DNA of 64,000 nucleotides from an uncultured Gammaproteobacteria bacterium (lineage in GTDB: Bacteria > Patescibacteriota > Microgenomatia > Levybacterales > UBA12049). The position numbers and the translations under genes are program-made. The notes below the pieces were generated by a model that was not told the origin of the DNA, did not search any database, and worked only from the letters and a program-made list of their open reading frames with translations. This document shows, one piece after another, positions 1 through 64,000 of the stretch. How positions within the stretch are numbered: the first letter of the stretch is position 1; the number at the start of each line of letters is the position of its first letter. The stretch spans positions 712,627-776,626 of the forward strand of contig OZ246394.1 of assembly GCA_965230895.1 (NCBI GenBank), given 5' to 3'.

Positions 1-414
1 AGGCATTACAAAAACATATGGGAGTAAGCTCTTCTGAAACGTGTTTTGTGTCAAACCTTTGTAATAACCAGCAACAACATCAACAGTCTTTTCTTTAAAA
101 GGTTTTATTATAGATTTAACCCAATCTTTGTCTAAGATATTACCAGCGTCAGAACAAAGAATTATGTCTCCAGATGCGTCTTTAATTGCAGTATTTCGTC
201 CAACAGATCTATTTCCTTTTTTGACAATAACTTTTACTTTTTTAACTATTTTGGGAAACTGAAATTCTTTAATTAGCGAGACTGTTTCATCAACACTTCC
301 CCCGTCAACAATAATGATTTCATCAGGAAGTTTTGTTTGAGCTGCAAGCGATTGCAAAAAATCTATAATGGTACTCTGCTCATTATAAATAGTTGTAATA
401 AAAGAAATCTTCAT
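1..414 (-). CDS. Glycosyltransferase family 2, partial. The N-terminal part is present and the C-terminus runs off the window start.
   Basis: A manual reverse-complement translation from the ATG at 414..412 gives [45 protein letters not shown]...[16 protein letters not shown]. The N-terminal 'IT.YNE' box and the 'VDGGS.D.T' motif are typical of the GT-A/GT2 fold. This ORF is absent from the supplied ORF track because it is truncated by the window edge. Confidence 0.55.
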
Positions 415-451
415 GTGTATATTATATAATAGTATAGTAAAGCAGATTAAT

Positions 452-991
452 ATGACTAATTCTCGCACACTTTTAAGCCTTTTGGAATGGCTAGGGAATG
501 ATCTCGTAAGTGCGATCCCATCACATACACTAAGAAATTTCTTTTATAGAAATATTGCTGGCATAAAGATTGGCGAAGATAGCACAATTTCTATGCACTG
601 TACATTTTCGACATTCTCAAACATTACAATCAAAAATAATACTGCATTAAGTCAAGGCGTTTTTCTCGATGGACGGGGAACATTAGTTATTGGCAATAAT
701 GTTAATATCGGTAAAAACGTTCACATATATACTGCACAACATGATCCACAATCTCCCACTTTTGATTATATTAAGAAAAAAGTTGAGGTAAAAGATCATG
801 TATGGATTGCAAGTGATGTCATTATTATTCCAGGGGTTACTATTGGTGAAGGAGCAGTTCTTGCAGCTGGGGCCGTCGTAACAAAAGATGTCCAACCATA
901 CACAATCGTGGGTGGTAATCCTGCGAAATTCATAAAGAAAAGAAATAAAAAAATTCGCTACAAAACAAAATGGGCAGCTCTATTCTATTAG
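452..991 (+). CDS. Hexapeptide-repeat (LbH) sugar O-acetyltransferase, WcaF/maltose-acetyltransferase-like. The ORF track starts at 413; the start more likely is the ATG at 452.
   Basis: Repeated [LIV]-G-x-x-x-x hexapeptides are present ([35 protein letters not shown]). The C-terminus reads '[15 protein letters not shown]', typical of the CysE/LacA/WcaF family. It is a paralog of the gene at 49184..49777. Confidence 0.7.
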
Positions 992-995
992 TGAT

Positions 996-2078
996 TTGAA
1001 TCAGTTGATGAAAAAAAAGTCTTCATATAATTTTTCAGCAGATATTATTAGAGTGCTTGCAATTAGTGGGGTATTATTCATTCATATTGTTCATCCAGTC
1101 AATAATAATCCAGATCTTTTTGGAAAAATTGTATGGTGGATTGGAATTGCTATTGATGCTTTATCGAGAATTTCAATTCCTTTATTTGTCCTCTTAAGTG
1201 GGTATTTTCTTTTAAATAAAGACGAATCTTTCGCCCAATCATTAAAACGAACCGCTATTCGCATTGGTATTCCGCTTCTTTTTTGGTTGTTATTTTATAC
1301 TTGGTGGTATAGTCGACCATTAACTTTACCCTACTTTGATAGCTCTCTCATAACAAACTTATTTATTGTAAATGTATTTCATTTCTACTTCCTTATCATC
1401 ATGCTCGGACTTTACACTGTAGCGCCATTAATACGTTCTTACCTTCGTGCCACGACAAAAATAGAACACAAAAAGCTAATGATTCTATTGTTGAGTATTG
1501 GAGTCGTTGAAGTTATTGGGCAATATATATTGCAACGGTGTGCGATGGATAATATTTTTACATATTGGATACCTTATTCAGGACTTTTTGTTGCAGGATT
1601 CGTCCTAGGAAATGCAGCCAAATCAATAAATGCTACCAAACCACTGTTAATCACTTATTTTGTAGGATTAATAGCAACGATTATATTCAGCTACTTACAT
1701 TATCTTTGGAAGATTCAAGATATTAATTTCCTTGGGTCTGAGGGATGTATTGCATACTATTCGGACTATTATATGAGCATCCCAGTTCTTCTTATGGCAT
1801 TACCGGCTTTTGTACTTTTACTTCGTTCTAAATATCTTTTCTTAAATAAAAAGTATTTTACCACCAGCATTCGCTCATTATCAAAAGCAGTCTTTGGAAT
1901 CTATCTTAGTCACTTGTTTATCCTAAATATTCTCAATTATTATCTCTTCAGTTATCTTCCTCTCAATCTGTTTTTCGTAATAATGAAATGGATAGTAATT
2001 CTATTTCTTTCGTATCTATTCACCTTTATATGCATGAAGATTCCATTTATAAATCGTGTATTTGGAGCAAGAGATTAG
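996..2078 (+). CDS. Integral membrane acyltransferase (acyltransferase family 3 / OafA-like), about 10 TM helices
   Basis: The N-terminus reads 'ADIIRVLAISGVLFIHI', matching the acyltransferase_3 signature (R..AI..V...H). The protein is highly hydrophobic throughout. It starts 4 nt after the LbH gene, so the two are likely cotranscribed. Confidence 0.5.
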   Translation: MNQLMKKKSSYNFSADIIRVLAISGVLFIHIVHPVNNNPDLFGKIVWWIGIAIDALSRISIPLFVLLSGYFLLNKDESFAQSLKRTAIRIGIPLLFWLLFYTWWYSRPLTLPYFDSSLITNLFIVNVFHFYFLIIMLGLYTVAPLIRSYLRATTKIEHKKLMILLLSIGVVEVIGQYILQRCAMDNIFTYWIPYSGLFVAGFVLGNAAKSINATKPLLITYFVGLIATIIFSYLHYLWKIQDINFLGSEGCIAYYSDYYMSIPVLLMALPAFVLLLRSKYLFLNKKYFTTSIRSLSKAVFGIYLSHLFILNILNYYLFSYLPLNLFFVIMKWIVILFLSYLFTFICMKIPFINRVFGARD

Positions 2079-2105
2079 TCTTTAAGGTAGCAGAAGGTAA
2101 GTTGG

Positions 2106-2864
2106 TTATTCCTTTTCAGCTTTTGCTTGTTCGTAGCGGAGGCCGCCCATTTCATATGCGCTATTTGGCTTCTTTACTCCCCCTTTGATAAGCGTATAGA
2201 GCGTGTAATAGACATAATCAAATGTAATCTTCCAAGTCCCTTCAACTTCAAAACGGCGCATTGAGAAATAACATCCAACATTATAAATAAGTGTTGGAGA
2301 AATACCATGCTTATGCGCCTTCATAATCAAATTATGATCCTCGCCAATAATAATTGCCTCATCAAAGCCACCAATCTTTTCAAATAACTTCTTCTGGATA
2401 ACAATATGTGGGCCTGTTGATATAGGATATCCGATCGATTTCATCACACGGACAAAAGAAATACTACAAAAAAATAAAGCTCGATGAAGAGGAGAAGATG
2501 TGCTTGGTCGGACAAAGGGAAGATACAGCTCTCTATAATCTTTTTCGATTCTTTTTAAGATCTTTTCCATAACGTCTTTATCAAGCCGCGTGTCTGCATC
2601 AAGGAAAAAGATATATTCGCTCTCAACATATTTTGCACCAACATTCCGTTGAAGAGCAGCGCCTTTGGCTGAAGACTCAATAAATTGAAGGGATAACTTT
2701 TTCTTAAATGATTCAGCAGCTTTTTTCGTATTATCCTGTGATTTTGCATCAATGATAACGACTTCAAAATTTTTCTCAGTTTGGTCTACGAGGTCTTGGA
2801 GCAAGAGGGGCAAATAGTGTTCTTCATTCAACGTAGGAATGACGATGGTGATTTTCGCACGCAT
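2106..2864 (-). CDS. Glycosyltransferase family 2
   Basis: ITIVIPTLNEE...VVIIDAKSQDNT...FFLDADTRL. These are the N-terminal GT2 motifs, including the DxD box. Confidence 0.7.
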   Translation of the reverse strand: MRAKITIVIPTLNEEHYLPLLLQDLVDQTEKNFEVVIIDAKSQDNTKKAAESFKKKLSLQFIESSAKGAALQRNVGAKYVESEYIFFLDADTRLDKDVMEKILKRIEKDYRELYLPFVRPSTSSPLHRALFFCSISFVRVMKSIGYPISTGPHIVIQKKLFEKIGGFDEAIIIGEDHNLIMKAHKHGISPTLIYNVGCYFSMRRFEVEGTWKITFDYVYYTLYTLIKGGVKKPNSAYEMGGLRYEQAKAEKE

Positions 2865-2908
2865 AAAAGTATTGTAGTTTATACGTTCTCATTGTACAAT
2901 AGCATAAT

Positions 2909-3691
2909 ATGGGCCAAGATGCCTTAAAAATATCTGTCGTAATCCCCGTCTATAACGAGGAAAAATACATCGGAAAATGTTTGGAAAGTCTTATGAAACA
3001 AACAGTCCCGGCAGATGAAATTATTGTCGTAAACAATAACTCCACAGACAATAGCGTCAAAATTGCGAAACAATACCCGGTACGAATCGTCAATGAAAAA
3101 AAGCAAGGCATGACCCCTGCTCGAAACCGCGGTTTTAATGAAGCAAAATACGATATTATTGTCCGCACAGATGGCGATACAATACTTCCTCCGAATTGGA
3201 TCAAGCGAATTAAACGAAGCTTCGCAGATGAAAAATTAGTAGCGCTCGCTGGTCCAGGTGAATTCTATGATCTGCCAAAGCTTTTTGATAATTCACGATG
3301 GCAAACAAAAGCTGAATGGGTCAAACTTATCGTAGGCTACAATAAAATTGTTAAGCAATTGATAAAACATGATTGCCTCTATGGACCTAACTATGCACTT
3401 CGACGAAGTGCCTGGGAGCAAATTAAAAATACTGTTTGCCTTGATGACAAACAAGTACATGAAGATTTGGACTTAGCAATCCATATCGCGCCACTCGGTA
3501 AAATTAAGTTTTACAGGAATCTTATTGTGAAGACTTCAGTACGTCGTTGGAAAAAGCCAGAAGCATATGTAGAATACCTCTACAGAGGCCTGAAATCCAT
3601 TCAGAAGCACCAACTGAATAGTACACGACAAAGAAGTACGCAACTTGTTAAAAAGATTGTTTCGAAAGCATTTCTCCTTAATCGACTCTAA
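2909..3691 (+). CDS. Glycosyltransferase family 2
   Basis: ISVVIPVYNEEKYIGKCLESLMKQT...IIVVNNNSTDNS...RTDGDTIL. Canonical GT2 motifs. Confidence 0.7.
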   Translation: MGQDALKISVVIPVYNEEKYIGKCLESLMKQTVPADEIIVVNNNSTDNSVKIAKQYPVRIVNEKKQGMTPARNRGFNEAKYDIIVRTDGDTILPPNWIKRIKRSFADEKLVALAGPGEFYDLPKLFDNSRWQTKAEWVKLIVGYNKIVKQLIKHDCLYGPNYALRRSAWEQIKNTVCLDDKQVHEDLDLAIHIAPLGKIKFYRNLIVKTSVRRWKKPEAYVEYLYRGLKSIQKHQLNSTRQRSTQLVKKIVSKAFLLNRL

Positions 3692-3698
3692 CGTTGCG

Positions 3699-3732
3699 TT
3701 GACAAATGTTTTTTACCTGAGATAATTAAAGT
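3699..3732 (+). promoter_or_regulatory. Sigma70-like promoter TTGACA-16 nt-GATAAT. The -10 hexamer ends 6 nt before the lepB ATG, so this is a candidate leaderless transcript.
   Basis: TTGACA lies at 3699-3704 and GATAAT at 3721-3726, with the ATG at 3733. No Shine-Dalgarno sequence sits between them. Confidence 0.35.
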
Positions 3733-4308
3733 ATGAATACCGAAGTGTTTAAAAAAGCTTATTTCTTTACTCTTGATCTACTTCAGACCATCCTCCTTGC
3801 TGCATCGATTTTCTTGGTTATCTATATCTTCTTCTTCCGTCCGTTTCAAGTAAGTGGTGAATCAATGTATCCTACATTTAAAAATAAAGAATATATTTTG
3901 ACAAATCTTATCACCCTGAAACTTGGCCATCCTGTAAAAGGTGATGTTATCGTGTTTAAAGCACCTACAGATCAAGACAAGGACTTTATTAAGCGTGTTA
4001 TCGGGACAGCTGGAGATAGTGTATCTGTCCAAGAAGGTTTCGTTTATGTAAATGGAAAGAAGCTTAATGAATCAGAATACCTTGATAGCGAAGTCAGAAC
4101 ATATGGAGGAAGCTTCTTGAAAGACGGTGAATCTGTCACAGTTCCGCAAGGTGAATATATCGTCATGGGTGATAATCGTCCATTCAGTTCAGATTCGCGT
4201 GAATGGGGCTTTCTAAAAGAGAAAGATATTATCGGAAAGTCATTCTTTGTCTATTGGCCAGTAAATACAATGAGACTCATTACAAACCCCTACCCTGCAG
4301 CAAAATAA
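3733..4308 (+). CDS. lepB: Signal peptidase I
   Basis: It has an N-terminal TM helix. The catalytic Ser box is 'GESMYPTF', box D is 'KRVIGTAGD', and box E is 'VMGDNRPFSSDSREWGF'. Confidence 0.8.
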   Translation: MNTEVFKKAYFFTLDLLQTILLAASIFLVIYIFFFRPFQVSGESMYPTFKNKEYILTNLITLKLGHPVKGDVIVFKAPTDQDKDFIKRVIGTAGDSVSVQEGFVYVNGKKLNESEYLDSEVRTYGGSFLKDGESVTVPQGEYIVMGDNRPFSSDSREWGFLKEKDIIGKSFFVYWPVNTMRLITNPYPAAK

Positions 4309-4392
4309 TTTATCTTCATTAAGCCATTATATGTGAGGTCATGGACAAGTTCTCCCTTACAAGGACTTAGGATAACAAGAGAAGAATTTTAA

Positions 4393-5214
4393 TTACTTCG
4401 TAAGGATTTCGTGGATTTGCTTTAGCTTCTCTGAAGTAACTTCAGGTGAACCTTTAATAACCAATGTTACTCTCGCCAATTTACTTGATTGGAAGATTTG
4501 GACTTTATCATAATCAAATTTCTCTTCGATTTCTTTCGCCATTTGGTCTTGCTCTGGAACCCAAAGCTGATCTTTTGGTTGTGCAACTTCTTTCTTTTGT
4601 GTTTCACCCTTTACTTTACGAGCAAGTTCTTCTGTTTGTCGTACAGTGTAGTTATCGCGAAGAATTGTCTTAAAGACATCCAACATCAACTTTGGATCTC
4701 CAAGTGACAATAACGGACGCACATGACCTTCTGTGATAACTCCAGCAACCAATGCATCTTTGATAGCATCAGGCAATGAGAGCAAACGAATTGTATTTGA
4801 TACAGCTGGTACACTCTTACCAACTCGCTTTGCAACTTCAGTTGTCCCCAAACCGAATTCATCAATTAACCTTCGATACGCTAACGCCTTCTCGATAGGA
4901 TTAAGGTCCTCACGCTGAACGTTTTCAACGATAGACATTTCAAGCATTCTTTGAGGAGTAGTTTCTTTAACAACAACTGGAACTTTGACAAGTCCAAGAA
5001 TCTTTGCAGCTCTCCATCGACGCTCTCCTGCAATGATTTGATATCCTGCAGGGGTTTTTGCAACGACGATAGGTTCGAGAATTCCTTGTTCACGGATTGA
5101 TTCGACTAAGTCTGTGAGTGAGTCAGGGGTGATAACGCCACGAGGCTGCAGTGGGTTAGATTGCAGATGATTAGTTTCTAATTCGTATAATCGATCTCCA
5201 GATTGGTTATCCAT
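4393..5214 (-). CDS. parB: ParB/Spo0J-like chromosome partitioning protein
   Basis: The ParB box 'GILEPIVV...[13 protein letters not shown]' is present. A helix-turn-helix reads '[22 protein letters not shown]'. Confidence 0.75.
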
Positions 5215-5458
5215 GGATTACCTCTACATATTTTTTGCCTTTAAGTGTTTTGAAGTGGACAGTTCCCTCTTCAACTGCAAATAATGTAAAGTCACGTCCC
5301 ATGGAGACACCATCTCCTGCATTGAACTTTGTACCAACCTGACGAACGATGATACTTCCTGGTGTAGCTTTTGATCCACCATAGATCTTAACACCACGTC
5401 GCTTTGGTCGTGAGTCTCTATTTCCTTTTACTGATCCTTGTGCTTTTGTATGTGCCAT
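5207..5458 (-). CDS. rpmA: 50S ribosomal protein L27
   Basis: [28 protein letters not shown]...FTLFA. This is the canonical L27 sequence. Confidence 0.9.
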
Positions 5459-5515
5459 AGTCTTTTATGTGAAAACTTGAGTTAATAGTACGGCAAGTTT
5501 TCGATCCTGTCAAGC

Positions 5516-5851
5516 TTATTCAGCTTTCTTTGCGCCTTTACTCTTGAATCCAGTTACCTGAACCTTTGTAAGTTGTGCTCGAAAACCAATTGTCTTTCGG
5601 TATTTTGCTTTTGCTTTGAACTTAGAAACTCGGATCTTTTCACCTTGAGACTGTTCCAAAACCTTAGTTGTAACAGTTACATTTTCAAGATACGGAGTTC
5701 CAAGACTGATTGCATCACCATCTACTGACATAAGTACCTGATTCAAAACATATTCTGAACCTGGTTCTGCTTGTACTCTATCGAGTTCGAGGACTTGTCC
5801 TTCGGTTACTTTATATTGCTTTCCGCCGTTGGCTATAATTGCGTATTTCAT
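5516..5851 (-). CDS. rplU: 50S ribosomal protein L21
   Basis: MKYAIIANGGKQYKVTEGQVLELDRV is the canonical L21 start. The gene sits directly upstream of rpmA. Confidence 0.9.
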   Translation of the reverse strand: MKYAIIANGGKQYKVTEGQVLELDRVQAEPGSEYVLNQVLMSVDGDAISLGTPYLENVTVTTKVLEQSQGEKIRVSKFKAKAKYRKTIGFRAQLTKVQVTGFKSKGAKKAE

Positions 5852-5901
5852 ACTACGAGGAAGATTATATCAAACTCAACGCGCTTGGGCAAGAAGCAGC
5901 C

Positions 5902-7002
5902 TTACTTTATCTCAAGGATGTGTTTATGCTTTGCCGATGTACTCATGGATGAAAGGAGACCAAGAAAGATAAAGTTGGACAAAAGTGAGCTTCCACCAAA
6001 TGAAACAAAAGGCAATGTCACTCCCACAATAGGCACGATTCCGATGTTCATCCCTATATTTACAAATGCAGGAATCAGCACAATACCAAATGTACAGGCA
6101 GCAAATACCCGGATGAAAGCGTCATTTGTTCGTGAATAAATAAGATAAATGCGATAGCAAAGAAACATTATTGTTACGATAATAATGAGCGCACCAAAGA
6201 AACCTAACCCTTCAGCTATCGTTGCGAAGATAAAATCAGTTTGACGTTCTGGGAGGAAGCGGAGACCTGATTGCGTTCCCTCTGATAATCCTTTTCCCAT
6301 AAAGTGTCCCGAACCAACAGCAATCATAGCTTGAATTGTATTGTATGATATGCCCAAAGGATCTGATTGCGGATTGATAAACGTTAAAATACGCTCTCTT
6401 TGATAATCATGCATGCGCATCCAAATAAATGGCGACATAATGACAAACGGCGCTATCAATGCAGCGAACCAACGGAACGGATATCCACAGATGACAAGAG
6501 CAAACATCGCTGTACTCCCATAAAGTATCGCACTTCCTAAATCAGGCTGTAATTCAACCAAAAGAAATACTGGCGCAATTAAAGCAATTGTCTTAAAGAA
6601 AGTCTTTATATTGGGCGCCTTCTGATCTGCTACCCATGAAGCAAAGGCAATTGCGAGGAATGGCTTAAGAATTTCAGAAAATTGTAGTCTGATGCCAAAA
6701 ACCTCTACCCACCTTGTTGCACCCCGACTTTCGTATCCAATTGCCAAAGTTATACATAAAATAACAATTGAAATGATATAGATCGGCAAACGAAACTTTT
6801 GGATAAAATGTGTACTTGCTTGCGAGAAAAAAAGAAATGCAGCAAGTGCAATGACAAGAGATGCTAACTGGCTCTTGAAAAAGGCTGGATTAAGGGAGAG
6901 GAGTGTCACAAGACTTAATGAAACAAGGATAATCACCGGGATCATTAATTGATAATCTATTCGGAACTTCGCTTTGGCCTTCATTGGGGATATTATATAC
7001 AA
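5902..7002 (-). CDS. SEDS-family peptidoglycan glycosyltransferase (RodA/FtsW family). It lies outside the dcw cluster, so it is possibly the elongation-type paralog.
   Basis: The motifs 'PERQTDFIFATIAEGLGFFGA' and 'GIVPIVGVTLPFVSFGGSSL' are SEDS signatures. About 10 TM helices. Confidence 0.7.
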   Translation of the reverse strand: MYIISPMKAKAKFRIDYQLMIPVIILVSLSLVTLLSLNPAFFKSQLASLVIALAAFLFFSQASTHFIQKFRLPIYIISIVILCITLAIGYESRGATRWVEVFGIRLQFSEILKPFLAIAFASWVADQKAPNIKTFFKTIALIAPVFLLVELQPDLGSAILYGSTAMFALVICGYPFRWFAALIAPFVIMSPFIWMRMHDYQRERILTFINPQSDPLGISYNTIQAMIAVGSGHFMGKGLSEGTQSGLRFLPERQTDFIFATIAEGLGFFGALIIIVTIMFLCYRIYLIYSRTNDAFIRVFAACTFGIVLIPAFVNIGMNIGIVPIVGVTLPFVSFGGSSLLSNFIFLGLLSSMSTSAKHKHILEIK

Positions 7003-7038
7003 ACGGAACAGTCATTGCGAGGAATGAAAAACGAAAGA

Positions 7039-9858
7039 TTACTCGCGACTTTTAACCGAGAATTCTCCTTCAGAAATAGAGTCAACCAATGCATTCTTCT
7101 TGATGTACTCTTCAAAATCCTTTGGCCAAGATTCCATCGTAACTTCTACCTTTTCATCTAGCTTTGTTCCAAGCTTTTTTCGCTCTTCCTGAATCTTTCG
7201 GACAATTTCACGCGCGTGACCTTCAGCAACAAGTGATTCGGTCAAGCTTGTATCGAGCTCAACACTCATCTCCCCGGATTTGGCATCGTGGAATGAAACT
7301 TCCTTTATATTTAATTCATCAAGAATAAGTTGATATAACGATGCATCAACCTTATCTTCAGAATGAACCTGAATTGATGCCAAAGGCTGTTTCACTTTAA
7401 TCTGTTTTTCTTTTCGCTGAGCCAATCCCATCTCAACCACTTTTCGGACAACTTTCATCTGGTCAAGAAGACCTTGATTTATTGAACCAAAACTTTTCGG
7501 CCAATCAGTCAAATGCACTGACTCTTCATCAGTTAAATTGCGGTACATTTCTTCCGAAACAAATGGAACGATAGGCGCAAGAAGCTGTGTCAATGTGACC
7601 AAGACATAATGCGTAGTTTCATAGAATGCCTTCTTATCTTTTTCATCTTCAGCACTTGGACCAACTCTGTCACGACTTCGGCGGATGTACCATGTTGAAA
7701 GATCAGTGATGAACAGCTTTAGTGCATCAATTGCGCCAACAGTATCGTAATTGTCCAAACTCTTTGTAACATCGACTTTTAATTGTTCAAGTAAATTAAG
7801 TATCCATTCATCCAAAACATTCTCACTTCTCACTTCTAACTTCTCACTTCCGTCAGGTTTCCAACCATCCAAATTCGCATAGGTAATAAAGAAGTTGTAC
7901 GTATTCCAAAGAATAAGCATCGTTGTTCTAAGCTGCAATTTGTATTGTTCTTCTGAGATTAAGATATCTTCTCCACTCATAACTGGAGTACCTAGAAGAT
8001 ATAATCGAAGCGCATCACCACCATATTTCTCAAGCATTTCTGCTGGATCTGGGTAATTCTTGAAGTTTTTACTCATCTTTCGACCATCGGTTCCTAAGAT
8101 AACTCCAGTTACACTGACATTCTTAAATGCTTGCTGTTTATATAATGCTGCTCCAATCACATGCAAAACGTAGAACCATGAACGGATTTGGCCTGTATAT
8201 TCTGAAATATAATCTGGCGGGAAGAAGTCTTCAACCTTTTCGGATGAATCAAATGGAAAATGTCTTTCAGCAAATGATGCGGAACCAGCTTCGATCCAAC
8301 TATCCAGCACCTCAGGGACGCGATGTGCTTTTTTACCGCATTCTTTACATGTTACGGTGACTTCGTCAATTTCTGGTCGATGAAGTTCTGTTACTTTTTG
8401 TCCAGATGCTTTTTCAAGATCAGCAACAGACCCAGGGACATATCGTTCGCCGCATTCACATTCCCAAACCGGAACTGGACTTCCCCAATATCGGTTTCGA
8501 GAGATATTCCAATCAGGTGCGTTTTCAACACTCTTTTGGAATCGACCTTTTTTGAAATGTTTTGGATACCAATGTACTTTCTCATTGGTTTCAAGAAGCA
8601 ATGGCTTGAGGTCTTGAACATTTACATACCATGCATTGATCGGTGCGTAATACAAACGTGTATGACATCGCCAACACAATGGGACTCTGTGCATATAATC
8701 TTTGTTTGAGTAGATTAAACCTCGTTCTTCTAAATCAGCATTCACTGCTTTATTTGCTTTAAGGTAATACATACCACCAAACTTTGGCACATCAGGTTTA
8801 ACTGTCCCTTCGTCATCAAGATGGGTTTCGATATAGACACCTTGCTCTTGCATCACTTTCAAATCTTCTTCTCCGTATGCAGCGATTGTAACGATACCAG
8901 TACCTTCATCCGCTGTGACAAAATCTCCACCAATGATTTCAAAGACTTTTCCAGTTGCACGCTCTCGATAATAATCATAATGAGGAGTGAATTTCTTTCC
9001 AATCAAATCTTTCCCTTTGTAGTGCTCAACAATTTCAAATTTTGGTTCTTCATGAAGCATCTTGAGTGTTGTTTCAGCGAGGATATAAAATTCGTCGCCT
9101 TGCTTCACTTTGACATAGGTTAACTTTGGATTAAGCGCAAGTACTGGTGTATTTATCTTGTTCCATGGAGTTGTAGACCAAGCAAGGAAATACGTATTTT
9201 CTTCACCTTCGACTGGATATTTATACGTGGTTGCTGGGTCAACTAATTCTTTGTAGTTTTCAGCATCCATTGCAACTTCGAAGTTCGAAATAGGTGTTGA
9301 GCAATGTGGGCAATACAAATTAACTTTGTATCCTTTGTATATATGGCCTTTGTCATACATTTGTTTGAAGACCCACATGACTGATTCCATGTAATCGGTT
9401 TCCCATGTTCTGTATGCGTTTTTGAAATCGACCCATCGACCGATTCGGTCCACGTACCATTCCCAATCAGAAGAAACGACATTCACATAGGATTTGCATG
9501 CATCGATAAACTTTTTGATACCGACAATTTCTTCAATATCTTTTTTACGTGATATTTCTAATTCATTCTCAACTTTGTTTTCGATAGGTAGACCATGACC
9601 ATCCCATCCCCAAACGCGTCGGACTCTATAGCCTTTCATCGTCCAGTAGCGACCGAAAACATCTTTTGGCAAACTTGAAAGCAATGATCCATAATGTGGC
9701 ATACCCGTCACAAATGGCGGACCATCAAGGAAAGTCCATCGTTTATCTTCTGGACGTGAGGTTATACTTTTTTCAAAGATTCTATTTTCTTTCCAATATT
9801 GATTAATCTTATTCTCTAATTCTGGAAAGTTAACTTTTGGAGAAACTGGTTTCAACAT
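7039..9858 (-). CDS. ileS: Isoleucyl-tRNA synthetase (class I, type-2/eukaryote-like architecture)
   Basis: A degenerate HIGH region 'GMPHYGS', the downstream 'WGWDGHGLPIE', the KMSKS motif 'KMSKNFKNYPDP', and the 939 aa length all fit. The opening 'YWKENRIFEKS' resembles IleS N-termini. Confidence 0.65.
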   Translation of the reverse strand: MLKPVSPKVNFPELENKINQYWKENRIFEKSITSRPEDKRWTFLDGPPFVTGMPHYGSLLSSLPKDVFGRYWTMKGYRVRRVWGWDGHGLPIENKVENELEISRKKDIEEIVGIKKFIDACKSYVNVVSSDWEWYVDRIGRWVDFKNAYRTWETDYMESVMWVFKQMYDKGHIYKGYKVNLYCPHCSTPISNFEVAMDAENYKELVDPATTYKYPVEGEENTYFLAWSTTPWNKINTPVLALNPKLTYVKVKQGDEFYILAETTLKMLHEEPKFEIVEHYKGKDLIGKKFTPHYDYYRERATGKVFEIIGGDFVTADEGTGIVTIAAYGEEDLKVMQEQGVYIETHLDDEGTVKPDVPKFGGMYYLKANKAVNADLEERGLIYSNKDYMHRVPLCWRCHTRLYYAPINAWYVNVQDLKPLLLETNEKVHWYPKHFKKGRFQKSVENAPDWNISRNRYWGSPVPVWECECGERYVPGSVADLEKASGQKVTELHRPEIDEVTVTCKECGKKAHRVPEVLDSWIEAGSASFAERHFPFDSSEKVEDFFPPDYISEYTGQIRSWFYVLHVIGAALYKQQAFKNVSVTGVILGTDGRKMSKNFKNYPDPAEMLEKYGGDALRLYLLGTPVMSGEDILISEEQYKLQLRTTMLILWNTYNFFITYANLDGWKPDGSEKLEVRSENVLDEWILNLLEQLKVDVTKSLDNYDTVGAIDALKLFITDLSTWYIRRSRDRVGPSAEDEKDKKAFYETTHYVLVTLTQLLAPIVPFVSEEMYRNLTDEESVHLTDWPKSFGSINQGLLDQMKVVRKVVEMGLAQRKEKQIKVKQPLASIQVHSEDKVDASLYQLILDELNIKEVSFHDAKSGEMSVELDTSLTESLVAEGHAREIVRKIQEERKKLGTKLDEKVEVTMESWPKDFEEYIKKNALVDSISEGEFSVKSRE

Positions 9859-9923
9859 GAATACAATTGTACTTCAAACCTGAGCCTATTTCAAGAATGA
9901 CATGCTGAATCTTTTAAAGAGGA

Positions 9924-10481
9924 TTATTGTGCGCACCAGTAGCAGTTATTTGTACCACCTTGGGATTTGCAACTCGTTCCAGTTGCTCCACTTTGGGTAT
10001 AACGAGTATTTGAATCTCTTTGCTGAGACTCAGACTTTGGTTGGAAACAAACAATTGTATCAGCTGTATTATTGGTTTGTGGATTTGGATTAGTTACAAT
10101 TGCTTGATTCAGGTTATTGGAATTTGAGAACGATTGTTTCAATTCACCCTCGGTAATAAGAGTCTGGATACATGCTGTAAGATTACTCATCGGTACTGAT
10201 GCAAGCGTTGTACCACTTGTATAGCATGCTGCACCGCCACTTGCTGTTGAATTCCATGGAAGTGCATTTTTAACAGAGAAGTATCGAACATTTGCGCTAA
10301 CAAACTGAGCAGCTACGTTTTTAAGATTTGTATCTTGTGCTTTATTAAGTTGTTCGACAGGATTAATAGTAGCAAGGAGTGCAGCAGCAAGAATACCGAG
10401 AATACCAAGAACGACAAGAAGTTCGATAAGCGTAAAACCCTTTTGGATTTTTTGAGTTAATTTAGGCAGATTTTGTAACAT
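9924..10481 (-). CDS. Type IV pilin / pseudopilin with a class III (prepilin) signal. The likely start is the internal ATG giving MLQNLPKLTQKIQKGFTLIELLVV.
   Basis: The prepilin peptidase site 'G^FTLIELLVV' is followed by a hydrophobic helix. The C-terminal part is a Cys-containing globular domain. Confidence 0.75.
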   Translation of the reverse strand: MLQNLPKLTQKIQKGFTLIELLVVLGILGILAAALLATINPVEQLNKAQDTNLKNVAAQFVSANVRYFSVKNALPWNSTASGGAACYTSGTTLASVPMSNLTACIQTLITEGELKQSFSNSNNLNQAIVTNPNPQTNNTADTIVCFQPKSESQQRDSNTRYTQSGATGTSCKSQGGTNNCYWCAQ

Positions 10482-10520
10482 AAATTCTATTGTCAGCATA
10501 ATTACATCACATGAGAAATA

Positions 10521-10566
10521 GTGGTGTCAATAGGGAAACGTTATACATTTTTGCTATAATTAGCTT
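10521..10566 (+). promoter_or_regulatory. Extended -10 promoter (TGcTATAAT) ending 6 nt before the EEP ATG. This is a candidate leaderless mRNA and a divergent control region shared with the pilin gene.
   Basis: TG lies at 10552-10553 and TATAAT at 10555-10560, with the ATG at 10567. No SD sequence is present. Confidence 0.35.
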
Positions 10567-11268
10567 ATGCAGATAAAAGTTCTTTCCTGGAATATTTGGT
10601 TTGGGAAGCACTCTCACGATATAGTGAAACATCTTCAAAATGCAGAAGCTGACGTCATTTGCCTTCAAGAAGTAATTCAAGAATTAGATGGCAAACATAA
10701 CACAGCAGAAAATATTGCAAAAGAATTGGGATATCATTGGAAATATGAAGAAACGATCCAAATGCCGTATGAAGGGAGAATTATTAGTTGGGGCAATGCG
10801 ATTCTTAGTAAATATAAACTCATATCAACAAACCTTTACGAATTATCTTCTGGAGAGAAAAGGAGAACTGCACTTCAAGCAATGATCGAGATCGACGGAA
10901 AAGAAATTTCAGTCACATCAACGCATTTAGTACATACGCATCAGGAAACTTCAGAACTTCAAGAATCTCAAGCGAAAAAGCTTTTTGAAATCATTCCTCA
11001 GAAATATGCAATTGTTGCAGGAGACTTCAATGCATTACCGGATAGTAACGCAATCCAATATATGTCTGAACATTTACAAAATACGGATGCGCAACTTGAT
11101 CCATCTTGGAGTGTCTATGTTGAAGGATGCGATGTCTGCAAGGTAGATCAGCTTATGCATCGATTAGATTATATCTTTACTACGAAAGAGTTTACTGTCC
11201 ATTCTTTCCAAACAGATTATTCCAAAGGTTCTGATCACTTACCAATAGCTGTTTCACTGGAAGTTTGA
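10567..11268 (+). CDS. Endonuclease/exonuclease/phosphatase (EEP) family protein
   Basis: An N-terminal 'LSWNIW' motif, a 'GDFNALPDS' motif and a C-terminal 'GSDHLPIAV' motif are the EEP catalytic motifs. Confidence 0.7.
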   Translation: MQIKVLSWNIWFGKHSHDIVKHLQNAEADVICLQEVIQELDGKHNTAENIAKELGYHWKYEETIQMPYEGRIISWGNAILSKYKLISTNLYELSSGEKRRTALQAMIEIDGKEISVTSTHLVHTHQETSELQESQAKKLFEIIPQKYAIVAGDFNALPDSNAIQYMSEHLQNTDAQLDPSWSVYVEGCDVCKVDQLMHRLDYIFTTKEFTVHSFQTDYSKGSDHLPIAVSLEV

Positions 11269-12140
11269 ACTCTCCTTCTTCGAGGCCTTCTCGGCTGTAC
11301 TTCCTCTACTGGTTCTTTCTTCTCGAATTGTTCACTTCCAAAGACATACAGACCAGTGATGATGATTAATGTTTGAGCAACTCCAATCCAATCAAACTCT
11401 GACGATGTTTCAACTGCAGACAACGGATCATAAAAGAAAGAACCAAAAACAATTATTCCTGAAAACAATAACGAGTTAAGAAGCAATGTTACCTTCCACC
11501 AATTCATTTCATATTTTTTATACTCAACAGCAATCCAAGCCCAAAAGATAAAGATTGGAGCAAAAATAATCATACCTGAATAGAGATCAGAATCTTTCGA
11601 TGATGAACTTACTTGGCCATTGGGTATAAGAGATAAGATAAGCATTACGGCTATAAAGATAATGGAATACCCCCAAAGAGCTGTTTGGAACATTCCCCAT
11701 TTCTTATTCTTAGGAAGTTTTTTATCTGACTCTGATGAAAGCATAAGGAAACGGTTATGCGCAAGTTGGTACATCGCAAACATATACGGCAAACTTAGCA
11801 ATAAACCAATAACCGTACTTACCAATAAGTTTTCTGTATCTTCACTATATGAAAGAAACGATAAATAGCTAATGATCGGATGATTGGGAGCAGCTGCATA
11901 GAGTAAAAATAGTGATGAATAGAGAATATTAAACCAGAAGAAATATTTCCAGAATTTTGCCTCAAATATCTCTTTTCTGAAAATATAAGAATAAACACCA
12001 GCAAGCCCTACTCCATAGATTACAAGATCAGTGATAAATAGACCCACAGGAGCAGAAGGATAAGAAAACTCTATAATTGTTACTAAACCAATAAGGACAA
12101 CGTTTAACCAAAAATAAATTTTCCACCAAAATAGTTTCAT
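11235..12140 (-). CDS. Hypothetical polytopic membrane protein with an Arg-rich C-terminal tail
   Basis: A 301 aa ORF with about 8 hydrophobic helices. The C-terminus reads 'PRRPRRRRVQT'. No recognisable family. Confidence 0.35.
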   Translation of the reverse strand: MKLFWWKIYFWLNVVLIGLVTIIEFSYPSAPVGLFITDLVIYGVGLAGVYSYIFRKEIFEAKFWKYFFWFNILYSSLFLLYAAAPNHPIISYLSFLSYSEDTENLLVSTVIGLLLSLPYMFAMYQLAHNRFLMLSSESDKKLPKNKKWGMFQTALWGYSIIFIAVMLILSLIPNGQVSSSSKDSDLYSGMIIFAPIFIFWAWIAVEYKKYEMNWWKVTLLLNSLLFSGIIVFGSFFYDPLSAVETSSEFDWIGVAQTLIIITGLYVFGSEQFEKKEPVEEVQPRRPRRRRVQTSSETAIGK

Positions 12141-12177
12141 AACTCAGGAAATTATATCAGAAAGCTTCGCAACACTC

Positions 12178-12750
12178 TTAATTGGAATTTTGGAGATTTG
12201 CATCTGTATCGATTTGCTTATTTGGAGTTAAAGTTTGGGCTTGTGTTGGTGCGAATTCGTTCACGATAACTGTTGAGGGATTCTCAACAATTCGGATACT
12301 ATTTGCAGAGGGTTTTGTCGAAATTGCTGGTTGTTTTGTAACAACTGTCGGCTTTGCTGCCACAGGAGTAGGAGTTACATTTGTATAAATGTAAATTGTC
12401 GGTGTAGGCTCAGTTCTCATTTGTTTTGCAGATTGCGTTGGTGGGACAAGAGTCACCGTTGGAATCATTGTCACTGTTGCTTTAATTTCTGAAACAGCAT
12501 TCTTTGGGGATCGAGATGTCACGCCAGCTGATGGAGTTGCAGAGATAGAAACTCCAGCTGATTTTGTCGCAGTTTGCAGAACGAAAAGTGTAGGTGTTGG
12601 AGAAACAACATCGGTTGGAATTACAGCTTTTGTCACGGCGATACCTTGAACAGATTTCTTTTGAGGAGGTACGTAAAAAGATGCTAGTGCTGATGAAACA
12701 GGTATAGCAATGAGTAGGCAGGATAGAAAGATTATGACCTTCTTATCCAC
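12178..12750 (-). CDS. Secreted or membrane-anchored Thr/Pro/Val-rich low-complexity protein
   Basis: A signal peptide 'MDKKVIIFLSCLLIAIPVSSALA' is followed by T/P/V/S-rich repeats (TPT, PTV). Confidence 0.35.
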   Translation of the reverse strand: MDKKVIIFLSCLLIAIPVSSALASFYVPPQKKSVQGIAVTKAVIPTDVVSPTPTLFVLQTATKSAGVSISATPSAGVTSRSPKNAVSEIKATVTMIPTVTLVPPTQSAKQMRTEPTPTIYIYTNVTPTPVAAKPTVVTKQPAISTKPSANSIRIVENPSTVIVNEFAPTQAQTLTPNKQIDTDANLQNSN

Positions 12751-12806
12751 GAAAAGATTATAACATCAAACTAAATTTATGCAAAGGTTAATTTGCTGGT
12801 AATTAA

Positions 12807-13310
12807 CTATATGGTCTTACGTCGTACAAATGTATTCATGATAGGACCTGCTCCCTCAAAATTGTATCCACTGCGATGTAATACTTTTGCAGAAGCAATA
12901 TTATTTGCATGTACTCGACCGATAATCTCTTCATAACCATGATTAAAAGCATACTCAGTAAGGGTTTCTACAGCGCGTTGTGTGATTCCCCGACCTGTAC
13001 TCATACGAGCAAGATAATAACCTATTTCAGCTTGAGACGGGTTCTGAGTATTTGGAGTCAAATTAATACTTCCTACGAGTTGATCACCTCTATAAATCCC
13101 AAATCTCAGTCTGTCAGGATTATCTGGATGGGTAATAGTACTTCGGAAATGAGCTGCGTCACGATATTTGCTTCCTGTACTATCACCGTATTGTGAAAGA
13201 TGTCTTTCATTTGCATGAATTAACTCAAATGCAGGACGTGCATCATTCGGAATATATTGCTTTAAGGTAATTTCTCCATCTGATGAAGTTAATTGAATCC
13301 TTGGCTGCAT
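12807..13310 (-). CDS. GNAT N-acetyltransferase (RimJ/RimL-like). The likely start is the internal ATG at MQPRIQL, which avoids overlap with ftsZ.
   Basis: The GNAT motif A 'ARMSTGRGITQRAV' is present. The C-terminus 'HANNIASAKVLHRSGYNFEG' resembles the RimL family. Confidence 0.6.
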   Translation of the reverse strand: MQPRIQLTSSDGEITLKQYIPNDARPAFELIHANERHLSQYGDSTGSKYRDAAHFRSTITHPDNPDRLRFGIYRGDQLVGSINLTPNTQNPSQAEIGYYLARMSTGRGITQRAVETLTEYAFNHGYEEIIGRVHANNIASAKVLHRSGYNFEGAGPIMNTFVRRKTI

Positions 13311-13405
13311 AGCACGACGTTCTGCGATAATCCCGGATATAGGATTGAGCTCTACGTTTCTCATAAGAGGGATTATAGCACAAATAAATATTATAGGATA
13401 ATACT

Positions 13406-14593
13406 CTAGTTTCTTTGTCTGAGGAATGCTGGAATATCCCACTCGTCTTCAACGGATTTTTCGTCTTTCTTCTCTTGTGGAGGAGTTACATGTTGTTGTG
13501 GTTGTTCTTCGTCCTCATCATGATCTTTCTTTTCAGCTTGCTGATCATCCTGTTGTACAGGAGGTTGTGTACGAGTCAATGGAGTATCAGTAACTTGTGG
13601 AGTTGGCTGTTGGATAACAAATTGCTGAAGTCTTTGCTTTGCTTGATCAAATCCAGTTGCAACAACAGTAATGCGGATCTGATCGTGCATTGTTTCATCG
13701 ATAGTTGCACCGAAGATGATATTTGCATCAGGATCAGCTGCACTTGAGATAATCTTTGCTGCTTCATCAACTTCAGTCATAGTCAGATCATTACCACCGA
13801 CAACATTGAAGAGAACTCCTCGTGCGCCTTCCATTGAAATTTCTAACAATGGTGATGCGATAGCAGACCGTGCTGCTGTCTGGGCTCGATTTTCGCCGAT
13901 ACCACTGCCGATACCCATAAGGGCTGAACCGGCATCGGACATAATATTCCGGACATCGGCGAAATCGACATTGATAAGACCTGGTTGTGTAATAATTTCA
14001 GAGATACCTTGGACACCTTGCGTAAGGACAGAATCAGCTACTTTAAATGCGTCAAGTAAACTGAGTTTGCGATCAACTACATCAAGAATTCTCTGATTTG
14101 GGATCACGATCAATGTATCGACTTTATCCTTTAAATTATCAATACCTTCTTCTGCACTCACCATTCGTCGAGTTCCTTCAAACATAAATGGCTTAGTAAC
14201 AACTGCGACTGTTAAAGCTCCAATTTCTTTAGCTATTTCAGCAACAACAGGAGTTGCGCCCGTTCCAGTACCACCGCCCATACCAGCAGTAAGAAAGACC
14301 ATATCTGATCCTTCAAGAGCGCTTTTAATCTTGTCTCGTGATTCTTCTGCAGCTTGACGACCAATTTCAGGATCTCCTCCAGAACCAAGACCCTTGGTGA
14401 AGATTTCTCCGATTTGGATTTTAGTATCTGCCTTATTGAGAAGAAGTGCTTGTGCGTCTGTATTAACTGCTACGAAGTCTACGCCGTGGATGCTCCCACT
14501 TGAAATCATTGAGCCGATAGCATTACTACCACCGCCACCTACACCCATGACACGAATTTTTGCGAAGTTAGTTGATTGTGGACGAATTAACAT
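13406..14593 (-). CDS. ftsZ: Cell division GTPase FtsZ
   Basis: The tubulin signature '[13 protein letters not shown]' and the 'GVGGGGSNA' motif are present. The C-terminal tail is acidic and Q/P-rich. Confidence 0.9.
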
Positions 14594-14736
14594 AGTCTTG
14601 TGGGCTGGTCAAATCCTACCAAATCTAATTCAGGTTTGCAAGAAGGAAATGAGTATATTCTTGCTTCAGACTGAAAATATTTTTGTAACGTAGGCTCAAA
14701 AGAATTTCTGTTCAAAAAATGTGCTAGAAGAAAAGA

Positions 14737-16017
14737 TTATGGAATGAAGCTTTTAACGAGATTGATAACTTTCTTTACAACTTTGGATGCGCCGCCATTT
14801 CCTGCCGGCATTGAGAATCGTGATGTTGTCCGCGCTGGTGCATTTCCAATCCCATAGCGTATTAACCCAACCGCTGTAGAGAATGCTGGATGTTGAACTT
14901 CATCAATAATTCCTTTGACATCTGTTGGCATCCCGATACGGACTGGCATCGCGAGTGATCGACGAGCTGATTCTCGAAGCCCTACTGTTAAAGCACCTCC
15001 GCCAGTGAAGACAATGCCTGCTGGAGTTTGTGCTGCAAAACCACTCTTTTTGATTTCAAGTCCGATCATTGTACAAATTTCATTGAGTCTTGGTCTGATG
15101 ATGCCATCAACGAGAGTTTTCTGGGAGACTTTTCGGATTTCTTCTTGAAGATTGAGTGGAGTTAGATCTACTTCGTCTGATGGTTTACTGCTCGCTTCAT
15201 CGTCTCCTTCGCGAACAGTTCTTTTATTTTGATTCTGTGAGAAGAAGAGTTTGATCTTTTCAGCACTCTCAAGTGAGATACGAAGTCCGATTGCAAGATC
15301 ATTGGTTACATGTCGAGCACCAATTGCGAGAACAGATGAATAGGCAACTGATCCTTCAGTGTAGATTGAAATGTCTGTTGTACCCGCTCCAATATCAACG
15401 AGAATAACACCAAGTTCTTTTTCTGTATCTGAAAGAACAGCAAGTGAACTTGCATAACCGCTAAATGCAAAACTATCAATATCGACACCAACTTCAGAGA
15501 AAGCTTTCTCAAGATTTCGGAGAGAAACACTATTTGCAGTAACAATATGAGTATCAACTTCCAATCGAGTCCCTGACATACCAACTGGATCTTTGATACC
15601 TTCTTGTCCATCAACGATATAATTTCGTGGAAGGACGTGGATAATGTCTCGCGTTGAAGGGATAGAAATTGCTTTGGCAGCATCGATAACTCTTTGAAGA
15701 TCACTTTCGGAGATTTCGCCATTTGGTGTAGCGACTGCGACAACGCCACGAGAATTTTGACAGTCAATTTGACTGCCTCCAAGGGAGACAAGGACATGAG
15801 ACGCAGAATATCCAGCCATTCGTTCTGCAGCTTCGAGTGAAGCATTGATTGCATGAACAGCTTCTTCAATATCTACTACTTGTCCTTTTCTAATACCTTG
15901 TGATTTAACTTCGGAAACACCGAGGACGTTAACGACATTGTCTATGACCTTTGCTATGACAGTAACGATTTTGTATGTTCCTACATCTATTGCAACAAGA
16001 ATTTTTCCTTCGTTCAT
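14737..16017 (-). CDS. ftsA: Cell division protein FtsA (actin-like ATPase)
   Basis: 'VAIDVGTYKI' is the phosphate-1 motif and 'LVDIGAGTTDISIY' the phosphate-2 motif. The gene is directly upstream of ftsZ. Confidence 0.85.
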   Translation of the reverse strand: MNEGKILVAIDVGTYKIVTVIAKVIDNVVNVLGVSEVKSQGIRKGQVVDIEEAVHAINASLEAAERMAGYSASHVLVSLGGSQIDCQNSRGVVAVATPNGEISESDLQRVIDAAKAISIPSTRDIIHVLPRNYIVDGQEGIKDPVGMSGTRLEVDTHIVTANSVSLRNLEKAFSEVGVDIDSFAFSGYASSLAVLSDTEKELGVILVDIGAGTTDISIYTEGSVAYSSVLAIGARHVTNDLAIGLRISLESAEKIKLFFSQNQNKRTVREGDDEASSKPSDEVDLTPLNLQEEIRKVSQKTLVDGIIRPRLNEICTMIGLEIKKSGFAAQTPAGIVFTGGGALTVGLRESARRSLAMPVRIGMPTDVKGIIDEVQHPAFSTAVGLIRYGIGNAPARTTSRFSMPAGNGGASKVVKKVINLVKSFIP

Positions 16018-16024
16018 AATCTCA

Positions 16025-16468
16025 TCATTTGAGCACGATTACGGGCTTTTCAAAACGCAAATCCAACCGTGAAAACAGCTTACCTTCCATTGTAAGGTGT
16101 GAAAGGATGAATTGTAAAGAGGCTATTTGCGCTATTATATCCTTTTGCGACGAAAAAGTCACGAGGCCGCCCTGCTTTAATTCTACCACGAAATCCTCAT
16201 CTTCTGTCTTCTCAATTTTTGTATATGCAATGTGTTCTTTTTCTAATCCTTTCTTTAATGATTCAAGCTTATTGTCTTTCGTACTTGCTTGTACAAATTT
16301 CATACTCGCAAGAGGACTAACAAAGAGAGGCTTATTCATTTGTGCTGTGAAAACATAGAATGTTCCCCCTGCAACTGCTGTAACTCCTCCAAGGATAATT
16401 AAACAAAAAATGAGAATCTTTTTTGCATATCGCTTTTGTTTGCGATCAATTGTGTTTATCTTTTTCAT
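16025..16468 (-). CDS. FtsQ/DivIB-like short cell-division protein (N-terminal TM plus a small periplasmic domain)
   Basis: It is 147 aa with a single N-terminal TM helix. It occupies the canonical ftsQ position between murG and ftsA. Its sequence is weakly conserved. Confidence 0.35.
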   Translation of the reverse strand: MKKINTIDRKQKRYAKKILIFCLIILGGVTAVAGGTFYVFTAQMNKPLFVSPLASMKFVQASTKDNKLESLKKGLEKEHIAYTKIEKTEDEDFVVELKQGGLVTFSSQKDIIAQIASLQFILSHLTMEGKLFSRLDLRFEKPVIVLK

Positions 16469-17570
16469 GTTGTACTACCTCAATTATTTTTTCTGCAGCG
16501 TCTTTGTTGATTAACTCTCGCGTGACCATAGCATGACCTTTGTATGTTTCAAGATTCATTATCATTTCATTGACTTTTTCTGCAAATAATTCAGGAGTTA
16601 AATTATCTTGATCGTACGTCTCGCCCAAACCAGTACTTTGGACAAATTCAGCATTTGTTTGTTGTTCATTCCGTTGACCATATGGTAATGGTATAAGCAA
16701 GCAAGGTTTTCCAAGATATAAAATTTCACTTACGGTACTGATGCCAGAGCGAGAAATGATCAGATCAGCATTGAGCATAACTGAAACAACTTGATTTGCT
16801 GGAATAAATTTTGTTACTTCATAACGCTTTTGCAAATGTTCAGGCAATTTTAATTTCCGATCAACCAATCTGTCATAATCTCCAAACTCTTGTGCATTCC
16901 CTGTTTGATGGATGATCAAATATTTATCCAAAAGTTTCTCAAGCGCACCTTCAACTAAAAGATTAATGCCATGTGCACCACCGCTGCCTCCTGTTATATA
17001 CAAGAGTGGTACCTTACCGTTTGAACGACGTTCTGAGTCATCAGCGTGCGCGAAGAATTCTTTGCGTAAAGGATTACCAGTCAAAACCAATTTATCATGA
17101 GGGAAAAACTGCTCAGAATATTTCCAAGAAATACAGATTTTATTTGCGAACTTGCTAGCTAATTTATTTGCCAACCCTGCTTGCAAAGTCTGTTCATGAA
17201 CTACAAGAGGAATTCTCTTTGCTTTTGCTGCAAGAGCAATTGGAACTGCTACGTAACCACCAAATGATAGAACAACGTCTGGCTTAAAATCATTAAGGAT
17301 TTGCGTCGCTTGCTTTAATCCACCGGGAATCTTAAGGAGAGAACTAAATGTATGAGCAGAAACCTTTCGCTGTAGCCGTCCGGTATTCAACGGAATAAAC
17401 GGCAAACCCATTTTCTGCGCGGTTTGGTATTCAAATGATAAAGCATCATCACCTTCAAATGCATGTTTTCGACCGACGAGGAGATAATCCCATTCTTTAG
17501 GAAGTTTATCAATAACAGCGAGCGCAGGTGCAAAATGCCCACCTCCACCAGCCACGATAAGAAGTTTCAT
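16446..17570 (-). CDS. murG: Undecaprenyl-PP-MurNAc-pentapeptide UDP-GlcNAc transferase MurG
   Basis: The N-terminal G-rich loop 'AGGGGHFAPALAV' is present. A GT28 C-terminal domain reads 'ITGGSGGAHGIN'. Confidence 0.8.
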   Translation of the reverse strand: MKLLIVAGGGGHFAPALAVIDKLPKEWDYLLVGRKHAFEGDDALSFEYQTAQKMGLPFIPLNTGRLQRKVSAHTFSSLLKIPGGLKQATQILNDFKPDVVLSFGGYVAVPIALAAKAKRIPLVVHEQTLQAGLANKLASKFANKICISWKYSEQFFPHDKLVLTGNPLRKEFFAHADDSERRSNGKVPLLYITGGSGGAHGINLLVEGALEKLLDKYLIIHQTGNAQEFGDYDRLVDRKLKLPEHLQKRYEVTKFIPANQVVSVMLNADLIISRSGISTVSEILYLGKPCLLIPLPYGQRNEQQTNAEFVQSTGLGETYDQDNLTPELFAEKVNEMIMNLETYKGHAMVTRELINKDAAEKIIEVVQHEKDKHN

Positions 17571-18295
17571 GTAATAAGTATATCATTCTGAAGCCAGTTC
17601 AGCATAATACGAGTAAATTCTGCTTTTTGTTTTACTGTTTTCAAACTATGCTCTGCACTTTGTATCACTTCATAAGAAAGATTCTTTTTATTTGAAACTG
17701 CGTTCATATAGTTTTCCATTGTCTGATGAGGACAGATGACATCCAGTTCAGATTCAATGATCAGGACTTTTCCGGCAAAATCATGTATTGCACGCAATGA
17801 TTGTGTATCTTTCCATGATAATTTTTCTTTTCGCCATGCTGTCGTTTTGGCATTGGCATACTTTACTTGAGGAAGATTAAAGCCTTCATCAGGATATTGT
17901 GCAGGAACTCGAAGAGCTAACCACGAAACATCTCTGCGCGATGTGAGAATCGTTGCAAGATACGATCCAAAGCTTGAACCAATGACGCCAATTTTTGTTG
18001 CATCAATATCCTTTTGGGAAGCCAATAAATCATACGCTGCTTCCATATCGTCCATATAATCCTCCCGCGACAATTTCCCTCTTTCTCCTTCACTTGAACC
18101 ATGACTTCGCAAGTCAAACGTCATAACAATAAACCCGAGCTTTATTAAAGCTTGCGCAAATATAATGTTCCCTTTTTGACTACTCATCCATCCATGAACC
18201 ATCAAAATTGCAGGATTTTTATCTTTATGACTTTGCGGATATTGGATCGTAGCCGATAGCTTTTGGCTATCAACAGAAAACGTTATTTCCTTCAT
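17567..18295 (-). CDS. Alpha/beta-hydrolase fold protein
   Basis: 'ILMVHGW' begins the fold, with the nucleophile elbow 'GSSFGS' (GxSxG) and a C-terminal His. Confidence 0.6.
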   Translation of the reverse strand: MKEITFSVDSQKLSATIQYPQSHKDKNPAILMVHGWMSSQKGNIIFAQALIKLGFIVMTFDLRSHGSSEGERGKLSREDYMDDMEAAYDLLASQKDIDATKIGVIGSSFGSYLATILTSRRDVSWLALRVPAQYPDEGFNLPQVKYANAKTTAWRKEKLSWKDTQSLRAIHDFAGKVLIIESELDVICPHQTMENYMNAVSNKKNLSYEVIQSAEHSLKTVKQKAEFTRIMLNWLQNDILIT

Positions 18296-18313
18296 AGAAA
18301 AAATTATAACAAA

Positions 18314-19417
18314 CTATGATTTTGATTGTTTGGAGATATTAAGAAGTATTCCAATCGCTGCCAAATCGACAATGAGTGCAGAACCTCCATAGGAAATAAA
18401 CGGGAGAGGAACACCTGTTAATGGAACTAATGCAGTCATCGCCGCAAGATTAATGACACATTGAATACCAATGAACGAAATAATTCCTCCAGCAAGAAGT
18501 TTGCCAAAAGCATCTTTTGCACGAGAAGCAATATAAAGACAACGCCAGATAAAAGCTGCAAAAACAAATACCAAAACAATTGATCCAATGAATCCAAATT
18601 CCTCTGCAATAATTGGGAAAATTGAATCAGTTACATTTTCTGGAAGATAGGCATATTTTTGGATAGAATTTCCGACACCCAATCCAAATAATCCACCTGA
18701 GCCAAGAGCAATTAATATCTGTTTTACGTGATATGACGTATCGTGAAGTGATCCACCAAGATTAAGAAAGCTTGTTAAACGAGCCATGCGATAAGGTTCT
18801 GAAATAACATAGAAGAACCCACCAATTGCCACTACAGGAGCCATAAAGAAAAAGTACATGATATTACCGCCGGAAAGATAATAGATAATTAATGCTTCAA
18901 ACATAATAATCGAACCAGTACCCAAATCGGGTTGCATCAATACTAAAAACATAATCGAACCCATCAACAAAATAAACGCACCAAATCGTCCTTTTTCTTT
19001 TTGAGAGAACCACGCGGCAAGATAGATTGCCAATGCTAGTTTGATAAACTCAGCAGGTTGCACAGAAGTAAATCCTAAGTTAATCCACCGGCTTGCACCC
19101 AATGCATGTGTACCGATCCCTGGAACGAATACGAGAATGAGCAATCCAATTGCAGTAATGAGCAAAGGAACGGCAAGGTTATAGAACCTGTGATAATCGA
19201 ATTTGTACGTAAGAAACAATGCAGTAAAACCTAAAACACACCACACAACCTGATCTCGAATAAAGCCATATTTGTCACCAAAGAGATTGTAAGCAATTAC
19301 TGATGAGGAATTAAATATCATGAGCAGACCGAATAAGGTCAAAGCTGTAACAATACTAAATAAAACAATATCAAATTTCCCTGTGGAAACTTTTCTGAGC
19401 TTGAATCGTGCTTTCAT
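18314..19417 (-). CDS. ftsW: SEDS peptidoglycan glycosyltransferase FtsW
   Basis: 'PENVTDSIFPIIAEEFGFIG' and 'LTGVPLPFISYGGSALI' are SEDS signatures. The dcw context supports the FtsW assignment. Confidence 0.8.
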   Translation of the reverse strand: MKARFKLRKVSTGKFDIVLFSIVTALTLFGLLMIFNSSSVIAYNLFGDKYGFIRDQVVWCVLGFTALFLTYKFDYHRFYNLAVPLLITAIGLLILVFVPGIGTHALGASRWINLGFTSVQPAEFIKLALAIYLAAWFSQKEKGRFGAFILLMGSIMFLVLMQPDLGTGSIIMFEALIIYYLSGGNIMYFFFMAPVVAIGGFFYVISEPYRMARLTSFLNLGGSLHDTSYHVKQILIALGSGGLFGLGVGNSIQKYAYLPENVTDSIFPIIAEEFGFIGSIVLVFVFAAFIWRCLYIASRAKDAFGKLLAGGIISFIGIQCVINLAAMTALVPLTGVPLPFISYGGSALIVDLAAIGILLNISKQSKS

Positions 19418-19432
19418 CGGGCAGAATGGATA

Positions 19433-20437
19433 CTAAACTAATGCAATGAATATACCAAGTATCGCCAAGAGGAATCCAAGTAACCATGCACGCATTACAA
19501 TTTTTGGTTCTTCCCAACCCTTTTTAAGGAAATATAAATGCAAAGGAGCAACAGGAAGAAGCTTGCGACCAAGATATTTTTTCCCAAGCAATTGAATAAG
19601 AGACGAAGCGATTTCGATAACAAAGATTCCTCCGATAATCATAAGTGCAAATACTTTACCGGTCAGAAGTCCAGTTACCGCAAGCGCTGCACCTAACGAA
19701 AGCGATCCAACATCTCCCAGCCAAATACGTGCTTTGTAAATATTGAAGTATAAAAAGGCAGAAACACTCCCAATTAAAATTGCTAGAAAGATTCCGAGAG
19801 GTTGATCAAGTGTTACAGAATTAATTGCTAAGAATGCAAGCAAACAAATAATGAGTAACCCAGATGCTAAACCATCTAACCCATCAGTAATGTTAAATGC
19901 GTTAACAAAAGAGACAATGATAAATGCGGCAAAAGGAATAAAGAACATACCAAGGAACATTTGTCCTACTCCGTGGATAAAGATAAAGTTATATCCTAAC
20001 TGGAAATAAAAGACCCATGCAATAATAAGCGCAAGAATCCACTGAATAATAAATTTGTGTCTAAAACGAAGTCCGAAGAACTTTTCTTTCCCCGGAACCA
20101 TTTTCTTCAGATCGTCATAGAATCCAAGGATACCAAAGCTGACAAATGAGAAGAGGATCACAAAGACTTCCCAAGGATTACTCTTAATATTGAATATACC
20201 GTATGCCCACAAAGACCAGATCAGAACGACAACAATAATAAGAAGTCCGCCGCCGTATGGAGTTCCTGCTTTCCATGAATTAAATTTATCAAAAAGAGGT
20301 GTACGATTATCAAACATGTCTTTTGTAACCTGCTTTTGTCGACGAAGTTTGATCCGGTAGAGGAAGTCGATAAACGGCACAAGCAAGATTGCCGTGACGA
20401 AAGCAGACGATAGCATAAGCCCTAATAGTCGTATCAT
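19433..20437 (-). CDS. mraY: Phospho-N-acetylmuramoyl-pentapeptide transferase MraY
   Basis: 'KAGTPYGGG', 'NAFNITDGLDGLA' and 'DVGSLSLGAALA' are the MraY cytoplasmic-loop motifs. 10 TM helices. Confidence 0.85.
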   Translation of the reverse strand: MIRLLGLMLSSAFVTAILLVPFIDFLYRIKLRRQKQVTKDMFDNRTPLFDKFNSWKAGTPYGGGLLIIVVVLIWSLWAYGIFNIKSNPWEVFVILFSFVSFGILGFYDDLKKMVPGKEKFFGLRFRHKFIIQWILALIIAWVFYFQLGYNFIFIHGVGQMFLGMFFIPFAAFIIVSFVNAFNITDGLDGLASGLLIICLLAFLAINSVTLDQPLGIFLAILIGSVSAFLYFNIYKARIWLGDVGSLSLGAALAVTGLLTGKVFALMIIGGIFVIEIASSLIQLLGKKYLGRKLLPVAPLHLYFLKKGWEEPKIVMRAWLLGFLLAILGIFIALV

Positions 20438-20482
20438 TGCTACAATTATACTCTAAATTGCTTAAAATAGTAAATTGTTGTG

Positions 20483-20950
20483 TTATTGTGAGGTTTCTCC
20501 GCCGTAATTGAAGATCATTCTATACACATTTGTCTCTCTTTTTTGAAAGCCTAATTTCTCATATAAATTATTTGCGGAGTTTCGGTCAGAACGTGAAGTA
20601 CAGTCAGCATAAGCAGCTCCATTATCTTTTGCAAAGGCAATTGCATGTTTCATAAGAGTAGCACCCAACCCATGGCCACGATACTCTGCATCAACAATAA
20701 GATCTTCAAAATATGCTTTGCGGACATATGGAATCCTGTAGAGTAATACAAGAATCATTCCGATTATTGTGCCATTAGCATTCTTTGCAACAAATAAATT
20801 ATGCATAGGCGAGGCAATCATTTCTTCCACATCTTCATTGCTTAAATCTTGATAATTAGTCCCTATTTGTTTGGCAAGGTTTCGAAGTGAGTCAGCAGTT
20901 TCAGAAGAAAGAGAATCTAAACGTGTGATGGAAAACGTATTTTGACCCAT
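20483..20950 (-). CDS. GNAT acetyltransferase (small, GNA1-like pattern)
   Basis: The motif A 'LIVDAEYRGHGLGATLM' is followed by 'LYEKLGF'. The protein is 155 aa. Confidence 0.6.
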   Translation of the reverse strand: MGQNTFSITRLDSLSSETADSLRNLAKQIGTNYQDLSNEDVEEMIASPMHNLFVAKNANGTIIGMILVLLYRIPYVRKAYFEDLIVDAEYRGHGLGATLMKHAIAFAKDNGAAYADCTSRSDRNSANNLYEKLGFQKRETNVYRMIFNYGGETSQ

Positions 20951-20955
20951 ACGGA

Positions 20956-21726
20956 TTATTCTTTTGGCTCATTTGCCTTAATACTTTGATATAAGTTTTC
21001 CGCTTCTTGAAGTTCCTCTGGAGTATTTACTCCACGCCATGGAATTTCAACTTGAATCGTTTCTATTGTTTCACCCTGTTGCGCTGCGAGTTCAATCAAG
21101 CTAACAATATAATATTCACCAGTGACTGGGCTTTTCTTAATCTTCTTAAGATATTTTTTCAAAAATGCTGATGAGAAGAAATAGCATGCAGCATTAATTT
21201 CCTGAATTTTTCTCTGCTCTTCGGTTGCATCTTTTTCTTCAACGATTGAAGTAACTTTGCCATCTTTATCTCGGACAACGCGCCCTAAACCAAAAGGATT
21301 TGGAAGCTTTACCGTCAAAAATGTGACTGCAGCCTGACTATCAATATGTTTTGCAGCAAGTTGTGAGATTACTTCCTTTGTATAAAATGCAGAATCATCT
21401 CCATTGATAACTAAAACATCAGACACATGTTCTGGAACTTTTTTAAAACCGCTTGCTACTGCATGCGCTGTTCCAAGACGTTTTGTCTGCTCTGCAAAAA
21501 TAATATGTTTGTCGTCTTTCAATACTTCTTTAACAGATTCTTTTGCAAAACCGACCACAACAATAATGGAATCAAAGTACATATGTTCAAGAAGATCAAT
21601 CGAATGCTTAACAAGAGGTTTGTTCGCCAATTGAAAGGTCACTTTGTTCATGCCCTTTGCCTTCATGCGTTTTCCTCTTCCAGCCGCTAAAACTATGGCT
21701 CCTAAATTTCTTTTTTCTTTTGTCAT
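20956..21726 (-). CDS. Sugar-1-phosphate nucleotidyltransferase resembling the GlmU N-terminal uridylyltransferase domain. No LbH acetyltransferase domain is attached.
   Basis: 'GAIVLAAGRGKRMKAKGMNKVTFQLANKPLVKHSI' matches the GlmU 'LAAGKGTRM..PKVL..LAGKPM..H' pattern. The ORF ends at 256 aa. Confidence 0.6.
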   Translation of the reverse strand: MTKEKRNLGAIVLAAGRGKRMKAKGMNKVTFQLANKPLVKHSIDLLEHMYFDSIIVVVGFAKESVKEVLKDDKHIIFAEQTKRLGTAHAVASGFKKVPEHVSDVLVINGDDSAFYTKEVISQLAAKHIDSQAAVTFLTVKLPNPFGLGRVVRDKDGKVTSIVEEKDATEEQRKIQEINAACYFFSSAFLKKYLKKIKKSPVTGEYYIVSLIELAAQQGETIETIQVEIPWRGVNTPEELQEAENLYQSIKANEPKE

Positions 21727-23054
21727 TCTTCTTCAGTAACCCTTTCAATTGCTGCACCTAATTTGGTGAAACGAGTTTCAAAAGCTTCATATCCACGATC
21801 AAGCTTTTCAATACCAAAAATTGTCGATGTTCCTTTTGCTGCAAGTGCTGCTAAAACGATTGCTGCACCTGCTCGGATATCAAGTGTTGTCATTACCGCG
21901 TTATGCAAAGTGTTTGGACCTGTGATCTTTACTGCATGAAAATATTCTGGTTTGTCATCATCCAAATTATAATTATATACGGATTCAGGATCGCTCACTT
22001 CAGGATTAAATAGTTTTACTTTTGCACCCATTCGCTTAAGATCTTTTACGTAACCAAGTTTGTTTTCAAAAACAGTTTCGTGGATTATTGCTTCACCTTC
22101 TGCTTGAGTCATAAGAATCGCCCAAGGTGCCTGCCAATCAGTAAGGAATCCAGGATGAATTCCCGTTTCAACATCGACAGCCTTTAAGGTGCCATTCGCA
22201 AAGAACCGAATTCCATCCTCTTTCATTTCGTACCCAGCGCCAGTTGCTTTATACTTTTCCATGAATGCATCAATATTTGCTTTATGAGCATCTTTAACAA
22301 AAATATCTCCCCCTGTTATCACTGCGGCAATTGCAAATGTCGCAACTTCGATACGATCTGGACTGATAGTAACTTCAGCTCCATGAAGTTTTTTCGCACC
22401 GACAATTGTAATCTGACGATGTCCTGTACGCTTTACATTTCCACCCATTTGATTAATACATTCGATAACATCATTAATTTCAGGTTCTTCAGCGGCATTT
22501 TCAAGAACAGTTGTACCCTCAGCAAGTGCAGCTGCGATAATCATTGTTTCAGTTCCTGTGTGAGTACTCTTGGGGAAATGATAGTCGGACGCTTTCAGGC
22601 CATTTGTTTTTGCGTGAAAATAACCATCTTCACTGTGATAGGTAACCTCAACTTGCAGCTTTCCAACTCCTTCAACTGTTCTATCAATAGGCCGTGCACC
22701 AAGTCTACAACCGCCTGGATTTGGGATAATTGCTTCACCTGTTCGTGCAAGAAGTGGACCGATAAACATTGAAGAAGTTCGAGCACGTGCAGCTTTATCA
22801 AGAGGAATTGATGAATGAGCAAAAGCCTTCATCTGAACTGTAACCGTATGATCTTCGAGTTTCACATCAGCTCCAAGATCTTTCATGATATCTAACATTA
22901 CGAAGACATCAGCAATAAGAGGAACATTATGGATAATCACTTGCTCATCCGTGAGGCAAGCAGCTACAAGTACTTTTAATGCAGCATTTTTTGCTCCAGA
23001 AATACCTATTTCCCCTTGCAACTTATTTCCACCTTTAATTACAAATTTTTCCAT
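21723..23054 (-). CDS. murA: UDP-N-acetylglucosamine 1-carboxyvinyltransferase MurA
   Basis: The start 'KFVIKGGNKLQGEIGISGAKNAALKVL', the active-site region 'NPGGCRLGARPID', and the 443 aa length all fit MurA. Confidence 0.85.
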   Translation of the reverse strand: MEKFVIKGGNKLQGEIGISGAKNAALKVLVAACLTDEQVIIHNVPLIADVFVMLDIMKDLGADVKLEDHTVTVQMKAFAHSSIPLDKAARARTSSMFIGPLLARTGEAIIPNPGGCRLGARPIDRTVEGVGKLQVEVTYHSEDGYFHAKTNGLKASDYHFPKSTHTGTETMIIAAALAEGTTVLENAAEEPEINDVIECINQMGGNVKRTGHRQITIVGAKKLHGAEVTISPDRIEVATFAIAAVITGGDIFVKDAHKANIDAFMEKYKATGAGYEMKEDGIRFFANGTLKAVDVETGIHPGFLTDWQAPWAILMTQAEGEAIIHETVFENKLGYVKDLKRMGAKVKLFNPEVSDPESVYNYNLDDDKPEYFHAVKITGPNTLHNAVMTTLDIRAGAAIVLAALAAKGTSTIFGIEKLDRGYEAFETRFTKLGAAIERVTEEE

Positions 23055-23060
23055 AATTAT

Positions 23061-23762
23061 CTAATTTTTTCTTTCCGCCTCTTCTCTTCTCCACGCAACT
23101 GCTTCTTCTCCACGCGCCCATAAAACCTTCTTATCAGCAGGTGTTAATTTAAACGCTGCTGAAAGTATAACATCATTTGTTTCTTCCCACTCCCCATCAG
23201 TATATACAAAATGTGGCATTTGTCCATTATACGTTTGGATCTCGCCATTTTCATGCAAGATCCGTACTGATTGTAACACTTTACTAACAGGCAAATATTT
23301 TGGAATATATTTTGCATTGGTAGAGATTGCTCCACCAACAGTTCCCGGCAAACCTAATTGATATTCAAGCCCAGCAAGTCCCTCCTCAATAGTAAATCGG
23401 ACGAGCTGATTCATGTTCACACCTGATTCTGCATAGACAAGTATTTCTTGTACCCCCATCTGGCTTTGTTTGATGGAACCCTTCATACTCGCTTTATCAA
23501 ACCGTCGACAGTTATTTTTAATAACGAGTCCAGGCAAATCTTTTCCAGATTCTATTCTAGCACCACTCCCAAGTATTCGAACAGGGATTTTAAAATTTTG
23601 TGCTGCTTTAATAATCGTTACAAGCTCATTAATCGTATCAATTTCAAGGTATAACTCCACGTTGATATCAGCTTTTGTGATGGTATGTGTTGCCAATGAT
23701 TCGTTTTGCTTTACCCGTTTTTCTCCAATTAATTCTACAATCTTCCGTATGCTATCTGTCAT
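23061..23762 (-). CDS. murB: UDP-N-acetylenolpyruvoylglucosamine reductase MurB, short form. The ORF track start at 23804 overlaps murC; the internal ATG at MTDSIRK is more likely.
   Basis: The FAD-binding region 'PVRILGSGARI' and 'GLAGLEYQLGLPGTVGGAISTNAKY' are MurB motifs. Confidence 0.7.
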   Translation of the reverse strand: MTDSIRKIVELIGEKRVKQNESLATHTITKADINVELYLEIDTINELVTIIKAAQNFKIPVRILGSGARIESGKDLPGLVIKNNCRRFDKASMKGSIKQSQMGVQEILVYAESGVNMNQLVRFTIEEGLAGLEYQLGLPGTVGGAISTNAKYIPKYLPVSKVLQSVRILHENGEIQTYNGQMPHFVYTDGEWEETNDVILSAAFKLTPADKKVLWARGEEAVAWRREEAERKN

Positions 23763-25173
23763 AAAAAGCCAATTTTGTGTGGATCGTGTAGATATCGCCT
23801 GCACCCATGGTTACAAGAACCGTATCTGATCGAAACTTGTTTTCGTTGATATATTTTACCACATCGTCCAAATTCTCAAGGTAAATTACTTCTTTATGAT
23901 GGTTACTTATTCCTATTGCTAATTGTTTTGAAGAAACACTTGGATCAGGTTTTTCTCGTAGTGATGCGTAAATATCTGTAAGGACAATTGTATCTACATC
24001 TTCGAAAACACGCAAGAAATCATTAAATAATTGCTTTGTTCGGGAATATGTATGAGGTTGAAAAAAGCACACAATTTTTTTCTTTGGATATTGCTTACGC
24101 AACGCTCCAAGAGTTTTCTTGATTTCTGTAGGATGATGCGCATAGTCATCATATACTTTCGCACCAGTTTGTAATTCCCCAATATATTCCAAACGGCGCT
24201 TTGAACCTTGAAACGCCAATAATCCTTTCCGTACCTTTTCAATAGACAATCCAACTTCTAAAGAAACGATTATTGCCGCAAGTGCATTGAGCGCATTGTG
24301 TTCTCCAGCGACACGAATCGCAAACTCGCCCAATGGAACACCGTACGATTTTACCCAAAAGAATGTTTGATCACCTGAGATCGTTGCGCGTTCTAAAATA
24401 TAATCATTACCAGCACCAAAACCATATGTGACTGCTTTCCGATCAAATTCTTTCAAGAGCATTCGAACTTCAGGATCGTCACCACAGGCAATGAGCAAAC
24501 CTTTAGGAGGTAAATTATTTGCAAACTCAAGAAACGTAGAACGTACTGCATCAGTTGAAGGATAAATATCAGGATGATCGTGCTCAATATTTGTGAAGAC
24601 GGCAAAAGTCGGATGCTGCCAAAGGAACCGAGCACGTCGATCGTGGACCGGTTCAGTAGCATACTCATCAGCTTCTGCTACAAAATATCTCCCTTTTCCA
24701 AGATAACCAGGAACACCAAGTGATTTTACGTCACCGGTTCCAATAATATATGACGGATCCATTCCATTCTCTTTCAAAACAGTTGCGATCATTGCAGTTG
24801 TTGTGGTTTTACCATGTGTTCCAGCAACCGAAATTCCAGTAAATTGTTCACCGAGGATTTCTCCTTTCATAAATGCACCTGTTGCCTCACCTGCCGACAT
24901 AACTGGTATTTTTTTAAGCTTTGCTGCATGGACTTCAATATTGTCATAGCCACCATGCGCACCTGTGGTAATAACAAAGTCAGGACTCTCGACATGTTCT
25001 GCTGCAAATCCTTTGAAGGGGGTAATGTTTGCTTTCTTTAGTGCGGCATCAGTAATGAATTCTTGATCAACATCTGAGCCAGTTACTTCATATCCTGCTG
25101 ATTTTGCAATCAGAGCAAGCGGCATCATATTTGTCCCTTTGATGCCTACAAAATGTATATGCTTCTTTTTCAT
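23752..25173 (-). CDS. murC: UDP-N-acetylmuramate--L-alanine ligase MurC
   Basis: 'IHFVGIKGTNMMPLALIAKSAGYEVTGSD' is the N-terminal Rossmann domain. 'VAGTHGKTTTTAMIA' is the P-loop, and 'EADEYATEP' follows. Confidence 0.85.
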   Translation of the reverse strand: MKKKHIHFVGIKGTNMMPLALIAKSAGYEVTGSDVDQEFITDAALKKANITPFKGFAAEHVESPDFVITTGAHGGYDNIEVHAAKLKKIPVMSAGEATGAFMKGEILGEQFTGISVAGTHGKTTTTAMIATVLKENGMDPSYIIGTGDVKSLGVPGYLGKGRYFVAEADEYATEPVHDRRARFLWQHPTFAVFTNIEHDHPDIYPSTDAVRSTFLEFANNLPPKGLLIACGDDPEVRMLLKEFDRKAVTYGFGAGNDYILERATISGDQTFFWVKSYGVPLGEFAIRVAGEHNALNALAAIIVSLEVGLSIEKVRKGLLAFQGSKRRLEYIGELQTGAKVYDDYAHHPTEIKKTLGALRKQYPKKKIVCFFQPHTYSRTKQLFNDFLRVFEDVDTIVLTDIYASLREKPDPSVSSKQLAIGISNHHKEVIYLENLDDVVKYINENKFRSDTVLVTMGAGDIYTIHTKLAFYDR

Positions 25174-25886
25174 AATAAACTTATAACACTAATGAATAAA
25201 CTATTTCTATCGCCTCTCCTGTATGAATAAAAACGTTTATCATGCAGCGTGCAAATATCTGAGATAGCAATATTTTCTTCAAGTATACCTTCTGCAAGCA
25301 GGTTTTGCAGGGCAACATTGCGTAGATCTAAATAGTATTTTCCATCTTTTTCTTCATATATATTTTTATATGTAGGGAATGTCTGTTTAAATTCAGTAAT
25401 AATCTCCTCGCTTACTTCATAACAATCTCTTTCGATACTTGGCCCGATACCCACAATAATATCATTCGGGTTGGAATCAAATGTAGCTTCGAAAGCGGCA
25501 ATTGTCTTAGTCAAAATGCCCGCAGACAATCCCCGTCTTCCAGCGTGAACTGCTCCAATAGCCTGTTTTTCAGGATCATAGAAAAAGACAGGCAGACAAT
25601 CGGCAGTTTTTATTGCTAAAGGTAATCCTTTCTTATTCGTAATCATTCCATCAGTCTGAGGAATCACTAACTCTCTATCGTTTTCAATTATTGCGATGTT
25701 CGTTCCATGAACTTGTCGCATACTGATCGGCATCTTAGGGAAATTTTGATCTTTAGCAAATTTCAATAAGTTCGCAGAATGAACGTCCCCATTTTCTTTT
25801 TTCATTGATCCAAATGCTTGTGTGGAGATTGCGTGCGATATTGCTGTGTAATCTGAAAAAATATCCAATTTTAAAACAGTATTCAT
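25170..25886 (-). CDS. pgeF: PgeF/YfiH-family protein (DUF152 purine nucleoside phosphorylase / peptidoglycan editing factor)
   Basis: 'MRQVHGTNIAII', 'TADCLPVFFYD' and 'GAVHAGRRG' are the YfiH/LACC1-family motifs. Confidence 0.7.
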   Translation of the reverse strand: MNTVLKLDIFSDYTAISHAISTQAFGSMKKENGDVHSANLLKFAKDQNFPKMPISMRQVHGTNIAIIENDRELVIPQTDGMITNKKGLPLAIKTADCLPVFFYDPEKQAIGAVHAGRRGLSAGILTKTIAAFEATFDSNPNDIIVGIGPSIERDCYEVSEEIITEFKQTFPTYKNIYEEKDGKYYLDLRNVALQNLLAEGILEENIAISDICTLHDKRFYSYRRGDRNSLFISVISLL

Positions 25887-27130
25887 AAAAGCTTTCTCTC
25901 TTGTAAAGCAGTTTTTGCGGTTTCATTCTCATCCCAAGGTTCTTCACCGTTTCCGTAATTTATCGATTTTTCGTGACCTTTTCCGGTCATGATCACAACA
26001 TCACCTCGGCCTGCTATCTTAATAGCAAAATGAATTGCTTCTTTACGGTCTTTAATAATGAATACATATTTTTGTCCGCTTTTCAGGCCTCCACTTGAAG
26101 CAATCAATGTATGATCATGTACAATTTCAAAACGCTTATCGGTAATTCCTTTAAGAATTTCTGAATTAATATGGTCGATTGGCTCAGTTCTTGGATCTTC
26201 TGCTGTAACAACTATTACATCAGCATATCTTGATGATATCTTCCCCATTTCTGGCCTTTTGTATGTGTCTCTTTTTGCAGCTGCTCCAAAGACATGTATC
26301 AAACGATTCTTCGTAAGCTTTTTCACTTCCGGCAAAATCTCTGCAAAAGAATTTGGTGTATGGGCAAAATCATTAATTACCATGAAATCTTTTTTGTAAA
26401 GAATTTCTTGACGACCGGTTGGAGCTTTAAAGGTAGCAATTCCTTTTCGTATCAATTCTTCTGGAATATGTAATTGTTGCAAAGCAGTAATTGCAGCAAG
26501 ACAATTATATTTATTAAATTGTCCAAGCAATTTTGTCGTAAATTGAAATGTGTGAGGATTTACATCTGAATCCTTTTTCAATCCATATGTAATAATCTCT
26601 TCTTTACCTTTCAATTCTTTCTTCCGAATTTGCCAATATGAATGATCATCTTTATTCACTACTGCAACTTTTGCAGCACGGAGGAGTTTGGACTTCACAT
26701 GGACATAATTTTCATAGGTTTTATGATAATCCAAATGCTCTTTGGTCACATTGGTAATGACACCGACATCGAAATGAACTCCAGCAACACGATGCTGGTC
26801 TAAAGCGTGGGATGTCACTTCAAGAACAACATATTGCACGCCTTCACTTTTTGCTTTACGCAGATAGGATTGGAGAGCAAATCTTCCCGGAGTTGTTACA
26901 TGAAAACCGATATCACTAGCGTCACCGTTAATAATGGCGCCATTTGACGAAATTAAAGCAGCTTTATATCCGGCAGTAATTAAGCTGTGATAAATCAGAC
27001 TTGATGTCGTGGTTTTACCATCGGTTCCCGTTACACCTATAACCGTCATTCCACGTGCCGGGAAACGATACATTACATTGGCAATAATTGCTTGTCCTAA
27101 ATGATAAATGTTTTTAGTCTTTTGCCACAT
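25883..27130 (-). CDS. murE: Mur ligase, MurE-like (UDP-MurNAc-L-Ala-D-Glu--diamino acid ligase). It is short (415 aa) and appears to lack most of the N-terminal domain.
   Basis: 'VIGVTGTDGKTTT' is the P-loop. 'NVTKEHLDYHKTYENY' matches the MurE 'DHLDYHG' box. A C-terminal Mur ligase domain is present. Confidence 0.6.
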   Translation of the reverse strand: MWQKTKNIYHLGQAIIANVMYRFPARGMTVIGVTGTDGKTTTSSLIYHSLITAGYKAALISSNGAIINGDASDIGFHVTTPGRFALQSYLRKAKSEGVQYVVLEVTSHALDQHRVAGVHFDVGVITNVTKEHLDYHKTYENYVHVKSKLLRAAKVAVVNKDDHSYWQIRKKELKGKEEIITYGLKKDSDVNPHTFQFTTKLLGQFNKYNCLAAITALQQLHIPEELIRKGIATFKAPTGRQEILYKKDFMVINDFAHTPNSFAEILPEVKKLTKNRLIHVFGAAAKRDTYKRPEMGKISSRYADVIVVTAEDPRTEPIDHINSEILKGITDKRFEIVHDHTLIASSGGLKSGQKYVFIIKDRKEAIHFAIKIAGRGDVVIMTGKGHEKSINYGNGEEPWDENETAKTALQERKLL

Positions 27131-27131
27131 A

Positions 27132-27710
27132 TTATTTTAAGTAATGCCTCAGTAGCTCAAGAATTTTATCATAATATGTATAGTAAATATAACCTGTTAC
27201 AACTAAAAGAGCTGGGAATATAATGTACTTTTCTGTAAATGTTCCTGTAGTAACTCTGAGTGCTCGAACTGGAGGGATTCCAAAACTCATAGGTATCGGC
27301 AAAAGCCAAGGAACTCCTTCCTTCGTAAAAGTATCCATGACCAAATGAGAAACAAATCCAATCATAAACGCCCACCATACAATCTCTACATTAATATTGG
27401 GAATACTTGGCTGAAGAAATTTTAAGAAGAGATTGAAAAGTACACCAAACACGACTACCCCTAAAATTGAATGCGAAACGAATCGATGACCTCCAAGAAG
27501 TTTTCCAAAAAACTTTCCAAAGATATTCATAATTGGAAGATTTCTCCAAAAAGGTGCTGTAGACTGATCAATATCAGGCGCAATACCCCCAACCATGTTT
27601 GCAGCAAGAGCAACAATCGCAGTACCCATGGTAATCTCGGGTAAGGGGTGAGAAACAACAACGACAGAAAGTGCGGTAAATGCAGCCAAATCATGCGTTC
27701 TTCCTGTCAT
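27132..27710 (-). CDS. Membrane-bound metal-dependent hydrolase, YdjM/DUF457 family
   Basis: 'APDIDQ', 'GHRFVSHS' and 'SHLVMDTFTKEGVPWLLP' reproduce the conserved His/Asp pattern of YdjM-like proteins. Confidence 0.55.
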   Translation of the reverse strand: MTGRTHDLAAFTALSVVVVSHPLPEITMGTAIVALAANMVGGIAPDIDQSTAPFWRNLPIMNIFGKFFGKLLGGHRFVSHSILGVVVFGVLFNLFLKFLQPSIPNINVEIVWWAFMIGFVSHLVMDTFTKEGVPWLLPIPMSFGIPPVRALRVTTGTFTEKYIIFPALLVVTGYIYYTYYDKILELLRHYLK

Positions 27711-27782
27711 AATAACCAGTATAGCAAATTTTGATGAGCTATCCCAATCCTGATGAACTTGTCTTAGGGAGGTGAATGTGAG

Positions 27783-28136
27783 ATGCTTAAGCCGATTATG
27801 AAGCTGCTAAACAAAACGAGAGAGACTACATTGGCAGAACAGATTATTGAAGCGAAATCATTTCGTGATCAAACGCTTGGGCTTCTCGCGTACGAAACTC
27901 CTGTAGCAATGCTTCTCAAAAGTAGTTTTGGAATCCATACGTTGTTCATGAAATATCCGATTGATGTGTTGATTTTAGACAAAAATAACAGAGTAGCAGC
28001 GTTAAGGAAACGCATGCAGCCAAATACGTTCTTTGTCTGGAACCCTTTGCATCGGACCATAATCGAGCTTCCTGAAGGAACAATTGCTATGACAAAAACT
28101 GTTTTACAAGATGAGCTTTTATTTATCCAAGGGTAA
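27783..28136 (+). CDS. DUF192 (COG1430) family protein
   Basis: 'LGLLAYETP...FGIHTLFMKYPIDVLILDKNNRV' fits the DUF192 fold consensus. Confidence 0.5.
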   Translation: MLKPIMKLLNKTRETTLAEQIIEAKSFRDQTLGLLAYETPVAMLLKSSFGIHTLFMKYPIDVLILDKNNRVAALRKRMQPNTFFVWNPLHRTIIELPEGTIAMTKTVLQDELLFIQG

Positions 28137-28149
28137 GATAATCGCTAGC

Positions 28150-28180
28150 AAACAACATAAAATCTGATATAATCACTTGT
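28150..28180 (+). promoter_or_regulatory. -10 box (TGATATAAT) 11 nt upstream of the ATG at 28181. Candidate short-leader or leaderless promoter.
   Basis: TATAAT lies at 28164-28169. No SD sequence precedes the ATG. Confidence 0.3.
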
Positions 28181-28510
28181 ATGAAACCGCAAATAACCTA
28201 CGATGATTTCATAAAGTTAGATATCCGAGTTGGAACCGTAATCAATTGTGAAGAGAAAGAAGGTTCAGACAAACTCCTCCGATTAACAGTAGATTTTGGT
28301 GAACTTGGAACTCGAAATATCCTCTCTGGGATTAAGCAATGGTATAAGCCATCTAATTTGAAAGATAAGCAATTCGTTTTCGTTTTTAATCTTGCTCCAC
28401 GAAAAATGATGGGTGAAGAATCCCAAGGCATGATACTTGCTGCTGAAGGGAAAAAACCACAGCCACTGAAGCCAAAAGCTAAAGTGCCAGCTGGATCACC
28501 AATACTGTAA
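28181..28510 (+). CDS. tRNA-binding domain protein (CsaA / MetRS C-terminal / EMAP-II-like OB fold)
   Basis: 'DIRVGTVINCEEKEGSDKLLRLTVDFGE...ESQGMILAAEG' is the canonical tRNA-binding OB-fold motif. Confidence 0.7.
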   Translation: MKPQITYDDFIKLDIRVGTVINCEEKEGSDKLLRLTVDFGELGTRNILSGIKQWYKPSNLKDKQFVFVFNLAPRKMMGEESQGMILAAEGKKPQPLKPKAKVPAGSPIL

Positions 28511-28514
28511 ACCA

Positions 28515-29078
28515 ATGAATTATTTAGAGTTTGCCCTCACTGTAGGGAAACTAAAGTCATTGAAGCGCACGGGATGGGTACGAAGGAATGTGCCTGATCC
28601 AGAAAGTGTAGCAGCCCACTCATTTCGTACAGCAGTCCTCGCAATGACCCTTGCTCCCAAAGTCGGTGCAGATAGTAATAAATCAATGAAGATGGCATTA
28701 ATCCATGATATTGGCGAAGCAATCATAGGTGATGTTGTCGTAGCGTCTTGGGATGGCAAGCGATTGGATATGCCAAAGCTTGTTAAAAAGAATGTACAGG
28801 AGGTTGCTGCAATCCATGAAATATTTGCACTTATAAAAGATGTAGATTGTCCCGCACTGTTTGAAGAGTTTCAAAAGAAAAAGAGTCTGGAATCAAAATT
28901 TGTAACGGAAATTGATAAGCTTGATATGGCAATCCAAGCATATGAATACGAGAAAGAATATGGAATTGATTTACAAGCATTTTTTAATAATGTCCAGGCA
29001 ATATTACGATTTAAAGCAGTCAAAGAATTGTTTGATGAAGTGGAAAAGAAGCGTAAAGCCCTCGATATTCAACGGTAA
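28515..29078 (+). CDS. HD-domain phosphohydrolase (YfbR/HDDC2-like 5'-deoxynucleotidase family)
   Basis: The H...HD motif is present: 'SVAAHSFRTAVLA' followed by 'ALIHDIGEAIIGD'. Confidence 0.65.
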   Translation: MNYLEFALTVGKLKSLKRTGWVRRNVPDPESVAAHSFRTAVLAMTLAPKVGADSNKSMKMALIHDIGEAIIGDVVVASWDGKRLDMPKLVKKNVQEVAAIHEIFALIKDVDCPALFEEFQKKKSLESKFVTEIDKLDMAIQAYEYEKEYGIDLQAFFNNVQAILRFKAVKELFDEVEKKRKALDIQR

Positions 29079-30776
29079 TTATTTTTCCTCAGTAATCGGT
29101 TCTGTCGGTGGAATGCCATAATATGTCAAAATATTCTTTGCTACATTAAAGAAGATCGGTGCTGCAGTTTCAGAGCCATAGATTGAAGTTGAAGGTCGAT
29201 CGACAACAACAAGCATCAAGAATTTGGGATCATCAGCTGGCGCAAAACCGACAAACGATGCAATAGTTTTATTTGGATCATAATGTCCCTCAACCGGAAT
29301 CTGAGCTGTACCTGTTTTCCCAGCAATTCGGTATCCTTTTGGTGCTGCCCACTTTGATTCCCCATCTTCAACAGCCTTTACCATCATTTCAGTCATAACA
29401 CGAGCACTTTTAGCAGAAATTGGTTGACTAAGCTGTTTTGGTGGGATAGGAATGACGTTGCCATCTGCTGTTTGCACACTAGCAACAACATGCGGCTCCA
29501 TCCGTTTCCCGTCATTGGCAATTGCTGAGAACGCAGTAAGCAAATTAATCGGAGTTAAAGTAAGACCTTGTCCAAACGTTGCAGTTGCTTGATCTATCTC
29601 GTACCAACTATCTTTCTCACGTAAACTTGGATAGACTTCGCCTTGCAGGTCAATTCCTGTAGCTTGCCCGACACCAAATTTTTCCATGTACGCAAGCATT
29701 CTATCCAATCCAAGAAGCCGTCCCGTGTAAACCATACCCGTGTTATCGGAATGGACAATAACGTCCGTCATCGTACTATTTGCAGTATACTCATCATTCC
29801 ATGTCTTAATTTTATATCCACTAATTTCAACTGGAGCAGCACAAATCGGACATTGCGTATCAGGTTGGAGAAGACCCGCATCCAGTGCAGAAGCCATAAT
29901 AAGCGGTTTAAACGTTGAACCAGGTTCATATGCAAATGATATAAATGGATTTGAATACAACTTATCCGAAAAATCCTGATACGATCGAGGATCATATGTC
30001 GGATATGAAGACATCGCTAAAATACCACCAGTTTTAGGATCCATGACAGCTGCCATGCCACTTTGTGCGCCATACGCTTGAATACCTTTTTTCAGTTCTT
30101 GATCAAGCATGAATTGAATACGACGATCAATGTGAAGAATGAGATCACGTCCATCAACTTTCTCTGTGCTATCGTTCATATTTGCAAGAATTGGTTGTCC
30201 ACGTGCATCTTTAACGACAATCGCTAAGCCATCTTTCCCTCGAAGTTGTCTATCGTAATAGCCTTCCAGACCAAAATAGCCTTTGTCTTTACCTGCATCA
30301 TCTTTCCCAACAAACCCCAATAAATTAGCAGCTGTAGATGCTTCCGGATAAAAACGAATCGTTTGTTCCTGGAAGCCAACCCCTGGTAACTCTTTCTTTT
30401 CGATTTGCTCCTTCAGTGAGTGCTCTACAGGAGATTTCAGTGGAACCCAAAAACGATCCAATGAAAGTTGTGCACTTACCGTAGCCTTATCAATATCAAG
30501 AAATTTTCCAAGTATTTCAGACTCTTTTTCCTTATCTTTTATCTCTTTCGGATTTGCCCAGACAAGATAGGAAAGCTTATTGGCTGCAATAGCATAATTG
30601 TCTGAAGTTTTGATTTCACCTCGTGTTGCTGTGAGAGTTATCTGCGCATCGTATTGCTCTTGTCCAAGGGAAGCAAGTTCTTGAGCCCGTACAACTTGCC
30701 AATAAAATAGGCGGGAGATAATTAAAGCAAAGAGAAAAAGAAATAAAAGTAATGTAATTCGATATCGCCAAGTCAT
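29079..30776 (-). CDS. ftsI: Class B penicillin-binding protein (FtsI/PBP2-type transpeptidase)
   Basis: It has an N-terminal TM helix. The SxxK motif is 'GSTFKP', the SxN motif 'HSDN', and the KTG motif 'KTGTAQ'. Confidence 0.85.
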   Translation of the reverse strand: MTWRYRITLLLFLFLFALIISRLFYWQVVRAQELASLGQEQYDAQITLTATRGEIKTSDNYAIAANKLSYLVWANPKEIKDKEKESEILGKFLDIDKATVSAQLSLDRFWVPLKSPVEHSLKEQIEKKELPGVGFQEQTIRFYPEASTAANLLGFVGKDDAGKDKGYFGLEGYYDRQLRGKDGLAIVVKDARGQPILANMNDSTEKVDGRDLILHIDRRIQFMLDQELKKGIQAYGAQSGMAAVMDPKTGGILAMSSYPTYDPRSYQDFSDKLYSNPFISFAYEPGSTFKPLIMASALDAGLLQPDTQCPICAAPVEISGYKIKTWNDEYTANSTMTDVIVHSDNTGMVYTGRLLGLDRMLAYMEKFGVGQATGIDLQGEVYPSLREKDSWYEIDQATATFGQGLTLTPINLLTAFSAIANDGKRMEPHVVASVQTADGNVIPIPPKQLSQPISAKSARVMTEMMVKAVEDGESKWAAPKGYRIAGKTGTAQIPVEGHYDPNKTIASFVGFAPADDPKFLMLVVVDRPSTSIYGSETAAPIFFNVAKNILTYYGIPPTEPITEEK

Positions 30777-30830
30777 AGTCTAGTAGTAATAAGTGTATCA
30801 AAGCAGAAACGTTACAGGAAGTCCTTGTAA

Positions 30831-31112
30831 TTATCGCTTAGCCAAAGGTAACGGAGCTGCCATATTAAGATGTGATTTAGCTGGAGCAAATCCCATGGAT
30901 TTAGCCTTGGCATTTATTGTCGTGAATGACGCTGCTTGAAGATACTGTTCTTTCAGCAATTCATTCTCCTTTTTTACTTCCTCAGCTTGATTCTGTAAAT
31001 CAACCAATGCAACACCAGTTGTGGAGATACTGTTTACAAAGTAAATACGGACTACTGACAGGACTACGACGATAAATCCTAGTCCTCCTAATAATAGTAT
31101 TGGTTTTTTCAT
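30831..31112 (-). CDS. ftsL: FtsL-like septum-formation protein (TM plus coiled coil)
   Basis: A 93 aa protein with an N-terminal TM helix and the coiled coil 'QAEEVKKENELLKEQYLQ'. It sits in the canonical position between rsmH and ftsI. Confidence 0.5.
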   Translation of the reverse strand: MKKPILLLGGLGFIVVVLSVVRIYFVNSISTTGVALVDLQNQAEEVKKENELLKEQYLQAASFTTINAKAKSMGFAPAKSHLNMAAPLPLAKR

Positions 31113-31996
31113 ATTCTTTCAAAAACCCGCAACTTTGAACTTCGTGATCGGCTATTTCCGGCAACTTCCTCTTCTGTCGGTATCACCGGCTTTTTAGTAA
31201 TAATCTTTCCTAAACCTTTTTCTTCAAAATCCAAAAATGCGTGTTTAATAATCCTATCCTCAAGTGAGTGAAATGAGATTACTGCGAGTCTTCCACCTGG
31301 TTCGAGTAACTCAACCGCCTTTGGTAAGGCTTCGCGCACGCTATTCAATTCGTCATTAACAGCAATTCGTAACGCCTGGAATACTTTCGTCGCGGGATGA
31401 ATCCCTTTAGAAGACGAAGGTACAGCTCGCTTAATAATCTCAGCAAGCTCAGTTGTTGTTTCAATCCGCTTTATTTGACGGGCGCGAATAATACTCTCGC
31501 AAATGGCGCGAGCAAATCTCTCTTCACCCAATTTAGTAAATAGTTCATACAGCTCTCCTTTCGTTAAAACATTTATCAGATCTCCTGCTTTAACCTCGAG
31601 TTCGCGGTCCATCCGCATATCAAGAGGAGCTTCTTTCATAAAGCTAAATCCTCTTTCAGCTGCATCAACATGATGGCTTGAGATCCCTAGATCAAAGAGA
31701 ATCCCTGCCACTTTCCCAAACTGATGCTCTTTCGCCAGAACATCAATATCTTTAAAGTTACCTTTTGCTAATACTAAATCCTTTCCAATCTCAAAACTTC
31801 CGGCTTTAAACTTCTCTGCAACGTAATCGAGAGCATCTTGATCTTGATCTATTCCCAAAACCTTTCCGCCTTGTTCCAAAATTAATGTTGTATGCCCTGC
31901 TCCTCCTAACGTTCCATCAAGATATTTCTTCTCAGGTTGTACATTTAGTAACTCAATTGTTTGTCGTAAGAGTACACTTACGTGATAATTATTCAT
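31109..31996 (-). CDS. rsmH: 16S rRNA (cytosine1402-N4)-methyltransferase RsmH (MraW)
   Basis: 'HVSVLLRQTIELL', the SAM motif 'DGTLGGAGHT', and the internal 'FDLGISSHH' are RsmH signatures. Confidence 0.85.
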   Translation of the reverse strand: MNNYHVSVLLRQTIELLNVQPEKKYLDGTLGGAGHTTLILEQGGKVLGIDQDQDALDYVAEKFKAGSFEIGKDLVLAKGNFKDIDVLAKEHQFGKVAGILFDLGISSHHVDAAERGFSFMKEAPLDMRMDRELEVKAGDLINVLTKGELYELFTKLGEERFARAICESIIRARQIKRIETTTELAEIIKRAVPSSSKGIHPATKVFQALRIAVNDELNSVREALPKAVELLEPGGRLAVISFHSLEDRIIKHAFLDFEEKGLGKIITKKPVIPTEEEVAGNSRSRSSKLRVFERI

Positions 31997-32007
31997 CCTG
32001 CCTTCTT

Positions 32008-32436
32008 CTATTCAGATTCATTTAGCCTTTCTGCTATTGAATCGATATTCTTTGCCAATTCTTTCTGATGATCCTCCCAATGCTTTTTGTCCCACACTTC
32101 AACAAATCTCTGTATTCCTACAAATATTATTTCATCCTTAATATTCGCAAAATTTCGTAAATACTCCGGAAGCACACATCTTCCCTTACTGTCTAGCTCA
32201 ATATCAGACGCACTTCCCAATAAAAATCGTTGCATCTCACGCGTTGATTTATTTGTAAATGGTTTACCCTCAGTCCCTTCGAGCAATGTTTTCCAATTTT
32301 CTTCCGAGACGATAATCAAACAATTCTCAAAACCTTTCGTAACAATCAACTTATCACCTAGTTCGTCTCTAAATTTTTTCGGTAGTCCTACTTGATGTTT
32401 TTCTCCAATCTTACTTTCGTATTGACCCAACAGCAT
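32008..32436 (-). CDS. mraZ: Transcriptional regulator MraZ
   Basis: The tandem MraZ/SpoVT-AbrB half-domains carry 'GLPKKFR' and 'RCVLPEYLR'. This is the first gene of the dcw cluster. Confidence 0.85.
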   Translation of the reverse strand: MLLGQYESKIGEKHQVGLPKKFRDELGDKLIVTKGFENCLIIVSEENWKTLLEGTEGKPFTNKSTREMQRFLLGSASDIELDSKGRCVLPEYLRNFANIKDEIIFVGIQRFVEVWDKKHWEDHQKELAKNIDSIAERLNESE

Positions 32437-32448
32437 ATGATTTATTAT

Positions 32449-32478
32449 CCTACTTTTTCCTACTTTTGACTACCTTTC
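32449..32478 (-). promoter_or_regulatory. Candidate MraZ operator: three 10-bp-phased direct repeats immediately upstream of mraZ
   Basis: On the coding (minus) strand the region reads GAAAGGTAGtcAAAAGTAGGaAAAAGTAGGa. The AAAGTAG-like heptamers recur with 10 nt periodicity, resembling the Firmicute/Mollicute MraZ box (AAAGTG[T/G] repeats with 3 nt spacers). Confidence 0.35.
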
Positions 32479-32605
32479 ACTATTGTGCTCTTTCCGTGAA
32501 AAGTTGTCAATATATAAGCTGATCAATATAGTGTTTGGAATAAATTAAAAGCACAAAATGTAGCGTTTTAGAATGTAAGAAAAAGTATTATAGGGGTTGT
32601 GAAAA

Positions 32606-33106
32606 TTATTCTTCGACTTGGAGAGTATCTTCAACGTTGTAGATGTTACCGTCGTTCTTTGTTAATTTCAATGTGATGTCGACACTTGTGACGCCTGTAT
32701 CATATCGGCAAACGTTTCGTGAACAGCTTCCAAGATCAAGCTCTTCGGATTCATAACTTGATGCACCTGATTCTACATCAGCCTCTCCAGTAATTCCACG
32801 TTGTACGCGATCTTCTCCACCTTCACTCTTTTCTTGAGCGGTAGAATCTGCTTCGTAAACAAGTTCGTATTCAATTGATTCAATACCTTGTGCTTTTGCA
32901 ATCTTAAACTGTACTTTCTTTTTATCTGGAGTTAGTGACATTGAAAGACCAATCTCTTCAGGTGTAATTGTCTTAACCATTGTTTCAGAAGATTGCTCTT
33001 CAGGTTCTGCGGCATTACGATTTGCTACGAAGTAGAATGCTCCAAGAGCAAGAAGAACAACGACGACTACGCCAACTGCTATGAGGACACTTTTATTCTT
33101 CAACAT
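32606..33106 (-). CDS. Hypothetical secreted or membrane-anchored acidic protein
   Basis: An N-terminal TM/signal 'VLIAVGVVVVVLLALGAFYFV' is followed by a Glu/Asp-rich domain with two Cys pairs. Confidence 0.35.
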   Translation of the reverse strand: MLKNKSVLIAVGVVVVVLLALGAFYFVANRNAAEPEEQSSETMVKTITPEEIGLSMSLTPDKKKVQFKIAKAQGIESIEYELVYEADSTAQEKSEGGEDRVQRGITGEADVESGASSYESEELDLGSCSRNVCRYDTGVTSVDITLKLTKNDGNIYNVEDTLQVEE

Positions 33107-33212
33107 CTCCTACAGAATAACGGAAAGAATGCTCTGCTGTCAAGTAAGTACTGCTCTGACCTATTTCTGACATATTGCTGACCTTTCAAATAAATGGTAG
33201 AGTTTAATTACA

Positions 33213-34880
33213 GTGAAAGAAGGTTGCTCGCGTTCTACTGTCGCTCAAAGATCATCTGAAGGTCGTCCACTCCTACCTCTTTCTGTGGTAAAAAACACCC
33301 GAGAAGTTACGTATACTCCTGAAACAATCCAAGAAGAATGCGGTATTGTAAGTTTTTATAATCCCAACGGCATTAAGCCCGGGGACATGCAAGACATGTT
33401 CACACAATCAATGCAAGGCGTTAAACACCGCGGCCCCCAAGGGGCCGGTTTCGTATTAAGGACTACTGAGGGGCGCATCAGTCGTTTTACTGGCGCAGGC
33501 AAGCTTGAAGAATCAATTCCTCAACGTAAACTCACCGATGAAATCAATGAAGACAAGGTTACTTGGATGATGGGACATACCAGATATGGGACGACTGGTG
33601 GATATGCGAAAGAGAATATTCAACCTTGTATTGCGGAAGCACCCGATGGCTCCCAAATTTACGTTGCACATAACGGGAACTTCTCTGCCACTGAAAAAAT
33701 GAAGACAATACTTGGGAAAGAATACCCTGAAGATGTCAGCGATACCTATTTGTTCACGCAAGTGCTTGCACAAATGGAGGGCGATTCATGGGATGAGAAA
33801 ATTGCAAAAACAATGGCTGCGATTCCAGGAGCAGCAAGCGTTCTTATAGGGATTGGAGACAAACTCTATGCAGCACGCGATAAGAAAGGAATGCGCCCCT
33901 TTGTCGTGGGGAAGAAAGACAACACATGGATGACTGCATCAGAGACACTTGCTTTTGATAAGGCCGGTGCTGAAGTTCACAGAGAAATTTTACCTGGTGA
34001 AATAGTGCGATTTGATGATGATGGAGTAACCATAGTTCAAGCTGGAGATAAGGACCGACAAAGAGAATGTGCTTGGGAAGGAGTCTATTTTATGCGCGGA
34101 GAATCACTGAGTAATCCTTCGTCAGAAGACTTACCTCCCACAGAATGGGTTGAGAACAATGTATTGCGTAGACAAATAGGGGTACAGCTTGCAGAAGAAG
34201 AAAAGGCACGAGAAGAGCATCGTGCCCATTCTGAAGGATCTTCATACAAGCCTTTTAAACCAGACTTTGTAGTAGGTATTCCTCAGTCGGGAATTCCTTT
34301 TGGAGAAGGGTATGCTGAAGGGATGGATGTTCCATATCTTCGTCTTATAGAAAAAGCTTCCCAAGAGAGACAATTCCTCGATCAAGATGTTGCCGGAATT
34401 CAAGGAAAAGTGGCAGATAATTTATTAATAAAAGATACAGAATTTTGGCAAGGAAAAACTGTCGTTTTAGTAGATGATTCTATAGTAAGAGGTAGTGTGT
34501 CTAAAGGCTTAACAGAAGTATTGCAAGAACTTGGAGCAGAGGTACATTGGCGATCAGGATTACCAATGATTATGGATACCTGTCATTTGGGCGTCAGCAT
34601 ACGAGAGGAAAAAGAATTAATTGCAGCTCGAAATCATGGAGACGAATCAGCGATTGCAGAGGAAATTGGCGCAGCAAGTGTTCATTACATAACTGATGAA
34701 GGATTTAATAAAGGCCGTCGTGGAGAGCTTTTCGTAGCACCACAATCAGGCGGAGATGTCTACAAAGCAAACGGTTTATGTGGTGGATGTTTTACTTCAG
34801 GAGAGAGTGATTACGCATATAATCGAGAAGCCTCAGGAGCCACCGATATTTTCCAAAGCTTTAGGCCACAAGCTTCGTAG
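33213..34880 (+). CDS. purF: Amidophosphoribosyltransferase-like protein (PurF family: Ntn glutamine amidotransferase plus PRTase domain). The ORF uses a GTG start.
   Basis: The nucleophile context 'EECGIVSFY' is followed by 'HRGPQGAGFV', 'GHTRYGTTGG' and 'VAHNGN'. The PRTase motif is 'VVLVDDSIVRGS'. Cys residues sit at positions equivalent to the B. subtilis PurF 4Fe-4S ligands ('ECAWEGVYF', 'CGGCFTSGE'). Confidence 0.7.
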   Translation: MKEGCSRSTVAQRSSEGRPLLPLSVVKNTREVTYTPETIQEECGIVSFYNPNGIKPGDMQDMFTQSMQGVKHRGPQGAGFVLRTTEGRISRFTGAGKLEESIPQRKLTDEINEDKVTWMMGHTRYGTTGGYAKENIQPCIAEAPDGSQIYVAHNGNFSATEKMKTILGKEYPEDVSDTYLFTQVLAQMEGDSWDEKIAKTMAAIPGAASVLIGIGDKLYAARDKKGMRPFVVGKKDNTWMTASETLAFDKAGAEVHREILPGEIVRFDDDGVTIVQAGDKDRQRECAWEGVYFMRGESLSNPSSEDLPPTEWVENNVLRRQIGVQLAEEEKAREEHRAHSEGSSYKPFKPDFVVGIPQSGIPFGEGYAEGMDVPYLRLIEKASQERQFLDQDVAGIQGKVADNLLIKDTEFWQGKTVVLVDDSIVRGSVSKGLTEVLQELGAEVHWRSGLPMIMDTCHLGVSIREEKELIAARNHGDESAIAEEIGAASVHYITDEGFNKGRRGELFVAPQSGGDVYKANGLCGGCFTSGESDYAYNREASGATDIFQSFRPQAS

Positions 34881-36276
34881 CGAAATATTCTTTTAATTCA
34901 GCAATCTTTACTCGCTCTTGTTTCATTGAGTCTCTGTCACGAACAGTAACTGCATCATCTTCAAGAGTTTCAAAGTCAACGGTCACGCACCATGGTGTCC
35001 CGATCTCATCCTGTGCGAGATATCTTTTACCAATATTTCCTCGTGCATCCCAAATAGTCATAAAGTCATTACTTAAGTCTTCAAACAAACCTTGTGCTTT
35101 CTTCACCAATTCTTCTTTGTTTGCAAGAAGTGGGAATACTGCAACTTTGTAAGGAGCGATCTTTGGATCAATCTTAAGGACAGTTCTATTGTCTTCCTCT
35201 GTATACGCATCAGCCAAAACCATAAGCATCAAACGATTTACACCAACAGCTGGTTCAATAACATGTGGAATGATCTTTTTTCCTGTTTGCGGATCAACAA
35301 CTGACAAATCTTTCTTAGCATAATTAATGTGTTGTGTTAAATCGTAATCTGTTCGATATGCAAGTCCCCATAATTCCTTCATTCCAAAAGGGAAATTATA
35401 TTCAAGATCTTCAGTTCGTTTACTGTAAAATGAACGTTCTTCATCACTATGGAGTCTCCATCGAAGATTTTCTTCTTTAATACCTAATTGCTTAGTAACG
35501 AAATCATTCATGCGCTTTTTCCATTCTTCGTACAATGGCTCCCACTCTGTTTCTTCTGGATCGAAGAAGTACTCAATTTCCGCTTGATCGAATTCAATTG
35601 TACGGAAGATAGAATTACCAGGAGTAATTTCGTTACGAAATGATTTACCTTGTTGAGCAATTCCAAAAGGCAATTTCACACGATTTGACGCCAAAACATT
35701 TTTAAAGTTTGTGAAGATTAATTGTGCGGTTTCTCCTCTGAGATATCCACTTCCTTCTGATCCCTCTACGATCCCTAATTGCACTGGGAAAAGTTGATTG
35801 AATTTACGTACTGCAGTCCAATCATGAGCACCGCATTTCGGACAAGGAATCTTTTCCATTTTAATAATGTTCTCGAGCTCTTTGGTACTTAATCCTTCAA
35901 CTTTTCTTTCATCACCTTTTGCTTCAAAGTAGTCTTCAATAATATGATCTGCACGATATCGACTTTTGCAGTTTTTACAATCTACCATCGCATCAGCAAA
36001 ACCAGCCACATGACCTGATGCTTCCCAAATCTTATGATGAGAAATAATACTTCCATCAAGACCTACCATATCAGGACGCTTTTGAACAAAATATCTCCAC
36101 CAGAGATTTTTTATATTGCGGAGTAATTCGGTACCGACTGGACCATAATCATATGTGTTTGCAAGCCCGCCATAGATTTCAGATCCAGGATAAATAAATC
36201 CTCGACGCTTTGCGAGGGAAACGATTTTTTCCATTTTTGCGGGATCAACTGTAGTTTTTGTTTCTTTATCAGCCAT
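34861..36276 (-). CDS. glyQS: Glycyl-tRNA synthetase, alpha2 (archaeal/eukaryote-like) type
   Basis: 'KRRGFIYPGSEIYGGLANTYDYGPVG' is the GlyRS start. A class II motif 2 'FRNEITPGNSIFR' and the ~470 aa length fit the single-chain glyQS form. Confidence 0.8.
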   Translation of the reverse strand: MADKETKTTVDPAKMEKIVSLAKRRGFIYPGSEIYGGLANTYDYGPVGTELLRNIKNLWWRYFVQKRPDMVGLDGSIISHHKIWEASGHVAGFADAMVDCKNCKSRYRADHIIEDYFEAKGDERKVEGLSTKELENIIKMEKIPCPKCGAHDWTAVRKFNQLFPVQLGIVEGSEGSGYLRGETAQLIFTNFKNVLASNRVKLPFGIAQQGKSFRNEITPGNSIFRTIEFDQAEIEYFFDPEETEWEPLYEEWKKRMNDFVTKQLGIKEENLRWRLHSDEERSFYSKRTEDLEYNFPFGMKELWGLAYRTDYDLTQHINYAKKDLSVVDPQTGKKIIPHVIEPAVGVNRLMLMVLADAYTEEDNRTVLKIDPKIAPYKVAVFPLLANKEELVKKAQGLFEDLSNDFMTIWDARGNIGKRYLAQDEIGTPWCVTVDFETLEDDAVTVRDRDSMKQERVKIAELKEYFATKLVA

Positions 36277-36313
36277 GAAAGTATTATAACACGGAAGTTA
36301 GAGAAAGTGTCGA

Positions 36314-36982
36314 TTACTGAAGCTTGGAGAAAATATTGTGCGATTTTAATTTCCGCTCGAGAATACTTTCGATCATTGAATGTGTATCGAAATTTTTTGA
36401 AAGCGGATCGGATTTATTCCAATAGCCCAGTTCTGAAAGTAATTCAATTTCAAAATGGTGGAGCGTTTCATGAAGGCTTCCATCCATACGAGGGGCCGAA
36501 ACTTTTGGAGCATCATGTGTAGTCAAACCAAATGTCCCAATCGTATAATCATCAATATCCGAATGTATTTTTGTGGAAACTATCGGCATAACAACATCCT
36601 GAACAGCTAAACGGTTCAAAGTATTTTTGAGAAGATAAAAGACATTACTATTTTCCTGCTCTTCAGGGCAAAGTCCATCAACTAATTCGCAAAGATGATA
36701 CGCAAATCCAACTTTGGTGAAGTCCTGCTTAATCTTTGAATGATCATCAAGCATTTTCACTTCAGTGAGCACATGCATTCCCTTTCCCTTATAAAGATTG
36801 AGCGTTGCATGGTTGAGAAGTTCAATATGTGCAGATCGACGGCTTGTTATTTTACGGACACCTGTTGCCTTAACAGTTAATTTACCAAAATGTGGAGTAA
36901 TAACGGTTACTAAACGATCTGCTTCCCCAAGATTTTTTCTTTTAATTATTATTCCTTCTGTCCGGGTGTTACGCATTGGCAT
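36314..36982 (-). CDS. recO: DNA repair protein RecO
   Basis: 'TEGIIIKRKNLGEADRLVTVITPHFGKLTVKATGVRKITSRRSAH' matches the RecO N-terminal OB fold. The 222 aa length fits. Confidence 0.65.
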   Translation of the reverse strand: MPMRNTRTEGIIIKRKNLGEADRLVTVITPHFGKLTVKATGVRKITSRRSAHIELLNHATLNLYKGKGMHVLTEVKMLDDHSKIKQDFTKVGFAYHLCELVDGLCPEEQENSNVFYLLKNTLNRLAVQDVVMPIVSTKIHSDIDDYTIGTFGLTTHDAPKVSAPRMDGSLHETLHHFEIELLSELGYWNKSDPLSKNFDTHSMIESILERKLKSHNIFSKLQ

Positions 36983-37033
36983 TATTTAAGTATACCAGTT
37001 CGAGGAGAAGCAATCGAGCTGAGCAATAGAAGA

Positions 37034-39043
37034 TTAGAGATCAAGCTTCGTTTCTTTATCTGTTGTCAAATTAAATGTCTCTTCTGCCTTGCCGTTAATT
37101 GTTGTTGTGTATTCATGACCTGCTGTACCTGGCTGCTTTTGGATAAGCAATGGAAGTGGAGATCCTTTTTCAAGCTTAAATGGAAGCTTGTATTTCACTT
37201 CAAGTGAACCAACACCTTTTGGACGTACAGTTACAAAGCCTTCAATGACAGTCTTTCCAAGATCTTCTGAAGTTGTCATCTTAACCTGCGATCCCTTACT
37301 TTCAATTAACTCACTACCCTTTGGAACATAGATACGGATCCAATCTCGGTATTCAGCATTCAAACAAAGTCCACCACGCTCCAAATTACAATCAGATGGG
37401 GGGAATGGATTCTTATATTTAATCGTCAATGTCTTGGTAATATTACCGTCCTTATCGACTTCATAGGCATTGTCCACAGTTTCTTCCATAAAGATGTTTA
37501 CCTTTGCTCCTGAGAAATTAACTTCATTAATGTGGAGATAATCTCCTTCAAATGGTCTTATTTGGCCCGCAGCATTGAGAGCAACAATACCTTGCTGAGC
37601 TTGTTCGTCATACAAATTAAACATAATATGCTTTTGCTGTGTTTGCGCGATGATCGATTGGAAGAGTGGCCCCCAATATTGTTGTGGTGAAGATGAAAGT
37701 GCTTTTACCATGATTGCTGAAATCAAGTCTCCGATAATACTCTTTCGCTCTGTCTTAATATAATTAACTGGTCGAGAGATATCATTTTCAAGGACATAAA
37801 TTACTTGTGGGCAATCACATCGTGGATCAGTTTGTGTTGTAAATGTCTGTCCACCAGCTTGTACTTGATCATCAAGAATCTTAATTGTTGAGACAAGAAC
37901 GTGTGTATCGATAGCGATAATGCCATCAACATCTTCTTTTAATGCTGCTCTATCATACATTTCTTCAAAAGTCTTCATAGACTCTAGGAAGTCTGGAGAC
38001 AAATTGCTGTCACGTAAGTTTAATGTATATACCTTTGGAAGATACTTCAGTATCGGAGCTGGAGCTTTTGGCTTATTTGGAATTGAATCATCTAACTTAT
38101 AAATATCATCAGATTTTTCGAACTTAATAATACCCTTATCTATACTAAAGATAGCGTATGCAGTGATAAATCCACCAGTTGCACGAAGTTCTTTGTCATT
38201 CTGGAAGATAACAAGATATCGTTTAGCTTCCTGTTCACCGAGGAGTGAAGGTAACGTCTTAATAAGAGGCTTTGCATCACTCACTGCTGTTGCTGTTTGG
38301 TCTGCAGTGGTTTTGAGCATTGTCAATTGATCTTTGATCTTATTTCCAAAAATGATTTTTGGATAATGATTTGGGTCAACTTGATCAATTTCCTCTTGAA
38401 CCTTCACCAGTGAGGATTCTATCTTATCGATTTGCGGAGTAATTTTGCCCATACTGAGAACTGCGGTCTTAATTCGATCTTCAGTTGATCCCCCTGCGGA
38501 ACTATCATTTCCCTTTAAACCTAGTACGTCTGCATAAGGAGTTAATGAATCAGCAACCGTTTTTGCACTATCAAGTCCATGTTCACCAGCATTGAGCAAA
38601 TGCTCTGCGTCAGAATAGTACCAACCCACAATTGGAACAAATTTAAGTGGAACTAGGTAGCCAAGGTTTCGTTGCGTTTCTTTTAATGAAGCTTGTGTCT
38701 TTGTAATCTCTTGCGAAGCAAGCTCTACATTTTGTTTTTTGAGGGCGTTTTTAATAAGTTGTGCCTGTCGGTATGTCTTCAGACCGGATTGGTATGTCGC
38801 ATAAGCAGGGATACTAATGAGAACAACTAAGAGTGCGAAAATTCCCAAACCAATATAAAGCTTCTTTGAAACTTTAAATTTCTTTCCTCCTGAATTACCT
38901 TTTCTTCTCTTTGCCATTGGATCCTCCGTTACGCTTTTACTATTTGCGAAATCCTGCGGTGCCTTTCTCGGTACGTTTGTTGTTGTTTGGGTTGCAGAAG
39001 TTCGTTTTGGTTGTGCAAATTCTATTTTATCAAATCCAGCCAT
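37034..39043 (-). CDS. DUF4012-domain membrane-anchored extracytoplasmic protein
   Basis: A basic N-terminus is followed by one TM helix ('LYIGLGIFALLVVLISIPAYA') and a large exported domain containing 'RYLVIFQNDKELRATGGFITAYA'. I recall that signature as the DUF4012 family, which is frequent in CPR and Actinobacteria glycan loci. Confidence 0.5.
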   Translation of the reverse strand: MAGFDKIEFAQPKRTSATQTTTNVPRKAPQDFANSKSVTEDPMAKRRKGNSGGKKFKVSKKLYIGLGIFALLVVLISIPAYATYQSGLKTYRQAQLIKNALKKQNVELASQEITKTQASLKETQRNLGYLVPLKFVPIVGWYYSDAEHLLNAGEHGLDSAKTVADSLTPYADVLGLKGNDSSAGGSTEDRIKTAVLSMGKITPQIDKIESSLVKVQEEIDQVDPNHYPKIIFGNKIKDQLTMLKTTADQTATAVSDAKPLIKTLPSLLGEQEAKRYLVIFQNDKELRATGGFITAYAIFSIDKGIIKFEKSDDIYKLDDSIPNKPKAPAPILKYLPKVYTLNLRDSNLSPDFLESMKTFEEMYDRAALKEDVDGIIAIDTHVLVSTIKILDDQVQAGGQTFTTQTDPRCDCPQVIYVLENDISRPVNYIKTERKSIIGDLISAIMVKALSSSPQQYWGPLFQSIIAQTQQKHIMFNLYDEQAQQGIVALNAAGQIRPFEGDYLHINEVNFSGAKVNIFMEETVDNAYEVDKDGNITKTLTIKYKNPFPPSDCNLERGGLCLNAEYRDWIRIYVPKGSELIESKGSQVKMTTSEDLGKTVIEGFVTVRPKGVGSLEVKYKLPFKLEKGSPLPLLIQKQPGTAGHEYTTTINGKAEETFNLTTDKETKLDL

Positions 39044-39104
39044 TGTTTATAATCCCTTATCAAAATATTACTCATTTATACTTGAGCTAGTAGTGGTACA
39101 TTCT

Positions 39105-39142
39105 ATGATACCGAAAATTTTCGCTGCTTGTCAACTTGACAA
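39105..39142 (-). promoter_or_regulatory. Sigma70-like promoter for the DUF4012 gene with embedded palindromes
   Basis: On the minus strand the region reads TTGACA-18 nt-TATCAT. Plus-strand 'tgtcaa' lies at 39129-39134 and 'atgata' at 39105-39110. The -35 box sits inside the perfect palindrome TTGTCAAcTTGACAA (39128-39142). The spacer contains a second palindrome, CGAAAATTTTCG. Confidence 0.35.
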
Positions 39143-39150
39143 TGTATGAG

Positions 39151-39819
39151 TTAGGACGCACCTTTGCCAGATACCATCGCCCATGGAGTCTTAAGAATAA
39201 TATAGATATCAAGTAGAATTGACTTCTTTCTTGCGTAATCAGCATCCATTTGGATACGTTTATCAAACTTTAATTCGCTTCTTCCAGAAACCTGCCAAAA
39301 ACCTGTAATACCTGGTTTAACAGACAGCACTTCTTTTACAAGCTCTTTTGTTTGTGGGTATGCTTTCTGTTGTTTCTCAAGCTCTTCAGGATAATATGGA
39401 CGCGGCCCGACCAAACTCATCTCGCCTCTCAAAACATTAAAAAATTGTGGCACTTCATCGAGAGAATGTTTGCGTATAAACTTACCAACATGTGTAATAC
39501 GAGGATCATTTTTAATTTTATAATTTCCACCTTTTTGCTGTTCCTCATATGCTTTCTTGAACTTAGGATCAGTTTTTAATAAATAATATGCATTTACGAT
39601 CATTGAGCGGAACTTATACGGATAGAAAAATTTATTGTTTTTTCCAACTCTTCTCGGGGTATCAGCTAATATCGGCCCTTTTGATTCTAATTTGATGGCC
39701 AGAGCAACAATAATCATAATTGGAGAAAATAAAAGAAGGAGAAGGAGAGAAGAAATAATATCAATAGTTCTCTTTATAAATTCGTAGACCAAGCTTTGTG
39801 TGTGCTTTTTAGAAGACAT
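39151..39819 (-). CDS. Polyprenyl-phosphate sugar-1-phosphate transferase (bacterial sugar transferase, PglC/WbaP C-terminal type)
   Basis: An N-terminal TM helix is followed by the conserved C-terminal block '[14 protein letters not shown]...[28 protein letters not shown]'. Confidence 0.8.
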
Positions 39820-39821
39820 AG

Positions 39822-40907
39822 CTATGCCAGATGTTCGTAGTCAGTCCCACTAAGGTTTTGTACGAACTTCTTAATCTTAGGGACAGAGTCTTTTGGACAA
39901 ATCAAGATAACATCTTCCATACTTACGACGACAAGACCCTGTAAATCAATTCCTACAATAAGCTGCTTTGTTTCATTATGGATAATCGAATCCACACAGT
40001 CTTCAAGAAGAACTTTTCCTTTTGTTACATTTGCGTCAATCTCATCACTTAATGCTTCTTTCAGTGCTTCCCATGCACCAATATCACTCCAACCAATATC
40101 CGCTGAAATAACCATTCCAGCTTTTGGATCCATCTTTTCCAAAATAGCGTTATCAAATGAAATCTTCTCAAGCTTTGGATATACTTCTGCCAATACTTTT
40201 TCGTATTCATCAGTACCGTATGCATCTTGTATCTTCTTTAGATCCTTAAATAACTCAGGTGAAAATTCTTCAAATAACTTCCAAAGGAATCGTGGAGTTG
40301 TCGCGAAATAACCAAGATTCCAGGAATGTCGGTTATCTTTTGCCCATTCTTTTGCAGTTTCAAGCGCTGGTCTATATTGAAATCCTGTGAATTCATGAAT
40401 TGGAAATCCTTCAACATTTTCTGTTTCTTTTCCAAATTCAATATATCCAAGGTTTTGATTTGCAAATCGAGGCTTCTGACCGATGAACACAATCTTTTCA
40501 GGATCCTTCAAGACAAGTTTTTCTGCAACTCTAAGAATTTTCCTAAATTCAGCTTCTTTCTTAACAAGATGATCACTTCCCCAAAGAAGAACAATTGGCT
40601 CATCAGGATTTGTTTTAACAAATTGAGAAATTACCAAACCAACAGCAGGACCAACGTCTCGCATTTCAGGTTCAACAATAACATTCTTTTCAGGTAGTTC
40701 TGGCAATTGTTCGTGGATGTGATTTGCGTATTGTGTACCTGTGGAGATAAATACATCTTCCCAAGCAAACTCAGGGAATAATTTATGGACAGCTATTTGG
40801 AGCATGGATCGATCGGCAATGATTTTTCCAAACTGCTTTGGGGCATTTTTACGAGAAAGGGGCCATAATCTACTTCCGACTCCACCTGCAAAAAGAACTA
40901 TTTTCAT
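39822..40907 (-). CDS. manC: Mannose-1-phosphate guanylyltransferase (GDP-mannose pyrophosphorylase)
   Basis: 'MKIVLFAGGVGSRLWPLSRKNAPKQF' matches the ManC/CpsB N-terminus. A nucleotidyl transferase fold is present. Confidence 0.7.
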   Translation of the reverse strand: MKIVLFAGGVGSRLWPLSRKNAPKQFGKIIADRSMLQIAVHKLFPEFAWEDVFISTGTQYANHIHEQLPELPEKNVIVEPEMRDVGPAVGLVISQFVKTNPDEPIVLLWGSDHLVKKEAEFRKILRVAEKLVLKDPEKIVFIGQKPRFANQNLGYIEFGKETENVEGFPIHEFTGFQYRPALETAKEWAKDNRHSWNLGYFATTPRFLWKLFEEFSPELFKDLKKIQDAYGTDEYEKVLAEVYPKLEKISFDNAILEKMDPKAGMVISADIGWSDIGAWEALKEALSDEIDANVTKGKVLLEDCVDSIIHNETKQLIVGIDLQGLVVVSMEDVILICPKDSVPKIKKFVQNLSGTDYEHLA

Positions 40908-40930
40908 AACGTATCTGTACCATTATAGTA

Positions 40931-42013
40931 TTAAATTACTTTCTTAACAAGTCTAAGAAACTCCTCTTTAAATTTCTTTTCACTGAACCTTTCAGCATTC
41001 TTCCTTACAGTATTTGTATCAAATTTTATTTTAGTAAACTGTTCTAAAGTGTCTACAAGCGATTCAACTGTTTGTTGCTCAAAGAAAAGACCAGTTTTGC
41101 CATCGACCACGGTATCTAACGCACCACCTCTTCTCAGTGCAATCACTGGTTTTCCAAATGCCTGCGCTTCTACAACTACTAATCCAAAATCTTCAAATGC
41201 AGGAAAAATAAGAGCACGGCAATTCTTGTAATATTTGACGAGTTCTTTATCGCTAAGATTGCCCAAAAATTCTACTGTCGGACCTGCCATTGCTTCAAGT
41301 TCTTTTTTCCAACTTCCCTCTCCTATGACTTTCAACGGTAGCTTAAGCCTATTACATGCTTCGATTGCTATATCTACTCGCTTATACTTCGTAAATTTTG
41401 AAAGTCTTGAAACAACGAGAAAGTATCCTTTATTATTTTTGTTTAAAGATGCTTTTGTGGGAGATAGTGAAACTGGAGGATAGACGATAAGTGATTCTCG
41501 TTGATAATACTTTTTAATTCTTCCTTGTACTTCAGTTGAAATCGCTACGAGCATATCAGGACGTGCTGCCGCAGCTTTATCCCATTTTCTTAAGTACGAA
41601 ACGACGGGGTTTGCTGCGATACGTAATCCAGGATTTTTAAAATATTCCTCATAGCCGCTCCACAAATACCTTGTGGGCGTGAGGACATAACTAATATGCT
41701 TCGTTCCAGGTTTGGTAACAATACCTTTTGCAGCCTCACTTGTTACTGAAATAACTAAATCATACTTTTCAAAAGAGAAACGTTCAAATGCCATTGGCAT
41801 AAGAAACGGGTACATCTCGTGATTCTTGACGGCATGGGGATATTTTTGAAGAAAGGAGGTTTTGACATTGAAAACTTCTGCCCATTGAGCAGTTGTAGCA
41901 TTATAAACAGAGGTAAAGAGTGGAGCATTGGGAAAGATTTTATGTAAAGCGAGCAAGACACGCTCAGCACCTCCCCATTTATTTACTCTATCGTATACTA
42001 ATGCTACTTTCAT
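40931..42013 (-). CDS. Glycosyltransferase family 4 (GT-B)
   Basis: A C-terminal 'EDFGLVVVEAQAFGKPVIA' motif (E-x7-E box) and an N-terminal 'KVALVYD...GGAERV' fit GT4. Confidence 0.7.
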   Translation of the reverse strand: MKVALVYDRVNKWGGAERVLLALHKIFPNAPLFTSVYNATTAQWAEVFNVKTSFLQKYPHAVKNHEMYPFLMPMAFERFSFEKYDLVISVTSEAAKGIVTKPGTKHISYVLTPTRYLWSGYEEYFKNPGLRIAANPVVSYLRKWDKAAAARPDMLVAISTEVQGRIKKYYQRESLIVYPPVSLSPTKASLNKNNKGYFLVVSRLSKFTKYKRVDIAIEACNRLKLPLKVIGEGSWKKELEAMAGPTVEFLGNLSDKELVKYYKNCRALIFPAFEDFGLVVVEAQAFGKPVIALRRGGALDTVVDGKTGLFFEQQTVESLVDTLEQFTKIKFDTNTVRKNAERFSEKKFKEEFLRLVKKVI

Positions 42014-43127
42014 AAATTGCTAAAGTTTGTTCTGCCATAATTTTCCAAGAAAATTGTTTGGAGATCTTTAATCCTCTCTCTTGTAAAGCATCGAAAGATT
42101 CTTTCTCCGCAAGAACTTTTTGCATTGTATCATTCAATTGCTGTATATCAAGAGGATTAAAATAAATCGCTGCATCCTTATAAATCTCTTTAAAGACGGG
42201 AATCTCTGATGCAATAACTAAACATCCTTGCTGCATTGCTTCCAGTCCAGGTAATCCAAATCCTTCCATTAACGATGGGAGGACCAATGCTTGAGCGTTT
42301 TTATATAATGCACTTAGTTCTTCATCAGCGACTGCGCCTGTAAAGATTACACTGTTTTGAAGATTGAGAGATTGAGATTTTTGCTTTAGTCTTTCATAAA
42401 AGTAATTCATTTTTCCAACCATAACTAACTTTACCTCTGGGTTATCAGAAATGACTTTAGAGAAAGCTTCAAGAAGCCGTTCTCCATTTTTATGGGGATA
42501 CGCATTACCAACATAGAGAAAATATTTATCTGATTTGGATACATGGTATTTCTTTAAATCTTTATCATTTGCTTTAGAGATCTTTGCATCTACGCCTTCA
42601 TACGTGACGATTACCTTCTCTTTTGTTACAGGGAGATGATCAATAATTTCTTGTTTTGTGGCCTCTGAAACTGCGATAATTTTTTGTGCTTTCTTTGCTG
42701 TTTCTTTCAAGACAAACTTATATCCCAATCTTTTTACATGATATAAGGGTGATGGCAAGGTTGAGGCTTTTCCTGTAGGAAAATGGTTAATAATTAAATC
42801 ATGGATGGTAATCACATATGGTTGATTGTACAAAATCGGTATTGAGAAATAAGGGAAATGGACAAGATCAAGCGACTCATTCTCCAGAACTTTGTAAAAA
42901 AGTAGTTGCTCTTCAATAGAATGCCATCGGATATCAGTTTTGACCAATGTCCATTTACTCTCTTTTTCTTTGATGAAATCAAACAAGTCACTTTGAAAAG
43001 CTTCTGGAGTTACAAAAAGAACGTAATGATTTTTTTTGTCGATTTGGTGGAGATATGAGATAAGATTGCGGATGTAGCGTCCGACACCGGTTTCGTCCCA
43101 AAGCCTAGCATCAATACCTATTCTCAT
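41988..43127 (-). CDS. Glycosyltransferase family 4 (GT-B)
   Basis: 'MRIGIDARLWDETGVGRY' is the N-terminus. The C-terminal 'PSLMEGFGLPGLEAMQQGCLVIAS' motif is GT4-like. Confidence 0.7.
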   Translation of the reverse strand: MRIGIDARLWDETGVGRYIRNLISYLHQIDKKNHYVLFVTPEAFQSDLFDFIKEKESKWTLVKTDIRWHSIEEQLLFYKVLENESLDLVHFPYFSIPILYNQPYVITIHDLIINHFPTGKASTLPSPLYHVKRLGYKFVLKETAKKAQKIIAVSEATKQEIIDHLPVTKEKVIVTYEGVDAKISKANDKDLKKYHVSKSDKYFLYVGNAYPHKNGERLLEAFSKVISDNPEVKLVMVGKMNYFYERLKQKSQSLNLQNSVIFTGAVADEELSALYKNAQALVLPSLMEGFGLPGLEAMQQGCLVIASEIPVFKEIYKDAAIYFNPLDIQQLNDTMQKVLAEKESFDALQERGLKISKQFSWKIMAEQTLAIYESSISIR

Positions 43128-43153
43128 GAATAAAGTATACCATAGGAAGCTGG

Positions 43154-43405
43154 CTATCTTCTTCTCACTGGCGTGTTTGCAATTGAAGCAGCAGCACGAC
43201 GCCTTTGGCCTTCTGCTGAGACAATCGCGTGTCTATTAAGCGGAGGATGATTTCCTATATCATTTTTAAGTTTTCCTTCTGGCCCGAGGATTAATGCAAC
43301 TCCTTCTGCTAATTCAGCTGCATTACCAGTTTCCAAAAGAATTCTTGCTTTCTCATCAGTCGCGCCATCAATGCCCGAATAGTGAAATCTATTTGATTCC
43401 GTCAT
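43154..43405 (-). CDS. Hypothetical 83 aa protein with an Arg-rich C-terminus. Its local GC content looks higher than its surroundings.
   Basis: The ORF sits between two GT4 genes. It has no recognisable motif and may be spurious. Confidence 0.25.
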   Translation of the reverse strand: MTESNRFHYSGIDGATDEKARILLETGNAAELAEGVALILGPEGKLKNDIGNHPPLNRHAIVSAEGQRRRAAASIANTPVRRR

Positions 43406-43446
43406 AAGATCGCTATTCTAGCACGAAACGAGGACAATTTCAAAGG

Positions 43447-44640
43447 TTACTTACGAAGAACATTTGTATATGTGCTTTCTAAACCACGAGTTATATATTT
43501 CCATGTATAATTCTTTTCTATAAACGTTCGTCCTTTACCGCTAATTTTTTCATAAAGTTCTTTACTGTGAAGTACTTCATACGTTTTTTCTGCAAGTTGT
43601 TTAGCATCATTTCCTACTAATAATTCTTGTTCGTCTTCTGCATGGAGAGCATTGGCACTTAAAGACATTGTTATTACCGGTGTTCCGCAACTCATGGATT
43701 CAAGTATTTTATAGCTCGTTCCGCCTCCCACTCGAATTGGTGCAAGTAAAACAGCTGCTTCTTGAAAGATATCTGGAGTGGGTTTTGCTGACGTCGCTTC
43801 ATCAAATAAAACACGTGGATCATCAGTTAAATTCCGAATTGCATTGGGAATATTTCTTGCAACAAACCAAAGTTTTACATTATCTGAAACTTTATTCTTT
43901 AACAGTGGCCAAACATCTTGAATGATATATGCGGCGCTATCTCTATTTTGGATCCATTTGAAGTCTCCAATAAATAAGATCTTTTTCTCATCTTTCACTT
44001 TTTTCTGCAAGGGAATAAAGAAGAACTGATCTACATTAACACCATTGGCAGCGATATCTGCATTAAAACCAAATGTTTTAAGAATCGAGGCATCGTCTGA
44101 AGAAACCGTAACAACTTTTGAAGCGCGCTTCCATGATGACTCTTCTTCGCGTTTGATCTTCGCAATATCAATTCCCAGTAAGGGCTTAACAGGAAGAGGC
44201 GCCTGATTTTTAAATCGTTCATACACTTTATATTCGATATTATGCTCAATCAAAACAATTGGAATTTTGGTTTCTGGGACATTTTGCATAACATAAAATG
44301 TTTCAACATGAATCAAGTCAAACTGTTCATTCTGTAATAGCGTTTCAATTTTCTCACGCATTTCCGGAAGCTCATGACCAGTAGAAAGAAATGATTTTGA
44401 GGAAATTCCAGCTTTTGTAATATTTGATAAACTCCATTGTTTCTTTCGTGGCACAAGGATAACTTTTTTACAGATTTTTTCTACTTGCTTGATATCATTG
44501 TCTGTCTCCGTTGGACGACGTTCGCAGACCAGCGTAATTTCATGACGAGAAGAAAGCTCTTTAATAATATTATAGAGGCGTACTTGCCCACCAGAAAAAA
44601 GTGGATACGGTAAATATGAGGAAACAAGTAATATCTTCAT
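43447..44640 (-). CDS. Glycosyltransferase family 4 (GT-B)
   Basis: 'MKILLVSSYLPYPLFSGGQVRLYNI' is the N-terminus. The C-terminal 'GGGTSYKILESMSCGTPVIT' motif is GT4-like. Confidence 0.7.
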   Translation of the reverse strand: MKILLVSSYLPYPLFSGGQVRLYNIIKELSSRHEITLVCERRPTETDNDIKQVEKICKKVILVPRKKQWSLSNITKAGISSKSFLSTGHELPEMREKIETLLQNEQFDLIHVETFYVMQNVPETKIPIVLIEHNIEYKVYERFKNQAPLPVKPLLGIDIAKIKREEESSWKRASKVVTVSSDDASILKTFGFNADIAANGVNVDQFFFIPLQKKVKDEKKILFIGDFKWIQNRDSAAYIIQDVWPLLKNKVSDNVKLWFVARNIPNAIRNLTDDPRVLFDEATSAKPTPDIFQEAAVLLAPIRVGGGTSYKILESMSCGTPVITMSLSANALHAEDEQELLVGNDAKQLAEKTYEVLHSKELYEKISGKGRTFIEKNYTWKYITRGLESTYTNVLRK

Positions 44641-46100
44641 TATTTCTTATGTAAATCAAAAATTGCGTACTGTTCTGTAAAAGCAACTACTTTGTATTCT
44701 TCCTCCCATTGTTCTTTATCTTGCTGTGATGGATTAACCAGAACGAGATAATCTGCGCCTTTTTGGATAAGAATTGGCATTGGATCCTGGAAACTTGCCC
44801 AACCTCTTCGATCCATTTGGTAAAGCAATGAAGTATCTCCATTATAGTTTGCAACAATAAGAGCGTCTTTCGGCGTTAATTGTTGTACAGCTTTGCCAGC
44901 TGCAATAATTGAGCGGTTATTAATATTGAAGTATTCTTTTATAATGTTCCAACTCATATAAAAGCTTCCGATAATGAGCAGGACAACGAGAATTTTCCCA
45001 ATAGGAAATTTTTTGAAACTCCATTTCATTAAGAAATAACTTCCAATTGCCATAAATATTGCAACCGCTGGAATCGTTGGTATTTGATAATAATCATGTT
45101 GGACATTTCCTGTTGCTACAATAGAAACATATAATACTGGACCAATAAGAAATGATAAAAAGAATTTCCATTCTTTAAGAAGTTTTATACGCAATGCACC
45201 AAACCCCAAGAGTACTATCCCAAAATATCCGCTTATCAAAACTGTCAGTCGCTCATAAAATATCCATCTAAAAAATGCCGGTCGAAAACGAATACCATTT
45301 CCGTTCAATAACCATATGTTGGCAGGGATTCCTTCAGGGAATTGGGATATCCATGTCCTCCAAGCCAAAAGCGGTGCTACGGAAAGAATTGCGTATAGCC
45401 AAAGATGCCATTGTAGAAAGGTTTTCCAGCCAAAATGCTTAAATGCCAAATATATAATTGGAATTATGAAGAAAATTGCATGAGGCTTTAAGAGAAAGGC
45501 TACTGCTGTAAAAAATAAAGCTAATACAAAATTATTTATGATCTTCCTCTTCTCATGTTTTTGCTTAGTGAGTTCTTGAATCCATGTATCAAAGAAATAT
45601 ATACCTCCTAAGTACGCCATTACCATCGTCATATCAGGAAGAATTGTTCTCCCATAATAGATATTGAATGGGATGAACATATAAAAGAATGTACTTAGTA
45701 ACCCGAGTTCTTTATTGCTATGTCTCGAAACCAGAAGGTAAAGAAAAATACCAGCGCCAAGAGAGGCTGTTATACTAATAAGTCTTCCCCATTGCTCAAT
45801 TGTGAAGAAGCCAAAAATCATGAAGAGGCTTGCCTGAAGCGCATTATAAATTGGGAATTCAACAAAGAAGTATCCATTGGGATTATCCATTCCGGATTGG
45901 ACATTGGAGATATTAACCATCTTAGGGTAAAGCATGTTGATACCTTCATTGGCAAAAATCCTTGAAACGGAGGCGGTTTCTGATTGTCTCCAACTATGCC
46001 AATCAGCAATGGAATTATCAAAACCATAAAGTCGGACGATAAACCCACCAAAAAGAATACAAGCAAGAATAAGCAGTGTGTGGTTCCTCAAAAATTTCAT
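44640..46100 (-). CDS. Polytopic membrane glycosyltransferase, GT-C fold-like (ArnT/PMT/COG1807-like)
   Basis: A 486 aa protein with about 11 TM helices. The first extracytoplasmic loop carries the acidic/aromatic motif 'FDNSIADWHSWRQSE', typical of GT-C enzymes that use polyprenyl-P-sugars. The stop overlaps the start of the upstream GT4. Confidence 0.45.
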   Translation of the reverse strand: MKFLRNHTLLILACILFGGFIVRLYGFDNSIADWHSWRQSETASVSRIFANEGINMLYPKMVNISNVQSGMDNPNGYFFVEFPIYNALQASLFMIFGFFTIEQWGRLISITASLGAGIFLYLLVSRHSNKELGLLSTFFYMFIPFNIYYGRTILPDMTMVMAYLGGIYFFDTWIQELTKQKHEKRKIINNFVLALFFTAVAFLLKPHAIFFIIPIIYLAFKHFGWKTFLQWHLWLYAILSVAPLLAWRTWISQFPEGIPANIWLLNGNGIRFRPAFFRWIFYERLTVLISGYFGIVLLGFGALRIKLLKEWKFFLSFLIGPVLYVSIVATGNVQHDYYQIPTIPAVAIFMAIGSYFLMKWSFKKFPIGKILVVLLIIGSFYMSWNIIKEYFNINNRSIIAAGKAVQQLTPKDALIVANYNGDTSLLYQMDRRGWASFQDPMPILIQKGADYLVLVNPSQQDKEQWEEEYKVVAFTEQYAIFDLHKK

Positions 46101-49100
46101 TTCACTTCAGAAATTGTACCATTTCTGTATTGGAAGATGTATGTCTTTGTAGGATTTGCTAACTTCGCAGACTTTGCCTGTTCCAGAGAGTTGGTCTGAA
46201 CAACTTTTGGTGTATTCTCTCTATAAATAAACCATAAGCCATCTGATAATCCTACAGGGAATAACCAAACACCTTCATACTTTGCTGGAACATCGACAAA
46301 ATAAACTGTGTCATTTGGAGTAAAGCTCGCATAACCAGTTCTAAAGGTTAGAAGCATACTCTGAGCAATCGCTCCTGACTGGGACCATTTAAGCTGTTCT
46401 GTTTGATTTTGATTAAAGTGCAGAAATGAAATACACCCAAAGACCACTAATAAGACAGATACAAATATAGTTTTTTGTCGAATAATCTGTTTTATAAGAG
46501 CATAAACAAGAACGACAAATGCGAGACTCAAACCAAATGATGCAAGGTATTCATATCGTGGAGAAATATTTCCTAAAGGTAAGAACGGAAGCAAACTAAC
46601 AAACGCAAATACAATTCCAAATATCACAAGCTGTGCATTATCATGTTTTACAAACTTAAGAACTTGCTTCTTAGAACGATAGAACATGTAACTTAATCCG
46701 CCAATAATAACGATTCCTGCAACGCTTAATACTAACCACATTGAGCGAAGGTTTCCACGGATTCCATCATATGCAGCAATAAATGAAGTTCCGCTTAGGA
46801 ATAAACCGATATATCCAAGGAAGTTACCAATAACATTTGGAACTACCTTAGCTAAGTTGTAACTGTAATCACCGCCTCCCGAGAAAGCTCCAGAAACGGA
46901 TCTCATTACAAAATAGAGTATGACCAGGATGATAAATGGTAGATATGTTTGGATAAACTTAAATGAACGCTTTGGTTTGTAAATAAAGATATCTAAGACA
47001 ACAAATATAAGTGGGATGATCACTGAAATTTCATAAGAAACAAAAGCCAAAGCACTTAAAATAACTGCTGCAATATATGCAACAATAGATTTCTTCATTC
47101 TGAAATAGTGATAACAAATCATTGCATACAAGATAAACATTGAGGCAAGTCCAATAGAAAGGGTTGAGAACCAGAACATGTTTTCAGTGTGTACGGGTAG
47201 CAATGCGAAAGTTGCTGCGGTTAAAAATCCTATCAATCGTGACTTTGCATAACGGCTTCCCAAGATATAGACAGCAATTGTTGTTAGGAAGTGTACCAGC
47301 AAGAGGAAGACATGGTAGCCTTCTGGATTGAATGAGAAAAGCATATATAAGAAATACACAATTACTTTATCCAGAGGTCGGTAGAAAAAGTCTTGAGCAT
47401 TTACAAAATACATTGCCAAATCAGATGGAGCCGCAGTTGCTGCCCAACGAAGCCAGGTGAAGTCATCAGCTACAAAGAAGTTTTTAATCGATGCTGCATA
47501 TCCGACTAGTATAATGATCATAAGGTACAGTACAAGCATGATTGGTGATGTAAAGAAAGATTTCAATGAAGATTTATAATCAATTGGTTTCTTCAAAAAG
47601 AGTTTTGCTGCCCCAACGCCAATACCTGTTAATATCCAGAATGGCTCTGCAACTTTTGAAGCTTCGAAAACATCAATAAGTACTGCATTAATGAGCAAGC
47701 CAATCGTTCCACCAGCAAGACCAAACACAAGCGCTTTAACGATAGGATCTTTTATCTCTTTCACACTATGCTTCATGAAAATCCCAAAGATAACGAAAAT
47801 AAATAAGAAGGCCAATAATCCAACCAAGCCCGTCTCCCCTAACGCTCTTAAGTAATCATTATCTGTTGCTAGCGTCAGTGAAGAATATCCTGTCCCAAAG
47901 ATTGGACTAAAGAGGAACGCATTCCAGTTTCTTGGCCACTCTGCCTGGAAACGTGTTGTAAATGAAATATCAAGTGCATAGGCTTTTTTAATAAGAAAGC
48001 TTCCTGAGACAGAAGAGATTGCAATCTCACCACTTTGGATTTTTCGCAATTGCTCTTCAGTCAAAACAGCAGTGTAACCACTATCTGTTGGAGGCTTATT
48101 CGCACCCACAGTAAAGTCGCTTGCAGGAGGGATCTCAGCATTTTTTTGCTCTTCTGCTGTTTTTGCATCCTTAATAATTTTTTGCAAATCAGAAGGTAAG
48201 GCTTCATCGGTAGAAACGACCTGAACTTCTTGAATAGTATTGGAAAACCTCTGGATTGTCGCATTACCAAAAAGCATCATGACTCCAACACTTACTACCA
48301 TAATTGGAATGATCCATTTTTTCTTCTGCCAAAGGACAAGCATTCCAACAACTCCTATTACATATGCACCAAACGACGTTCGTGAAGAGGTAAAGTTGAG
48401 TACTTCCAATGAAAGAAGCGCAAGGAGAATAATAGCTATACGCAAGGACCAACGCTTAACCGCAAATGCGAGAGCAATAAGGACAGGTATAACCATGACC
48501 ATATATGCTGATAAATCATAATGTCCGCCAAATGTAGAACTCACTCTAGATAATTCATTGAGGCATAAGGGTGTACCTTTAGCAAATTCTTCGTTACCTG
48601 TGAGGAATGCTGGGAAACAGAAAGGATATGTTTGGAAGAAATCAGGAAAAAGCTTCCATAGAATCGTATAAAACCTCTGCCCAAATCCATAAAAAACAAT
48701 TCCAAATATAGTAATACAGAGAGTTATGAGATAGAAATAAACATCTTTTACGTTTTTAACTGATGAGAAGGCGATAAAAAAGAGAATCATATACTCTATT
48801 CGCCGGAAATACTGCAACCAGGCAACACTTGGGAAGAAGTTAGCGAGGGTTGGCGCTATAAAAGTAAGACAATAGATTAAAGAAGCTAATCCTGCAATCC
48901 AATAAAGAAGTAGTGCATAACCTTCAGGTCGAGGAAGAGAAACCTTTCTTCGAACAAGCTGCACAAACCAAATAAGTGCTAGTGCAAGAATAACAAAGTC
49001 TTCTAGACGAATATAAACCCATGTATTATCAATATTTATACTTGGAAGTTTTGGATAGAGTGCAGTAAAAAGGATCGCAAATGCGACTCCAAAACGGAGG

Positions 49101-49135
49101 ATATTATTATCAATAAGTTGCAATAATTTCTTCAT
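46097..49135 (-). CDS. 1012 aa fusion membrane protein. The N-terminal half is an O-antigen ligase/polymerase-like (Wzy_C) domain. The C-terminal half is a second polytopic GT-C-like domain.
   Basis: Residues ~1-470 form about 10 TM helices plus a large loop ending in 'IFGTGYSS...ATDNDYLRALGETGLVGLLAF', which resembles the WaaL/Wzy_C signature (HN.YL..L.E.G..G). Residues ~520-1012 form a second ~11 TM bundle with the loop motif 'FVADDFTWLRWAA...YRPLD', a DD motif typical of GT-C. Confidence 0.5.
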   Translation of the reverse strand: MKKLLQLIDNNILRFGVAFAILFTALYPKLPSINIDNTWVYIRLEDFVILALALIWFVQLVRRKVSLPRPEGYALLLYWIAGLASLIYCLTFIAPTLANFFPSVAWLQYFRRIEYMILFFIAFSSVKNVKDVYFYLITLCITIFGIVFYGFGQRFYTILWKLFPDFFQTYPFCFPAFLTGNEEFAKGTPLCLNELSRVSSTFGGHYDLSAYMVMVIPVLIALAFAVKRWSLRIAIILLALLSLEVLNFTSSRTSFGAYVIGVVGMLVLWQKKKWIIPIMVVSVGVMMLFGNATIQRFSNTIQEVQVVSTDEALPSDLQKIIKDAKTAEEQKNAEIPPASDFTVGANKPPTDSGYTAVLTEEQLRKIQSGEIAISSVSGSFLIKKAYALDISFTTRFQAEWPRNWNAFLFSPIFGTGYSSLTLATDNDYLRALGETGLVGLLAFLFIFVIFGIFMKHSVKEIKDPIVKALVFGLAGGTIGLLINAVLIDVFEASKVAEPFWILTGIGVGAAKLFLKKPIDYKSSLKSFFTSPIMLVLYLMIIILVGYAASIKNFFVADDFTWLRWAATAAPSDLAMYFVNAQDFFYRPLDKVIVYFLYMLFSFNPEGYHVFLLLVHFLTTIAVYILGSRYAKSRLIGFLTAATFALLPVHTENMFWFSTLSIGLASMFILYAMICYHYFRMKKSIVAYIAAVILSALAFVSYEISVIIPLIFVVLDIFIYKPKRSFKFIQTYLPFIILVILYFVMRSVSGAFSGGGDYSYNLAKVVPNVIGNFLGYIGLFLSGTSFIAAYDGIRGNLRSMWLVLSVAGIVIIGGLSYMFYRSKKQVLKFVKHDNAQLVIFGIVFAFVSLLPFLPLGNISPRYEYLASFGLSLAFVVLVYALIKQIIRQKTIFVSVLLVVFGCISFLHFNQNQTEQLKWSQSGAIAQSMLLTFRTGYASFTPNDTVYFVDVPAKYEGVWLFPVGLSDGLWFIYRENTPKVVQTNSLEQAKSAKLANPTKTYIFQYRNGTISEVK

Positions 49136-49183
49136 CTACAAAAACTTATATTACTAGTTGACGATCAGCTAATCAAGAGCAAA

Positions 49184-49777
49184 TTAGCGAAACCACGCAG
49201 CACGTCCTAACTTATAATGCAGATCCTTTGATTTGCGCTCTCCTATCACCTTTGCAGGGATACCACCAACTATAGCATATGGCTCAACAGATTTGGTTAC
49301 GACAGCACCAGCACCGACAACACTACCTTTACCCAAAGTTACTCCAGGAAGAATAATTGCCCGTGGGCCGATAAACACGTAATCATCAATCACAACACAT
49401 TCAGAAATAGCATGGAAATCATCGCTATGGATATCGTGTTGGCTATTGTAGATCATAACTTCTGAAGCAATATCTACATGATCACCAATAACAAGCTTCT
49501 CACGTCCATCCAAAACAGCAAATTCACCGATAATTGTATCTTTACCGATAACAATATTGGCAGGATTATAAAACCGAGCACCTACATGAAGTGTTGATCC
49601 ATCACGAATAGTCATACCTGCAAGTCGATAAAAGAATCTTCGAATATGATGGGACGGTAGATGCCCAACGACATGAAGCACCCAAACGACGAATTCACGA
49701 AAAACGGTATTGGATCTATTCTGCGCCTTCCGTTTAAAGTCTTTTGAAAACATATTTCTATTTAAACTATTTGCCAT
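49184..49777 (-). CDS. Hexapeptide-repeat (LbH) O-acetyltransferase, paralog of the gene at 452..991. The likely start is the internal ATG at MANSLNR, which avoids overlap with the upstream GT4.
   Basis: 'IVIGKDTIIGEFAVLDG' and 'IILPGVTLGKGSVVGAGAVVTKSVEPYAIVGGIPAKVI' align block-for-block with the 452..991 product. Confidence 0.7.
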   Translation of the reverse strand: MANSLNRNMFSKDFKRKAQNRSNTVFREFVVWVLHVVGHLPSHHIRRFFYRLAGMTIRDGSTLHVGARFYNPANIVIGKDTIIGEFAVLDGREKLVIGDHVDIASEVMIYNSQHDIHSDDFHAISECVVIDDYVFIGPRAIILPGVTLGKGSVVGAGAVVTKSVEPYAIVGGIPAKVIGERKSKDLHYKLGRAAWFR

Positions 49778-49778
49778 A

Positions 49779-50927
49779 TTATTTTGCTGCAACGTCGACA
49801 AGTACTTTGAGTGTCTCCTTTGCTGTTTTTTCCCAATTAAACTTCGTTGCCTGTTTTTTTCCTTTTTCACTCAGCTCTTTTCGCAGATTTTTATCATTTA
49901 CTACTTTCACGAGCTTATCTGAGATATCAGAGACATCTTCAGGATCTATATAAACTGCAGCATCTCCTCCTGCTTCCGGCATACTACTTACATTGCTTGT
50001 AATAACTGGCGTGCCCTGCTTCATGGCTTCAACTACAGGCAAACCAAAGCCTTCATAAAGGCTTGGTAAGACATAACAAAGAGTATGTTTATACAGCATA
50101 TGCAATTCGTCATCATTGATACCTTCAAGAAATGCAACTTTATTTTCAACTCCAAACTTCCTTGGTGCATTAAGTATATCTTCATACAACCAGCCTTTCT
50201 TCCCAACAACAACGAGCTGTAAATCTCTGTATGCTTCATCTAATTTTTTGCTTTCCAATGCTTGTGCAAATGCTTCTATAAGGCGGGAAATATTTTTTCG
50301 AGGCTGCAAAGTACCCACAAATAAAACGTAGTTATTACTGAGGTTATATTTAGCTTTTAACTCGTTCATAGCATAAACATGAGGCTGAAGTGAAACAGAT
50401 TGTTTTATCCCAGGATAAATTGTTTTGACCTTTCCCTCAGGTACTTTGTACGTTTTAATTATATCATTTCTACTTGAGTTACTTATAGTCAATACGACCT
50501 TTGCCTTCTCCACAGAATACTTCGTCCAATTACGAAGTTGATACATATCAGCCTTATTAAATAACTCTGGAAAGCGCAAATATGCTAGATCCATTATAGA
50601 AACTACTGTCGGAATAGGCGAAAAACGTGGAGCATAATGGGTTGGGCTAAAGAAAACATCTGGTTTTGACTTACTCAAAAATAAATTAAGGGGCAAACCA
50701 AATTGTGTCCAAAACTTTCCAGGACCGACAATTTTATATTGCCAATTTACGTTTTCCTTTGGAAGTGTCTTTAAAGGTGGTTGTTTAAGATAAATAACAA
50801 ATTTTACCTCAAGTGATTTATTCGATTCAGCAAATTTTGCAAAATAATATAATAACCAATAAGCGTACTCACTTATTCCTACCCTTTTTGTAACATTGGC
50901 TTCATTGCCATCGATTCCAATAATCAT
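49779..50927 (-). CDS. Glycosyltransferase family 4 (GT-B)
   Basis: 'MIIGIDGNEAN' is the N-terminus. The C-terminal 'PSLYEGFGLPVVEAMKQGTPVITS' motif is GT4-like. Confidence 0.7.
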   Translation of the reverse strand: MIIGIDGNEANVTKRVGISEYAYWLLYYFAKFAESNKSLEVKFVIYLKQPPLKTLPKENVNWQYKIVGPGKFWTQFGLPLNLFLSKSKPDVFFSPTHYAPRFSPIPTVVSIMDLAYLRFPELFNKADMYQLRNWTKYSVEKAKVVLTISNSSRNDIIKTYKVPEGKVKTIYPGIKQSVSLQPHVYAMNELKAKYNLSNNYVLFVGTLQPRKNISRLIEAFAQALESKKLDEAYRDLQLVVVGKKGWLYEDILNAPRKFGVENKVAFLEGINDDELHMLYKHTLCYVLPSLYEGFGLPVVEAMKQGTPVITSNVSSMPEAGGDAAVYIDPEDVSDISDKLVKVVNDKNLRKELSEKGKKQATKFNWEKTAKETLKVLVDVAAK

Positions 50928-50929
50928 AA

Positions 50930-51472
50930 TTAATTCCCCGGATATGTAACGTGCAAACGATTTTCTTCAATTCCTAATATATTCATTGCATCTTTCTTGG
51001 TTGCTTCAGAAATACAAAGGATCGCATCGGATTCTTTCTTCACCCAAGCAAGTTTTCTTTTTTGTGTTGCTATAATTTTTTTATCAGTTTCTTCAGGAAA
51101 CTTATAAATAATTAAATCATATAAAATAGTAATTTTTTTCGCTTTTTTAACTGGAGGTTCTGTCCAGTCAGAAGTAATAAAAACATCTACATCTCCTATT
51201 AGATTTTCGATTGGCATGATATGCAATTTATTCCAGAGCATGTCTAATAAGGTTGGTGGAAATTTAAAAGATTTAACGTGTACATTTGAAGATTGAGGCA
51301 AATTCAAATTTGGGACTTTTCCACGTAAACTCGAAAAGAACAAAACATATTCATTTTTATTATCTTGAAGGAGCAATTGCGTAAGTGTCTGTTTAAGATA
51401 ATTTGCCACACCAGTACGACTGTAGGCCATTTGTGAGATATCAATTCCAATCTTCATAGGAGTTCCTAGCAA
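50930..51472 (-). pseudogene. Truncated GT4 glycosyltransferase comprising the N-terminal Rossmann domain only (180 aa). Probable gene remnant or pseudogene.
   Basis: 'MKIGIDISQMAYSRTGVANY...LCISEATKKD...HVTYPGN*' is the donor-less N-terminal half of a GT4. It stops right after the interdomain 'YPG' motif, and the next full-length GT4 starts 3 nt downstream. Confidence 0.4.
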
Positions 51473-51510
51473 ATTTTATTGTAGCATAAAGGCTTTTGTT
51501 ATAGCTCAGA

Positions 51511-51723
51511 TTATGATTTTTTCAGATGTAAAAGTATAATCCCTAAAAGGATAAATCCAGCAGCATACATAACTAACCTCTCCGCTGTAAAAAATATCTG
51601 TAATTGAAAAAGCGGTATTGATAAACAAAAAGAGATTACTCCTACAACAATAGCCCACTTTGGATTTCTTCTCCAAATCAGAGCAATGATAACAATTATA
51701 AATAGAATATCTTGTGGTTTCAT
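51511..51723 (-). CDS. Small two-TM membrane protein
   Basis: A 70 aa protein with two hydrophobic helices. Confidence 0.3.
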   Translation of the reverse strand: MKPQDILFIIVIIALIWRRNPKWAIVVGVISFCLSIPLFQLQIFFTAERLVMYAAGFILLGIILLHLKKS

Positions 51724-52553
51724 TTTTTCTTAATAAAAATAATAATTATTATTATCAAAATTGAAAAGATAATACTCGTTATTACTCCTCTATCAACCCA
51801 TTCTTGTGGAGTATATTGAACAGTGAATGTATAGGTTCCATCTTGTGGCAAGATAAAACTGTTTAATCGGTTGTATTGTTTGCTTGAAATACTATCTGAG
51901 CCGACTTTCGCTGCCCACTTCGCATCATATCCTTCAGAAAATATAAGCTGGTCTCCTTTGCGCGCATTCTTTACGTATACCTCATAATGTACAGGAGACA
52001 CATAAGTATATGTTACTTCAAGATTTTTACTTGTTGTCCAGAAGTGATCTTTAGGATTATTGAGTTCATAAACAACTATCTTCCCATACGTTTTTACCCT
52101 CTTTAACCATTTGATCCTGTCAATAGTTGCTACTACTGAGAGATATTGTTTCTCATCATATTGCCTGTCAGTGTTGAAGATCTGCTTTTCAGAATCAAAT
52201 GGAACAATAACATATTTAACACTTGCTTCACTGAGGAATTTTTCGGTATCCTTTCTTTCTAAGTATTTAAGAACTGCATCTTGATTAGGAGCATTAAATA
52301 ATTCTTGTGCAGAGATAGAACGATGCTTCTCAGACATATAGACGTAATGTGGCGATGCTGGAATCCATAAAACCCGGTAAAATGCATTTTGTCTTGAGAG
52401 AAAATCTTTAAGCTCGACGTATTCGTTTGGCAATTGAGAATTTCTAAGTGTTCCAGTAAACTCTCCGGTAAAAGCAGGTTTTAATAGGAATACAAAATAC
52501 AGAAAGACTCCCAACAAAAACAGCCATGGCAAAAGTTTATTTAGTATTTTCAT
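51720..52553 (-). CDS. C-terminal (periplasmic domain plus C-terminal TM) part of a split member of the large membrane-protein family (see 56013..58184)
   Basis: 'KIVVYELNNP...EVTYTYVSPVHYEVYVKNARKGDQLIFSEGYDAKWAAKVG...SKQYNRLNSFILPQDG' aligns with 'ISDKNAEITYEKVSPARYTVDVKH...QIIFDNPYSEKWEMYLG' of 56013..58184 and with the C-terminus of 58181..60328. Confidence 0.5.
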   Translation of the reverse strand: MKILNKLLPWLFLLGVFLYFVFLLKPAFTGEFTGTLRNSQLPNEYVELKDFLSRQNAFYRVLWIPASPHYVYMSEKHRSISAQELFNAPNQDAVLKYLERKDTEKFLSEASVKYVIVPFDSEKQIFNTDRQYDEKQYLSVVATIDRIKWLKRVKTYGKIVVYELNNPKDHFWTTSKNLEVTYTYVSPVHYEVYVKNARKGDQLIFSEGYDAKWAAKVGSDSISSKQYNRLNSFILPQDGTYTFTVQYTPQEWVDRGVITSIIFSILIIIIIIFIKKK

Positions 52554-53760
52554 ATTTCTTCTTATTTAAAACTATATAAATTTTTTCAATAGCGTATGGA
52601 ATAAGAACTGAATAAGCAAGTGCTATTAAGATATACCATTTCGAAGGATCCCGGAAAGCATTAAATCCTGGTAGATTATTAAATAACCATAGGTAGACAT
52701 CTCCAAATGGATCGTTAGCACCCTTTGCGAGGAATGCTCCTAAAATTCCTACTAGTGCAAAATAAAGAATGTACTTTTTTCGCGCTTTATCTTTGCTGTC
52801 GATAAAAAGCATTGAAGAATATGCTAAGAGTGGTAGAACCAAAAATTCCGGTTTCATAAATCCTACTTTCCCAAAAATATTATCCGGCCAATTAGGATGC
52901 AATAAAGAAATTGTATTCTCGAATTTTGCAAAACTCAAAAATTTAACGCTTTCATTCCCTATTACATAACCACCATCTAATTGAGAGACAGATCCACCGC
53001 CTGCAAAGAATGCTGGCATTGTCCAAAATGCCAAAATGATAGCAGTAGACAAAAATGGAATTATACATGTAAAAAGGATAAGCAAAAGAAACTTTTTGAA
53101 AACAAACCCAGAGATAATTTCGTGCACAAAGGGCAAATAAATGATAACAGCTACGAGCGCAACATATCCCACACGAATATCCAAGCTCATTTGCAAGCTT
53201 AAACATACTCCAGCAATTAAAGAAGGGCTCAATATTTCTTTTATTCTTATCTTTTTTGATGATAATAAACTTATTTGATTAATAGTCGATAGAAAGAAAT
53301 ATACAACTATTGGCGTGATTGCATATGCTAGAGCAAAATGAACCTGACCACCTGATACAATCATCAAAATATAGGAATTAATTGTATAAATGAAACTTGC
53401 TAATAAAGCGAAAGATTTTGATACAAGTGTTTTCTGTGCAAAAAACCAAGCAGAAACAAAAGAAAGGATAAGAAATGGAAAATAGAAAACAACTTTATCT
53501 ACGAGATCCCAACTTAAGCCAAATATATTTCCAATCCCCATCGCAACGCCATTACTCGCATATCCCCAAAGTAATGGAATGAACGTACCGCCAAGCCCTG
53601 AATCTCGCATAGTACTCCAAGCGTATGGATAGACTGAATATAAACTATACGATTCTTTAAAATAAAACAGAGAATCATAACCTGCGAGAAAACCTGGAAC
53701 GAACCAATTGTGGGTTACAAACAAAGTAATAAATAAAACAGGTAAAGCAATAAAAATCAT
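52537..53760 (-). CDS. N-terminal polytopic (about 11 TM) part of the split large membrane protein
   Basis: A 407 aa hydrophobic protein. Its stop overlaps the start of 51720..52553 by 17 nt in another frame. Confidence 0.45.
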   Translation of the reverse strand: MIFIALPVLFITLFVTHNWFVPGFLAGYDSLFYFKESYSLYSVYPYAWSTMRDSGLGGTFIPLLWGYASNGVAMGIGNIFGLSWDLVDKVVFYFPFLILSFVSAWFFAQKTLVSKSFALLASFIYTINSYILMIVSGGQVHFALAYAITPIVVYFFLSTINQISLLSSKKIRIKEILSPSLIAGVCLSLQMSLDIRVGYVALVAVIIYLPFVHEIISGFVFKKFLLLILFTCIIPFLSTAIILAFWTMPAFFAGGGSVSQLDGGYVIGNESVKFLSFAKFENTISLLHPNWPDNIFGKVGFMKPEFLVLPLLAYSSMLFIDSKDKARKKYILYFALVGILGAFLAKGANDPFGDVYLWLFNNLPGFNAFRDPSKWYILIALAYSVLIPYAIEKIYIVLNKKKYENTK

Positions 53761-53762
53761 AC

Positions 53763-54878
53763 TTAGATTTTTGTGTATTTATGCTCAAATAGTGCTTGTA
53801 CTGCACCAAATGCAGTAAATAAAAGTATCCAAAATGCTATCCTTTCTACTAGGTTTTGATAATGACCAAATGACACAAAAATAGAAATTAAAAGTAACCC
53901 CACAACTAATACAAAACTTGCTTTGCTCCTATATTTATTTACAATACAATTAAATAACCAAAGCATTAATACTGTCAAGGTTACAAGGATATTTAAATTC
54001 TCAATAAAAAGGATATCAAAAAGTAGACATAATCCAATAAGTACATCAAAAATGGTAAGCTCTTCAATTGCTCTTCCTAAAACTTTTAACCCTGTAACCT
54101 GAGCTGTGGATTTACTAATTTTTTTTGTCTGCCGATTGTAATATTTACTTATAATTTCTCCTAAAAATGTTCTCCAAAGATAATAAAAGATAAAAGGTAA
54201 AAGAAAAATAAATACAATTAGATAAAATTCTATATGTGAGAATGCATATAGAACCTTTTGTATTATGAAATGAGTTAGCAGCGGCGTATTACTTACCAAC
54301 TCACCTTTATTAAATTGGTACAGAGACACAATAATAGGTTGTTTGTCAGTTAAAGTTAAAGCGTTTCCTTTTTGTCCGTTAAGAGAGATTATTTCAAATT
54401 GGTAATTTTTCCCCTGAGAATTAGTTATAGGTGGAAAGCCAAATGGAAAATGAACAAGCTCTAAGAATTGGCCTCCAGAATATTTTTGTTCATAAATCCA
54501 TTTCTGATCATTCTTTTCTTTTAAGCGGAATACAATCGTATCATCTTGCTTTTTTAATATTCCAATTTCTTCATGTTCTTTATTATAATTATGGAGTCGC
54601 ACAGCAACTGCACCTAAATTATTTTCTTCTGCTTTAAATTCTCCTTTGATCGTTTGTTTTGCATAGAGTTCTCCTTGACTTGGAGATATTGTATATGAAC
54701 TCTTATGTTCATAGGGAAGAATCGTATAACTTGCATTATGCGTAAGTGAAGAAAAGACAGAAAGTCCAAACCCTATCAGAAGCAGTATCCCAGGAATGAT
54801 AATATTTGCGATGATTCTATTTGCAAATAAGGCTTTACTTGCCCCTCCTATGTGCTGAGATATTTTTTTTACCTTCAT
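53763..54878 (-). CDS. Hypothetical membrane protein with an N-terminal anchor, a ~180 aa exported domain and a C-terminal multi-TM bundle
   Basis: A 371 aa protein. Codons 3-6 contain an A8 homopolymer (54863-54870 on the plus strand). It is embedded in the glycan island. Confidence 0.4.
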   Translation of the reverse strand: MKVKKISQHIGGASKALFANRIIANIIIPGILLLIGFGLSVFSSLTHNASYTILPYEHKSSYTISPSQGELYAKQTIKGEFKAEENNLGAVAVRLHNYNKEHEEIGILKKQDDTIVFRLKEKNDQKWIYEQKYSGGQFLELVHFPFGFPPITNSQGKNYQFEIISLNGQKGNALTLTDKQPIIVSLYQFNKGELVSNTPLLTHFIIQKVLYAFSHIEFYLIVFIFLLPFIFYYLWRTFLGEIISKYYNRQTKKISKSTAQVTGLKVLGRAIEELTIFDVLIGLCLLFDILFIENLNILVTLTVLMLWLFNCIVNKYRSKASFVLVVGLLLISIFVSFGHYQNLVERIAFWILLFTAFGAVQALFEHKYTKI

Positions 54879-56032
54879 AGTTCTCCCAATGCTTTGGTAA
54901 GGACATTATCCCATTCAAATTCTTGAGCATATTTAATTGCATTTTCTCTCATACTTTTATATTTCTTTTTATCTTTCATAATTAGAATTGTTGCATCAGC
55001 AAATGCTTGTTTATCATATGCTGATACCAAACCACAATTTCTCTTCGTTAACTCTTCAGATATCTGTGTCAAGGAAGTTGTAATGACTGGTAATCCTGTA
55101 GCAATATATGTTTTCACTTTGGAGGGATCAGCATAATAGGACCATCTTGCAAGTTCTTCACTATACATTGCAGCTGCGACACCACAGGATGCCAATATTT
55201 CTTCCACATCTTCATGCTTTTCCATATATCCCAAAAAATCAACGTACTTATCTATTTTTAATTTTTTTGATTGTTTTTTGAGTTCACCTTCGTATGAACC
55301 CATCCCAATAATTTTAAATGTGAAGTCAGGAATTTGTTTAACAATGAGTGGAATAGCATCTAAAACAAGTTGTATACCTTGATGAGGAGCCAACCCTCCT
55401 GCATAAACAAGTGTATGAGGATTTACTTCCTTAAACTCCTTTCGCTTAATTCGATTAAACCAGATACCTATAGGAACGATTAGTTGCCTATTAAAAATTT
55501 TTCTGTTCATCCCAAGCAGTTGTTCTCTTCCTTCTGCAACACGGTCGGTTAATATCCAGGTTGCATCTGCATAACGAACAGCAAATTTTTCAAGGCTATG
55601 ATAGATCGAATTAAGTAATTGATTATCAAAGCGTTTCGGTACAAAGTCGATCGTATAATATATAACTTTTTTCAACTTCCCTAATGTTCTTAAGATAAGT
55701 CCTGTGAATGTATTAAGATTATCGAGTGAAATTATGAGATCCCAAGTTCCACCCGCTTTAAAGACCCAATAGATAGAGAGTAAAACGTCTTTTATATATT
55801 GAATAATACTTGGTAATTGTATGTTTTTATATTGTATCTGTTTGACCAGTGTTCCTTTTTCATAAAGCTCAAAAACCGGTCCTGGACGATCTTTAACAAA
55901 AAAAAGTGGATGCCCCATATACAAAAGTCTTTTTACTTTCTTTTTCAGGAAATACTCTTTTAGATCCTGCGCAGGAACAGTCGTTAAAACATGCGCTAAA
56001 ATTATTATTTCTTTATTTTTTATATCTTGCAT
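54875..56032 (-). CDS. Glycosyltransferase, GT-B (GT4-like)
   Basis: A C-terminal domain 'YAGGLAPHQGIQLVLDA...KVKTYIATGLPVITTS' has GT4-like topology. Confidence 0.55.
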   Translation of the reverse strand: MQDIKNKEIIILAHVLTTVPAQDLKEYFLKKKVKRLLYMGHPLFFVKDRPGPVFELYEKGTLVKQIQYKNIQLPSIIQYIKDVLLSIYWVFKAGGTWDLIISLDNLNTFTGLILRTLGKLKKVIYYTIDFVPKRFDNQLLNSIYHSLEKFAVRYADATWILTDRVAEGREQLLGMNRKIFNRQLIVPIGIWFNRIKRKEFKEVNPHTLVYAGGLAPHQGIQLVLDAIPLIVKQIPDFTFKIIGMGSYEGELKKQSKKLKIDKYVDFLGYMEKHEDVEEILASCGVAAAMYSEELARWSYYADPSKVKTYIATGLPVITTSLTQISEELTKRNCGLVSAYDKQAFADATILIMKDKKKYKSMRENAIKYAQEFEWDNVLTKALGEL

Positions 56033-58184
56033 AGAATAAATGTATTATAAAGTATAAGGTTATTACAGCAAATGTAAATAAACTTATTATATCTCCAAAT
56101 GCGAAAACGGCCTGAGGAGCAAAGAATATTGTCGCAGTAAAGCTTACACTTTTATCAGAGTTTATAGTTATTTGGTTTGGATATTCTTTTTTTAGTTTAT
56201 CTACATCAATTACCCAAGCATTGAGATATTCATTATATCGCATATGAGTTTTTAAGATATCCTTATTCAAGAAAAATTGTGTCTCATGTAGATTTCTTGT
56301 ATCCCCTAAATACATTTCCCACTTCTCAGAATATGGATTATCAAAAATGATTTGAGATTTTTGAGAAACATGCTTTACATCAACAGTATATCTTGCTGGT
56401 GATACCTTTTCATAAGTGATCTCTGCATTTTTATCAGAAATACTTATTAAGGGCTTTTGAACTTTATTGTTTTCTACGACTTTTTTGATTTGATAGACGT
56501 TTATATCTCGAGCTTTATCAGTTGTAGATATATAGCCTGAATCTGGCGTTCCTTGGAGATGTCCAACAAATACCAAGCGATTATCTTTAGCTAATTGAGC
56601 ATTTATTTGGGCTGAATTGTTTTGCAGATTGTTATAGATCATGATTGTATCAATATTATGATCTGTTAAATAATCAATTGTACTTGATTTGGTTATATCA
56701 CTTATCTTTGCATAATGCGCTTGCGCATAAGGATCAAAAGGGCTTGCTCCACATGCAAACGCTTTATTATGAACAATCTGGGCTTTTAATTGATATGTTT
56801 CAGGACATCCAGTGACAACATCATTTTGAGTCATTGGATACGTAGCAATGGCATGAATATCCTCATTATCTTTGATTGATTGATAAAGTTGTACTTCCTT
56901 AGAAAAATTACTCAAGCGCCACCAAGATTGATCAACGTTTAGCGAGTTGCCAACCAAGACAAGCGTTAAGATTGAGAACAGTATAACTTTGTAGTTTTGG
57001 TGTAACTTCCTGTAGTACATGCTTTGCATAAAACCATGAATTGCAAGCCCAAACAATATCCCTAAGAATAAATAGGCCAACAAAACCATACGAGCCACCC
57101 CTCTAAAAATTCCGAAATACTTAAAATAAATTTCATTGATCCAATATGTATAAGGTGAATATGCTGATAAGATAAGTGCACCGAGGAAACAACATAATAT
57201 AGCAACTTGAATACTTGTTCTTCGCAAGAATACAAGCCCACAAAAAACAATTAAAGGTACTATTACATATAAGATATTCCCTATATACGGAATATATGTT
57301 TTTAGCATGCTGTATTCAGGTGGAGAGAAATAATAGAGAATACTGAGTAATTCGTTCTTTGCGATAGAATTTCTACCTGTAGCAACTGCGGCCTCACTAT
57401 TGAATAGGTAGAAGTTTGTCACAAAGAAGTTAAAATTGCATGCAATTAAAACGAGTAATAAAACTGGATAATAGATACATGCGCTTTTTAAACTGGAAAT
57501 TAATGACTCTCTTTTATAAGCAAAAAAGATAAGTGGAGAAAGTAGCCCTGAGAAAAATGCATAATAAGCATCTGTATTAAACAGCAATGCAAAAGTCGCT
57601 GAAGAGAGTAGCAAGCTAAACACTGTCTTTCTATCTAAGAAATATACTAGTGATAAGAAATAAAACGGGATGAGCTCAATATGATTGACTGATAGTTGAG
57701 CTCTTGCCATATGCACATGATAAAAAGAGAAACTAAAAATAATGCCCGCCAAAAAACTTGCTGCTTTATTTTTTGTGAGATAATAACAAAATAAATAAGC
57801 CCCAATTGCTGATAAGGGATATGTAATGAGAGAAGAGATGTTTGTTAAGAGGATTAAGTTATTCCAATTAAAACCGATTATATATTGCATAATAAATGCC
57901 TGAGAGACATAGACCAAATTCCTAAATGGCATAAAAGTTATGTCAAATCCGAAGGGATAAGAGAAAAACTGATTAATGTAGTAAAGATATCCCTCAGATT
58001 GGATATGAATCAAATACCATTGATACCAAAGTCCTCCATCTGCGTCAACGTCCGGCATTCCATAGTAAGTATTTATATGAGGTAGCTTGTTATAAAAGAT
58101 GATAGCAGTTAATGCAGAGTATACAAGAAAGAAAAAGATGATTGTAAAAAGTTGATTATTGAAAAGTCGTTTTATGTGCCTCAT
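56013..58184 (-). CDS. Large (723 aa) polytopic membrane protein with an N-terminal ~12 TM domain, a ~280 aa extracytoplasmic domain and a C-terminal TM anchor. Paralog family, GT-C/YfhO-like architecture.
   Basis: The first loop carries 'GMPDVDADGGLWYQWYL', an acidic D-x-D-x-D motif. It is about 50% identical by eye to 58181..60328 over the TM domain ('NHIELIPFYFLSLVYFLDRK' versus 'NHIEFIPLYFLSLFYFLNRK'). Confidence 0.55.
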   Translation of the reverse strand: MRHIKRLFNNQLFTIIFFFLVYSALTAIIFYNKLPHINTYYGMPDVDADGGLWYQWYLIHIQSEGYLYYINQFFSYPFGFDITFMPFRNLVYVSQAFIMQYIIGFNWNNLILLTNISSLITYPLSAIGAYLFCYYLTKNKAASFLAGIIFSFSFYHVHMARAQLSVNHIELIPFYFLSLVYFLDRKTVFSLLLSSATFALLFNTDAYYAFFSGLLSPLIFFAYKRESLISSLKSACIYYPVLLLVLIACNFNFFVTNFYLFNSEAAVATGRNSIAKNELLSILYYFSPPEYSMLKTYIPYIGNILYVIVPLIVFCGLVFLRRTSIQVAILCCFLGALILSAYSPYTYWINEIYFKYFGIFRGVARMVLLAYLFLGILFGLAIHGFMQSMYYRKLHQNYKVILFSILTLVLVGNSLNVDQSWWRLSNFSKEVQLYQSIKDNEDIHAIATYPMTQNDVVTGCPETYQLKAQIVHNKAFACGASPFDPYAQAHYAKISDITKSSTIDYLTDHNIDTIMIYNNLQNNSAQINAQLAKDNRLVFVGHLQGTPDSGYISTTDKARDINVYQIKKVVENNKVQKPLISISDKNAEITYEKVSPARYTVDVKHVSQKSQIIFDNPYSEKWEMYLGDTRNLHETQFFLNKDILKTHMRYNEYLNAWVIDVDKLKKEYPNQITINSDKSVSFTATIFFAPQAVFAFGDIISLFTFAVITLYFIIHLFYARYKK

Positions 58185-60328
58185 AGAGTATTTTTATTCT
58201 TTAATCTCCAAAAATACATTATAAAGTAAATAGCAAGACATATCAAAACAATATTTCTAATTAACGAGCTAATTTGTATATAGATCGATGGCGTAAATAG
58301 AACCGTAGCTTTTAAGGAGCTATTTGCATCAATATTTTTAATTTTCCAACCATTCGCATAATCATTGATTGTTATATGTTCAGCTTCTAAAGGAGCAATA
58401 CTCGGAATTGCTAGAGTATTAAATGTCATTTGGCTTCCATTGTATATTTGCCACTTATCAGAGAATGGCTGATCAAAGACTATAACTGTTTCTGGGTTGA
58501 TATTTGGAACAAAAATTTCATATTGATATTGAGAAATCTTTTTTGTATAGACGTTACCGTTTTCTATTGTAAAAATATTTTTAGGCGGACGGCTTACTAC
58601 TTCTTTTATCTGATATACAGAAATGTCTCTCGATTTGTTATTGGAAGTAACATAATCACTATCTATTGGTTGAGTGTACCTTCCTACAAACTTTAATCGT
58701 TCATTATTAAGAAGCGTCTTATTAATTTCTAGACTATTAGGCAGTAAATTATTATAAATAATGATTGTGTCTACATTATACTTTACAAGCAGATCTATTG
58801 TGTCTTGACTTGATATATCTTTAATCTTTTTTTGATATTCAATTGATTCTTTGGAGAACGGACTTGCTCCTGTTACGATTTTCTTATTGTGAACTATTTG
58901 TCCAAGTAATTGATAGGTACGCGGATTTCCGTAATCAACAAAATCTAACTCAACAGGATATGGTGCAATAACTTTAATTGAGGAATTTTCTTTTATTGGT
59001 TCATAAAGTTTTGCTATCTTGGAAAAATCAGAATACATCTTCCAACTTGCATCATGATTTAACCCAATCGCTACTACAAAAAATGCTAATAACAAACTTA
59101 TCAATATCTTCTTCTTGCCTGCAATCTGAGTTATTAATACCCCTATCATTAATCCTTGGAATAGATAGACCACATGGTACATTCTTGCAACACTTCTAAA
59201 CATTCCAAAGTAATGAAAATACAACTGGTTCAGCCAATAGAATAATGGCGTATATGCTGATAATATAACAGCTATCAAAGCACAGAAGAATAAAGTTTTA
59301 TATACCCTATTTTTAAATTGGAAGAATAAACCAATAATTAGGATTATTGGAATCAGTGCACCAAAGTAAGAAAACGATTTATTAAATAAGTAAATGATGA
59401 TGCTTGTTTCAGGAAGACTAAAATAAAAGCTTAATGGTAATAACTCATTTCTATAATTAGTGACCCGACCCGATTGGACTAAGTATTGATGGTCAAAAAG
59501 TAATATATTGGAAATTATGAAATTTAAGTTAAGTAAAACGAGCAAGACAAGAAGCGCTCCATAATAGACTCCAATAGTTCTTATCTTTGATAAAATACTC
59601 TCCTTTTGATAAAAAAGAACAATAACTATAGATATGAGACCACAGAAAAATGCGTAATAAGCATCTGCATTAAAGGTAATACTAAATACAAATGCAGAAA
59701 GAACTAAAGAGACTATGCTTTTCCTATTAAGGAAGTAAAACAGACTTAAAAAGTATAACGGTATAAACTCAATGTGGTTAATGGACATTTGCCCTCTCCC
59801 TGCCAAAACGAAGCTAAAAGAAAAAGCATAAATAAGCCCGCAAACGAAACTGCCCATATAACTTCTTGTGAGGTAAAAACATAAACATGCAGCACTTATT
59901 GCAGCTAATGGGTAGACCAGTAACGAAGAAATATTAGTTATTAAAATAAGATTTTGCCATGAGAAACCAAACATTTTTAGCAGGGCAATGTGTACTGAAT
60001 AAATCAATGTTTCAAAGGGTTTAAATGTAATATCAAATCCAAATGGAAAACCAATGTAATCAGTAATTTCATAAAGCTCCTTTTTCTGTTCAAGAAAAAC
60101 AAGGAACCATTGATACCAAAGTCCTCCATCAGTATCAATATCTGGCATTGCATAACGAGTATCTAGGAAGGGCAAACGATGGTGGAATATTAGGAGAGTA
60201 AGAATAAGATAGATAAGAAATCCTATTATCGATACACTAACAAATTGCTGGACTTTATTTTGTCCATCTATAACGTTAGTAATCTTTTTCAAAAAACTAC
60301 TTTTCTGTTGATATCGATTTTGATTCAT
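58181..60328 (-). CDS. Large (715 aa) polytopic membrane protein, tandem paralog of 56013..58184
   Basis: It carries 'AMPDIDTDGGLWYQWFL' and has the same domain order. The C-terminal exported domain is homologous ('ISVYQIKEVV...YEIFVPN...FDQPFSDKWQIYNG'). Confidence 0.55.
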   Translation of the reverse strand: MNQNRYQQKSSFLKKITNVIDGQNKVQQFVSVSIIGFLIYLILTLLIFHHRLPFLDTRYAMPDIDTDGGLWYQWFLVFLEQKKELYEITDYIGFPFGFDITFKPFETLIYSVHIALLKMFGFSWQNLILITNISSLLVYPLAAISAACLCFYLTRSYMGSFVCGLIYAFSFSFVLAGRGQMSINHIEFIPLYFLSLFYFLNRKSIVSLVLSAFVFSITFNADAYYAFFCGLISIVIVLFYQKESILSKIRTIGVYYGALLVLLVLLNLNFIISNILLFDHQYLVQSGRVTNYRNELLPLSFYFSLPETSIIIYLFNKSFSYFGALIPIILIIGLFFQFKNRVYKTLFFCALIAVILSAYTPLFYWLNQLYFHYFGMFRSVARMYHVVYLFQGLMIGVLITQIAGKKKILISLLLAFFVVAIGLNHDASWKMYSDFSKIAKLYEPIKENSSIKVIAPYPVELDFVDYGNPRTYQLLGQIVHNKKIVTGASPFSKESIEYQKKIKDISSQDTIDLLVKYNVDTIIIYNNLLPNSLEINKTLLNNERLKFVGRYTQPIDSDYVTSNNKSRDISVYQIKEVVSRPPKNIFTIENGNVYTKKISQYQYEIFVPNINPETVIVFDQPFSDKWQIYNGSQMTFNTLAIPSIAPLEAEHITINDYANGWKIKNIDANSSLKATVLFTPSIYIQISSLIRNIVLICLAIYFIMYFWRLKNKNTL

Positions 60329-61370
60329 CGTAACTTCTTAAATCGGGTTTATAACCAAATGCATGCATGACAGTATGATAAATGATAAGACTTGCAGTAA
60401 AAATGCACAGTGGGACATGGATTAAATAACGGATATCTTTTCTGGTAACACAAAGTTTTATTGCATCAAAGAAACAAACAATTAGGGTGAATACATATGG
60501 AATAAATAAATATTTCTTATATTGCAAAGCATTTGAAGAATACTGTTCTCTCCCAGTAAACCCTGAAGCTCCCATTTCAGATACATGATAAATATTATTC
60601 TTTACTCTCCAGCGAATCTTGTTTAAATATTTTCCTAATGTATCTGAGGAATAATGAAAAAGTGCATCATTTTTGGTTAAAGCAATGTCTGCACCTTTAG
60701 AATTCATTAAGTAAAAAAAATGGGGAATTAATCTTATATCGTTTTTCGTCTCAGTAAAATGCTTTTTCATATAATTACCGTCAAACATGCTTCCTCCAGC
60801 AACTAATTCAATAATTGGCATCTGCTGGACATTGGTAAGATTAAAAATTGTATAGTCTTTTTTATTAGCGATGAAACCATATCGTTTTATCATCTGCTTA
60901 AGAAAGAAGCGCGCATCTTTCGACAAATTATAAATATATGCAGAGAACGGATCACCAAATTCATTTATATAGTTATTTATGAATGGATATCCTTTAGGAT
61001 TTTTATATCCACTTCCTATTACCGCTCTAACATTCTCATTTTCCTTAAACACTTGAATCTTCTTCTCCAAACTTCTTGGATTCTCAATTACTTCATCATG
61101 GTCTAAATAAAGTAAGTATGTACCTTGTGCTTGGGTATAACCCAAGAACTTCGCATTTACAGGATCTGTCTTAGGATTATTAATAACGATACATTTATAT
61201 TTTTCGGCGATTTTAAATGTACCATCAGTGGAACCACCATCAATCAATAAAATTTGTAATTTATTTTGAGGGAATGTTTGCTTCTTTATAGAATCTAATA
61301 CTTTTGGAAGTATATGTTCGGAGTTAAATGTAGCAATAATAATAGAAAGTTCAATTGTGCTTTTTGACAT
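60297..61370 (-). CDS. Glycosyltransferase family 2 with C-terminal TM helices (polyprenyl-phosphate sugar synthase-like: DPM1/GtrB/CsbB architecture)
   Basis: 'LSIIIATFNSEHILPKVLDSIKKQTFPQNKLQILLIDGGSTDGT' is the GT2 core. Hydrophobic C-terminal segments follow ('YLFIPYVFTLIVCFF', 'VPLCIFTASLIIY'). Confidence 0.6.
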   Translation of the reverse strand: MSKSTIELSIIIATFNSEHILPKVLDSIKKQTFPQNKLQILLIDGGSTDGTFKIAEKYKCIVINNPKTDPVNAKFLGYTQAQGTYLLYLDHDEVIENPRSLEKKIQVFKENENVRAVIGSGYKNPKGYPFINNYINEFGDPFSAYIYNLSKDARFFLKQMIKRYGFIANKKDYTIFNLTNVQQMPIIELVAGGSMFDGNYMKKHFTETKNDIRLIPHFFYLMNSKGADIALTKNDALFHYSSDTLGKYLNKIRWRVKNNIYHVSEMGASGFTGREQYSSNALQYKKYLFIPYVFTLIVCFFDAIKLCVTRKDIRYLIHVPLCIFTASLIIYHTVMHAFGYKPDLRSYDESKSISTEK

Positions 61371-61378
61371 AGTGAGAA

Positions 61379-62521
61379 TTAATCCTGCTCACTCTTAAAA
61401 AATTTTTTAAGGGAATCAATAACTGTTTTTACTTGATCTTCTTGCATTTCATAAAATAGAGGTAGACGCAATAATCTATCAGCAGTGGAATCAGTATTTG
61501 TCATAGTGCCTGAAACTCTCCCATACTTTTTCCCTGCTGGAGATGAATGCAGAGGAATATAATGAAAAACGGAAAGTATATCTTTATTTTTAAGCGTTTT
61601 AATCAATCTTTGTCTTGTTTCTAGATCTCTAAGTAAAATGTAATACATATGAGCATTATGCTCGCAATCTTTTGGCACAATAGGTCGTCGAATAAAACCT
61701 TCATTTTCAAGATCTTCTAAGGATTCATGATAGAGATCCCAGAGTTTTATTCTATTTTTGAGAATATCTTTCGAATTTTCTAACTGCCCCATCAAGAACG
61801 CTGAAACTATCTCTCCAGGAAGGTATGAAGAACCTATGTCTACCCATGTATATTTATCTACTTGTCCACGCAGAAACTGGCTTCGATTTGTACCTTTCTC
61901 TCTAATTATTTCAGCACGATCACTAAACTTTGCATTATTAATGAGCAATGCACCGCCTTCTCCAGAGATGACGTTTTTTGTCTCATGGAAACTATATGTT
62001 CCCATATCTCCAATTGTCCCTAAATGCTTTCCTTTATACTTTGCATCAAAGCCTTGTGCTGCGTCTTCAATAACATAAAGTTTATGCTTCTTCGCTATTT
62101 TTAGAATTGTATCCATTTCGCAACCGACACCCGCATAATGTACAACCATAATAGCTTTTGTTTTCTTTGTAATAGCTTGTTCAATGAGCTTTTCATCTAT
62201 ATTTAGCGTATCTTCTCGTATATCAATAAAGACGGGAATAGCTCCACGAAGAGCAATTGCATTGGCTGTAGAAACGAATGTATAAGAGGGCATAATGACT
62301 TCATCACCAGGTTGTAGATCTACAAGCAAAGCACTCATTTCAAGAGCACCTGTACAAGAATGCGTAAGAAGTGCTTTTGTTGTTCCGGTATGTTTTTCAA
62401 TCCATTTATGACAAAGTTTTGTGTAGTACCCATCCCCTGAAAGTTGCCCCAAAGAATGTGCATGGCTGATATATCCCATTTCTTTATGGGTAAGATAAGG
62501 TTTATTAAATGGGATTTTCAT
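61379..62521 (-). CDS. wecE: DegT/DnrJ/EryC1-family PLP-dependent sugar aminotransferase, WecE(RffA)-like
   Basis: 'IPFNKPYLTHKEMGYISHAHSLGQLSGDGYYTKLCHKWIEKHTGTTKALLTHSCTGALE' closely parallels the E. coli WecE N-terminus (FN.P...G.E..Y...A...G.L.GDG.FT..C..W.E...G....LLT.SCT..LE). Confidence 0.65.
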   Translation of the reverse strand: MKIPFNKPYLTHKEMGYISHAHSLGQLSGDGYYTKLCHKWIEKHTGTTKALLTHSCTGALEMSALLVDLQPGDEVIMPSYTFVSTANAIALRGAIPVFIDIREDTLNIDEKLIEQAITKKTKAIMVVHYAGVGCEMDTILKIAKKHKLYVIEDAAQGFDAKYKGKHLGTIGDMGTYSFHETKNVISGEGGALLINNAKFSDRAEIIREKGTNRSQFLRGQVDKYTWVDIGSSYLPGEIVSAFLMGQLENSKDILKNRIKLWDLYHESLEDLENEGFIRRPIVPKDCEHNAHMYYILLRDLETRQRLIKTLKNKDILSVFHYIPLHSSPAGKKYGRVSGTMTNTDSTADRLLRLPLFYEMQEDQVKTVIDSLKKFFKSEQD

Positions 62522-62532
62522 ATGTTGCTTGA

Positions 62533-63243
62533 TTATAACCAGATATGGTAAACGTTTTCAACACTTTCTACTGTACAACCTATTTTTTCATAAAATGCGC
62601 AGGCTCCAATATTATTTTTTTGGGTCACTACCTGGATAGTATCAATACCCATAGTCTGAAATGCTGCAAAGGCCGCATGCATCAATTTTTTCCCTATATG
62701 TTTTCCGCGCTGTTTCTCATCAACTGCAAGTAAACCTATGTCACCTCTTTTATTTTTCACACTAAGAGTAATAAAACCTACCTCTTTACCATCTAACACG
62801 TATACAAGAACATTACTTGCAATTTTGCCATTTAAGGAATTAGTGAGCCATGTTGTGTATAAACGCTTGTATTGTTCTTCAGTAAAATGATTATCTCTTC
62901 TGAAGCGGGAATACACACCGCTTTGTAATGCGAGTGTAATTAAGGCCTCCGTTGCCAATTTATCTTTATACTCATGAATTTGAGGGTCTTTTGAGAACTT
63001 ATCATCATTAACGGATGTAACATATGTAACTTTTTCGTCAATAAGATTTCCAACACTTTGCAAGCTTTTGTTTGAGTCTATGTCTTTAGGGTTTGCAAAA
63101 GCATATACTAAATCAACTTTTTCTTCCTTCGCTTTCATTACTATATTGTTAAGAGCTTCTTCGTTCAAATCTTTTGCATCAATTTTCGCAACATTAAAAT
63201 TAAAAAAATTGGAATCCCACTGCAAAGGAATTAGAGTATTCAT
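62533..63243 (-). CDS. wecD: GNAT acyltransferase resembling WecD/RffC (dTDP-4-amino-4,6-dideoxygalactose N-acetyltransferase)
   Basis: 'LQWDSNFFNFNVAKI' corresponds to WecD 'LTWENAFFGVNSAIV'. 'IGLLAVDEKQRGKHIG' is the GNAT motif A. The C-terminus 'VESVENVYHIWL' corresponds to WecD 'VESTAYWLYR'. The gene is directly adjacent to the wecE-like gene. Confidence 0.55.
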   Translation of the reverse strand: MNTLIPLQWDSNFFNFNVAKIDAKDLNEEALNNIVMKAKEEKVDLVYAFANPKDIDSNKSLQSVGNLIDEKVTYVTSVNDDKFSKDPQIHEYKDKLATEALITLALQSGVYSRFRRDNHFTEEQYKRLYTTWLTNSLNGKIASNVLVYVLDGKEVGFITLSVKNKRGDIGLLAVDEKQRGKHIGKKLMHAAFAAFQTMGIDTIQVVTQKNNIGACAFYEKIGCTVESVENVYHIWL

Positions 63244-63244
63244 A

Positions 63245-64000
63245 TTATTTAGTTACCGTATTCACAATAATTTCACTTGGACGCTGTTTGGGATTAATCG
63301 GTTTTTTTGCATATTTTTTATAATTCTTAAAAAAATCTTTTATTACATCAAAATTATTCTTACTAAGAACTACATTATGATTTAAGCCCTCAATACGCTC
63401 AGTTGCTGAACGAAGAATAAGACATGGTTTACCAAAATAATATGATTCTTCCTGATTACTTCCTCCATCCGTTACAATAAATTGACATCCATCAATTACT
63501 TTCATAAATTCCACGTAACTCAATCTTTCGCTAAGAATAATATTTTTATGTGCTTTAAGCTTTTGCATTAATCCTTTCTTTTCTAAGACAAGTATCGTAG
63601 GAGCGTGCATTACAAAAACACATTTCATATTCTTCGCGTGTGCAATAACATTATCAATCAACAATTCAACGAGTTGATCATTAAACAGGTTCTCCTGACG
63701 ATGCATAATAAAAAGGAAATATTTTTCTTTCTTAATACGATCCAACAGTTTTGATTGAACTTTTGTATTTATGACCATATTTAGACTATCCAATAAGGTA
63801 TTCTGGCCCGTATTAACTTTTAACCCGCTCTTATTCTTAAGATTATTAACAGCCCATTCATTAGGACATAGGTGAATATCTGTTAATTGAGAAGTAATAA
63901 CCCTGTCAATCTCTTCTGGAAAAGGATGGAAATAGTTAAATGATCGCAAACCAGCCTCAACATGAGCTATCTTTAAACCATACCGCTTCGCGATAAGTGC
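63245..64000 (-). CDS. wecB: UDP-N-acetylglucosamine 2-epimerase (WecB/MnaA family), partial. The N-terminus lies beyond the window end, and the ORF-track start at 63949 is internal.
   Basis: Manual translation upstream of 63949 continues in frame as '...ALIAKRYGLKIAHVEAGLRSFNYFHPFPEEIDR'. The HVEAGLRS/PFPEE motifs and the C-terminal 'FIVTDGGSNQEESYYFGKPCLILRSATER' define non-hydrolysing 2-epimerases. Confidence 0.7.
   Translation of the reverse strand, partial: ALIAKRYGLKIAHVEAGLRSFNYFHPFPEEIDRVITSQLTDIHLCPNEWAVNNLKNKSGLKVNTGQNTLLDSLNMVINTKVQSKLLDRIKKEKYFLFIMHRQENLFNDQLVELLIDNVIAHAKNMKCVFVMHAPTILVLEKKGLMQKLKAHKNIILSERLSYVEFMKVIDGCQFIVTDGGSNQEESYYFGKPCLILRSATERIEGLNHNVVLSKNNFDVIKDFFKNYKKYAKKPINPKQRPSEIIVNTVTK

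What the first reader, a model, noticed from the sequence alone, without database searches (positions are those of the whole stretch)
20483..21726. GlmU-like uridylyltransferase lacking its LbH acetyltransferase domain, followed immediately by a small GNAT (eukaryote-like GNA1/UAP split?)
Bacterial GlmU is bifunctional, with an LbH acetyltransferase C-domain. Here the nucleotidyltransferase ORF ends at 256 aa and the next gene is a 155 aa GNAT. Its motif A region (FEDLIVDAEYRGHGLGATLM...LYEKLGF) is reminiscent of glucosamine-6-phosphate N-acetyltransferase GNA1 (IEDIAVNSKYQGQGLGKLLI...FYEKCGF). This may be a two-gene replacement of GlmU in which acetylation is done by a GNAT, as in eukaryotes.
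Basis: inference. Interest (0 to 1): 0.5.

Follow-up and report, generated by a model that had tools for sequence, protein, structure and literature searches.

The report
GNAT replaces GlmU's acetyltransferase half
In this candidate-phyla (Patescibacteria) genome the cell-wall enzyme GlmU has only its first half, and the gene slot where relatives keep the missing acetyltransferase half holds an unrelated small GNAT acetyltransferase, so this GNAT is a concrete, testable candidate for the "unidentified acetyltransferase" of bacteria that lack a complete GlmU.

Summary
On the minus strand, inside a division/cell-wall (dcw) cluster, murA is followed by a 256-aa GlmU uridylyltransferase-only gene and, 5 nt later, a 155-aa GNAT, then mraY.

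The short GlmU keeps all the catalytic residues I mapped and belongs to a large patescibacterial family of about 250-aa proteins with no LbH domain.

The main evidence is comparative. In relatives, the slot after murA–short glmU holds one of two things:
- a stand-alone LbH acetyltransferase, or a full archaeal-type GlmU (3 distinct loci, one from Ca. Levybacteria);
- this GNAT (18 distinct loci).

No locus has both. The slot is often followed by a HAD gene and glmS. The GNAT also sits beside glmS in loci where short glmU is not adjacent.

The closest characterised homologue is *Cryptosporidium* GNA1, a GlcN-6-P N-acetyltransferase. Its catalytic Tyr, a sugar-binding Thr and a phosphate-binding Arg are conserved, but GNAT-superfamily similarity does not diagnose substrate.

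Best reading (about 0.62): non-orthologous, in-place displacement of the GlmU acetyltransferase by a GNAT acting on glucosamine phosphate.

Caveats:
- There is no biochemistry.
- The GNAT evolves about 13 times faster than its partner.
- Homologues in other phyla lie in unrelated contexts.
- An LbH gene elsewhere in this genome is not excluded.

The uridylyltransferase is bacterial GlmU-type, not eukaryotic UAP-type.

The parts
21723..23054 (-). murA (UDP-GlcNAc enolpyruvyl transferase), the first consumer of UDP-GlcNAc. Its stop overlaps the start of the short glmU.
   Evidence: Pfam EPSP_synthase 262 bits; overlap read from the sequence.
20956..21726 (-). Short GlmU: the N-terminal GlcNAc-1-P uridylyltransferase domain only (256 aa). 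It ends at about E. coli GlmU residue 250, before the LbH domain.
   Evidence: TIGR01173 glmU 206.6 bits over profile 3-241/452; no Hexapep. Alignment to E. coli GlmU (1hv9/1fwy) conserves R18, K25, Q76, G81, D105, G140, E154, N169 and N227, which are R20, K28, Q80, G85, D110, G148, E163, N178 and N234 here. 2366 homologues were found, and the best 120 are all 203-270 aa without LbH.
20483..20950 (-). 155-aa GNAT acetyltransferase, the proposed glucosamine-phosphate N-acetyltransferase. It carries the AcCoA motif R91-G-H-G94-L-G96 and the family-invariant residues K78, D83, T118, R123, N127, Y130 and R144.
   Evidence: Pfam PF00583 63.6 bits. AF2 model pLDDT 91.3. Top Foldseek hit is 6yug, C. 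parvum GNA1. Invariant residues. Synteny.
20445..20474 (-). Promoter-like site (TTTACT-18-TATAAT) in the 45-nt spacer between the GNAT and mraY.
   Evidence: Consensus scan, 10 of 12 matches. The number of sites in the region is not above chance, so this is weak evidence.
19433..20437 (-). mraY, the downstream neighbour. In relatives, a HAD gene and/or glmS lie between the acetyltransferase gene and mraY.
   Evidence: Pfam Glycos_transf_4; comparison of loci.
13406..27130 (-). The surrounding dcw cluster: murE-like, yfiH-like, murC, murB (short), murA, glmU-N, GNAT, mraY, ftsW, alpha/beta hydrolase, murG, ftsQ-like, ftsA, ftsZ.
   Evidence: ORF list and Pfam; the same order in sister contigs.

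Best explanation
The organism is a member of the Patescibacteria; the nearest named relatives are Candidatus Levybacteria. It makes UDP-GlcNAc with a split, hybrid enzyme set.

The 256-aa protein is a monofunctional GlmU-type uridylyltransferase: GlcNAc-1-P + UTP -> UDP-GlcNAc + PPi.

In E. coli the preceding N-acetylation is done by GlmU's C-terminal LbH domain. In most related Patescibacteria it is done by a separate, archaeal-type LbH protein encoded right after the short glmU. Here it is done by the 155-aa GNAT that occupies that same slot. This is non-orthologous gene displacement in place.

The GNAT would transfer acetyl from acetyl-CoA to the 2-amino group of a glucosamine phosphate. 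Y130 would act as the general acid for the CoA thiolate. T118 and D83 would hold the sugar. Conserved basic residues (K78, R123, R144) would hold the phosphate.

Which phosphate ester is used is not resolved:
- Homology to C. parvum GNA1 favours GlcN-6-P. That gives the eukaryote-like order and needs a mutase that accepts GlcNAc-6-P.
- Simple replacement of a GlcN-1-P-specific LbH favours GlcN-1-P.

What is shown: domain content, intact uridylyltransferase residues, the synteny pattern and the structural similarity. What is inferred: the GNAT's substrate and its role in the pathway.
For: 1. murA, short glmU and the GNAT are tightly packed (4-nt overlap, then a 5-nt spacer) inside the dcw cluster.
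2. The same order occurs in 18 distinct patescibacterial loci.
3. In the same slot, other Patescibacteria carry an LbH gene instead. L178 has a stand-alone 214-aa LbH that matches the acetyltransferase half of archaeal GlmU (TIGR03992 positions 214-391, 172 bits). L179, a Ca. Levybacteria assembly, has a 216-aa LbH. L009 has a full 417-aa Arch_glmU-type protein.
4. Of 34 held loci with murA and short glmU, 24 have the GNAT, 6 have LbH, 4 have neither and none has both. Some of these are duplicate contigs of one lineage, and the GNAT count is inflated because many loci were fetched by their GNAT.
5. The stand-alone LbH is a large family: 780 clusters, with the best 120 nearly all 199-221 aa. 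None of the best 120 lies on the 1.61, 1.52 or 1.32 Mb contigs that carry the GNAT.
6. Downstream of either kind of acetyltransferase come the same HAD family and glmS. The GNAT stays next to HAD and glmS in L013 and L017, where short glmU is not adjacent, and lies beside glmS in L084 and in a Parcubacteria locus, L090.
7. The uridylyltransferase residues, including N169 of E. coli GlmU, are invariant across 28 short GlmUs that include GNAT-type, LbH-type and neither-type lineages. The uridylyltransferase therefore probably takes the same acetylated substrate in all of them.
9. CpGNA1's T117, Y127 and R141, and its R73/K74 pair, align with T118, Y130, R144 and R77/K78 here. Residue roles are taken from PMC7587441; conservation is.
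Against: - There is no biochemical or genetic test, and substrates of GNATs cannot be read reliably from sequence or fold.
- Uncharacterised GNATs (1z4e, 2dxq, 1vkc), a putative streptothricin acetyltransferase (3pp9), polyamine acetyltransferases and N-terminal protein acetyltransferases score about as well as GNA1.
- Two of the six mapped CpGNA1 substrate residues are not conserved (H81 -> D83, R113 -> Y114).
- Against a sister strain the GNAT is only 56.8% identical (dN 0.33, dN/dS 0.19). GlmU-N, MurA and MraY are 95-97% identical (dN 0.025-0.04). That is weak constraint for a sole essential enzyme, although FtsQ also shows dN/dS 0.15.
- Family members at 35-42% identity in Bacteroidota, Verrucomicrobiota, Acidimicrobiia and Chloroflexota sit in contexts with no amino-sugar genes, such as thioredoxin/AhpC and ECF sigma genes. 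Rare fusions are to HPPK or YbaK-like domains.
- No GlmU-N-GNAT fusion appears among the 150 best representatives of the GNAT family.
- Three distinct relatives have short glmU with no acetyltransferase next to it. The acetyltransferase can therefore be encoded elsewhere or be missing, so an LbH gene elsewhere in this genome is not excluded.
- The window contains no glmS, glmM or HAD gene.
- C. canimorsus shows that a monofunctional GlmU can simply mean GlcNAc auxotrophy (PMC4358021).
Confidence: 0.62

Rival explanations
1. GlcNAc salvage. The organism, probably an epibiont or symbiont, takes up GlcNAc or GlcNAc-containing fragments. It needs only a kinase, a mutase and the monofunctional uridylyltransferase. 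The GNAT has another job (protein, polyamine or small-molecule acetylation) and merely rides in the operon.
For: - C. canimorsus has a monofunctional GlmU and is a natural GlcNAc auxotroph. 30 of 45 Bacteroidetes genera were reported with monofunctional orthologues (PMC4358021).
- The window has no glmS or glmM.
- Some relatives have short glmU with no adjacent acetyltransferase.
- The GNAT evolves fast.
- Generic GNATs score as well as GNA1.
Against: - In relatives glmS is encoded in the same operon as the GNAT, so GlcN-6-P is made de novo and must be acetylated.
- The slot alternates with a bona fide GlmU-type LbH acetyltransferase.
- A hitch-hiking gene would not be expected to keep this exact position in 18 distinct loci while diverging to about 40-45% identity.
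Confidence: 0.18
2. The GNAT acetylates a different cell-envelope precursor. Candidates are UDP-GlcN (after uridylylation of GlcN-1-P), another NDP-amino sugar, free GlcN or de-N-acetylated muropeptides (GlmA-like recycling), or an amino group of the peptide stem.
For: - GNATs acting on nucleotide-amino sugars and on glucosamine are known (WecD and PseH from my own knowledge).
- The C. acetobutylicum GlcN N-acetyltransferase 5kf1 and the fungal 4zm6 region appear among the structural hits.
- DegT-type aminotransferases and FemAB genes lie near the cluster in several relatives.
Against: - The residues of short GlmU that correspond to E. coli substrate-binding residues are invariant whether the partner is a GNAT or an LbH. 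This argues that acetylation precedes uridylylation.
- The window has its own DegT plus WecD-like GNAT pair 40 kb away for NDP-amino-sugar acetylation.
- The LbH that alternates with the GNAT matches the GlmU/Arch_glmU acetyltransferase (172 bits), not the PglD/NeuD type (22 bits).
Confidence: 0.12
3. The GNAT is a RimI-like protein N-terminal acetyltransferase, or an antibiotic or toxin-modifying enzyme (aminoglycoside or streptothricin type).
For: - The top NCBIfam names are rimI, AAC(6') and streptothricin acetyltransferases.
- Naa30, Naa60 and RimI structures are among the top fold hits.
- The fast evolution fits an accessory gene.
Against: - All these hits are far below the curated cut-offs: rimI 42.1 against 86.4, AAC(6') 36.8 against 140.
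- The NJ tree of the family largely follows taxonomy in several phyla (no bootstrap), unlike sporadically transferred resistance genes.
- The conserved position next to glmU and glmS is unexplained by this reading.
Confidence: 0.06

Closest known systems
Bifunctional bacterial GlmU (E. coli; TIGR01173)
   Same: The N-terminal uridylyltransferase domain is homologous, with about 130 bits to the E. coli GlmU structures. The catalytic and substrate-binding residues I mapped are kept. It lies next to murA and supplies the same pathway.
   Different: The protein stops at about residue 250 of E. coli GlmU, so there is no LbH acetyltransferase or trimerisation domain. Acetylation must come from another protein.
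Split GlmU of Patescibacteria: short GlmU plus a stand-alone archaeal-type LbH (about 212 aa) or a full Arch_glmU (TIGR03992)
   Same: Same short GlmU family, same position after murA, and the same downstream HAD and glmS genes in relatives.
   Different: Here, and in 17 other distinct loci, the LbH gene is replaced by a GNAT, a different fold. No LbH gene lies within the 64-kb window.
Apicomplexan-type glucosamine-6-phosphate N-acetyltransferase (C. parvum GNA1, PDB 6yug)
   Same: Small single-domain GNAT. It is the best characterised match by sequence and fold, at 25-27% identity over nearly the full length. The catalytic Tyr, the sugar-binding Thr, the C-terminal Arg and an R/K pair are conserved.
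   Different: CpGNA1 H81 and R113 are not conserved. An extra invariant Arg (R123) sits in a 2-residue insertion. The similarity is no greater than to several uncharacterised GNATs. The partner enzyme is GlmU-type, not UAP. The substrate is unknown.
Canonical eukaryotic GNA1/UAP1 pathway (yeast GNA1, 1i12)
   Same: Acetylation by a GNAT that is separate from the uridylyltransferase. It shares an E-D pair in strand beta4 and a catalytic Tyr.
Monofunctional GlmU of Capnocytophaga canimorsus (GlmUCc) and the truncated GlmUs noted in the S. aureus NagU preprint
   Same: A uridylyltransferase without an acetyltransferase domain. The preprint explicitly infers an 'unidentified acetyltransferase' for species with only the N-terminal domain.
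   Different: C. canimorsus lacks the activity and is an auxotroph. Here a candidate acetyltransferase is encoded in the adjoining gene, and glmS is in the operon in relatives.

Membership tests
Bifunctional GlmU (TIGR01173) | N-terminal GlcNAc-1-P uridylyltransferase domain with the LxxGxGxRM...K signature and the Q76, D105, E154, N169 and N227 equivalents | tested here: met
   Alignment to 1hv9/1fwy conserves all of these residues. They are invariant in 28 short GlmUs.
Bifunctional GlmU (TIGR01173) | C-terminal left-handed beta-helix (hexapeptide) GlcN-1-P acetyltransferase domain in the same polypeptide | tested here: not met
   Only profile positions 3-241 of 452 match. The score of 206.6 is below the cut-off of 366.85. 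There is no Hexapep hit. The next gene starts 5 nt after the stop.
GNAT superfamily (PF00583) | GNAT fold with the acetyl-CoA pyrophosphate-binding motif R/Q-x-x-G-x-G/A | tested here: met
Apicomplexan-type GNA1 (CpGNA1, 6yug) | Substrate and catalytic residues R73, H81, R113, T117, Y127 and R141 (PMC7587441) | tested here: inconclusive
   Four of six are kept by alignment: R73/K74 -> R77/K78, T117 -> T118, Y127 -> Y130, R141 -> R144. Two are not: H81 -> D83, R113 -> Y114.
Apicomplexan-type GNA1 (CpGNA1, 6yug) | Sequence or fold similarity that is specific, meaning clearly better than to other GNATs | tested here: not met
Canonical eukaryotic GNA1 | Significant, specific sequence similarity to GNA1 orthologues | tested here: not met
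GNA1 (any type) | Acetyl-CoA:GlcN-6-P N-acetyltransferase activity, with a dimer whose active site is shared between the two subunits | not testable with these tools
   This needs an enzyme assay, complementation, or a complex model or structure.
RimI (TIGR01575) | Score at or above the curated equivalog cut-off | tested here: not met
   42.1 bits against a cut-off of 86.4. The same holds for five family members from other phyla.
Patescibacterial split UDP-GlcNAc module (murA / short glmU / acetyltransferase / [HAD] / [glmS]) | Short glmU directly after murA, with an acetyltransferase gene in the next position | tested here: met
   The window and 17 other distinct loci carry the GNAT. Three distinct loci carry LbH.
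Patescibacterial split UDP-GlcNAc module (murA / short glmU / acetyltransferase / [HAD] / [glmS]) | HAD and glmS downstream of the acetyltransferase gene | tested here: not met
   In the window the GNAT is followed directly by mraY. There is no HAD (c7 family) or glmS hit anywhere in the 64 kb. The closest relatives (L172, L176, L012, L088) also lack glmS at this position.

The most novel reading that the evidence does not exclude
This GNAT family is conserved in Patescibacteria, Bacteroidota, Verrucomicrobiota, Acidimicrobiia and Chloroflexota, with the signature T-S-x-x-x-R-x-x-x-N-x-x-Y ... N-x-Y-R. It could be the general 'missing' glucosamine-phosphate N-acetyltransferase of bacteria that have only a monofunctional GlmU- or NagU-type uridylyltransferase.

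That would make it a bacterial counterpart of GNA1. Many lineages now scored as lacking the UDP-GlcNAc pathway, or assumed to be GlcNAc auxotrophs, would then make it de novo. The family might also be related to the ancestor of the apicomplexan GNA1 family.

The putative substrate-binding residues are invariant or nearly so in the 21 Patescibacteria and 63 other sequences compared. The NJ tree largely follows taxonomy. The function is therefore likely to be the same in all of them, whatever it is.
Probability: 0.35. Interest if true: 0.85.

Novelty: new variant of a known kind. Interest (0 to 1): 0.65.

Why it matters
GlmU is treated as universal and essential in bacteria and is an antibiotic target.

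Three papers report bacteria with only the uridylyltransferase half or with no recognisable pathway:
- the 2026 NagU preprint, which infers an "unidentified acetyltransferase";
- Renzi et al. 2015 on monofunctional GlmU in most Bacteroidetes genera;
- the 2020 glycan-alphabet survey, which found no UDP-GlcNAc pathway in the FCB group.

The missing activity is explained there either by an unknown enzyme or by auxotrophy.

This locus offers a specific candidate gene. The genomic argument is clean: a GNAT and an LbH alternate in one slot next to glmU and glmS. Simple experiments can test it.

If it is confirmed:
- metabolic reconstructions of Patescibacteria, and possibly Bacteroidota and PVC bacteria, would change;
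- it would be a further case of an essential step carried out by two unrelated folds;
- it would bear on how broadly inhibitors of the GlmU acetyltransferase can act.

Tried and rejected
1. Frameshift or pseudogene explanation. Rejected: the gene after the stop is a GNAT, not LbH-coding sequence, and the short form is a family of more than 2000 clusters.
2. Rosetta-stone fusions of GlmU-N with the GNAT. None appears among the 150 best of 385 strong representatives. The longer proteins are HPPK-GNAT, YbaK-GNAT or tandem GNATs.
3. Regex and HMM search of the window for glmS, glmM, LbH or HAD genes. Nothing was found. The 555-aa GATase protein at 33213-34880 is PurF-like, not GlmS.
4. Metagenome scan with the short-GlmU alignment, meant as an unbiased survey of the slot. 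It returned mostly ordinary full-length GlmUs and unrelated short nucleotidyltransferases outside dcw clusters. Only L092 and L094 were useful.
5. A search for an LbH gene on the same large contigs as the GNAT, by matching contig lengths in the LbH hit table. There was no match, but only the best 120 of 780 hits are listed, so this is a weak negative.
6. Foldseek against AFDB50. The library was not available.
7. Rfam scan of the window. No hits.
8. Amino-sugar genes near the GNAT homologues of other phyla. None within +/-10 kb.
9. Literature searches for a bacterial GNAT-type GlcN-phosphate acetyltransferase or for a description of GlmU in Patescibacteria. I found no such report in the open-access library. 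Subscription-only papers were not searched.
Full report
**What is in the sequence**

The finding's interval lies on the minus strand, inside a division/cell-wall (dcw) cluster at 13.4-27.1 kb. The gene order is: murE-like ligase, YfiH-like gene, murC, a short murB, murA (21723-23054), a 256-aa nucleotidyltransferase (20956-21726), a 155-aa GNAT (20483-20950), mraY (19433-20437), ftsW, an alpha/beta hydrolase, murG, a ftsQ-like gene, ftsA, ftsZ.

- The murA stop overlaps the start of the 256-aa gene.
- Five nucleotides separate that gene's stop from the GNAT's ATG.
- A 45-nt spacer with one promoter-like site precedes mraY.

G+C content is 31-42%. The nearest named relatives of the locus are Candidatus Levybacteria/Levyibacteriota and other members of the Patescibacteria group. 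The organism assignment is an inference from those relatives.

**The uridylyltransferase**

The 256-aa protein matches NCBIfam glmU (TIGR01173) at 206.6 bits, but only over profile positions 3-241 of 452. Pfam sees NTP_transferase and no hexapeptide repeats.

I aligned it to E. coli GlmU (1hv9, and the truncated 1fwy). The residue roles come from my own knowledge of the E. coli enzyme. It keeps R18, K25, Q76, G81, D105, G140, E154, N169 and N227 as R20, K28, Q80, G85, D110, G148, E163, N178 and N234. It ends at about E. coli residue 250, just before the beta-helix.

It is not an isolated truncation. 2366 database clusters match at E<=1e-10, and the best 120 (57-100% identity) are all 203-270 aa with no LbH domain.

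**The GNAT by itself**

It is a clear GNAT: PF00583 at 63.6 bits, with the motif R91-G-H-G94-L-G96. No curated NCBIfam model claims it. rimI is the top name at 42 bits against a cut-off of 86.4, and aminoglycoside and streptothricin acetyltransferase models are further below their cut-offs.

An AlphaFold2 model built on 45 homologues is confident (pLDDT 91.3).

How it compares with solved structures:

| Search | Result for C. parvum GNA1 (6yug) | Other leading hits |
|---|---|---|
| PDB sequence search | Second, E 6.3e-8, aligned over residues 21-147 | 1vkc best at 1.4e-8; canonical yeast GNA1 only E about 0.005 |
| Foldseek | First, E 1.8e-10, 27% identity | T. brucei and Arabidopsis GNA1, mixed with Naa60, Naa30 and RimI |
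| Family profile vs PDB | Fifth, but with the widest coverage | Uncharacterised and polyamine-type GNATs |

I used the published CpGNA1 residue roles (PMC7587441) and the alignment.

- Kept: T117, Y127 and R141, and the R73/K74 pair, correspond to T118, Y130, R144 and R77/K78 here.
- Not kept: H81 and R113 correspond to D83 and Y114.
- Family-wide conserved residues are K/R78, E82, D83, T118, S119, R123, N127, Y130, N141, Y143 and R144.

The number of conserved basic residues outside the CoA motif fits an anionic substrate. That is my inference.

Conclusion for this part: the protein is compatible with a sugar-phosphate N-acetyltransferase, and the nearest characterised enzyme is a GNA1. The similarity is not diagnostic.

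**The decisive evidence is comparative**

I fetched loci in two ways: through GNAT homologues, and through short-GlmU homologues. The second route is unbiased with respect to the GNAT.

Sister contigs reproduce the window's arrangement. In a 47%-identical relative the order is murA, short glmU, GNAT, a 156-aa HAD protein, glmS, mraY.

Relatives chosen only by their short GlmU show four arrangements:

| Arrangement after murA / short glmU | Loci |
|---|---|
| GNAT, then HAD, then mraY | L176 |
| GNAT, then glmS | L177 |
| Full archaeal-type GlmU (417 aa; TIGR03992, 274 bits), then HAD, then glmS | L009 |
| Stand-alone 214-aa LbH, then HAD, then glmS | L178 |
| Nothing before mraY | L007, L011 |

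The L178 LbH matches the acetyltransferase half of archaeal GlmU (TIGR03992 positions 214-391, 172 bits).

A Ca. Levybacteria assembly (GCA_001782015.1, L179) has murA, short glmU, a 216-aa LbH, and then an inositol-monophosphatase-like gene.

The stand-alone LbH is itself a large family. There are 780 clusters, and the best 120 are nearly all 199-221 aa. Several are named Ca. Levybacteria.

I scored all held loci with profiles. Of 34 loci with murA and short glmU:
- 24 have the GNAT (18 distinct lineages; this count is inflated by how loci were fetched);
- 6 have LbH (3 distinct);
- 4 have neither (3 distinct);
- none has both.

The window's 64 kb has no LbH hit.

The GNAT also stays next to HAD and glmS in L013 and L017, where short glmU is not adjacent. 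It lies beside glmS in L084, and in a Parcubacteria locus, L090, whose GNAT is only 35% identical.

So two unrelated acetyltransferase folds alternate in one slot. That slot lies between the enzyme that needs GlcNAc-1-P and the enzyme that makes GlcN-6-P. This pattern is what non-orthologous displacement in place would produce.

The uridylyltransferase residues are invariant across GNAT-type, LbH-type and neither-type lineages. The short GlmU therefore probably takes the same acetylated substrate everywhere. This disfavours a route through UDP-GlcN.

**Evidence that pulls the other way**

- Evolutionary rate. Against a sister strain (L172), synonymous sites are saturated for all genes (dS 0.7-2.4). 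GlmU-N, MurA and MraY are 95-97% identical (dN 0.025-0.04, dN/dS 0.011-0.026). The GNAT is 56.8% identical (dN 0.33, dN/dS 0.19). It is the fastest-evolving gene of the cluster, close to the alpha/beta hydrolase (0.19) and FtsQ (0.15). This holds across the clade: GNATs are 50-70% identical where GlmU-N is 75-97%. The gene is under purifying selection, with 13 invariant positions in 45 sequences, but the constraint is much weaker than on its partner.
- Distribution. The family is not confined to Patescibacteria. At least 558 relatives were found among species-representative genomes. They include Opitutales and other Verrucomicrobiota, Acidimicrobiia, Anaerolineae and many Bacteroidota, at 35-42% identity. 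Their neighbourhoods contain thioredoxin/AhpC-like, ECF sigma or URO-D-like genes. No amino-sugar gene lies within 10 kb.
- Fusions. There are no GlmU-N fusions. The rare fusions are to HPPK or a YbaK-like domain.
- Missing pathway genes. The window has no glmS, glmM or HAD gene.
- Auxotrophy is possible. A monofunctional GlmU can mean GlcNAc auxotrophy, as shown for C. canimorsus (PMC4358021).
- Not excluded. I could not scan the rest of this genome, so an LbH acetyltransferase elsewhere remains possible.

**Which substrate**

Homology to CpGNA1 mildly favours GlcN-6-P, because the residues that align with its C-terminal Arg and its R/K pair are conserved. That gives the order GlmS, GNAT, mutase, GlmU-N.

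Simple replacement of a GlcN-1-P-specific LbH domain favours GlcN-1-P, with an unchanged GlmM step.

Nothing I could compute separates the two.

**Relation to what is known**

- Bacterial GlmU is bifunctional.
- Eukaryotes use GNA1 (a GNAT, acting on GlcN-6-P), AGM1 and UAP1.
- Apicomplexa have an independently derived GNA1 family (PMC5838249).
- Renzi et al. 2015 found monofunctional GlmU orthologues in 30 of 45 Bacteroidetes genera and read this as auxotrophy.
- A 2020 survey found no recognisable UDP-GlcNAc pathway in the FCB group. It listed Bacteroides fragilis, Flavobacterium sp., Akkermansia muciniphila and some free-living bacteria among the organisms lacking it.

I found no paper describing the split GlmU of Patescibacteria, and none describing a bacterial GNAT in this role. 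The library searched is open-access only.

The GNAT family occurs in the Bacteroidota and in Verrucomicrobiota (a PVC phylum), the groups where those papers report gaps. It also occurs in Acidimicrobiia and Chloroflexota. Its putative substrate residues are invariant or nearly so in all of these phyla, and its NJ tree largely follows taxonomy (no bootstrap). This supports a bolder reading: the family could be the general missing acetyltransferase. That reading is untested here.

**Verdict**

The central idea, that a GNAT does the acetylation in place of the LbH domain, is the best-supported explanation (about 0.62).
- It rests on the slot-alternation and glmS-linkage evidence, not on the GNA1-like motif.
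- The arrangement is a hybrid: a bacterial GlmU-type uridylyltransferase with a GNAT acetyltransferase. It is not a eukaryote-like GNA1/UAP pair.
- I rate it a new variant of a known kind of system. It is of above-average interest because it turns an open question into a direct experiment.

Noticed in passing
Relatives: L004 8456-8926, L009 7994-8641, L019 10428-11087, L176 6197-6676, L178 6390-7052 and others; absent from the window: A HAD-type hydrolase family (156-241 aa, DxDxT motif) sits between the acetyltransferase gene (GNAT or LbH) and glmS in many patescibacterial loci. The best PDB matches are uncharacterised HADs (2p11, 2hoq). There are weak hits to N-acylneuraminate-9-phosphatase and to PpaX pyrophosphatase. 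In L179 an inositol-monophosphatase-like gene takes the same place. Its role in UDP-GlcNAc synthesis is unknown; a phosphatase, pyrophosphatase or mutase are possibilities.
   Followed up: partly
window 17567-18295 (-): An alpha/beta hydrolase (Hydrolase_4, Peptidase_S9 and DLH hits) is embedded between ftsW and murG. Similar genes recur in the same clusters of relatives (L011, L172, L177-L179). It evolves fast: 66.8% identity to the sister strain, where neighbouring genes are above 90%.
   Followed up: partly
window 23061-23804 (-): The murB here has only the FAD_binding_4 domain and no MurB_C. Several relatives (L004, L007, L009, L178, L179) have no murB between murC and murA at all. L177 has a 329-aa MurB with MurB_C.
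   Followed up: no
window 25883-27130 (-) and 25170-25886 (-): The murE-like ligase has Mur_ligase_M and Mur_ligase_C but lacks the N-terminal Mur_ligase domain. A YfiH/PgeF-like Cu-oxidase_4 gene lies between it and murC, and this is conserved in relatives.
   Followed up: no
window 60297-63949 (-): A glycan gene cluster that would consume UDP-GlcNAc: a glycosyltransferase-like ORF (my reading of the translation, not run through a tool), a DegT/WecE-like aminotransferase (61379-62521), a second, 236-aa GNAT whose N-terminus looks WecD-like by eye (62533-63243), and a UDP-GlcNAc 2-epimerase-family ORF (63245-63949). Further glycosyltransferase-like ORFs lie at 40-60 kb.
   Followed up: partly
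L092 6441-7427: In one relative the gene between short glmU and mraY is a 328-aa protein. Its N-terminus (IVVIGGGTGSF...DDGGSSGRLR) looks like the YvcK/CofD (GlmR) family, which in Bacillus regulates GlmS. I identified this by eye only, not with a tool.
   Followed up: no
L023, L037, L049, L062 and other Opitutales/Verrucomicrobiota loci; L022, L035, L051 (Anaerolineae): Outside Patescibacteria the same GNAT family has lineage-specific conserved neighbours. In Opitutales these are an AhpC/thioredoxin-domain protein, an unknown gene and an ECF sigma factor. In Anaerolineae they are a URO-D-like gene and a thioredoxin-TPR protein. The recurrence of thioredoxin-like neighbours in two phyla is unexplained.
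   Followed up: partly
P0272, P0314 (representatives of the GNAT family): There are rare fusions of the GNAT family to HPPK (folate synthesis) and to a YbaK-like aminoacyl-tRNA editing domain.
   Followed up: no
L093-L171 (metagenome loci): About 30 further GlmU-N-like proteins under 300 aa (33-42% identity) occur outside dcw clusters in diverse metagenome contigs. No GNAT of this family lies within about 6 kb of them, and only one (L168) has an adjacent archaeal-type GlmU gene. They may be monofunctional uridylyltransferases of other phyla or other sugar-1-P nucleotidyltransferases.
   Followed up: partly

Follow-up and report, generated by a model that had tools for sequence, protein, structure and literature searches.

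A stand-alone gene in a Levybacteria genome of ~1.6 Mb (1.61 Mb) probably encodes a functional glutamine PRPP amidotransferase (PurF) of the [4Fe-4S] type, from a divergent, Microgenomates-specific lineage that is likely to have been inherited vertically in Levybacteria. PurF is the first enzyme of purine synthesis. The open reading frame is real and lies in a 64-kb stretch of DNA (64,000 nucleotides; hereafter the window) from an ultra-small (CPR) bacterium, in which the protein product of the adjacent glycyl-tRNA synthetase gene has its best named homologue in Candidatus Levyibacteriota (89% identity). PurF function is suggested by the two-domain architecture of the protein, its match to the purF NCBIfam model, PurF matches in PDB and Foldseek searches, the retention of 48 out of 48 invariant alignment columns and the presence of sister members in operons, while vertical inheritance is argued from synteny across six lineages, GC3 and codon usage. 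From the conserved residues, we infer that the enzyme would convert glutamine and PRPP to 5-phosphoribosylamine, glutamate and PPi. The stand-alone position of purF is a lineage-specific gene arrangement, which in Levybacteria is accompanied by an unusually long presumed propeptide, a highly conserved putative promoter/operator and an unusually high rate of divergence. The coordinates of the gene, its features and its neighbours are given in Table 1.

Table 1. Positions in the window of the PurF-like gene, its features and its flanking genes.
Feature	Position	Strand	Remarks
Divergent 166-aa membrane-anchored hypothetical gene	32606..33106	-	First gene upstream of mraZ-rsmH-ftsL-ftsI
Conserved upstream element	33156..33212	+	Alignments A4 and A5, six lineages
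PurF-like CDS	33213..34880	+	555 aa, GTG start; ORF list
N-terminal extension, 42 codons ahead of nucleophile	33213..33338	+	Presumed propeptide
Cys43 codon TGC, N-terminal nucleophile of glutaminase domain	33339..33341	+	Counterpart of mature Cys1 of B. subtilis; invariant in alignment A1
Glutaminase (Ntn) domain, residues ~43-290	33339..34082	+	R73-G74, R124-Y125, N154-G155 and D177 invariant in A1
Cys286 codon, predicted Fe-S ligand 1	34068..34070	+	B. subtilis C236; invariant
Long helix, residues 315-344, with subclade-specific charged insertion (EEKAREEHRAH...)	34155..34244	+	A1 columns 340-360; helix in AF2 model, high pLDDT
PRPP-binding loop VVLVDDSIVRG, residues 417-427	34461..34493	+	D421, D422, S423 and R426 invariant in A1
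Cys457 codon, predicted Fe-S ligand 2	34581..34583	+	B. subtilis C382; invariant; in TCHLGVS (canonical PCFYGID)
C523-G-G-C526, predicted Fe-S ligands 3 and 4	34779..34790	+	B. subtilis C437/C440; invariant
Glycyl-tRNA synthetase (glyS/glyQS type)	34861..36276	-	Convergent; Pfam tRNA-synt_2b/HGTP_anticodon

Family assignment, fold and phylogeny

The N-terminal part of the protein is a class II (Ntn) glutaminase domain and the C-terminal part a type I phosphoribosyltransferase (PRTase) domain (Pfam GATase_6/7 and Pribosyltran). Its best NCBIfam match is TIGR01134 (purF), at 194.9 bits against a curated equivalog cut-off of 350 bits. Canonical PurFs score 520-531 bits against this model, members of the same clade that are encoded in pur operons score 242-267 bits, and the Levybacteria subclade scores 161-195 bits, the lowest of the clade. 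Since the operonic members also fail the cut-off, the sub-threshold score is a property of the clade and not a sign of another function. The whole Microgenomates PurF clade, operonic members included, scores well under the curated threshold, and surveys of CPR pathways that rely on it may underestimate how often the first step of the purine pathway is present.

All PDB sequence matches were PurF (1gph/1ao0, E ~1e-47). The top 17 PDB matches found by Foldseek for the AF2 model of the protein (pLDDT 77.4, pTM 0.76) were likewise all PurF, the best being 1ao0_A (E 2.6e-33; TM 0.75, normalised to the target; 502 aligned columns). The closest match in both sequence and fold is the PurF of Bacillus subtilis (PDB 1GPH, 1AO0), with which the window protein shares the two-domain fold, the glutamine-site residues, DDSIVRG, the flexible-loop Arg-x-Phe and cysteines at all four ligand positions; its presumed propeptide also ends in Glu-Glu directly ahead of the nucleophile Cys, as in B. 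subtilis. The two proteins are ~27-29% identical, and the propeptide has 11 residues in B. subtilis compared with a presumed ~42 in the window protein. In place of the B. subtilis KNRYVGRTFIQP loop, the window protein has K-ASQERQFLDQ; it also has RGSV for RGTT, TCHLGVS for PCFYGID and IPQS for VPDS, and it carries inserted residues at three places: behind YF.R, within the 315-344 helix and ahead of CxxC. Escherichia coli PurF (PDB 1ECB/1ECF) belongs to the same reaction family and has the same fold (Foldseek E ~1e-30), but is only ~28% identical (tblastn). It is of the cluster-free type, with no Fe-S cluster and no propeptide.

In the protein phylogeny proposed by the original prediction, the window protein fell within a monophyletic clade of Microgenomates PurFs (NJ bootstrap 92), in which the Levybacteria proteins formed a subclade (NJ bootstrap 100); its nearest relatives are all from Microgenomates. 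When the alignment of the Levybacteria subclade was used to scan metagenomes, it retrieved only members of the wider clade, at ≤38% identity, and no new subclade context. A role in anti-phage defence was also considered and set aside, as neither the PurF-like protein nor its divergent neighbour had a PADLOC-DB match at E ≤ 0.01.

Catalytic and Fe-S residues

All 48 columns that are invariant over canonical, operonic and subclade PurFs are retained in the window protein. Among these columns are the nucleophile and the four Cys ligands, as well as the glutamine site, the PRPP loop and, from the flexible loop, R386/F388. The nucleophile motif CGIV (Cys43, within EECGIV), VVLVDDSIVRG at residues 417-427 and the C-terminal CxxC (CGGC, C523/C526), by which the original prediction had recognised a PurF homologue with Fe-S cysteines, are all intact, and C286 and C457 are also present. 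The four Cys ligand positions of the [4Fe-4S]-type PurF subclass, to which the B. subtilis, plant and vertebrate enzymes belong, are kept, and cluster binding is predicted. The glutamine-site and oxyanion residues R124/Y125 (RY.T.G), N154/G155 (HNGN) and D177 (SDT) are invariant in 21 sequences; together with R73/G74, they map to B. subtilis R72/Y73, N102/G103, D127 and R26/G27, respectively. Residues D421/D422/S423/R426 of the PRPP loop correspond to B. subtilis D345/D346/S347/R350, and the loop is followed by S-V-S in place of the canonical T-T-S.

In canonical enzymes, the PRTase flexible loop folds over bound PRPP and creates the channel for ammonia. K381, R386 and F388 of this loop (canonical KNRYVGRTFI) are kept, while the remainder is unrelated in sequence, and the loop is 3-4 residues shorter in the Levybacteria subclade than in operonic clade members. 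The acidic residue of VPDS (V-P-D/E-S), a motif ahead of the PRTase core and next to the PRPP site, is absent: the position is Gln358 in the window protein and Gln or Asn in nine out of nine subclade members (IPQS/VPNS/VENS). The wider clade and the aligned Fe-S-type canonical PurFs have Asp here. In E. coli PurF we take the acidic residue at this position to be Glu.

By homology with PurF, a ~555-aa precursor would be translated from the GTG at 33213, probably on a leaderless or very short-leader mRNA from a conserved extended -10 promoter. Insertion of the Fe-S cluster (C286, C457, C523, C526) would be followed by removal of the ~42-residue propeptide, exposing Cys43. Glutamine could then be hydrolysed by Cys43 using R124/Y125, N154/G155 and D177, and the ammonia would pass to the PRTase site (K381...R386-x-F388 loop and D421-D422-S423 PRPP loop), where it would displace pyrophosphate from PRPP to give 5-phosphoribosylamine.

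N-terminal extension and upstream element

As the original prediction had estimated, 42 residues precede the catalytic Cys when counted from the GTG at 33213. The GTG-AAA-GAA start is invariant in six lineages, the motif MKE..R..L.ITPVN..RE is common to the N-terminal extensions of the Levybacteria subclade, and a Gln-Glu-Glu/Asp-Cys junction is conserved at the end of the extension. Residues 1-42 have pLDDT <50 in the AF2 model, and the segment is weakly constrained (dN 0.26, dS 0.46). We presume that the ~42-residue extension is a propeptide that is cleaved to expose Cys43. A later in-frame GTG at 33285 would indeed leave the 18 residues that had been proposed as an alternative, but this codon is unconserved, whereas that at 33213 is conserved.

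The region immediately upstream of the gene is also conserved, including in two lineages with a different gene upstream. It contains three CTGAC direct repeats with an 11-bp period (at 33156, 33167 and 33178) and an invariant 15-mer, TGACATATTGCTGAC (33168-33182), which is unique in the window; each Levybacteria locus has a single copy, 45-46 nt upstream of the GTG, and other loci have none. From conservation alone, we read a putative promoter consisting of a -35 TTGCTG (33175-33180), a 17-nt spacer and an extended -10, TGGTAGAGT (33195-33203); a consensus sigma-70 scan called no + strand promoter before purF. The 9 nt between the putative -10 and the GTG would imply a leaderless or near-leaderless mRNA. 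The CTGAC-repeat element suggests dedicated transcriptional control of purF. No Rfam family reached its gathering score anywhere in the window, and we found no riboswitch or leader RNA upstream of the gene. Control by MraZ was considered and dropped, as the repeats upstream of mraZ are of the AAGTAGG type with a 10-nt period, unlike the CTGAC repeats.

Gene context and purine synthesis

The flanking genes named in the original prediction, glyQS and a divergent hypothetical, were both found. PurF is encoded by the sole + strand gene within a run of - strand genes, and its 3′ end overlaps that of glyS by 20 nt. In the loci of the Levybacteria subclade, purF is stand-alone and is invariably flanked by the mraZ cluster and glyS, and the order mraZ / purF / glyS-recO-DUF4012 is kept in six lineages, down to 42% PurF protein identity. 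The divergent 166-aa gene is syntenic in relatives, has a promoter called by the consensus sigma-70 scan (TTGACA-18-TATTCT at 33143..33114) and matches neither Pfam nor PADLOC; we regard it as context only, with no evident link to PurF.

Clade members that are 38-43% identical to the window protein sit directly upstream of purN-purD, followed by purL, purQ, purH, purB, purE or purC in MAGs of Roizmanbacteria, Gottesmanbacteria and others. The operonic PurFs of Roizmanbacteria and Gottesmanbacteria (loci L015, L023 and L025) share with the window protein TCHLGVS, RGN/SV, the Arg-Leu/Gln-Phe loop, the insertion before CGGC and sub-cut-off TIGR01134 scores, although their genes head a pur operon and the window gene does not. 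The window protein differs from them in its longer conserved N-terminal extension, shorter flexible loop, loss of the VPDS Asp and extra helix insertion. With sister members inside pur operons, the divergence of PurF signals no new function, and the premise that this type of organism lacks de novo purine synthesis was overstated. Complete de novo IMP synthesis has been described in 32% of CPR genomes (PMC11608272), and another survey gives 7% for nucleotide pathways (bioRxiv 10.64898/2026.06.21.733656).

One alternative is that Levybacteria lost the remaining purine pathway and repurposed PurF as an orphan enzyme for a different reaction that depends on both glutamine and PRPP, or for a moonlighting or regulatory function. 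Repurposing would explain the stand-alone locus, its own operator, the extra segments of the protein and its fast divergence. With 14 E. coli Pur/Prs/Gua proteins as tblastn queries, only the PurF-like gene was matched in the window, where the original prediction had likewise seen no other pur gene, and no pur or prs gene was found within 6-10 kb of purF in the six Levybacteria lineages examined. A PurD profile (10 Microgenomates PurDs) run against a 5.8-billion-protein set returned none from the 1,610,123-bp contig of the window or the 1,318,932-bp contig of a relative (CAZDOJ010000001.1) among its best 120 matches, all of which scored ≥612 bits, making this weak evidence on purD in Levybacteria. 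Repurposing would also fit the extreme divergence of PurF relative to 12 neighbours, the subclade changes by the PRPP site (the VPDS variants and the shortened loop), the helix insertion and presumed ~42-aa propeptide, and the TIGR01134 scores of 161-195 bits.

The lack of pur/prs neighbours and of a same-contig PurD among those 120 matches also counts against our reading of the protein as PurF, as do its outlying divergence, the lost VPDS acid, the shorter loop, the change of RGTT to RGSV and the low TIGR01134 scores. A further point against it is a report that de novo nucleotide synthesis is missing from 93% of Patescibacteria genomes (bioRxiv 10.64898/2026.06.21.733656).

Nevertheless, all universally invariant PurF residues that serve to hydrolyse glutamine, bind PRPP and ligate the Fe-S cluster are kept, and most of the odd features (the loop sequence, RGN/SV, TCHLGVS and the pre-CxxC insertion) are common to operonic pathway PurFs. 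Clustered (L144) and unclustered (L107, L141) purF genes alternate among close clade relatives, E. coli purF likewise lies apart from most of the other pur genes of its chromosome, and no candidate partner gene is conserved beside the window gene. We therefore consider repurposing unlikely. That Levybacteria kept PurF without the pathway for a non-purine role, such as a different amination that uses both PRPP and glutamine, or a part in regulation or metabolism linked to a symbiotic lifestyle, seems to us quite improbable. Were the pathway absent, PurF would be one of the rare first committed enzymes that a reduced symbiont genome retains in the absence of the pathway itself, and biochemical work on it would be worthwhile.

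Divergence and selection

PurF is a clear divergence outlier among its neighbours while under purifying selection. Its identity between genomes is 83/57/42%, compared with 86-97/78-90/75-88% for 12 syntenic neighbours. In this the window protein differs from operonic Microgenomates PurF, which is more conserved than PurD (56.8% vs 48.7%). The dN/dS of purF is 0.06 between the window and an 82% identical relative, and 0.115 between P0004 and P0007, for which dS is unsaturated.

Such rapid divergence could also mark a decaying relic of a lost pur operon that is drifting towards a pseudogene under relaxed selection. PurF diverges faster than all of its neighbours, its dN/dS of 0.115 is slightly above that of most of them (0.02-0.09), and pathway loss is described in the literature as frequent in the CPR lifestyle. 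We find this reading very unlikely, however, as no frameshift or stop interrupts the ORF, which is full-length in at least nine lineages, dN/dS is far below 1, and the catalytic and cluster residues are all invariant. The putative promoter/operator and the start codon are, moreover, better conserved than the PurF protein.

Base composition and origin

The gene was expected to be richer in G+C than its neighbours, and it does rank first among the 56 window genes (0.439 vs a gene mean of 0.371; z = 2.3). The excess is confined to codon positions 1 (0.579) and 2 (0.426); GC3 is 0.311 vs a mean of 0.287 (z = 0.8, rank 12), and synonymous codon usage is typical of the window (codon-usage distance rank 39/56). 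Recent horizontal acquisition of purF from a G+C-richer donor, which the original prediction had raised and to which the high G+C and the lone + strand position might point, is highly implausible given the typical GC3 and codon usage, the nearly equal G+C of ftsZ (0.432) and ftsA (0.422), the identical locus even in relatives whose PurF is as little as 42% identical and the exclusively Microgenomates affiliation of the nearest PurFs. GC3, codon usage, synteny, phylogeny and dN/dS led us to reject both recent transfer and the pseudogene reading. Instead, the high G+C of purF reflects a conserved protein rich in Gly, Ala, Arg and Pro. The string that the original prediction had quoted as an example of high G+C, cgcggcccccaaggggccgg (33429-33448), codes for a conserved motif, RGPQGAG. 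Amino-acid composition can be the whole source of high G+C in an AT-rich genome.

Genomic context

The PurF-like gene is the sole plus-strand gene within a long minus-strand run. Upstream and divergent lies a 166-aa gene without a Pfam domain, then mraZ-rsmH-ftsL-ftsI; downstream, the convergent glyS overlaps its 3' end by 20 nt, with recO and a DUF4012 gene beyond it, in agreement with the flanks first named for it (glyQS and a divergent hypothetical). By Pfam, the flanks carry cell-division, murein and glycosyltransferase genes. The CGIV nucleophile, VVLVDDSIVRG and C-terminal CxxC of the original prediction were each found, and its statement that no other pur genes are visible held when a tblastn search using 14 E. 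coli Pur/Prs/Gua queries recovered no purine gene besides this one in the 64 kb window. Near the locus, just one further gene of nucleotide metabolism was seen, a YfbR-like HD-domain gene 4 kb away that is syntenic in relatives.

Features of the PurF-like locus and of other parts of the window
Feature	Position	Strand	Remarks
YfbR-like HD-domain protein	28515-29078		5'-deoxynucleotidase family (HD_3, E 1e-35)
mraZ upstream region	32441-32510	-	TTGACA-17-CACAAT promoter-like site, then three direct repeats (AAGGTAGTCA / AAAGTAGGAA / AAAGTAGGAT), 10-nt period, immediately before mraZ ATG at 32436
Conserved upstream block	33156-33212	+	
CTGAC direct repeats (three)	33156, 33167, 33178		11-bp period
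Invariant 15-mer	33168-33182		TGACATATTGCTGAC
Extended -10-like TGGTAGAGT, 17 nt after a TTGCTG hexamer	33195-33203		ends 9 nt before GTG
PurF-like ORF	33213-34880	+	GTG start, 555 aa (ORF list)
Cys43 codon TGC	33339-33341	+	context EECGIV
Hairpin in coding region	33431-33447		perfect 7-bp G+C stem (CGGCCCCCAAGGGGCCG)
VVLVDDSIVRG	residues 417-427		PRPP loop
CGGC	C523/C526		C-terminal
AT-rich stretch	50000-64000		G+C 0.31-0.35 vs 0.36-0.42 elsewhere

In all six Levybacteria lineages compared (the window and the homologue loci L004/L013, L011, L008, L102 and L104), the gene lies between the mraZ cluster and glyS-recO-DUF4012, with no pur genes beside it within the 6-10 kb fetched per side. In L102 (4859-5911) and L104 (3188-4246), an additional 350-aa Pfam-less gene separates the 164-aa hypothetical from the PurF-like gene; this insertion is seen in one Levybacteria branch, leaves the putative PurF promoter block intact 3' of the insertion, and is fast-evolving (dN/dS 0.58, with a dS of only 0.19 vs 0.75-1.3 for neighbours).

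Protein family and pathway

Pfam assigns class II glutaminase and phosphoribosyltransferase domains to the protein, and its significant PDB sequence matches were to PurF only (top, B. subtilis 1GPH/1AO0, E about 1e-47). With an AlphaFold2 model derived from the alignment of the clade (pLDDT 77.4, pTM 0.76; residues 1-42 and 529-555 disordered), all 17 top Foldseek matches in the PDB were PurF, led by 1ao0_A (E 2.6e-33, TM 0.75 normalised to target). The best NCBIfam model was TIGR01134 (purF), at 194.9 bits vs a curated cut-off of 350. Across all 21 aligned sequences (window protein, canonical PurFs and clade members), 48 columns are invariant, including the Cys nucleophile, R73/G74, R124/Y125, N154/G155, D177, R386/F388 of the flexible loop, D421/D422/S423/R426 of the PRPP loop, and four putative Fe-S ligand cysteines, in line with the ligands first proposed. 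The B. subtilis sequence used in this alignment matches the PDB alignment over residues 19-424, and its Cys numbering is the published 236/382/437/440. The protein is a divergent addition to an established enzyme family.

The homologue search returned 8 clusters at 56-100% identity (about 555 aa) and 16 at 38-43% (323-391 bits), followed by an abrupt fall to ordinary PurFs (about 33%, 219 bits or less). The homologues above this drop form a Microgenomates-specific clade (neighbour-joining bootstrap 92%), found in GTDB species genomes of Candidatus Roizmanbacteria, Gottesmanbacteria, Shapirobacteria and Microgenomates MAGs, in which the window gene belongs to a subclade of stand-alone Levybacteria PurFs (100%). 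The GlyRS encoded next door shares 89% identity with a protein of Candidatus Levyibacteriota, a phylum of the Microgenomates group. Many SPIRE/binchicken MAG records in this GTDB set, and the records of L013, L014, L016, L018-L022, L027-L030 and L032, bear the placeholder or mislabelled title 'uncultured Gammaproteobacteria bacterium'; gene content and protein phylogeny clearly place the latter in Microgenomates/CPR, and such titles are unfit for taxonomy.

In the wider clade, purF is the first gene of pur operons, as in L015 (Roizmanbacteria; purF-purN-purD-purL-purQ-purH), L023 (Gottesmanbacteria; purF-purN-purH-purD...purL-purQ-purB) and L025 (purF-purN-purD...purL-purB-purE-purC), with comparable arrangements at about ten more loci. 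Like the window protein, and unlike canonical PurFs, these operonic proteins have TCHLGVS for PCFYGID, RGN/SV for RGTT, a rewritten flexible loop and an insertion ahead of CGGC, and they too fall under the TIGR01134 cut-off (242-267 bits, vs 520-531 for canonical PurFs). Since the odd features and low scores are common to operonic relatives, the divergence is a property of the lineage and is compatible with a normal pathway role. On balance, the gene probably encodes a working PurF of the Fe-S type that is inherited vertically and has a long propeptide particular to its lineage and regulation of its own.

An orphan enzyme repurposed for another role is unlikely: close relatives elsewhere in the clade alternate between clustered (L144) and stand-alone (L107 and L141) arrangements, and E. 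coli purF is also unlinked to most pur genes, so that chromosomal isolation is no evidence of an orphan. The accompanying premise, that de novo purine synthesis is usually missing from this type of organism, cannot be relied on for Microgenomates whichever published survey is taken, and the surveys disagree, one finding a complete de novo route to IMP in 32% of CPR genomes (PMC11608272) and another de novo nucleotide pathways in 7%, with phylogenetically scattered genes (bioRxiv 10.64898/2026.06.21.733656).

Rate of evolution and base composition

The gene is of modest interest for its rate anomaly, long putative propeptide and conserved putative operator. Its dN/dS against an 82% relative was about 0.06, with dS saturated; a closer pair of homologues (P0004/P0007) gave 0.115 (dS 0.53), and five conserved neighbours 0.02-0.09. 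The gene is under purifying selection, and it is quite improbable that it represents a slowly decaying relic. Set against 12 syntenic neighbour proteins, the PurF-like protein is a striking divergence outlier, at 83% identity between the window and L004 (neighbours 86-97%), 57% with L011 (78-90%) and 42% with L008 (75-88%). Over 36 pairs, operonic Microgenomates conserve PurF better than PurD (56.8% vs 48.7%). Measured from the clade ancestor, the tips lie at a distance of 0.69 in the subclade and 0.50 among operonic members. Forty-eight of the 64 columns invariant in the wider clade and canonical PurFs are still so in the subclade; the 16 changes are mostly conservative, except at the VPDS motif, whose Asp is replaced by Gln or Asn in nine of nine subclade members. 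Recent pairs are only mildly fast and three deep subclade branches are very long, which suggests episodic acceleration; its cause may be relaxed constraint (e.g. lost allosteric or oligomer constraints) or adaptive change.

The ORF is G+C-richer than its neighbours, as originally predicted, at 0.439 vs a gene mean of 0.371 (z = 2.3), the highest of 56 window genes, with ftsZ and ftsA nearly equal (0.432 and 0.422). The surplus sits at codon positions 1 and 2 (0.579 and 0.426); GC3 is 0.311 vs a mean of 0.287 (z = 0.8, rank 12/56), and synonymous codon usage, by scaled chi-square distance from other genes, ranks 39/56, under the median. The string quoted as an example of G+C richness (33429-33448) codes for RGPQGAG, a conserved Gly/Ala/Arg/Pro motif. 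The raised G+C is a matter of amino-acid composition, not foreign DNA. Recent horizontal acquisition is accordingly rejected as extremely improbable, given the ordinary GC3 and codon usage, the excess confined to codon positions 1 and 2, the placement within the Microgenomates clade, and a mraZ-glyS position constant down to 42% PurF identity, which marks the gene as an old resident.

The hairpin within the coding region, flagged by a scan as terminator-like, codes for part of HRGPQGAG, and a subclade-specific Gln-to-Pro change helps to form the palindrome; it is probably coincidental.

Start codon and upstream region

In the upstream-region alignment, GTG-AAA-GAA at 33213 is invariant in six of six lineages, and the 42 residues first counted ahead of the catalytic Cys stand. 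The later in-frame GTG (33285) would indeed leave 18 residues, but this codon is GCG or CCT in the other lineages. The 42-codon extension follows a loose subclade motif (MKE...R..L.ITPVN..RE...QE(E/D)C), evolves fast (dN 0.26, dS 0.46) and is predicted to be disordered by AlphaFold2, in keeping with a propeptide under loose constraint. Its length far exceeds the 11 residues of the propeptide in B. subtilis and vertebrate PurF.

The upstream block is better conserved than the protein itself across the six lineages, and is present in L102 and L104 despite a different upstream gene. Its 15-mer occurs once in the window and once per Levybacteria locus, always 45-46 nt before the GTG, and is absent from the other loci. 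A consensus promoter scan did not call the block, and the upstream region matched no Rfam family. Judging by its conservation, we infer that the block could act as a dedicated promoter and operator for a leaderless or near-leaderless, GTG-initiated mRNA; the CTGAC repeats suggest a candidate repeat-binding regulator. The layout upstream of mraZ is similar to that of MraZ operators with three repeats in E. coli and Mollicutes, but the repeat sequence differs.

Other features of the window

The last 14 kb of the window are clearly AT-richer, and encode glycosyltransferases and several large Pfam-less proteins (715, 723, 407 and 371 aa). Shortly ahead of it, at 44.6-49.1 kb, are genes for a Wzy_C-domain protein and a PMT_2 protein. 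The stretch has the appearance of a variable locus for cell-surface glycans.

Follow-up and report, generated by a model that had tools for sequence, protein, structure and literature searches.

A conserved Microgenomates fusion of a Wzy_C-family domain with a GT-C-A domain in a surface-glycan operon

Does this locus truly encode, in a single polypeptide, an O-antigen-ligase- or polymerase-like domain joined to a second GT-C-like membrane domain, as a first-pass annotation had proposed, and if so, which reactions might such a protein couple? Among the enzymes that assemble bacterial surface glycans, Wzy-type polymerases and WaaL-type ligases belong to the least understood, including in the way their acceptors are selected and positioned, and the cell envelopes of Microgenomates (CPR), which depend on surface contacts with hosts, are almost uncharacterised.

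A single reading frame within a conserved surface-glycan operon

In the window, i.e. the whole 64,000-nt stretch of DNA analysed, a single ORF at 46097..49135 starts with ATG and encodes 1012 aa followed by a TGA stop. It agrees in position and length with the ORF of the first-pass annotation, which had left the strand unstated, and lies on the minus strand, as do all features of the fusion gene and its operon given below. The identical 1012 aa ORF was present in four independent assemblies (Logan SRR14271359, SRR14271360 and SRR14271365, and a 1.61 Mb NCBI contig), and the fusion formed one uninterrupted ORF in 78 of the 80 fetched related loci, refuting the merger by sequencing error, at a frameshift or assembly join in the linker, against which that annotation had cautioned. 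More than 118 full-length fusion homologues (identity down to 44%) were retrieved, and full-length homologues with 30-84% identity occurred in at least 111 species-representative genomes of Microgenomates/Patescibacteria, with the linker region alignable throughout the family. What the ORF encodes is a genuine and conserved fusion: two complete GT-C-type domains, one of the Wzy_C family (GT-C-B, WaaL fold) and one of GT-C-A type (PMT_2/ArnT/STT3 fold), both strongly constrained, with a short linker rich in Lys between them (aa 512-530, LFLKKPIDYKSSLKSFFTS; 47546..47602) that is predicted to be cytoplasmic.

The fusion gene lies within, and is translationally coupled with, a conserved surface-glycan operon comprising an initiating phosphoglycosyl transferase, several GT4 enzymes, sugar-nucleotide enzymes and a second GT-C of the PMT_2 type. 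The latter, a stand-alone gene of 486 aa (44640..46100), directly follows the fusion in 76/80 related loci, its ATG overlapping the fusion's TGA (ATGA); the C half as a tandem or recent duplicate of this neighbour was considered and rejected (E 0.2). Upstream are a hexapeptide-repeat acyltransferase (49184..49870; 189-197 aa according to the gene callers; conserved in 71/80 loci) and a 382 aa GT4 preceded by a separate 180 aa ORF with the GT4 N-terminal domain only (49779..51472; conserved in 77/80 and 64/80 loci). Further downstream, three GT4 glycosyltransferase genes (40931..44640; conserved in 61-77 of 80 loci) are followed by the ManC-like NTP-transferase and the initiating phosphoglycosyl transferase (Bac_transf; 39151..40907) and, as last gene of the operon, by a DUF4012 protein (37034..39043), whose family is enriched in CPR and Gram-positive bacteria and has been linked to an EPS cluster (PMC6744442).

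The window also holds a dcw murein cluster and a GT2 gene (60297-61370) with two C-terminal hydrophobic segments and TarS-type enzymes as best PDB matches. LPS genes were absent from the window, and no Wzx, GtrA, SMR or MATE flippase, no LCP ligase and no Wzz/PCP co-polymerase, a frequent partner of inverting Wzy-type polymerases, were recognised there. CPR bacteria are reported to lack Gram-negative envelope features (PMC6744442), and the names of homologues and loci identify the host as a Levybacteria-like CPR bacterium.

Two membrane domains and their conserved motifs

The N half (aa 1-511; 47603..49135) forms a 12-helix WaaL/Wzy-like (GT-C-B) domain, as judged from Pfam, AF2 helices, a fold match to WaaL (7tpg/7tpj) and conservation, with 20% invariant alignment columns versus 9% in the C half. 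Wzy_C (PF04932) matched aa 238-444 (47804..48424) over profile positions 2-149 of 149 with 40.7 bits, so that the initial domain call cleared the gathering cutoff of 31.7 bits; all 36 tested homologues matched the model as well. With 12 transmembrane helices, a long extracytoplasmic loop and a GT-C-B fold, the N half has the layout of WaaL-type enzymes, and it showed neither the 10-helix fold nor the FTSW_RODA_SPOVE profile match of SEDS proteins (FtsW/RodA, GT119). The family profile retrieved no match at E<=10 among all PDB chains, solved WaaL included, and the relationship to solved enzymes was therefore taken from fold comparison. Aligning the family with E. coli WaaL by hhalign gave a single aligned region at very low probability; an HMM built for the N half yielded two local matches, a clear one (R252 to R215) and a weak one. 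In NCBIfam, the fusion had no match and stand-alone relatives had sub-threshold matches only.

An Arg/Arg/carboxylate triad is kept in every member of this family, stand-alone forms included. Invariant R252 (codon 48380..48382; motif FTSSR) is the equivalent of E. coli WaaL R215 and the first proposed Und-PP-binding arginine; the second, invariant R395 (codon 47951..47953; motif TTRFQAEWP), is the putative counterpart, at motif level, of WaaL R288 (GARLAMYE). In ligases, conserved arginines bind the Und-PP phosphates (CmWaaL R191 and R265; EcWaaL R215 and R288; PMC10920833). The carboxylate, D425 (codon 47861..47863), stands where O-antigen ligases have their catalytic His, was invariant in 36/36 homologues and is likewise Asp in stand-alone N-half homologues. 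It falls within the loop-end motif quoted at first reading, ATDNDYLRALGETGLVGLLAF, which is present at aa 423-443. In the N-half family HMM, T435-GLVG aligned with K348-GLMG, and ungapped extension places D425 on H338 and N426 on N339 (ATD425NDYLRALGETGLVG versus HLH338NEIIEAGSLKGLMG in E. coli WaaL), bearing out the earlier remark that the usual His is replaced. The large extracytoplasmic loop includes a variable, low-confidence stretch (aa 291-385; 47981..48265; pLDDT <50) with 4% invariant columns.

The C half (aa 531-1012; 46100..47545) is a PMT_2/ArnT/STT3-type GT-C-A domain, and the motifs first noticed in it, VADDFTW and YRPLD, are present at aa 555-561 and 585-589. Its GT-C-like character holds, specifically as GT-C-A, by structure, the predicted model matching solved GT-C-A enzymes over the membrane core, and by way of relatives that score with PMT_2, but not by a Pfam match of its own: the window protein gave no match to PMT_2 (PF13231, cutoff 26.1 bits) at E<=1 and reached no GT-C Pfam model. 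Such models were reached by only 5/36 family members (PMT_2 by one, E 4.7e-9; PTPS_related by four), and stand-alone relatives found with the C half passed PMT_2 at 27.0-43.2 bits. Since the C half stays below a threshold that its relatives exceed, we regard it as a divergent relative rather than a member by the model's threshold. As in GT-C-A enzymes, an acidic motif is found in the first extracytoplasmic loop, where invariant D557-D558 (codons 47462..47467; motif FFVADDFTW) lie six residues past helix 531-551. The DD was retained in 80/83 aligned C-half sequences, and in the window protein both it and the other polar C-half motifs are intact. The motif set as a whole (FFVADDFTW, FFYRPLDK, GGGDYSYN, LPFLPLGN..RYxYL and WxFPVGLxDGLWFIYR) is undescribed. 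Its last member belongs to a small C-terminal alpha/beta domain (aa 935-1012; 46100..46333), whose side of the membrane is an assumption, the parity of the helix count being ambiguous past helix 7.

Possible activities of the fused domains

A conserved Asp or Glu at the ligase-His position is reported for SEDS and inverting Wzy polymerase families of clan GT-C1, whereas characterised ligases and O-OTases have a catalytic His (CmWaaL H313, EcWaaL H338, PglS H324; PMC10920833). The His replacement is neither an oddity nor a defect and, because a carboxylate there is on record for SEDS and inverting Wzy enzymes, it tilts the N half towards polymerase-type chemistry. D425, R252 and R395 together present the GT-C1 pattern of an Asp/Glu at the His position with one or two conserved arginines; of the GT121 pattern, the two arginines are present, the second by inference, and the catalytic His is absent.

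The reading we favour, and to which we lend about even credence, is that of a bifunctional integral-membrane glycosyltransferase that would polymerise or ligate an Und-PP-linked glycan and add a polyprenyl-P-linked sugar, the N half acting as a Wzy/SEDS-like inverting polymerase and ligation being the main alternative. In a monoderm CPR bacterium (Levybacteria/Microgenomates), the protein would act on the outside of the cytoplasmic membrane, in late steps of the conserved operon-encoded surface-glycan pathway. Its N half would bind an undecaprenyl-diphosphate-linked oligosaccharide via R252 and R395, and the D425 carboxylate would activate an acceptor hydroxyl, the glycan being moved en bloc. 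The PMT/ArnT-type C half, with DD557/558 in its first outer loop, may transfer a single sugar from a polyprenyl-monophosphate donor to the same glycan or its acceptor; mannose is plausible as this sugar because the operon has a ManC-like gene. Fusion would impose 1:1 stoichiometry and proximity, bringing polymerisation or transfer and decoration or priming together on one substrate.

Ligation in place of polymerisation is less probable, though a serious contender. Here the N half would be a ligase or O-oligosaccharyltransferase (WaaL, PglL, WsfB type) that transfers a finished Und-PP oligosaccharide en bloc onto an acceptor, be it a pilin, an S-layer protein, a lipid or a wall polymer, which the C half and/or the neighbouring PMT_2 enzyme had first primed (e.g. 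with O-mannose). Such logic fits the bimodular ligase WadA, in which the appended glycosyltransferase makes the ligase's acceptor site. It sits less well with the invariant Asp, a state reported for polymerases, where known ligases and O-OTases have their His (WaaL H313/H338, PglS H324), and with the lack of a known acceptor protein or sequon.

The bifunctional reading can be extended, rather doubtfully, to the core of an unrecognised Microgenomates-wide assembly machine for a surface glycopolymer or glycoprotein, in which both transferases would share one composite extracytoplasmic cleft and hand the growing glycan from site to site (polymerise and decorate, or prime and ligate). If true, these would be the first two lipid-linked-donor GT-C enzymes acting as one obligate unit, and a natural stable complex for cryo-EM capture of Wzy/WaaL-type acceptor engagement.

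We consider it improbable that one half only is catalytic and the other a retained but inactive GT-C scaffold, serving to position or stabilise either its active partner or the PMT_2 enzyme encoded next to it. L082, and probably L087, still encode within a 1061 aa protein a fused C half without the DD, GGGDYSYN and LPFLPLGN..RYxYL motifs, i.e. this half, the less conserved of the two, can persist without catalytic motifs. However, genomes with a degenerate fused C half also carry an intact stand-alone copy next door, which argues that cells normally rely on the fused domain for this activity, and an idle half is at odds with the near-universal DD and intact polar motifs of the C half as well as with the N-half triad, kept even in stand-alone forms.

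Separate halves, a search for which had been suggested at the outset, do occur: some related genomes have two adjacent, overlapping genes in the same operon (L084, L085, L090, L093 and L094, with the break point in the linker), lending support to the proposed functional coupling of the two activities. Split-type operons have an additional GT2 directly upstream. L081 (P0139), at first sight a further split form, was left out of the split count, because there the fusion gene carries an in-frame TAG in place of the Glu491 codon. In L084 the genes part at an A6 run, where a frameshift could explain the break, so that L085, L090, L093 and L094 are the loci taken as evidence of true splits. These separate genes and the in-frame stop of L081 are also what could be cited for an artefact in which a frameshift, a missing stop codon or a join made in assembly had merged two neighbouring genes at the linker, a reading refuted, with practically no probability left to it, by the four assemblies, the full-length homologues, the uninterrupted loci and the family-wide alignable linker described above.

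Relation to known systems

Literature searches for a fusion of Wzy_C with GT-C or PMT_2, for an O-antigen ligase in Patescibacteria and for a ligase-ArnT fusion found nothing relevant, and no publication on such an architecture emerged, in agreement with the initial impression that no Wzy_C::GT-C fusion had been described. Since public databases already hold the family by the hundred, labelled 'O-antigen ligase family protein' or 'hypothetical protein', it is undescribed rather than unseen; the former name is misleading in these organisms, which presumably make no LPS, and the His that defines a ligase is missing. Both enzyme types are known, and their combination in one chain is moderately novel without amounting to a new kind of system. 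The natural single-chain coupling of a Wzy/WaaL-type enzyme to a PMT/ArnT-type GT-C makes a genetic case as to which activities have to operate jointly, strengthened by evolution having sampled three states: split, fused, and fused with a dead domain that is backed by a replacement copy. The protein also serves as a marker of a glycan operon that is conserved in Microgenomates (CPR), and it may suit structural work as a well-behaved target.

Compared with WaaL (GT121; Wzy_C; 7TPG/7TPJ) and PglL/PglS, which have a catalytic His, the fusion has an invariant Asp, a loop with a variable disordered insert of ~95 residues and an extra GT-C domain, its host group presumably has neither an outer membrane nor a lipid A-core acceptor, and profile searches gave it no detectable sequence match to solved WaaL. 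With inverting Wzy and SEDS enzymes (clan GT-C1, PMC10920833) it shares the carboxylate at the ligase-His position and one or two conserved arginines proposed for diphosphate binding; their donor is an Und-PP-linked glycan, as proposed for the N half of the fusion, and the fusion family is highly conserved, as are families with fixed donor and acceptor (cf. Wzy/SEDS). The C half resembles PMT_2/ArnT/protein O-mannosyltransferase GT-C-A enzymes (PF13231; GT39/GT83) and, more remotely, STT3/PglB/AglB, with the window protein below GT-C Pfam thresholds. As in three-component systems (GtrA/GtrB/Gtr*, ArnC/ArnT, CsbB/YfhO), a GT-C encoded in a glycan cluster would add single polyprenyl-phosphate-donated sugars after export; unlike there, it shares a polypeptide with a polymerase/ligase-like enzyme and is not a separate accessory protein. 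Of the cognate components, the window offers the GT2 described above, with its two C-terminal hydrophobic segments, as a candidate synthase, and no recognised flippase. The sole bimodular ligase mentioned in a CAZy-oriented survey of these families is WadA (GT121 plus soluble GT25), interpreted as 'coupled action' (PMC10920833). Like WadA of Brucella and Mesorhizobium, the fusion covalently ties a ligase-type GT-C-B domain to a second glycosyltransferase of the same pathway. WadA's partner, however, is a soluble, nucleotide-sugar-dependent GT-A-type domain that acts in the cytoplasm on the LPS core, whereas the partner in the fusion is a second polytopic, lipid-linked-donor GT-C, presumably working at the same outer membrane face.

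The fusion gene and its distribution

The fusion is encoded by a single ORF in the window (46097..49135, minus strand), which starts with ATG and specifies 1012 aa; position and length agree with the first-pass annotation, which had not given the strand. The motifs quoted there were all located in the protein, with ATDNDYLRALGETGLVGLLAF at aa 423-443, VADDFTW at aa 555-561 and YRPLD at aa 585-589. That annotation had proposed a Wzy_C domain fused to a second GT-C-like membrane domain, an idea to be dropped if the N-terminal domain fell short of the Wzy_C threshold or if two adjacent genes had been merged in error. Regarding the former, Pfam matched the whole Wzy_C profile (PF04932) to aa 238-444 at 40.7 bits, above the gathering cutoff of 31.7 bits, and this ground for rejection thus falls away. 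Regarding the latter, three independent Logan assemblies from different runs (SRR14271359, SRR14271360 and SRR14271365) and a 1.61 Mb NCBI contig each encode the identical 1012 aa protein. A homology search with the fusion returned 1560 significant matches; among the best 120, 118 span 99-100% of the query (1007-1082 aa, with identity from 100% down to 44%). In a scan of one genome per GTDB species, 111 species encode a relative, and in the 80 best loci query residues 1 to about 1010 were matched at 30-84% identity, as one uninterrupted ORF in all but two (78/80). The 1012 aa fusion is genuine and not a merge artefact.

Public databases contain many members of the fusion family, with names that say little or mislead: where a name is given among the best 120 matches, it is either 'O-antigen ligase family protein' (Candidatus Levybacteria/Levyibacteriota, Patescibacteria) or 'hypothetical protein'. 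The 80 best loci come from Levyibacteriota, Gottesmanbacteria, Shapirobacteria, 'Microgenomates' and unclassified Patescibacteria MAGs. Many TPA MAGs carrying the Microgenomates-type operon (related loci L001, L008, L009 and others) are titled 'uncultured Gammaproteobacteria bacterium', and the Levyibacteriota/Patescibacteria names of close relatives suggest these titles to be placeholders or misassignments.

The window has a G+C content of 37% and holds a complete-looking dcw cluster (14737-32436, minus strand) that encodes MraZ, a PBP transpeptidase, two Mur ligases, a MurA-like EPSP-synthase-fold enzyme, MraY, FtsW, an alpha/beta hydrolase, MurG and FtsA, from which it follows that the organism produces peptidoglycan. 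At most about 5 kb separates the cluster from the glycan operon.

Conserved residues of the two halves

The N half (aa 1-511) is the more conserved of the two, with 102 of its 511 columns invariant across 36 homologues and the invariant residues concentrated in outer loops. They include the motifs LYPK...WVYxRxED, NEEFAKG, STFGGxYDL and TxSR252, followed by TTR395FxxEWP, GxGYS, D425NDYLR430ALGE434xG and NAxLID488VFE491ASK494. Both profile comparison and an N-half HMM aligned R252 to R215 of E. coli WaaL, a residue which, together with R288 and H338, we take from the WaaL mutagenesis literature to be essential. The segment around H338 lines up with the fusion free of gaps (H338-N-E-I-I-E-A-G-S-L-K-G-L-M-G against D425-N-D-Y-L-R-A-L-G-E-T-G-L-V-G), placing an aspartate at the position of the ligase histidine. 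Drawn from weak alignments, these equivalences to WaaL catalytic residues are tentative. In SEDS polymerases, an essential Asp occupies the alignment position of the ligase His (PMC10920833), and the O-oligosaccharyltransferase PglS is likewise His-dependent (H324; PMC12800693). On these grounds, the invariant Asp425 is best read as a putative polymerase/SEDS-type catalytic carboxylate rather than a defect.

The C half (aa 531-1012) has the fold of GT-C-A enzymes and is related to PMT_2 but divergent from it: it falls below the PMT_2 threshold in Pfam and has no match of its own in Pfam or NCBIfam. Its DD pair is kept in 80 of 83 aligned C-half sequences, and its topology is ambiguous after helix 7. 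The predicted model of the fusion has a pTM of 0.77, which only suggests a defined arrangement.

Operon context and split or degenerate relatives

The fusion gene belongs to a long co-directional operon on the minus strand. In transcription order, this opens with genes for a fragment of a UDP-GlcNAc 2-epimerase, for a GNAT acetyltransferase and for a DegT aminotransferase. A GT2 whose C-terminal part has two hydrophobic segments comes next, then a pair of polytopic paralogues (715 and 723 aa), one GT4, three membrane or secreted proteins that lack annotation, an ORF with the GT4 N domain only, another GT4 and the hexapeptide acyltransferase. The operon then reaches the fusion, a PMT_2 GT-C and three GT4 genes before closing with a ManC-like nucleotidyltransferase, an initiating Bac_transf phosphoglycosyl transferase and DUF4012. 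The fusion TGA and the ATG of the PMT_2 gene (44640..46100, minus strand) overlap as ATGA. PMT_2 accompanies the fusion in 76 of the 80 related loci and the hexapeptide transferase does so in 71; the GT4 genes on either side are kept in 61-77, and the order GT4 - hexapeptide transferase - fusion - PMT_2 - GT4 recurs in 49. DUF4012 is enriched in CPR and Gram-positive bacteria and occurs in one Bifidobacterium EPS cluster, and CPR bacteria are without marks of a Gram-negative envelope (PMC6744442).

Several other genes of the operon stand out. The adjacent polytopic paralogues of 723 and 715 aa (56013-58184 and 58181-60328, minus strand) are 40% identical (E 1e-170) and share the N-terminal motif MPD(V/I)D(A/T)DGGLWYQW. 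Neither has a Pfam family or a PDB sequence match; one shows a faint match to PTPS_related of the GT-C clan (E 0.09), and the pair may likewise represent GT-C-like enzymes not yet described. A 407 aa polytopic protein and the overlapping 277 aa protein that follows it (52537-53760 and 51720-52553, minus strand), each kept in about 30 of the 80 loci, together look like a split relative of these large paralogues, residues 174-218 of the 277 aa protein resembling residues 583-627 of the 723 aa protein (42% identity, E 8e-7). A 180 aa ORF (50930-51472, minus strand), located immediately upstream of a full-length GT4, comprises only the Glyco_transf_4 N-terminal half of the GT-B fold; since this short ORF (176-189 aa) recurs in 64 of the 80 loci, and also in L082 and L084, it seems to be a conserved stand-alone half-glycosyltransferase. 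Finally, the otherwise tight, overlapping operon is interrupted by an intergenic gap of ~320 nt (43128-43446), whose sole ORF (43154-43405) encodes 83 aa of unusual Ala/Arg/Gly-rich composition.

The two halves do exist as separate genes, a point that the first-pass annotation had marked for checking. In related operons, N- and C-half homologues measure 535 and 467 aa and lie 12 nt apart (L090), 531 and 470 aa with a 1 nt overlap (L093), or 524 and 457 aa with an ATGA overlap (L094), in the order hexapeptide transferase - GT2 - N-half homologue - C-half homologue - PMT_2 - GT4. The stand-alone N-half proteins share 35-38% identity with fusion aa 1-507 (E 1e-76 to 1e-85), stop just past helix 12 and retain all motifs, among them AAVDSSYxRALGEVG, which has an Asp where ligases have the His. 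A rough neighbour-joining tree of the C half, which is only indicative, places these three forms outside the fusion clade and nests the split forms L084 and L085 as well as two 'extra' stand-alone paralogues within it. The L084 junction sits on an A6 run, where a frameshift is possible; in L085 the linker is extended and the two genes overlap by 11 nt.

L081 was rejected as a split form: it is a fusion in which an in-frame TAG (2985-2993) takes the place of the Glu491 codon, invariant elsewhere (NAVLIDVF*ASKVA), and gene callers restart at a Met eight codons on. The stop may reflect a nonsense mutation, an error of sequencing or recent pseudogene formation.

Locus L082 encodes a 1061 aa fusion (2984-6169) with a degenerate C half, in which FFTLRDFNI stands in place of FFVADDFTW and neither the GGGDYSYN nor the LPFLPLGN..RYxYL motif is left; a GT2 follows and then, just before PMT_2, an intact 503 aa stand-alone C-half paralogue (7001-8512). 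L087-L089 look the same. C-half function in L082-type loci looks to have been replaced and the dead domain retained. Taken together, the split, fused and degenerate variants argue that the two activities belong together, that GT-C activity is required, and that a structural role of the fused C-half domain is possible as well.

An extra GT2 (278-318 aa) accompanies the Wzy_C-like and GT-C genes in all split-type operons (L084, L085, L090, L093 and L094), directly upstream of the N-half homologue, and also in the L082 and L087 type; the window operon has no GT2 at the corresponding position. This extra GT2 may be the enzyme that makes polyprenyl-phosphate sugar for the GT-C enzymes.

Proposed mechanism and comparison with known systems

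One chain thus holds two intact, constrained GT-C-type domains in a conserved architecture, and its gene shares an operon with those for a set of cytoplasmic enzymes in the Wzx/Wzy style. The side on which the linker lies is consistent with outward-facing first outer loops in both halves. We propose that the Bac_transf and GT4 enzymes would assemble an Und-PP-linked oligosaccharide, the diphosphate of which, after export, would be held by the N half via R252 and R395. D425 would then activate an acceptor hydroxyl for en bloc transfer, and the PMT/ArnT-like C half would add one sugar to this glycan or its acceptor from a polyprenyl-monophosphate donor; the ManC-like gene makes mannose a possibility for that sugar.

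For the N half, we favour a predicted role in polymerisation, because a carboxylate replaces the ligase His, because no second Wzy candidate was recognised in the operon, and because it shows the kind of conservation seen in families whose donor and acceptor are fixed. In the main rival reading, the N half might be a ligase or O-oligosaccharyltransferase and the PMT-like half would prime its acceptor, in analogy to WadA (PMC10920833) and to three-component GT-C systems. This rival is plausible, since Wzy_C spans both activities, since a ligase is the sole good structural match, and since the window showed no recognisable chain-length regulator, flippase or LCP ligase.

Our literature search found no paper on a Wzy_C::GT-C-A fusion. 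Mechanistically, the fusion would not surprise a specialist, but its clean and conserved coupling of two membrane enzymes that are poorly understood, in a bacterial radiation that has been little studied, is informative about evolution. The N half belongs to Wzy_C in Pfam; compared with the O-antigen ligase family, it has the fold and the conserved Args and lacks one defining feature, the His, and it shares the carboxylate with the polymerase/SEDS group. The sole bimodular ligase discussed in a survey of the family is WadA (PMC10920833), whose partner domain is a soluble GT25, whereas that of the fusion is a GT-C-A domain.
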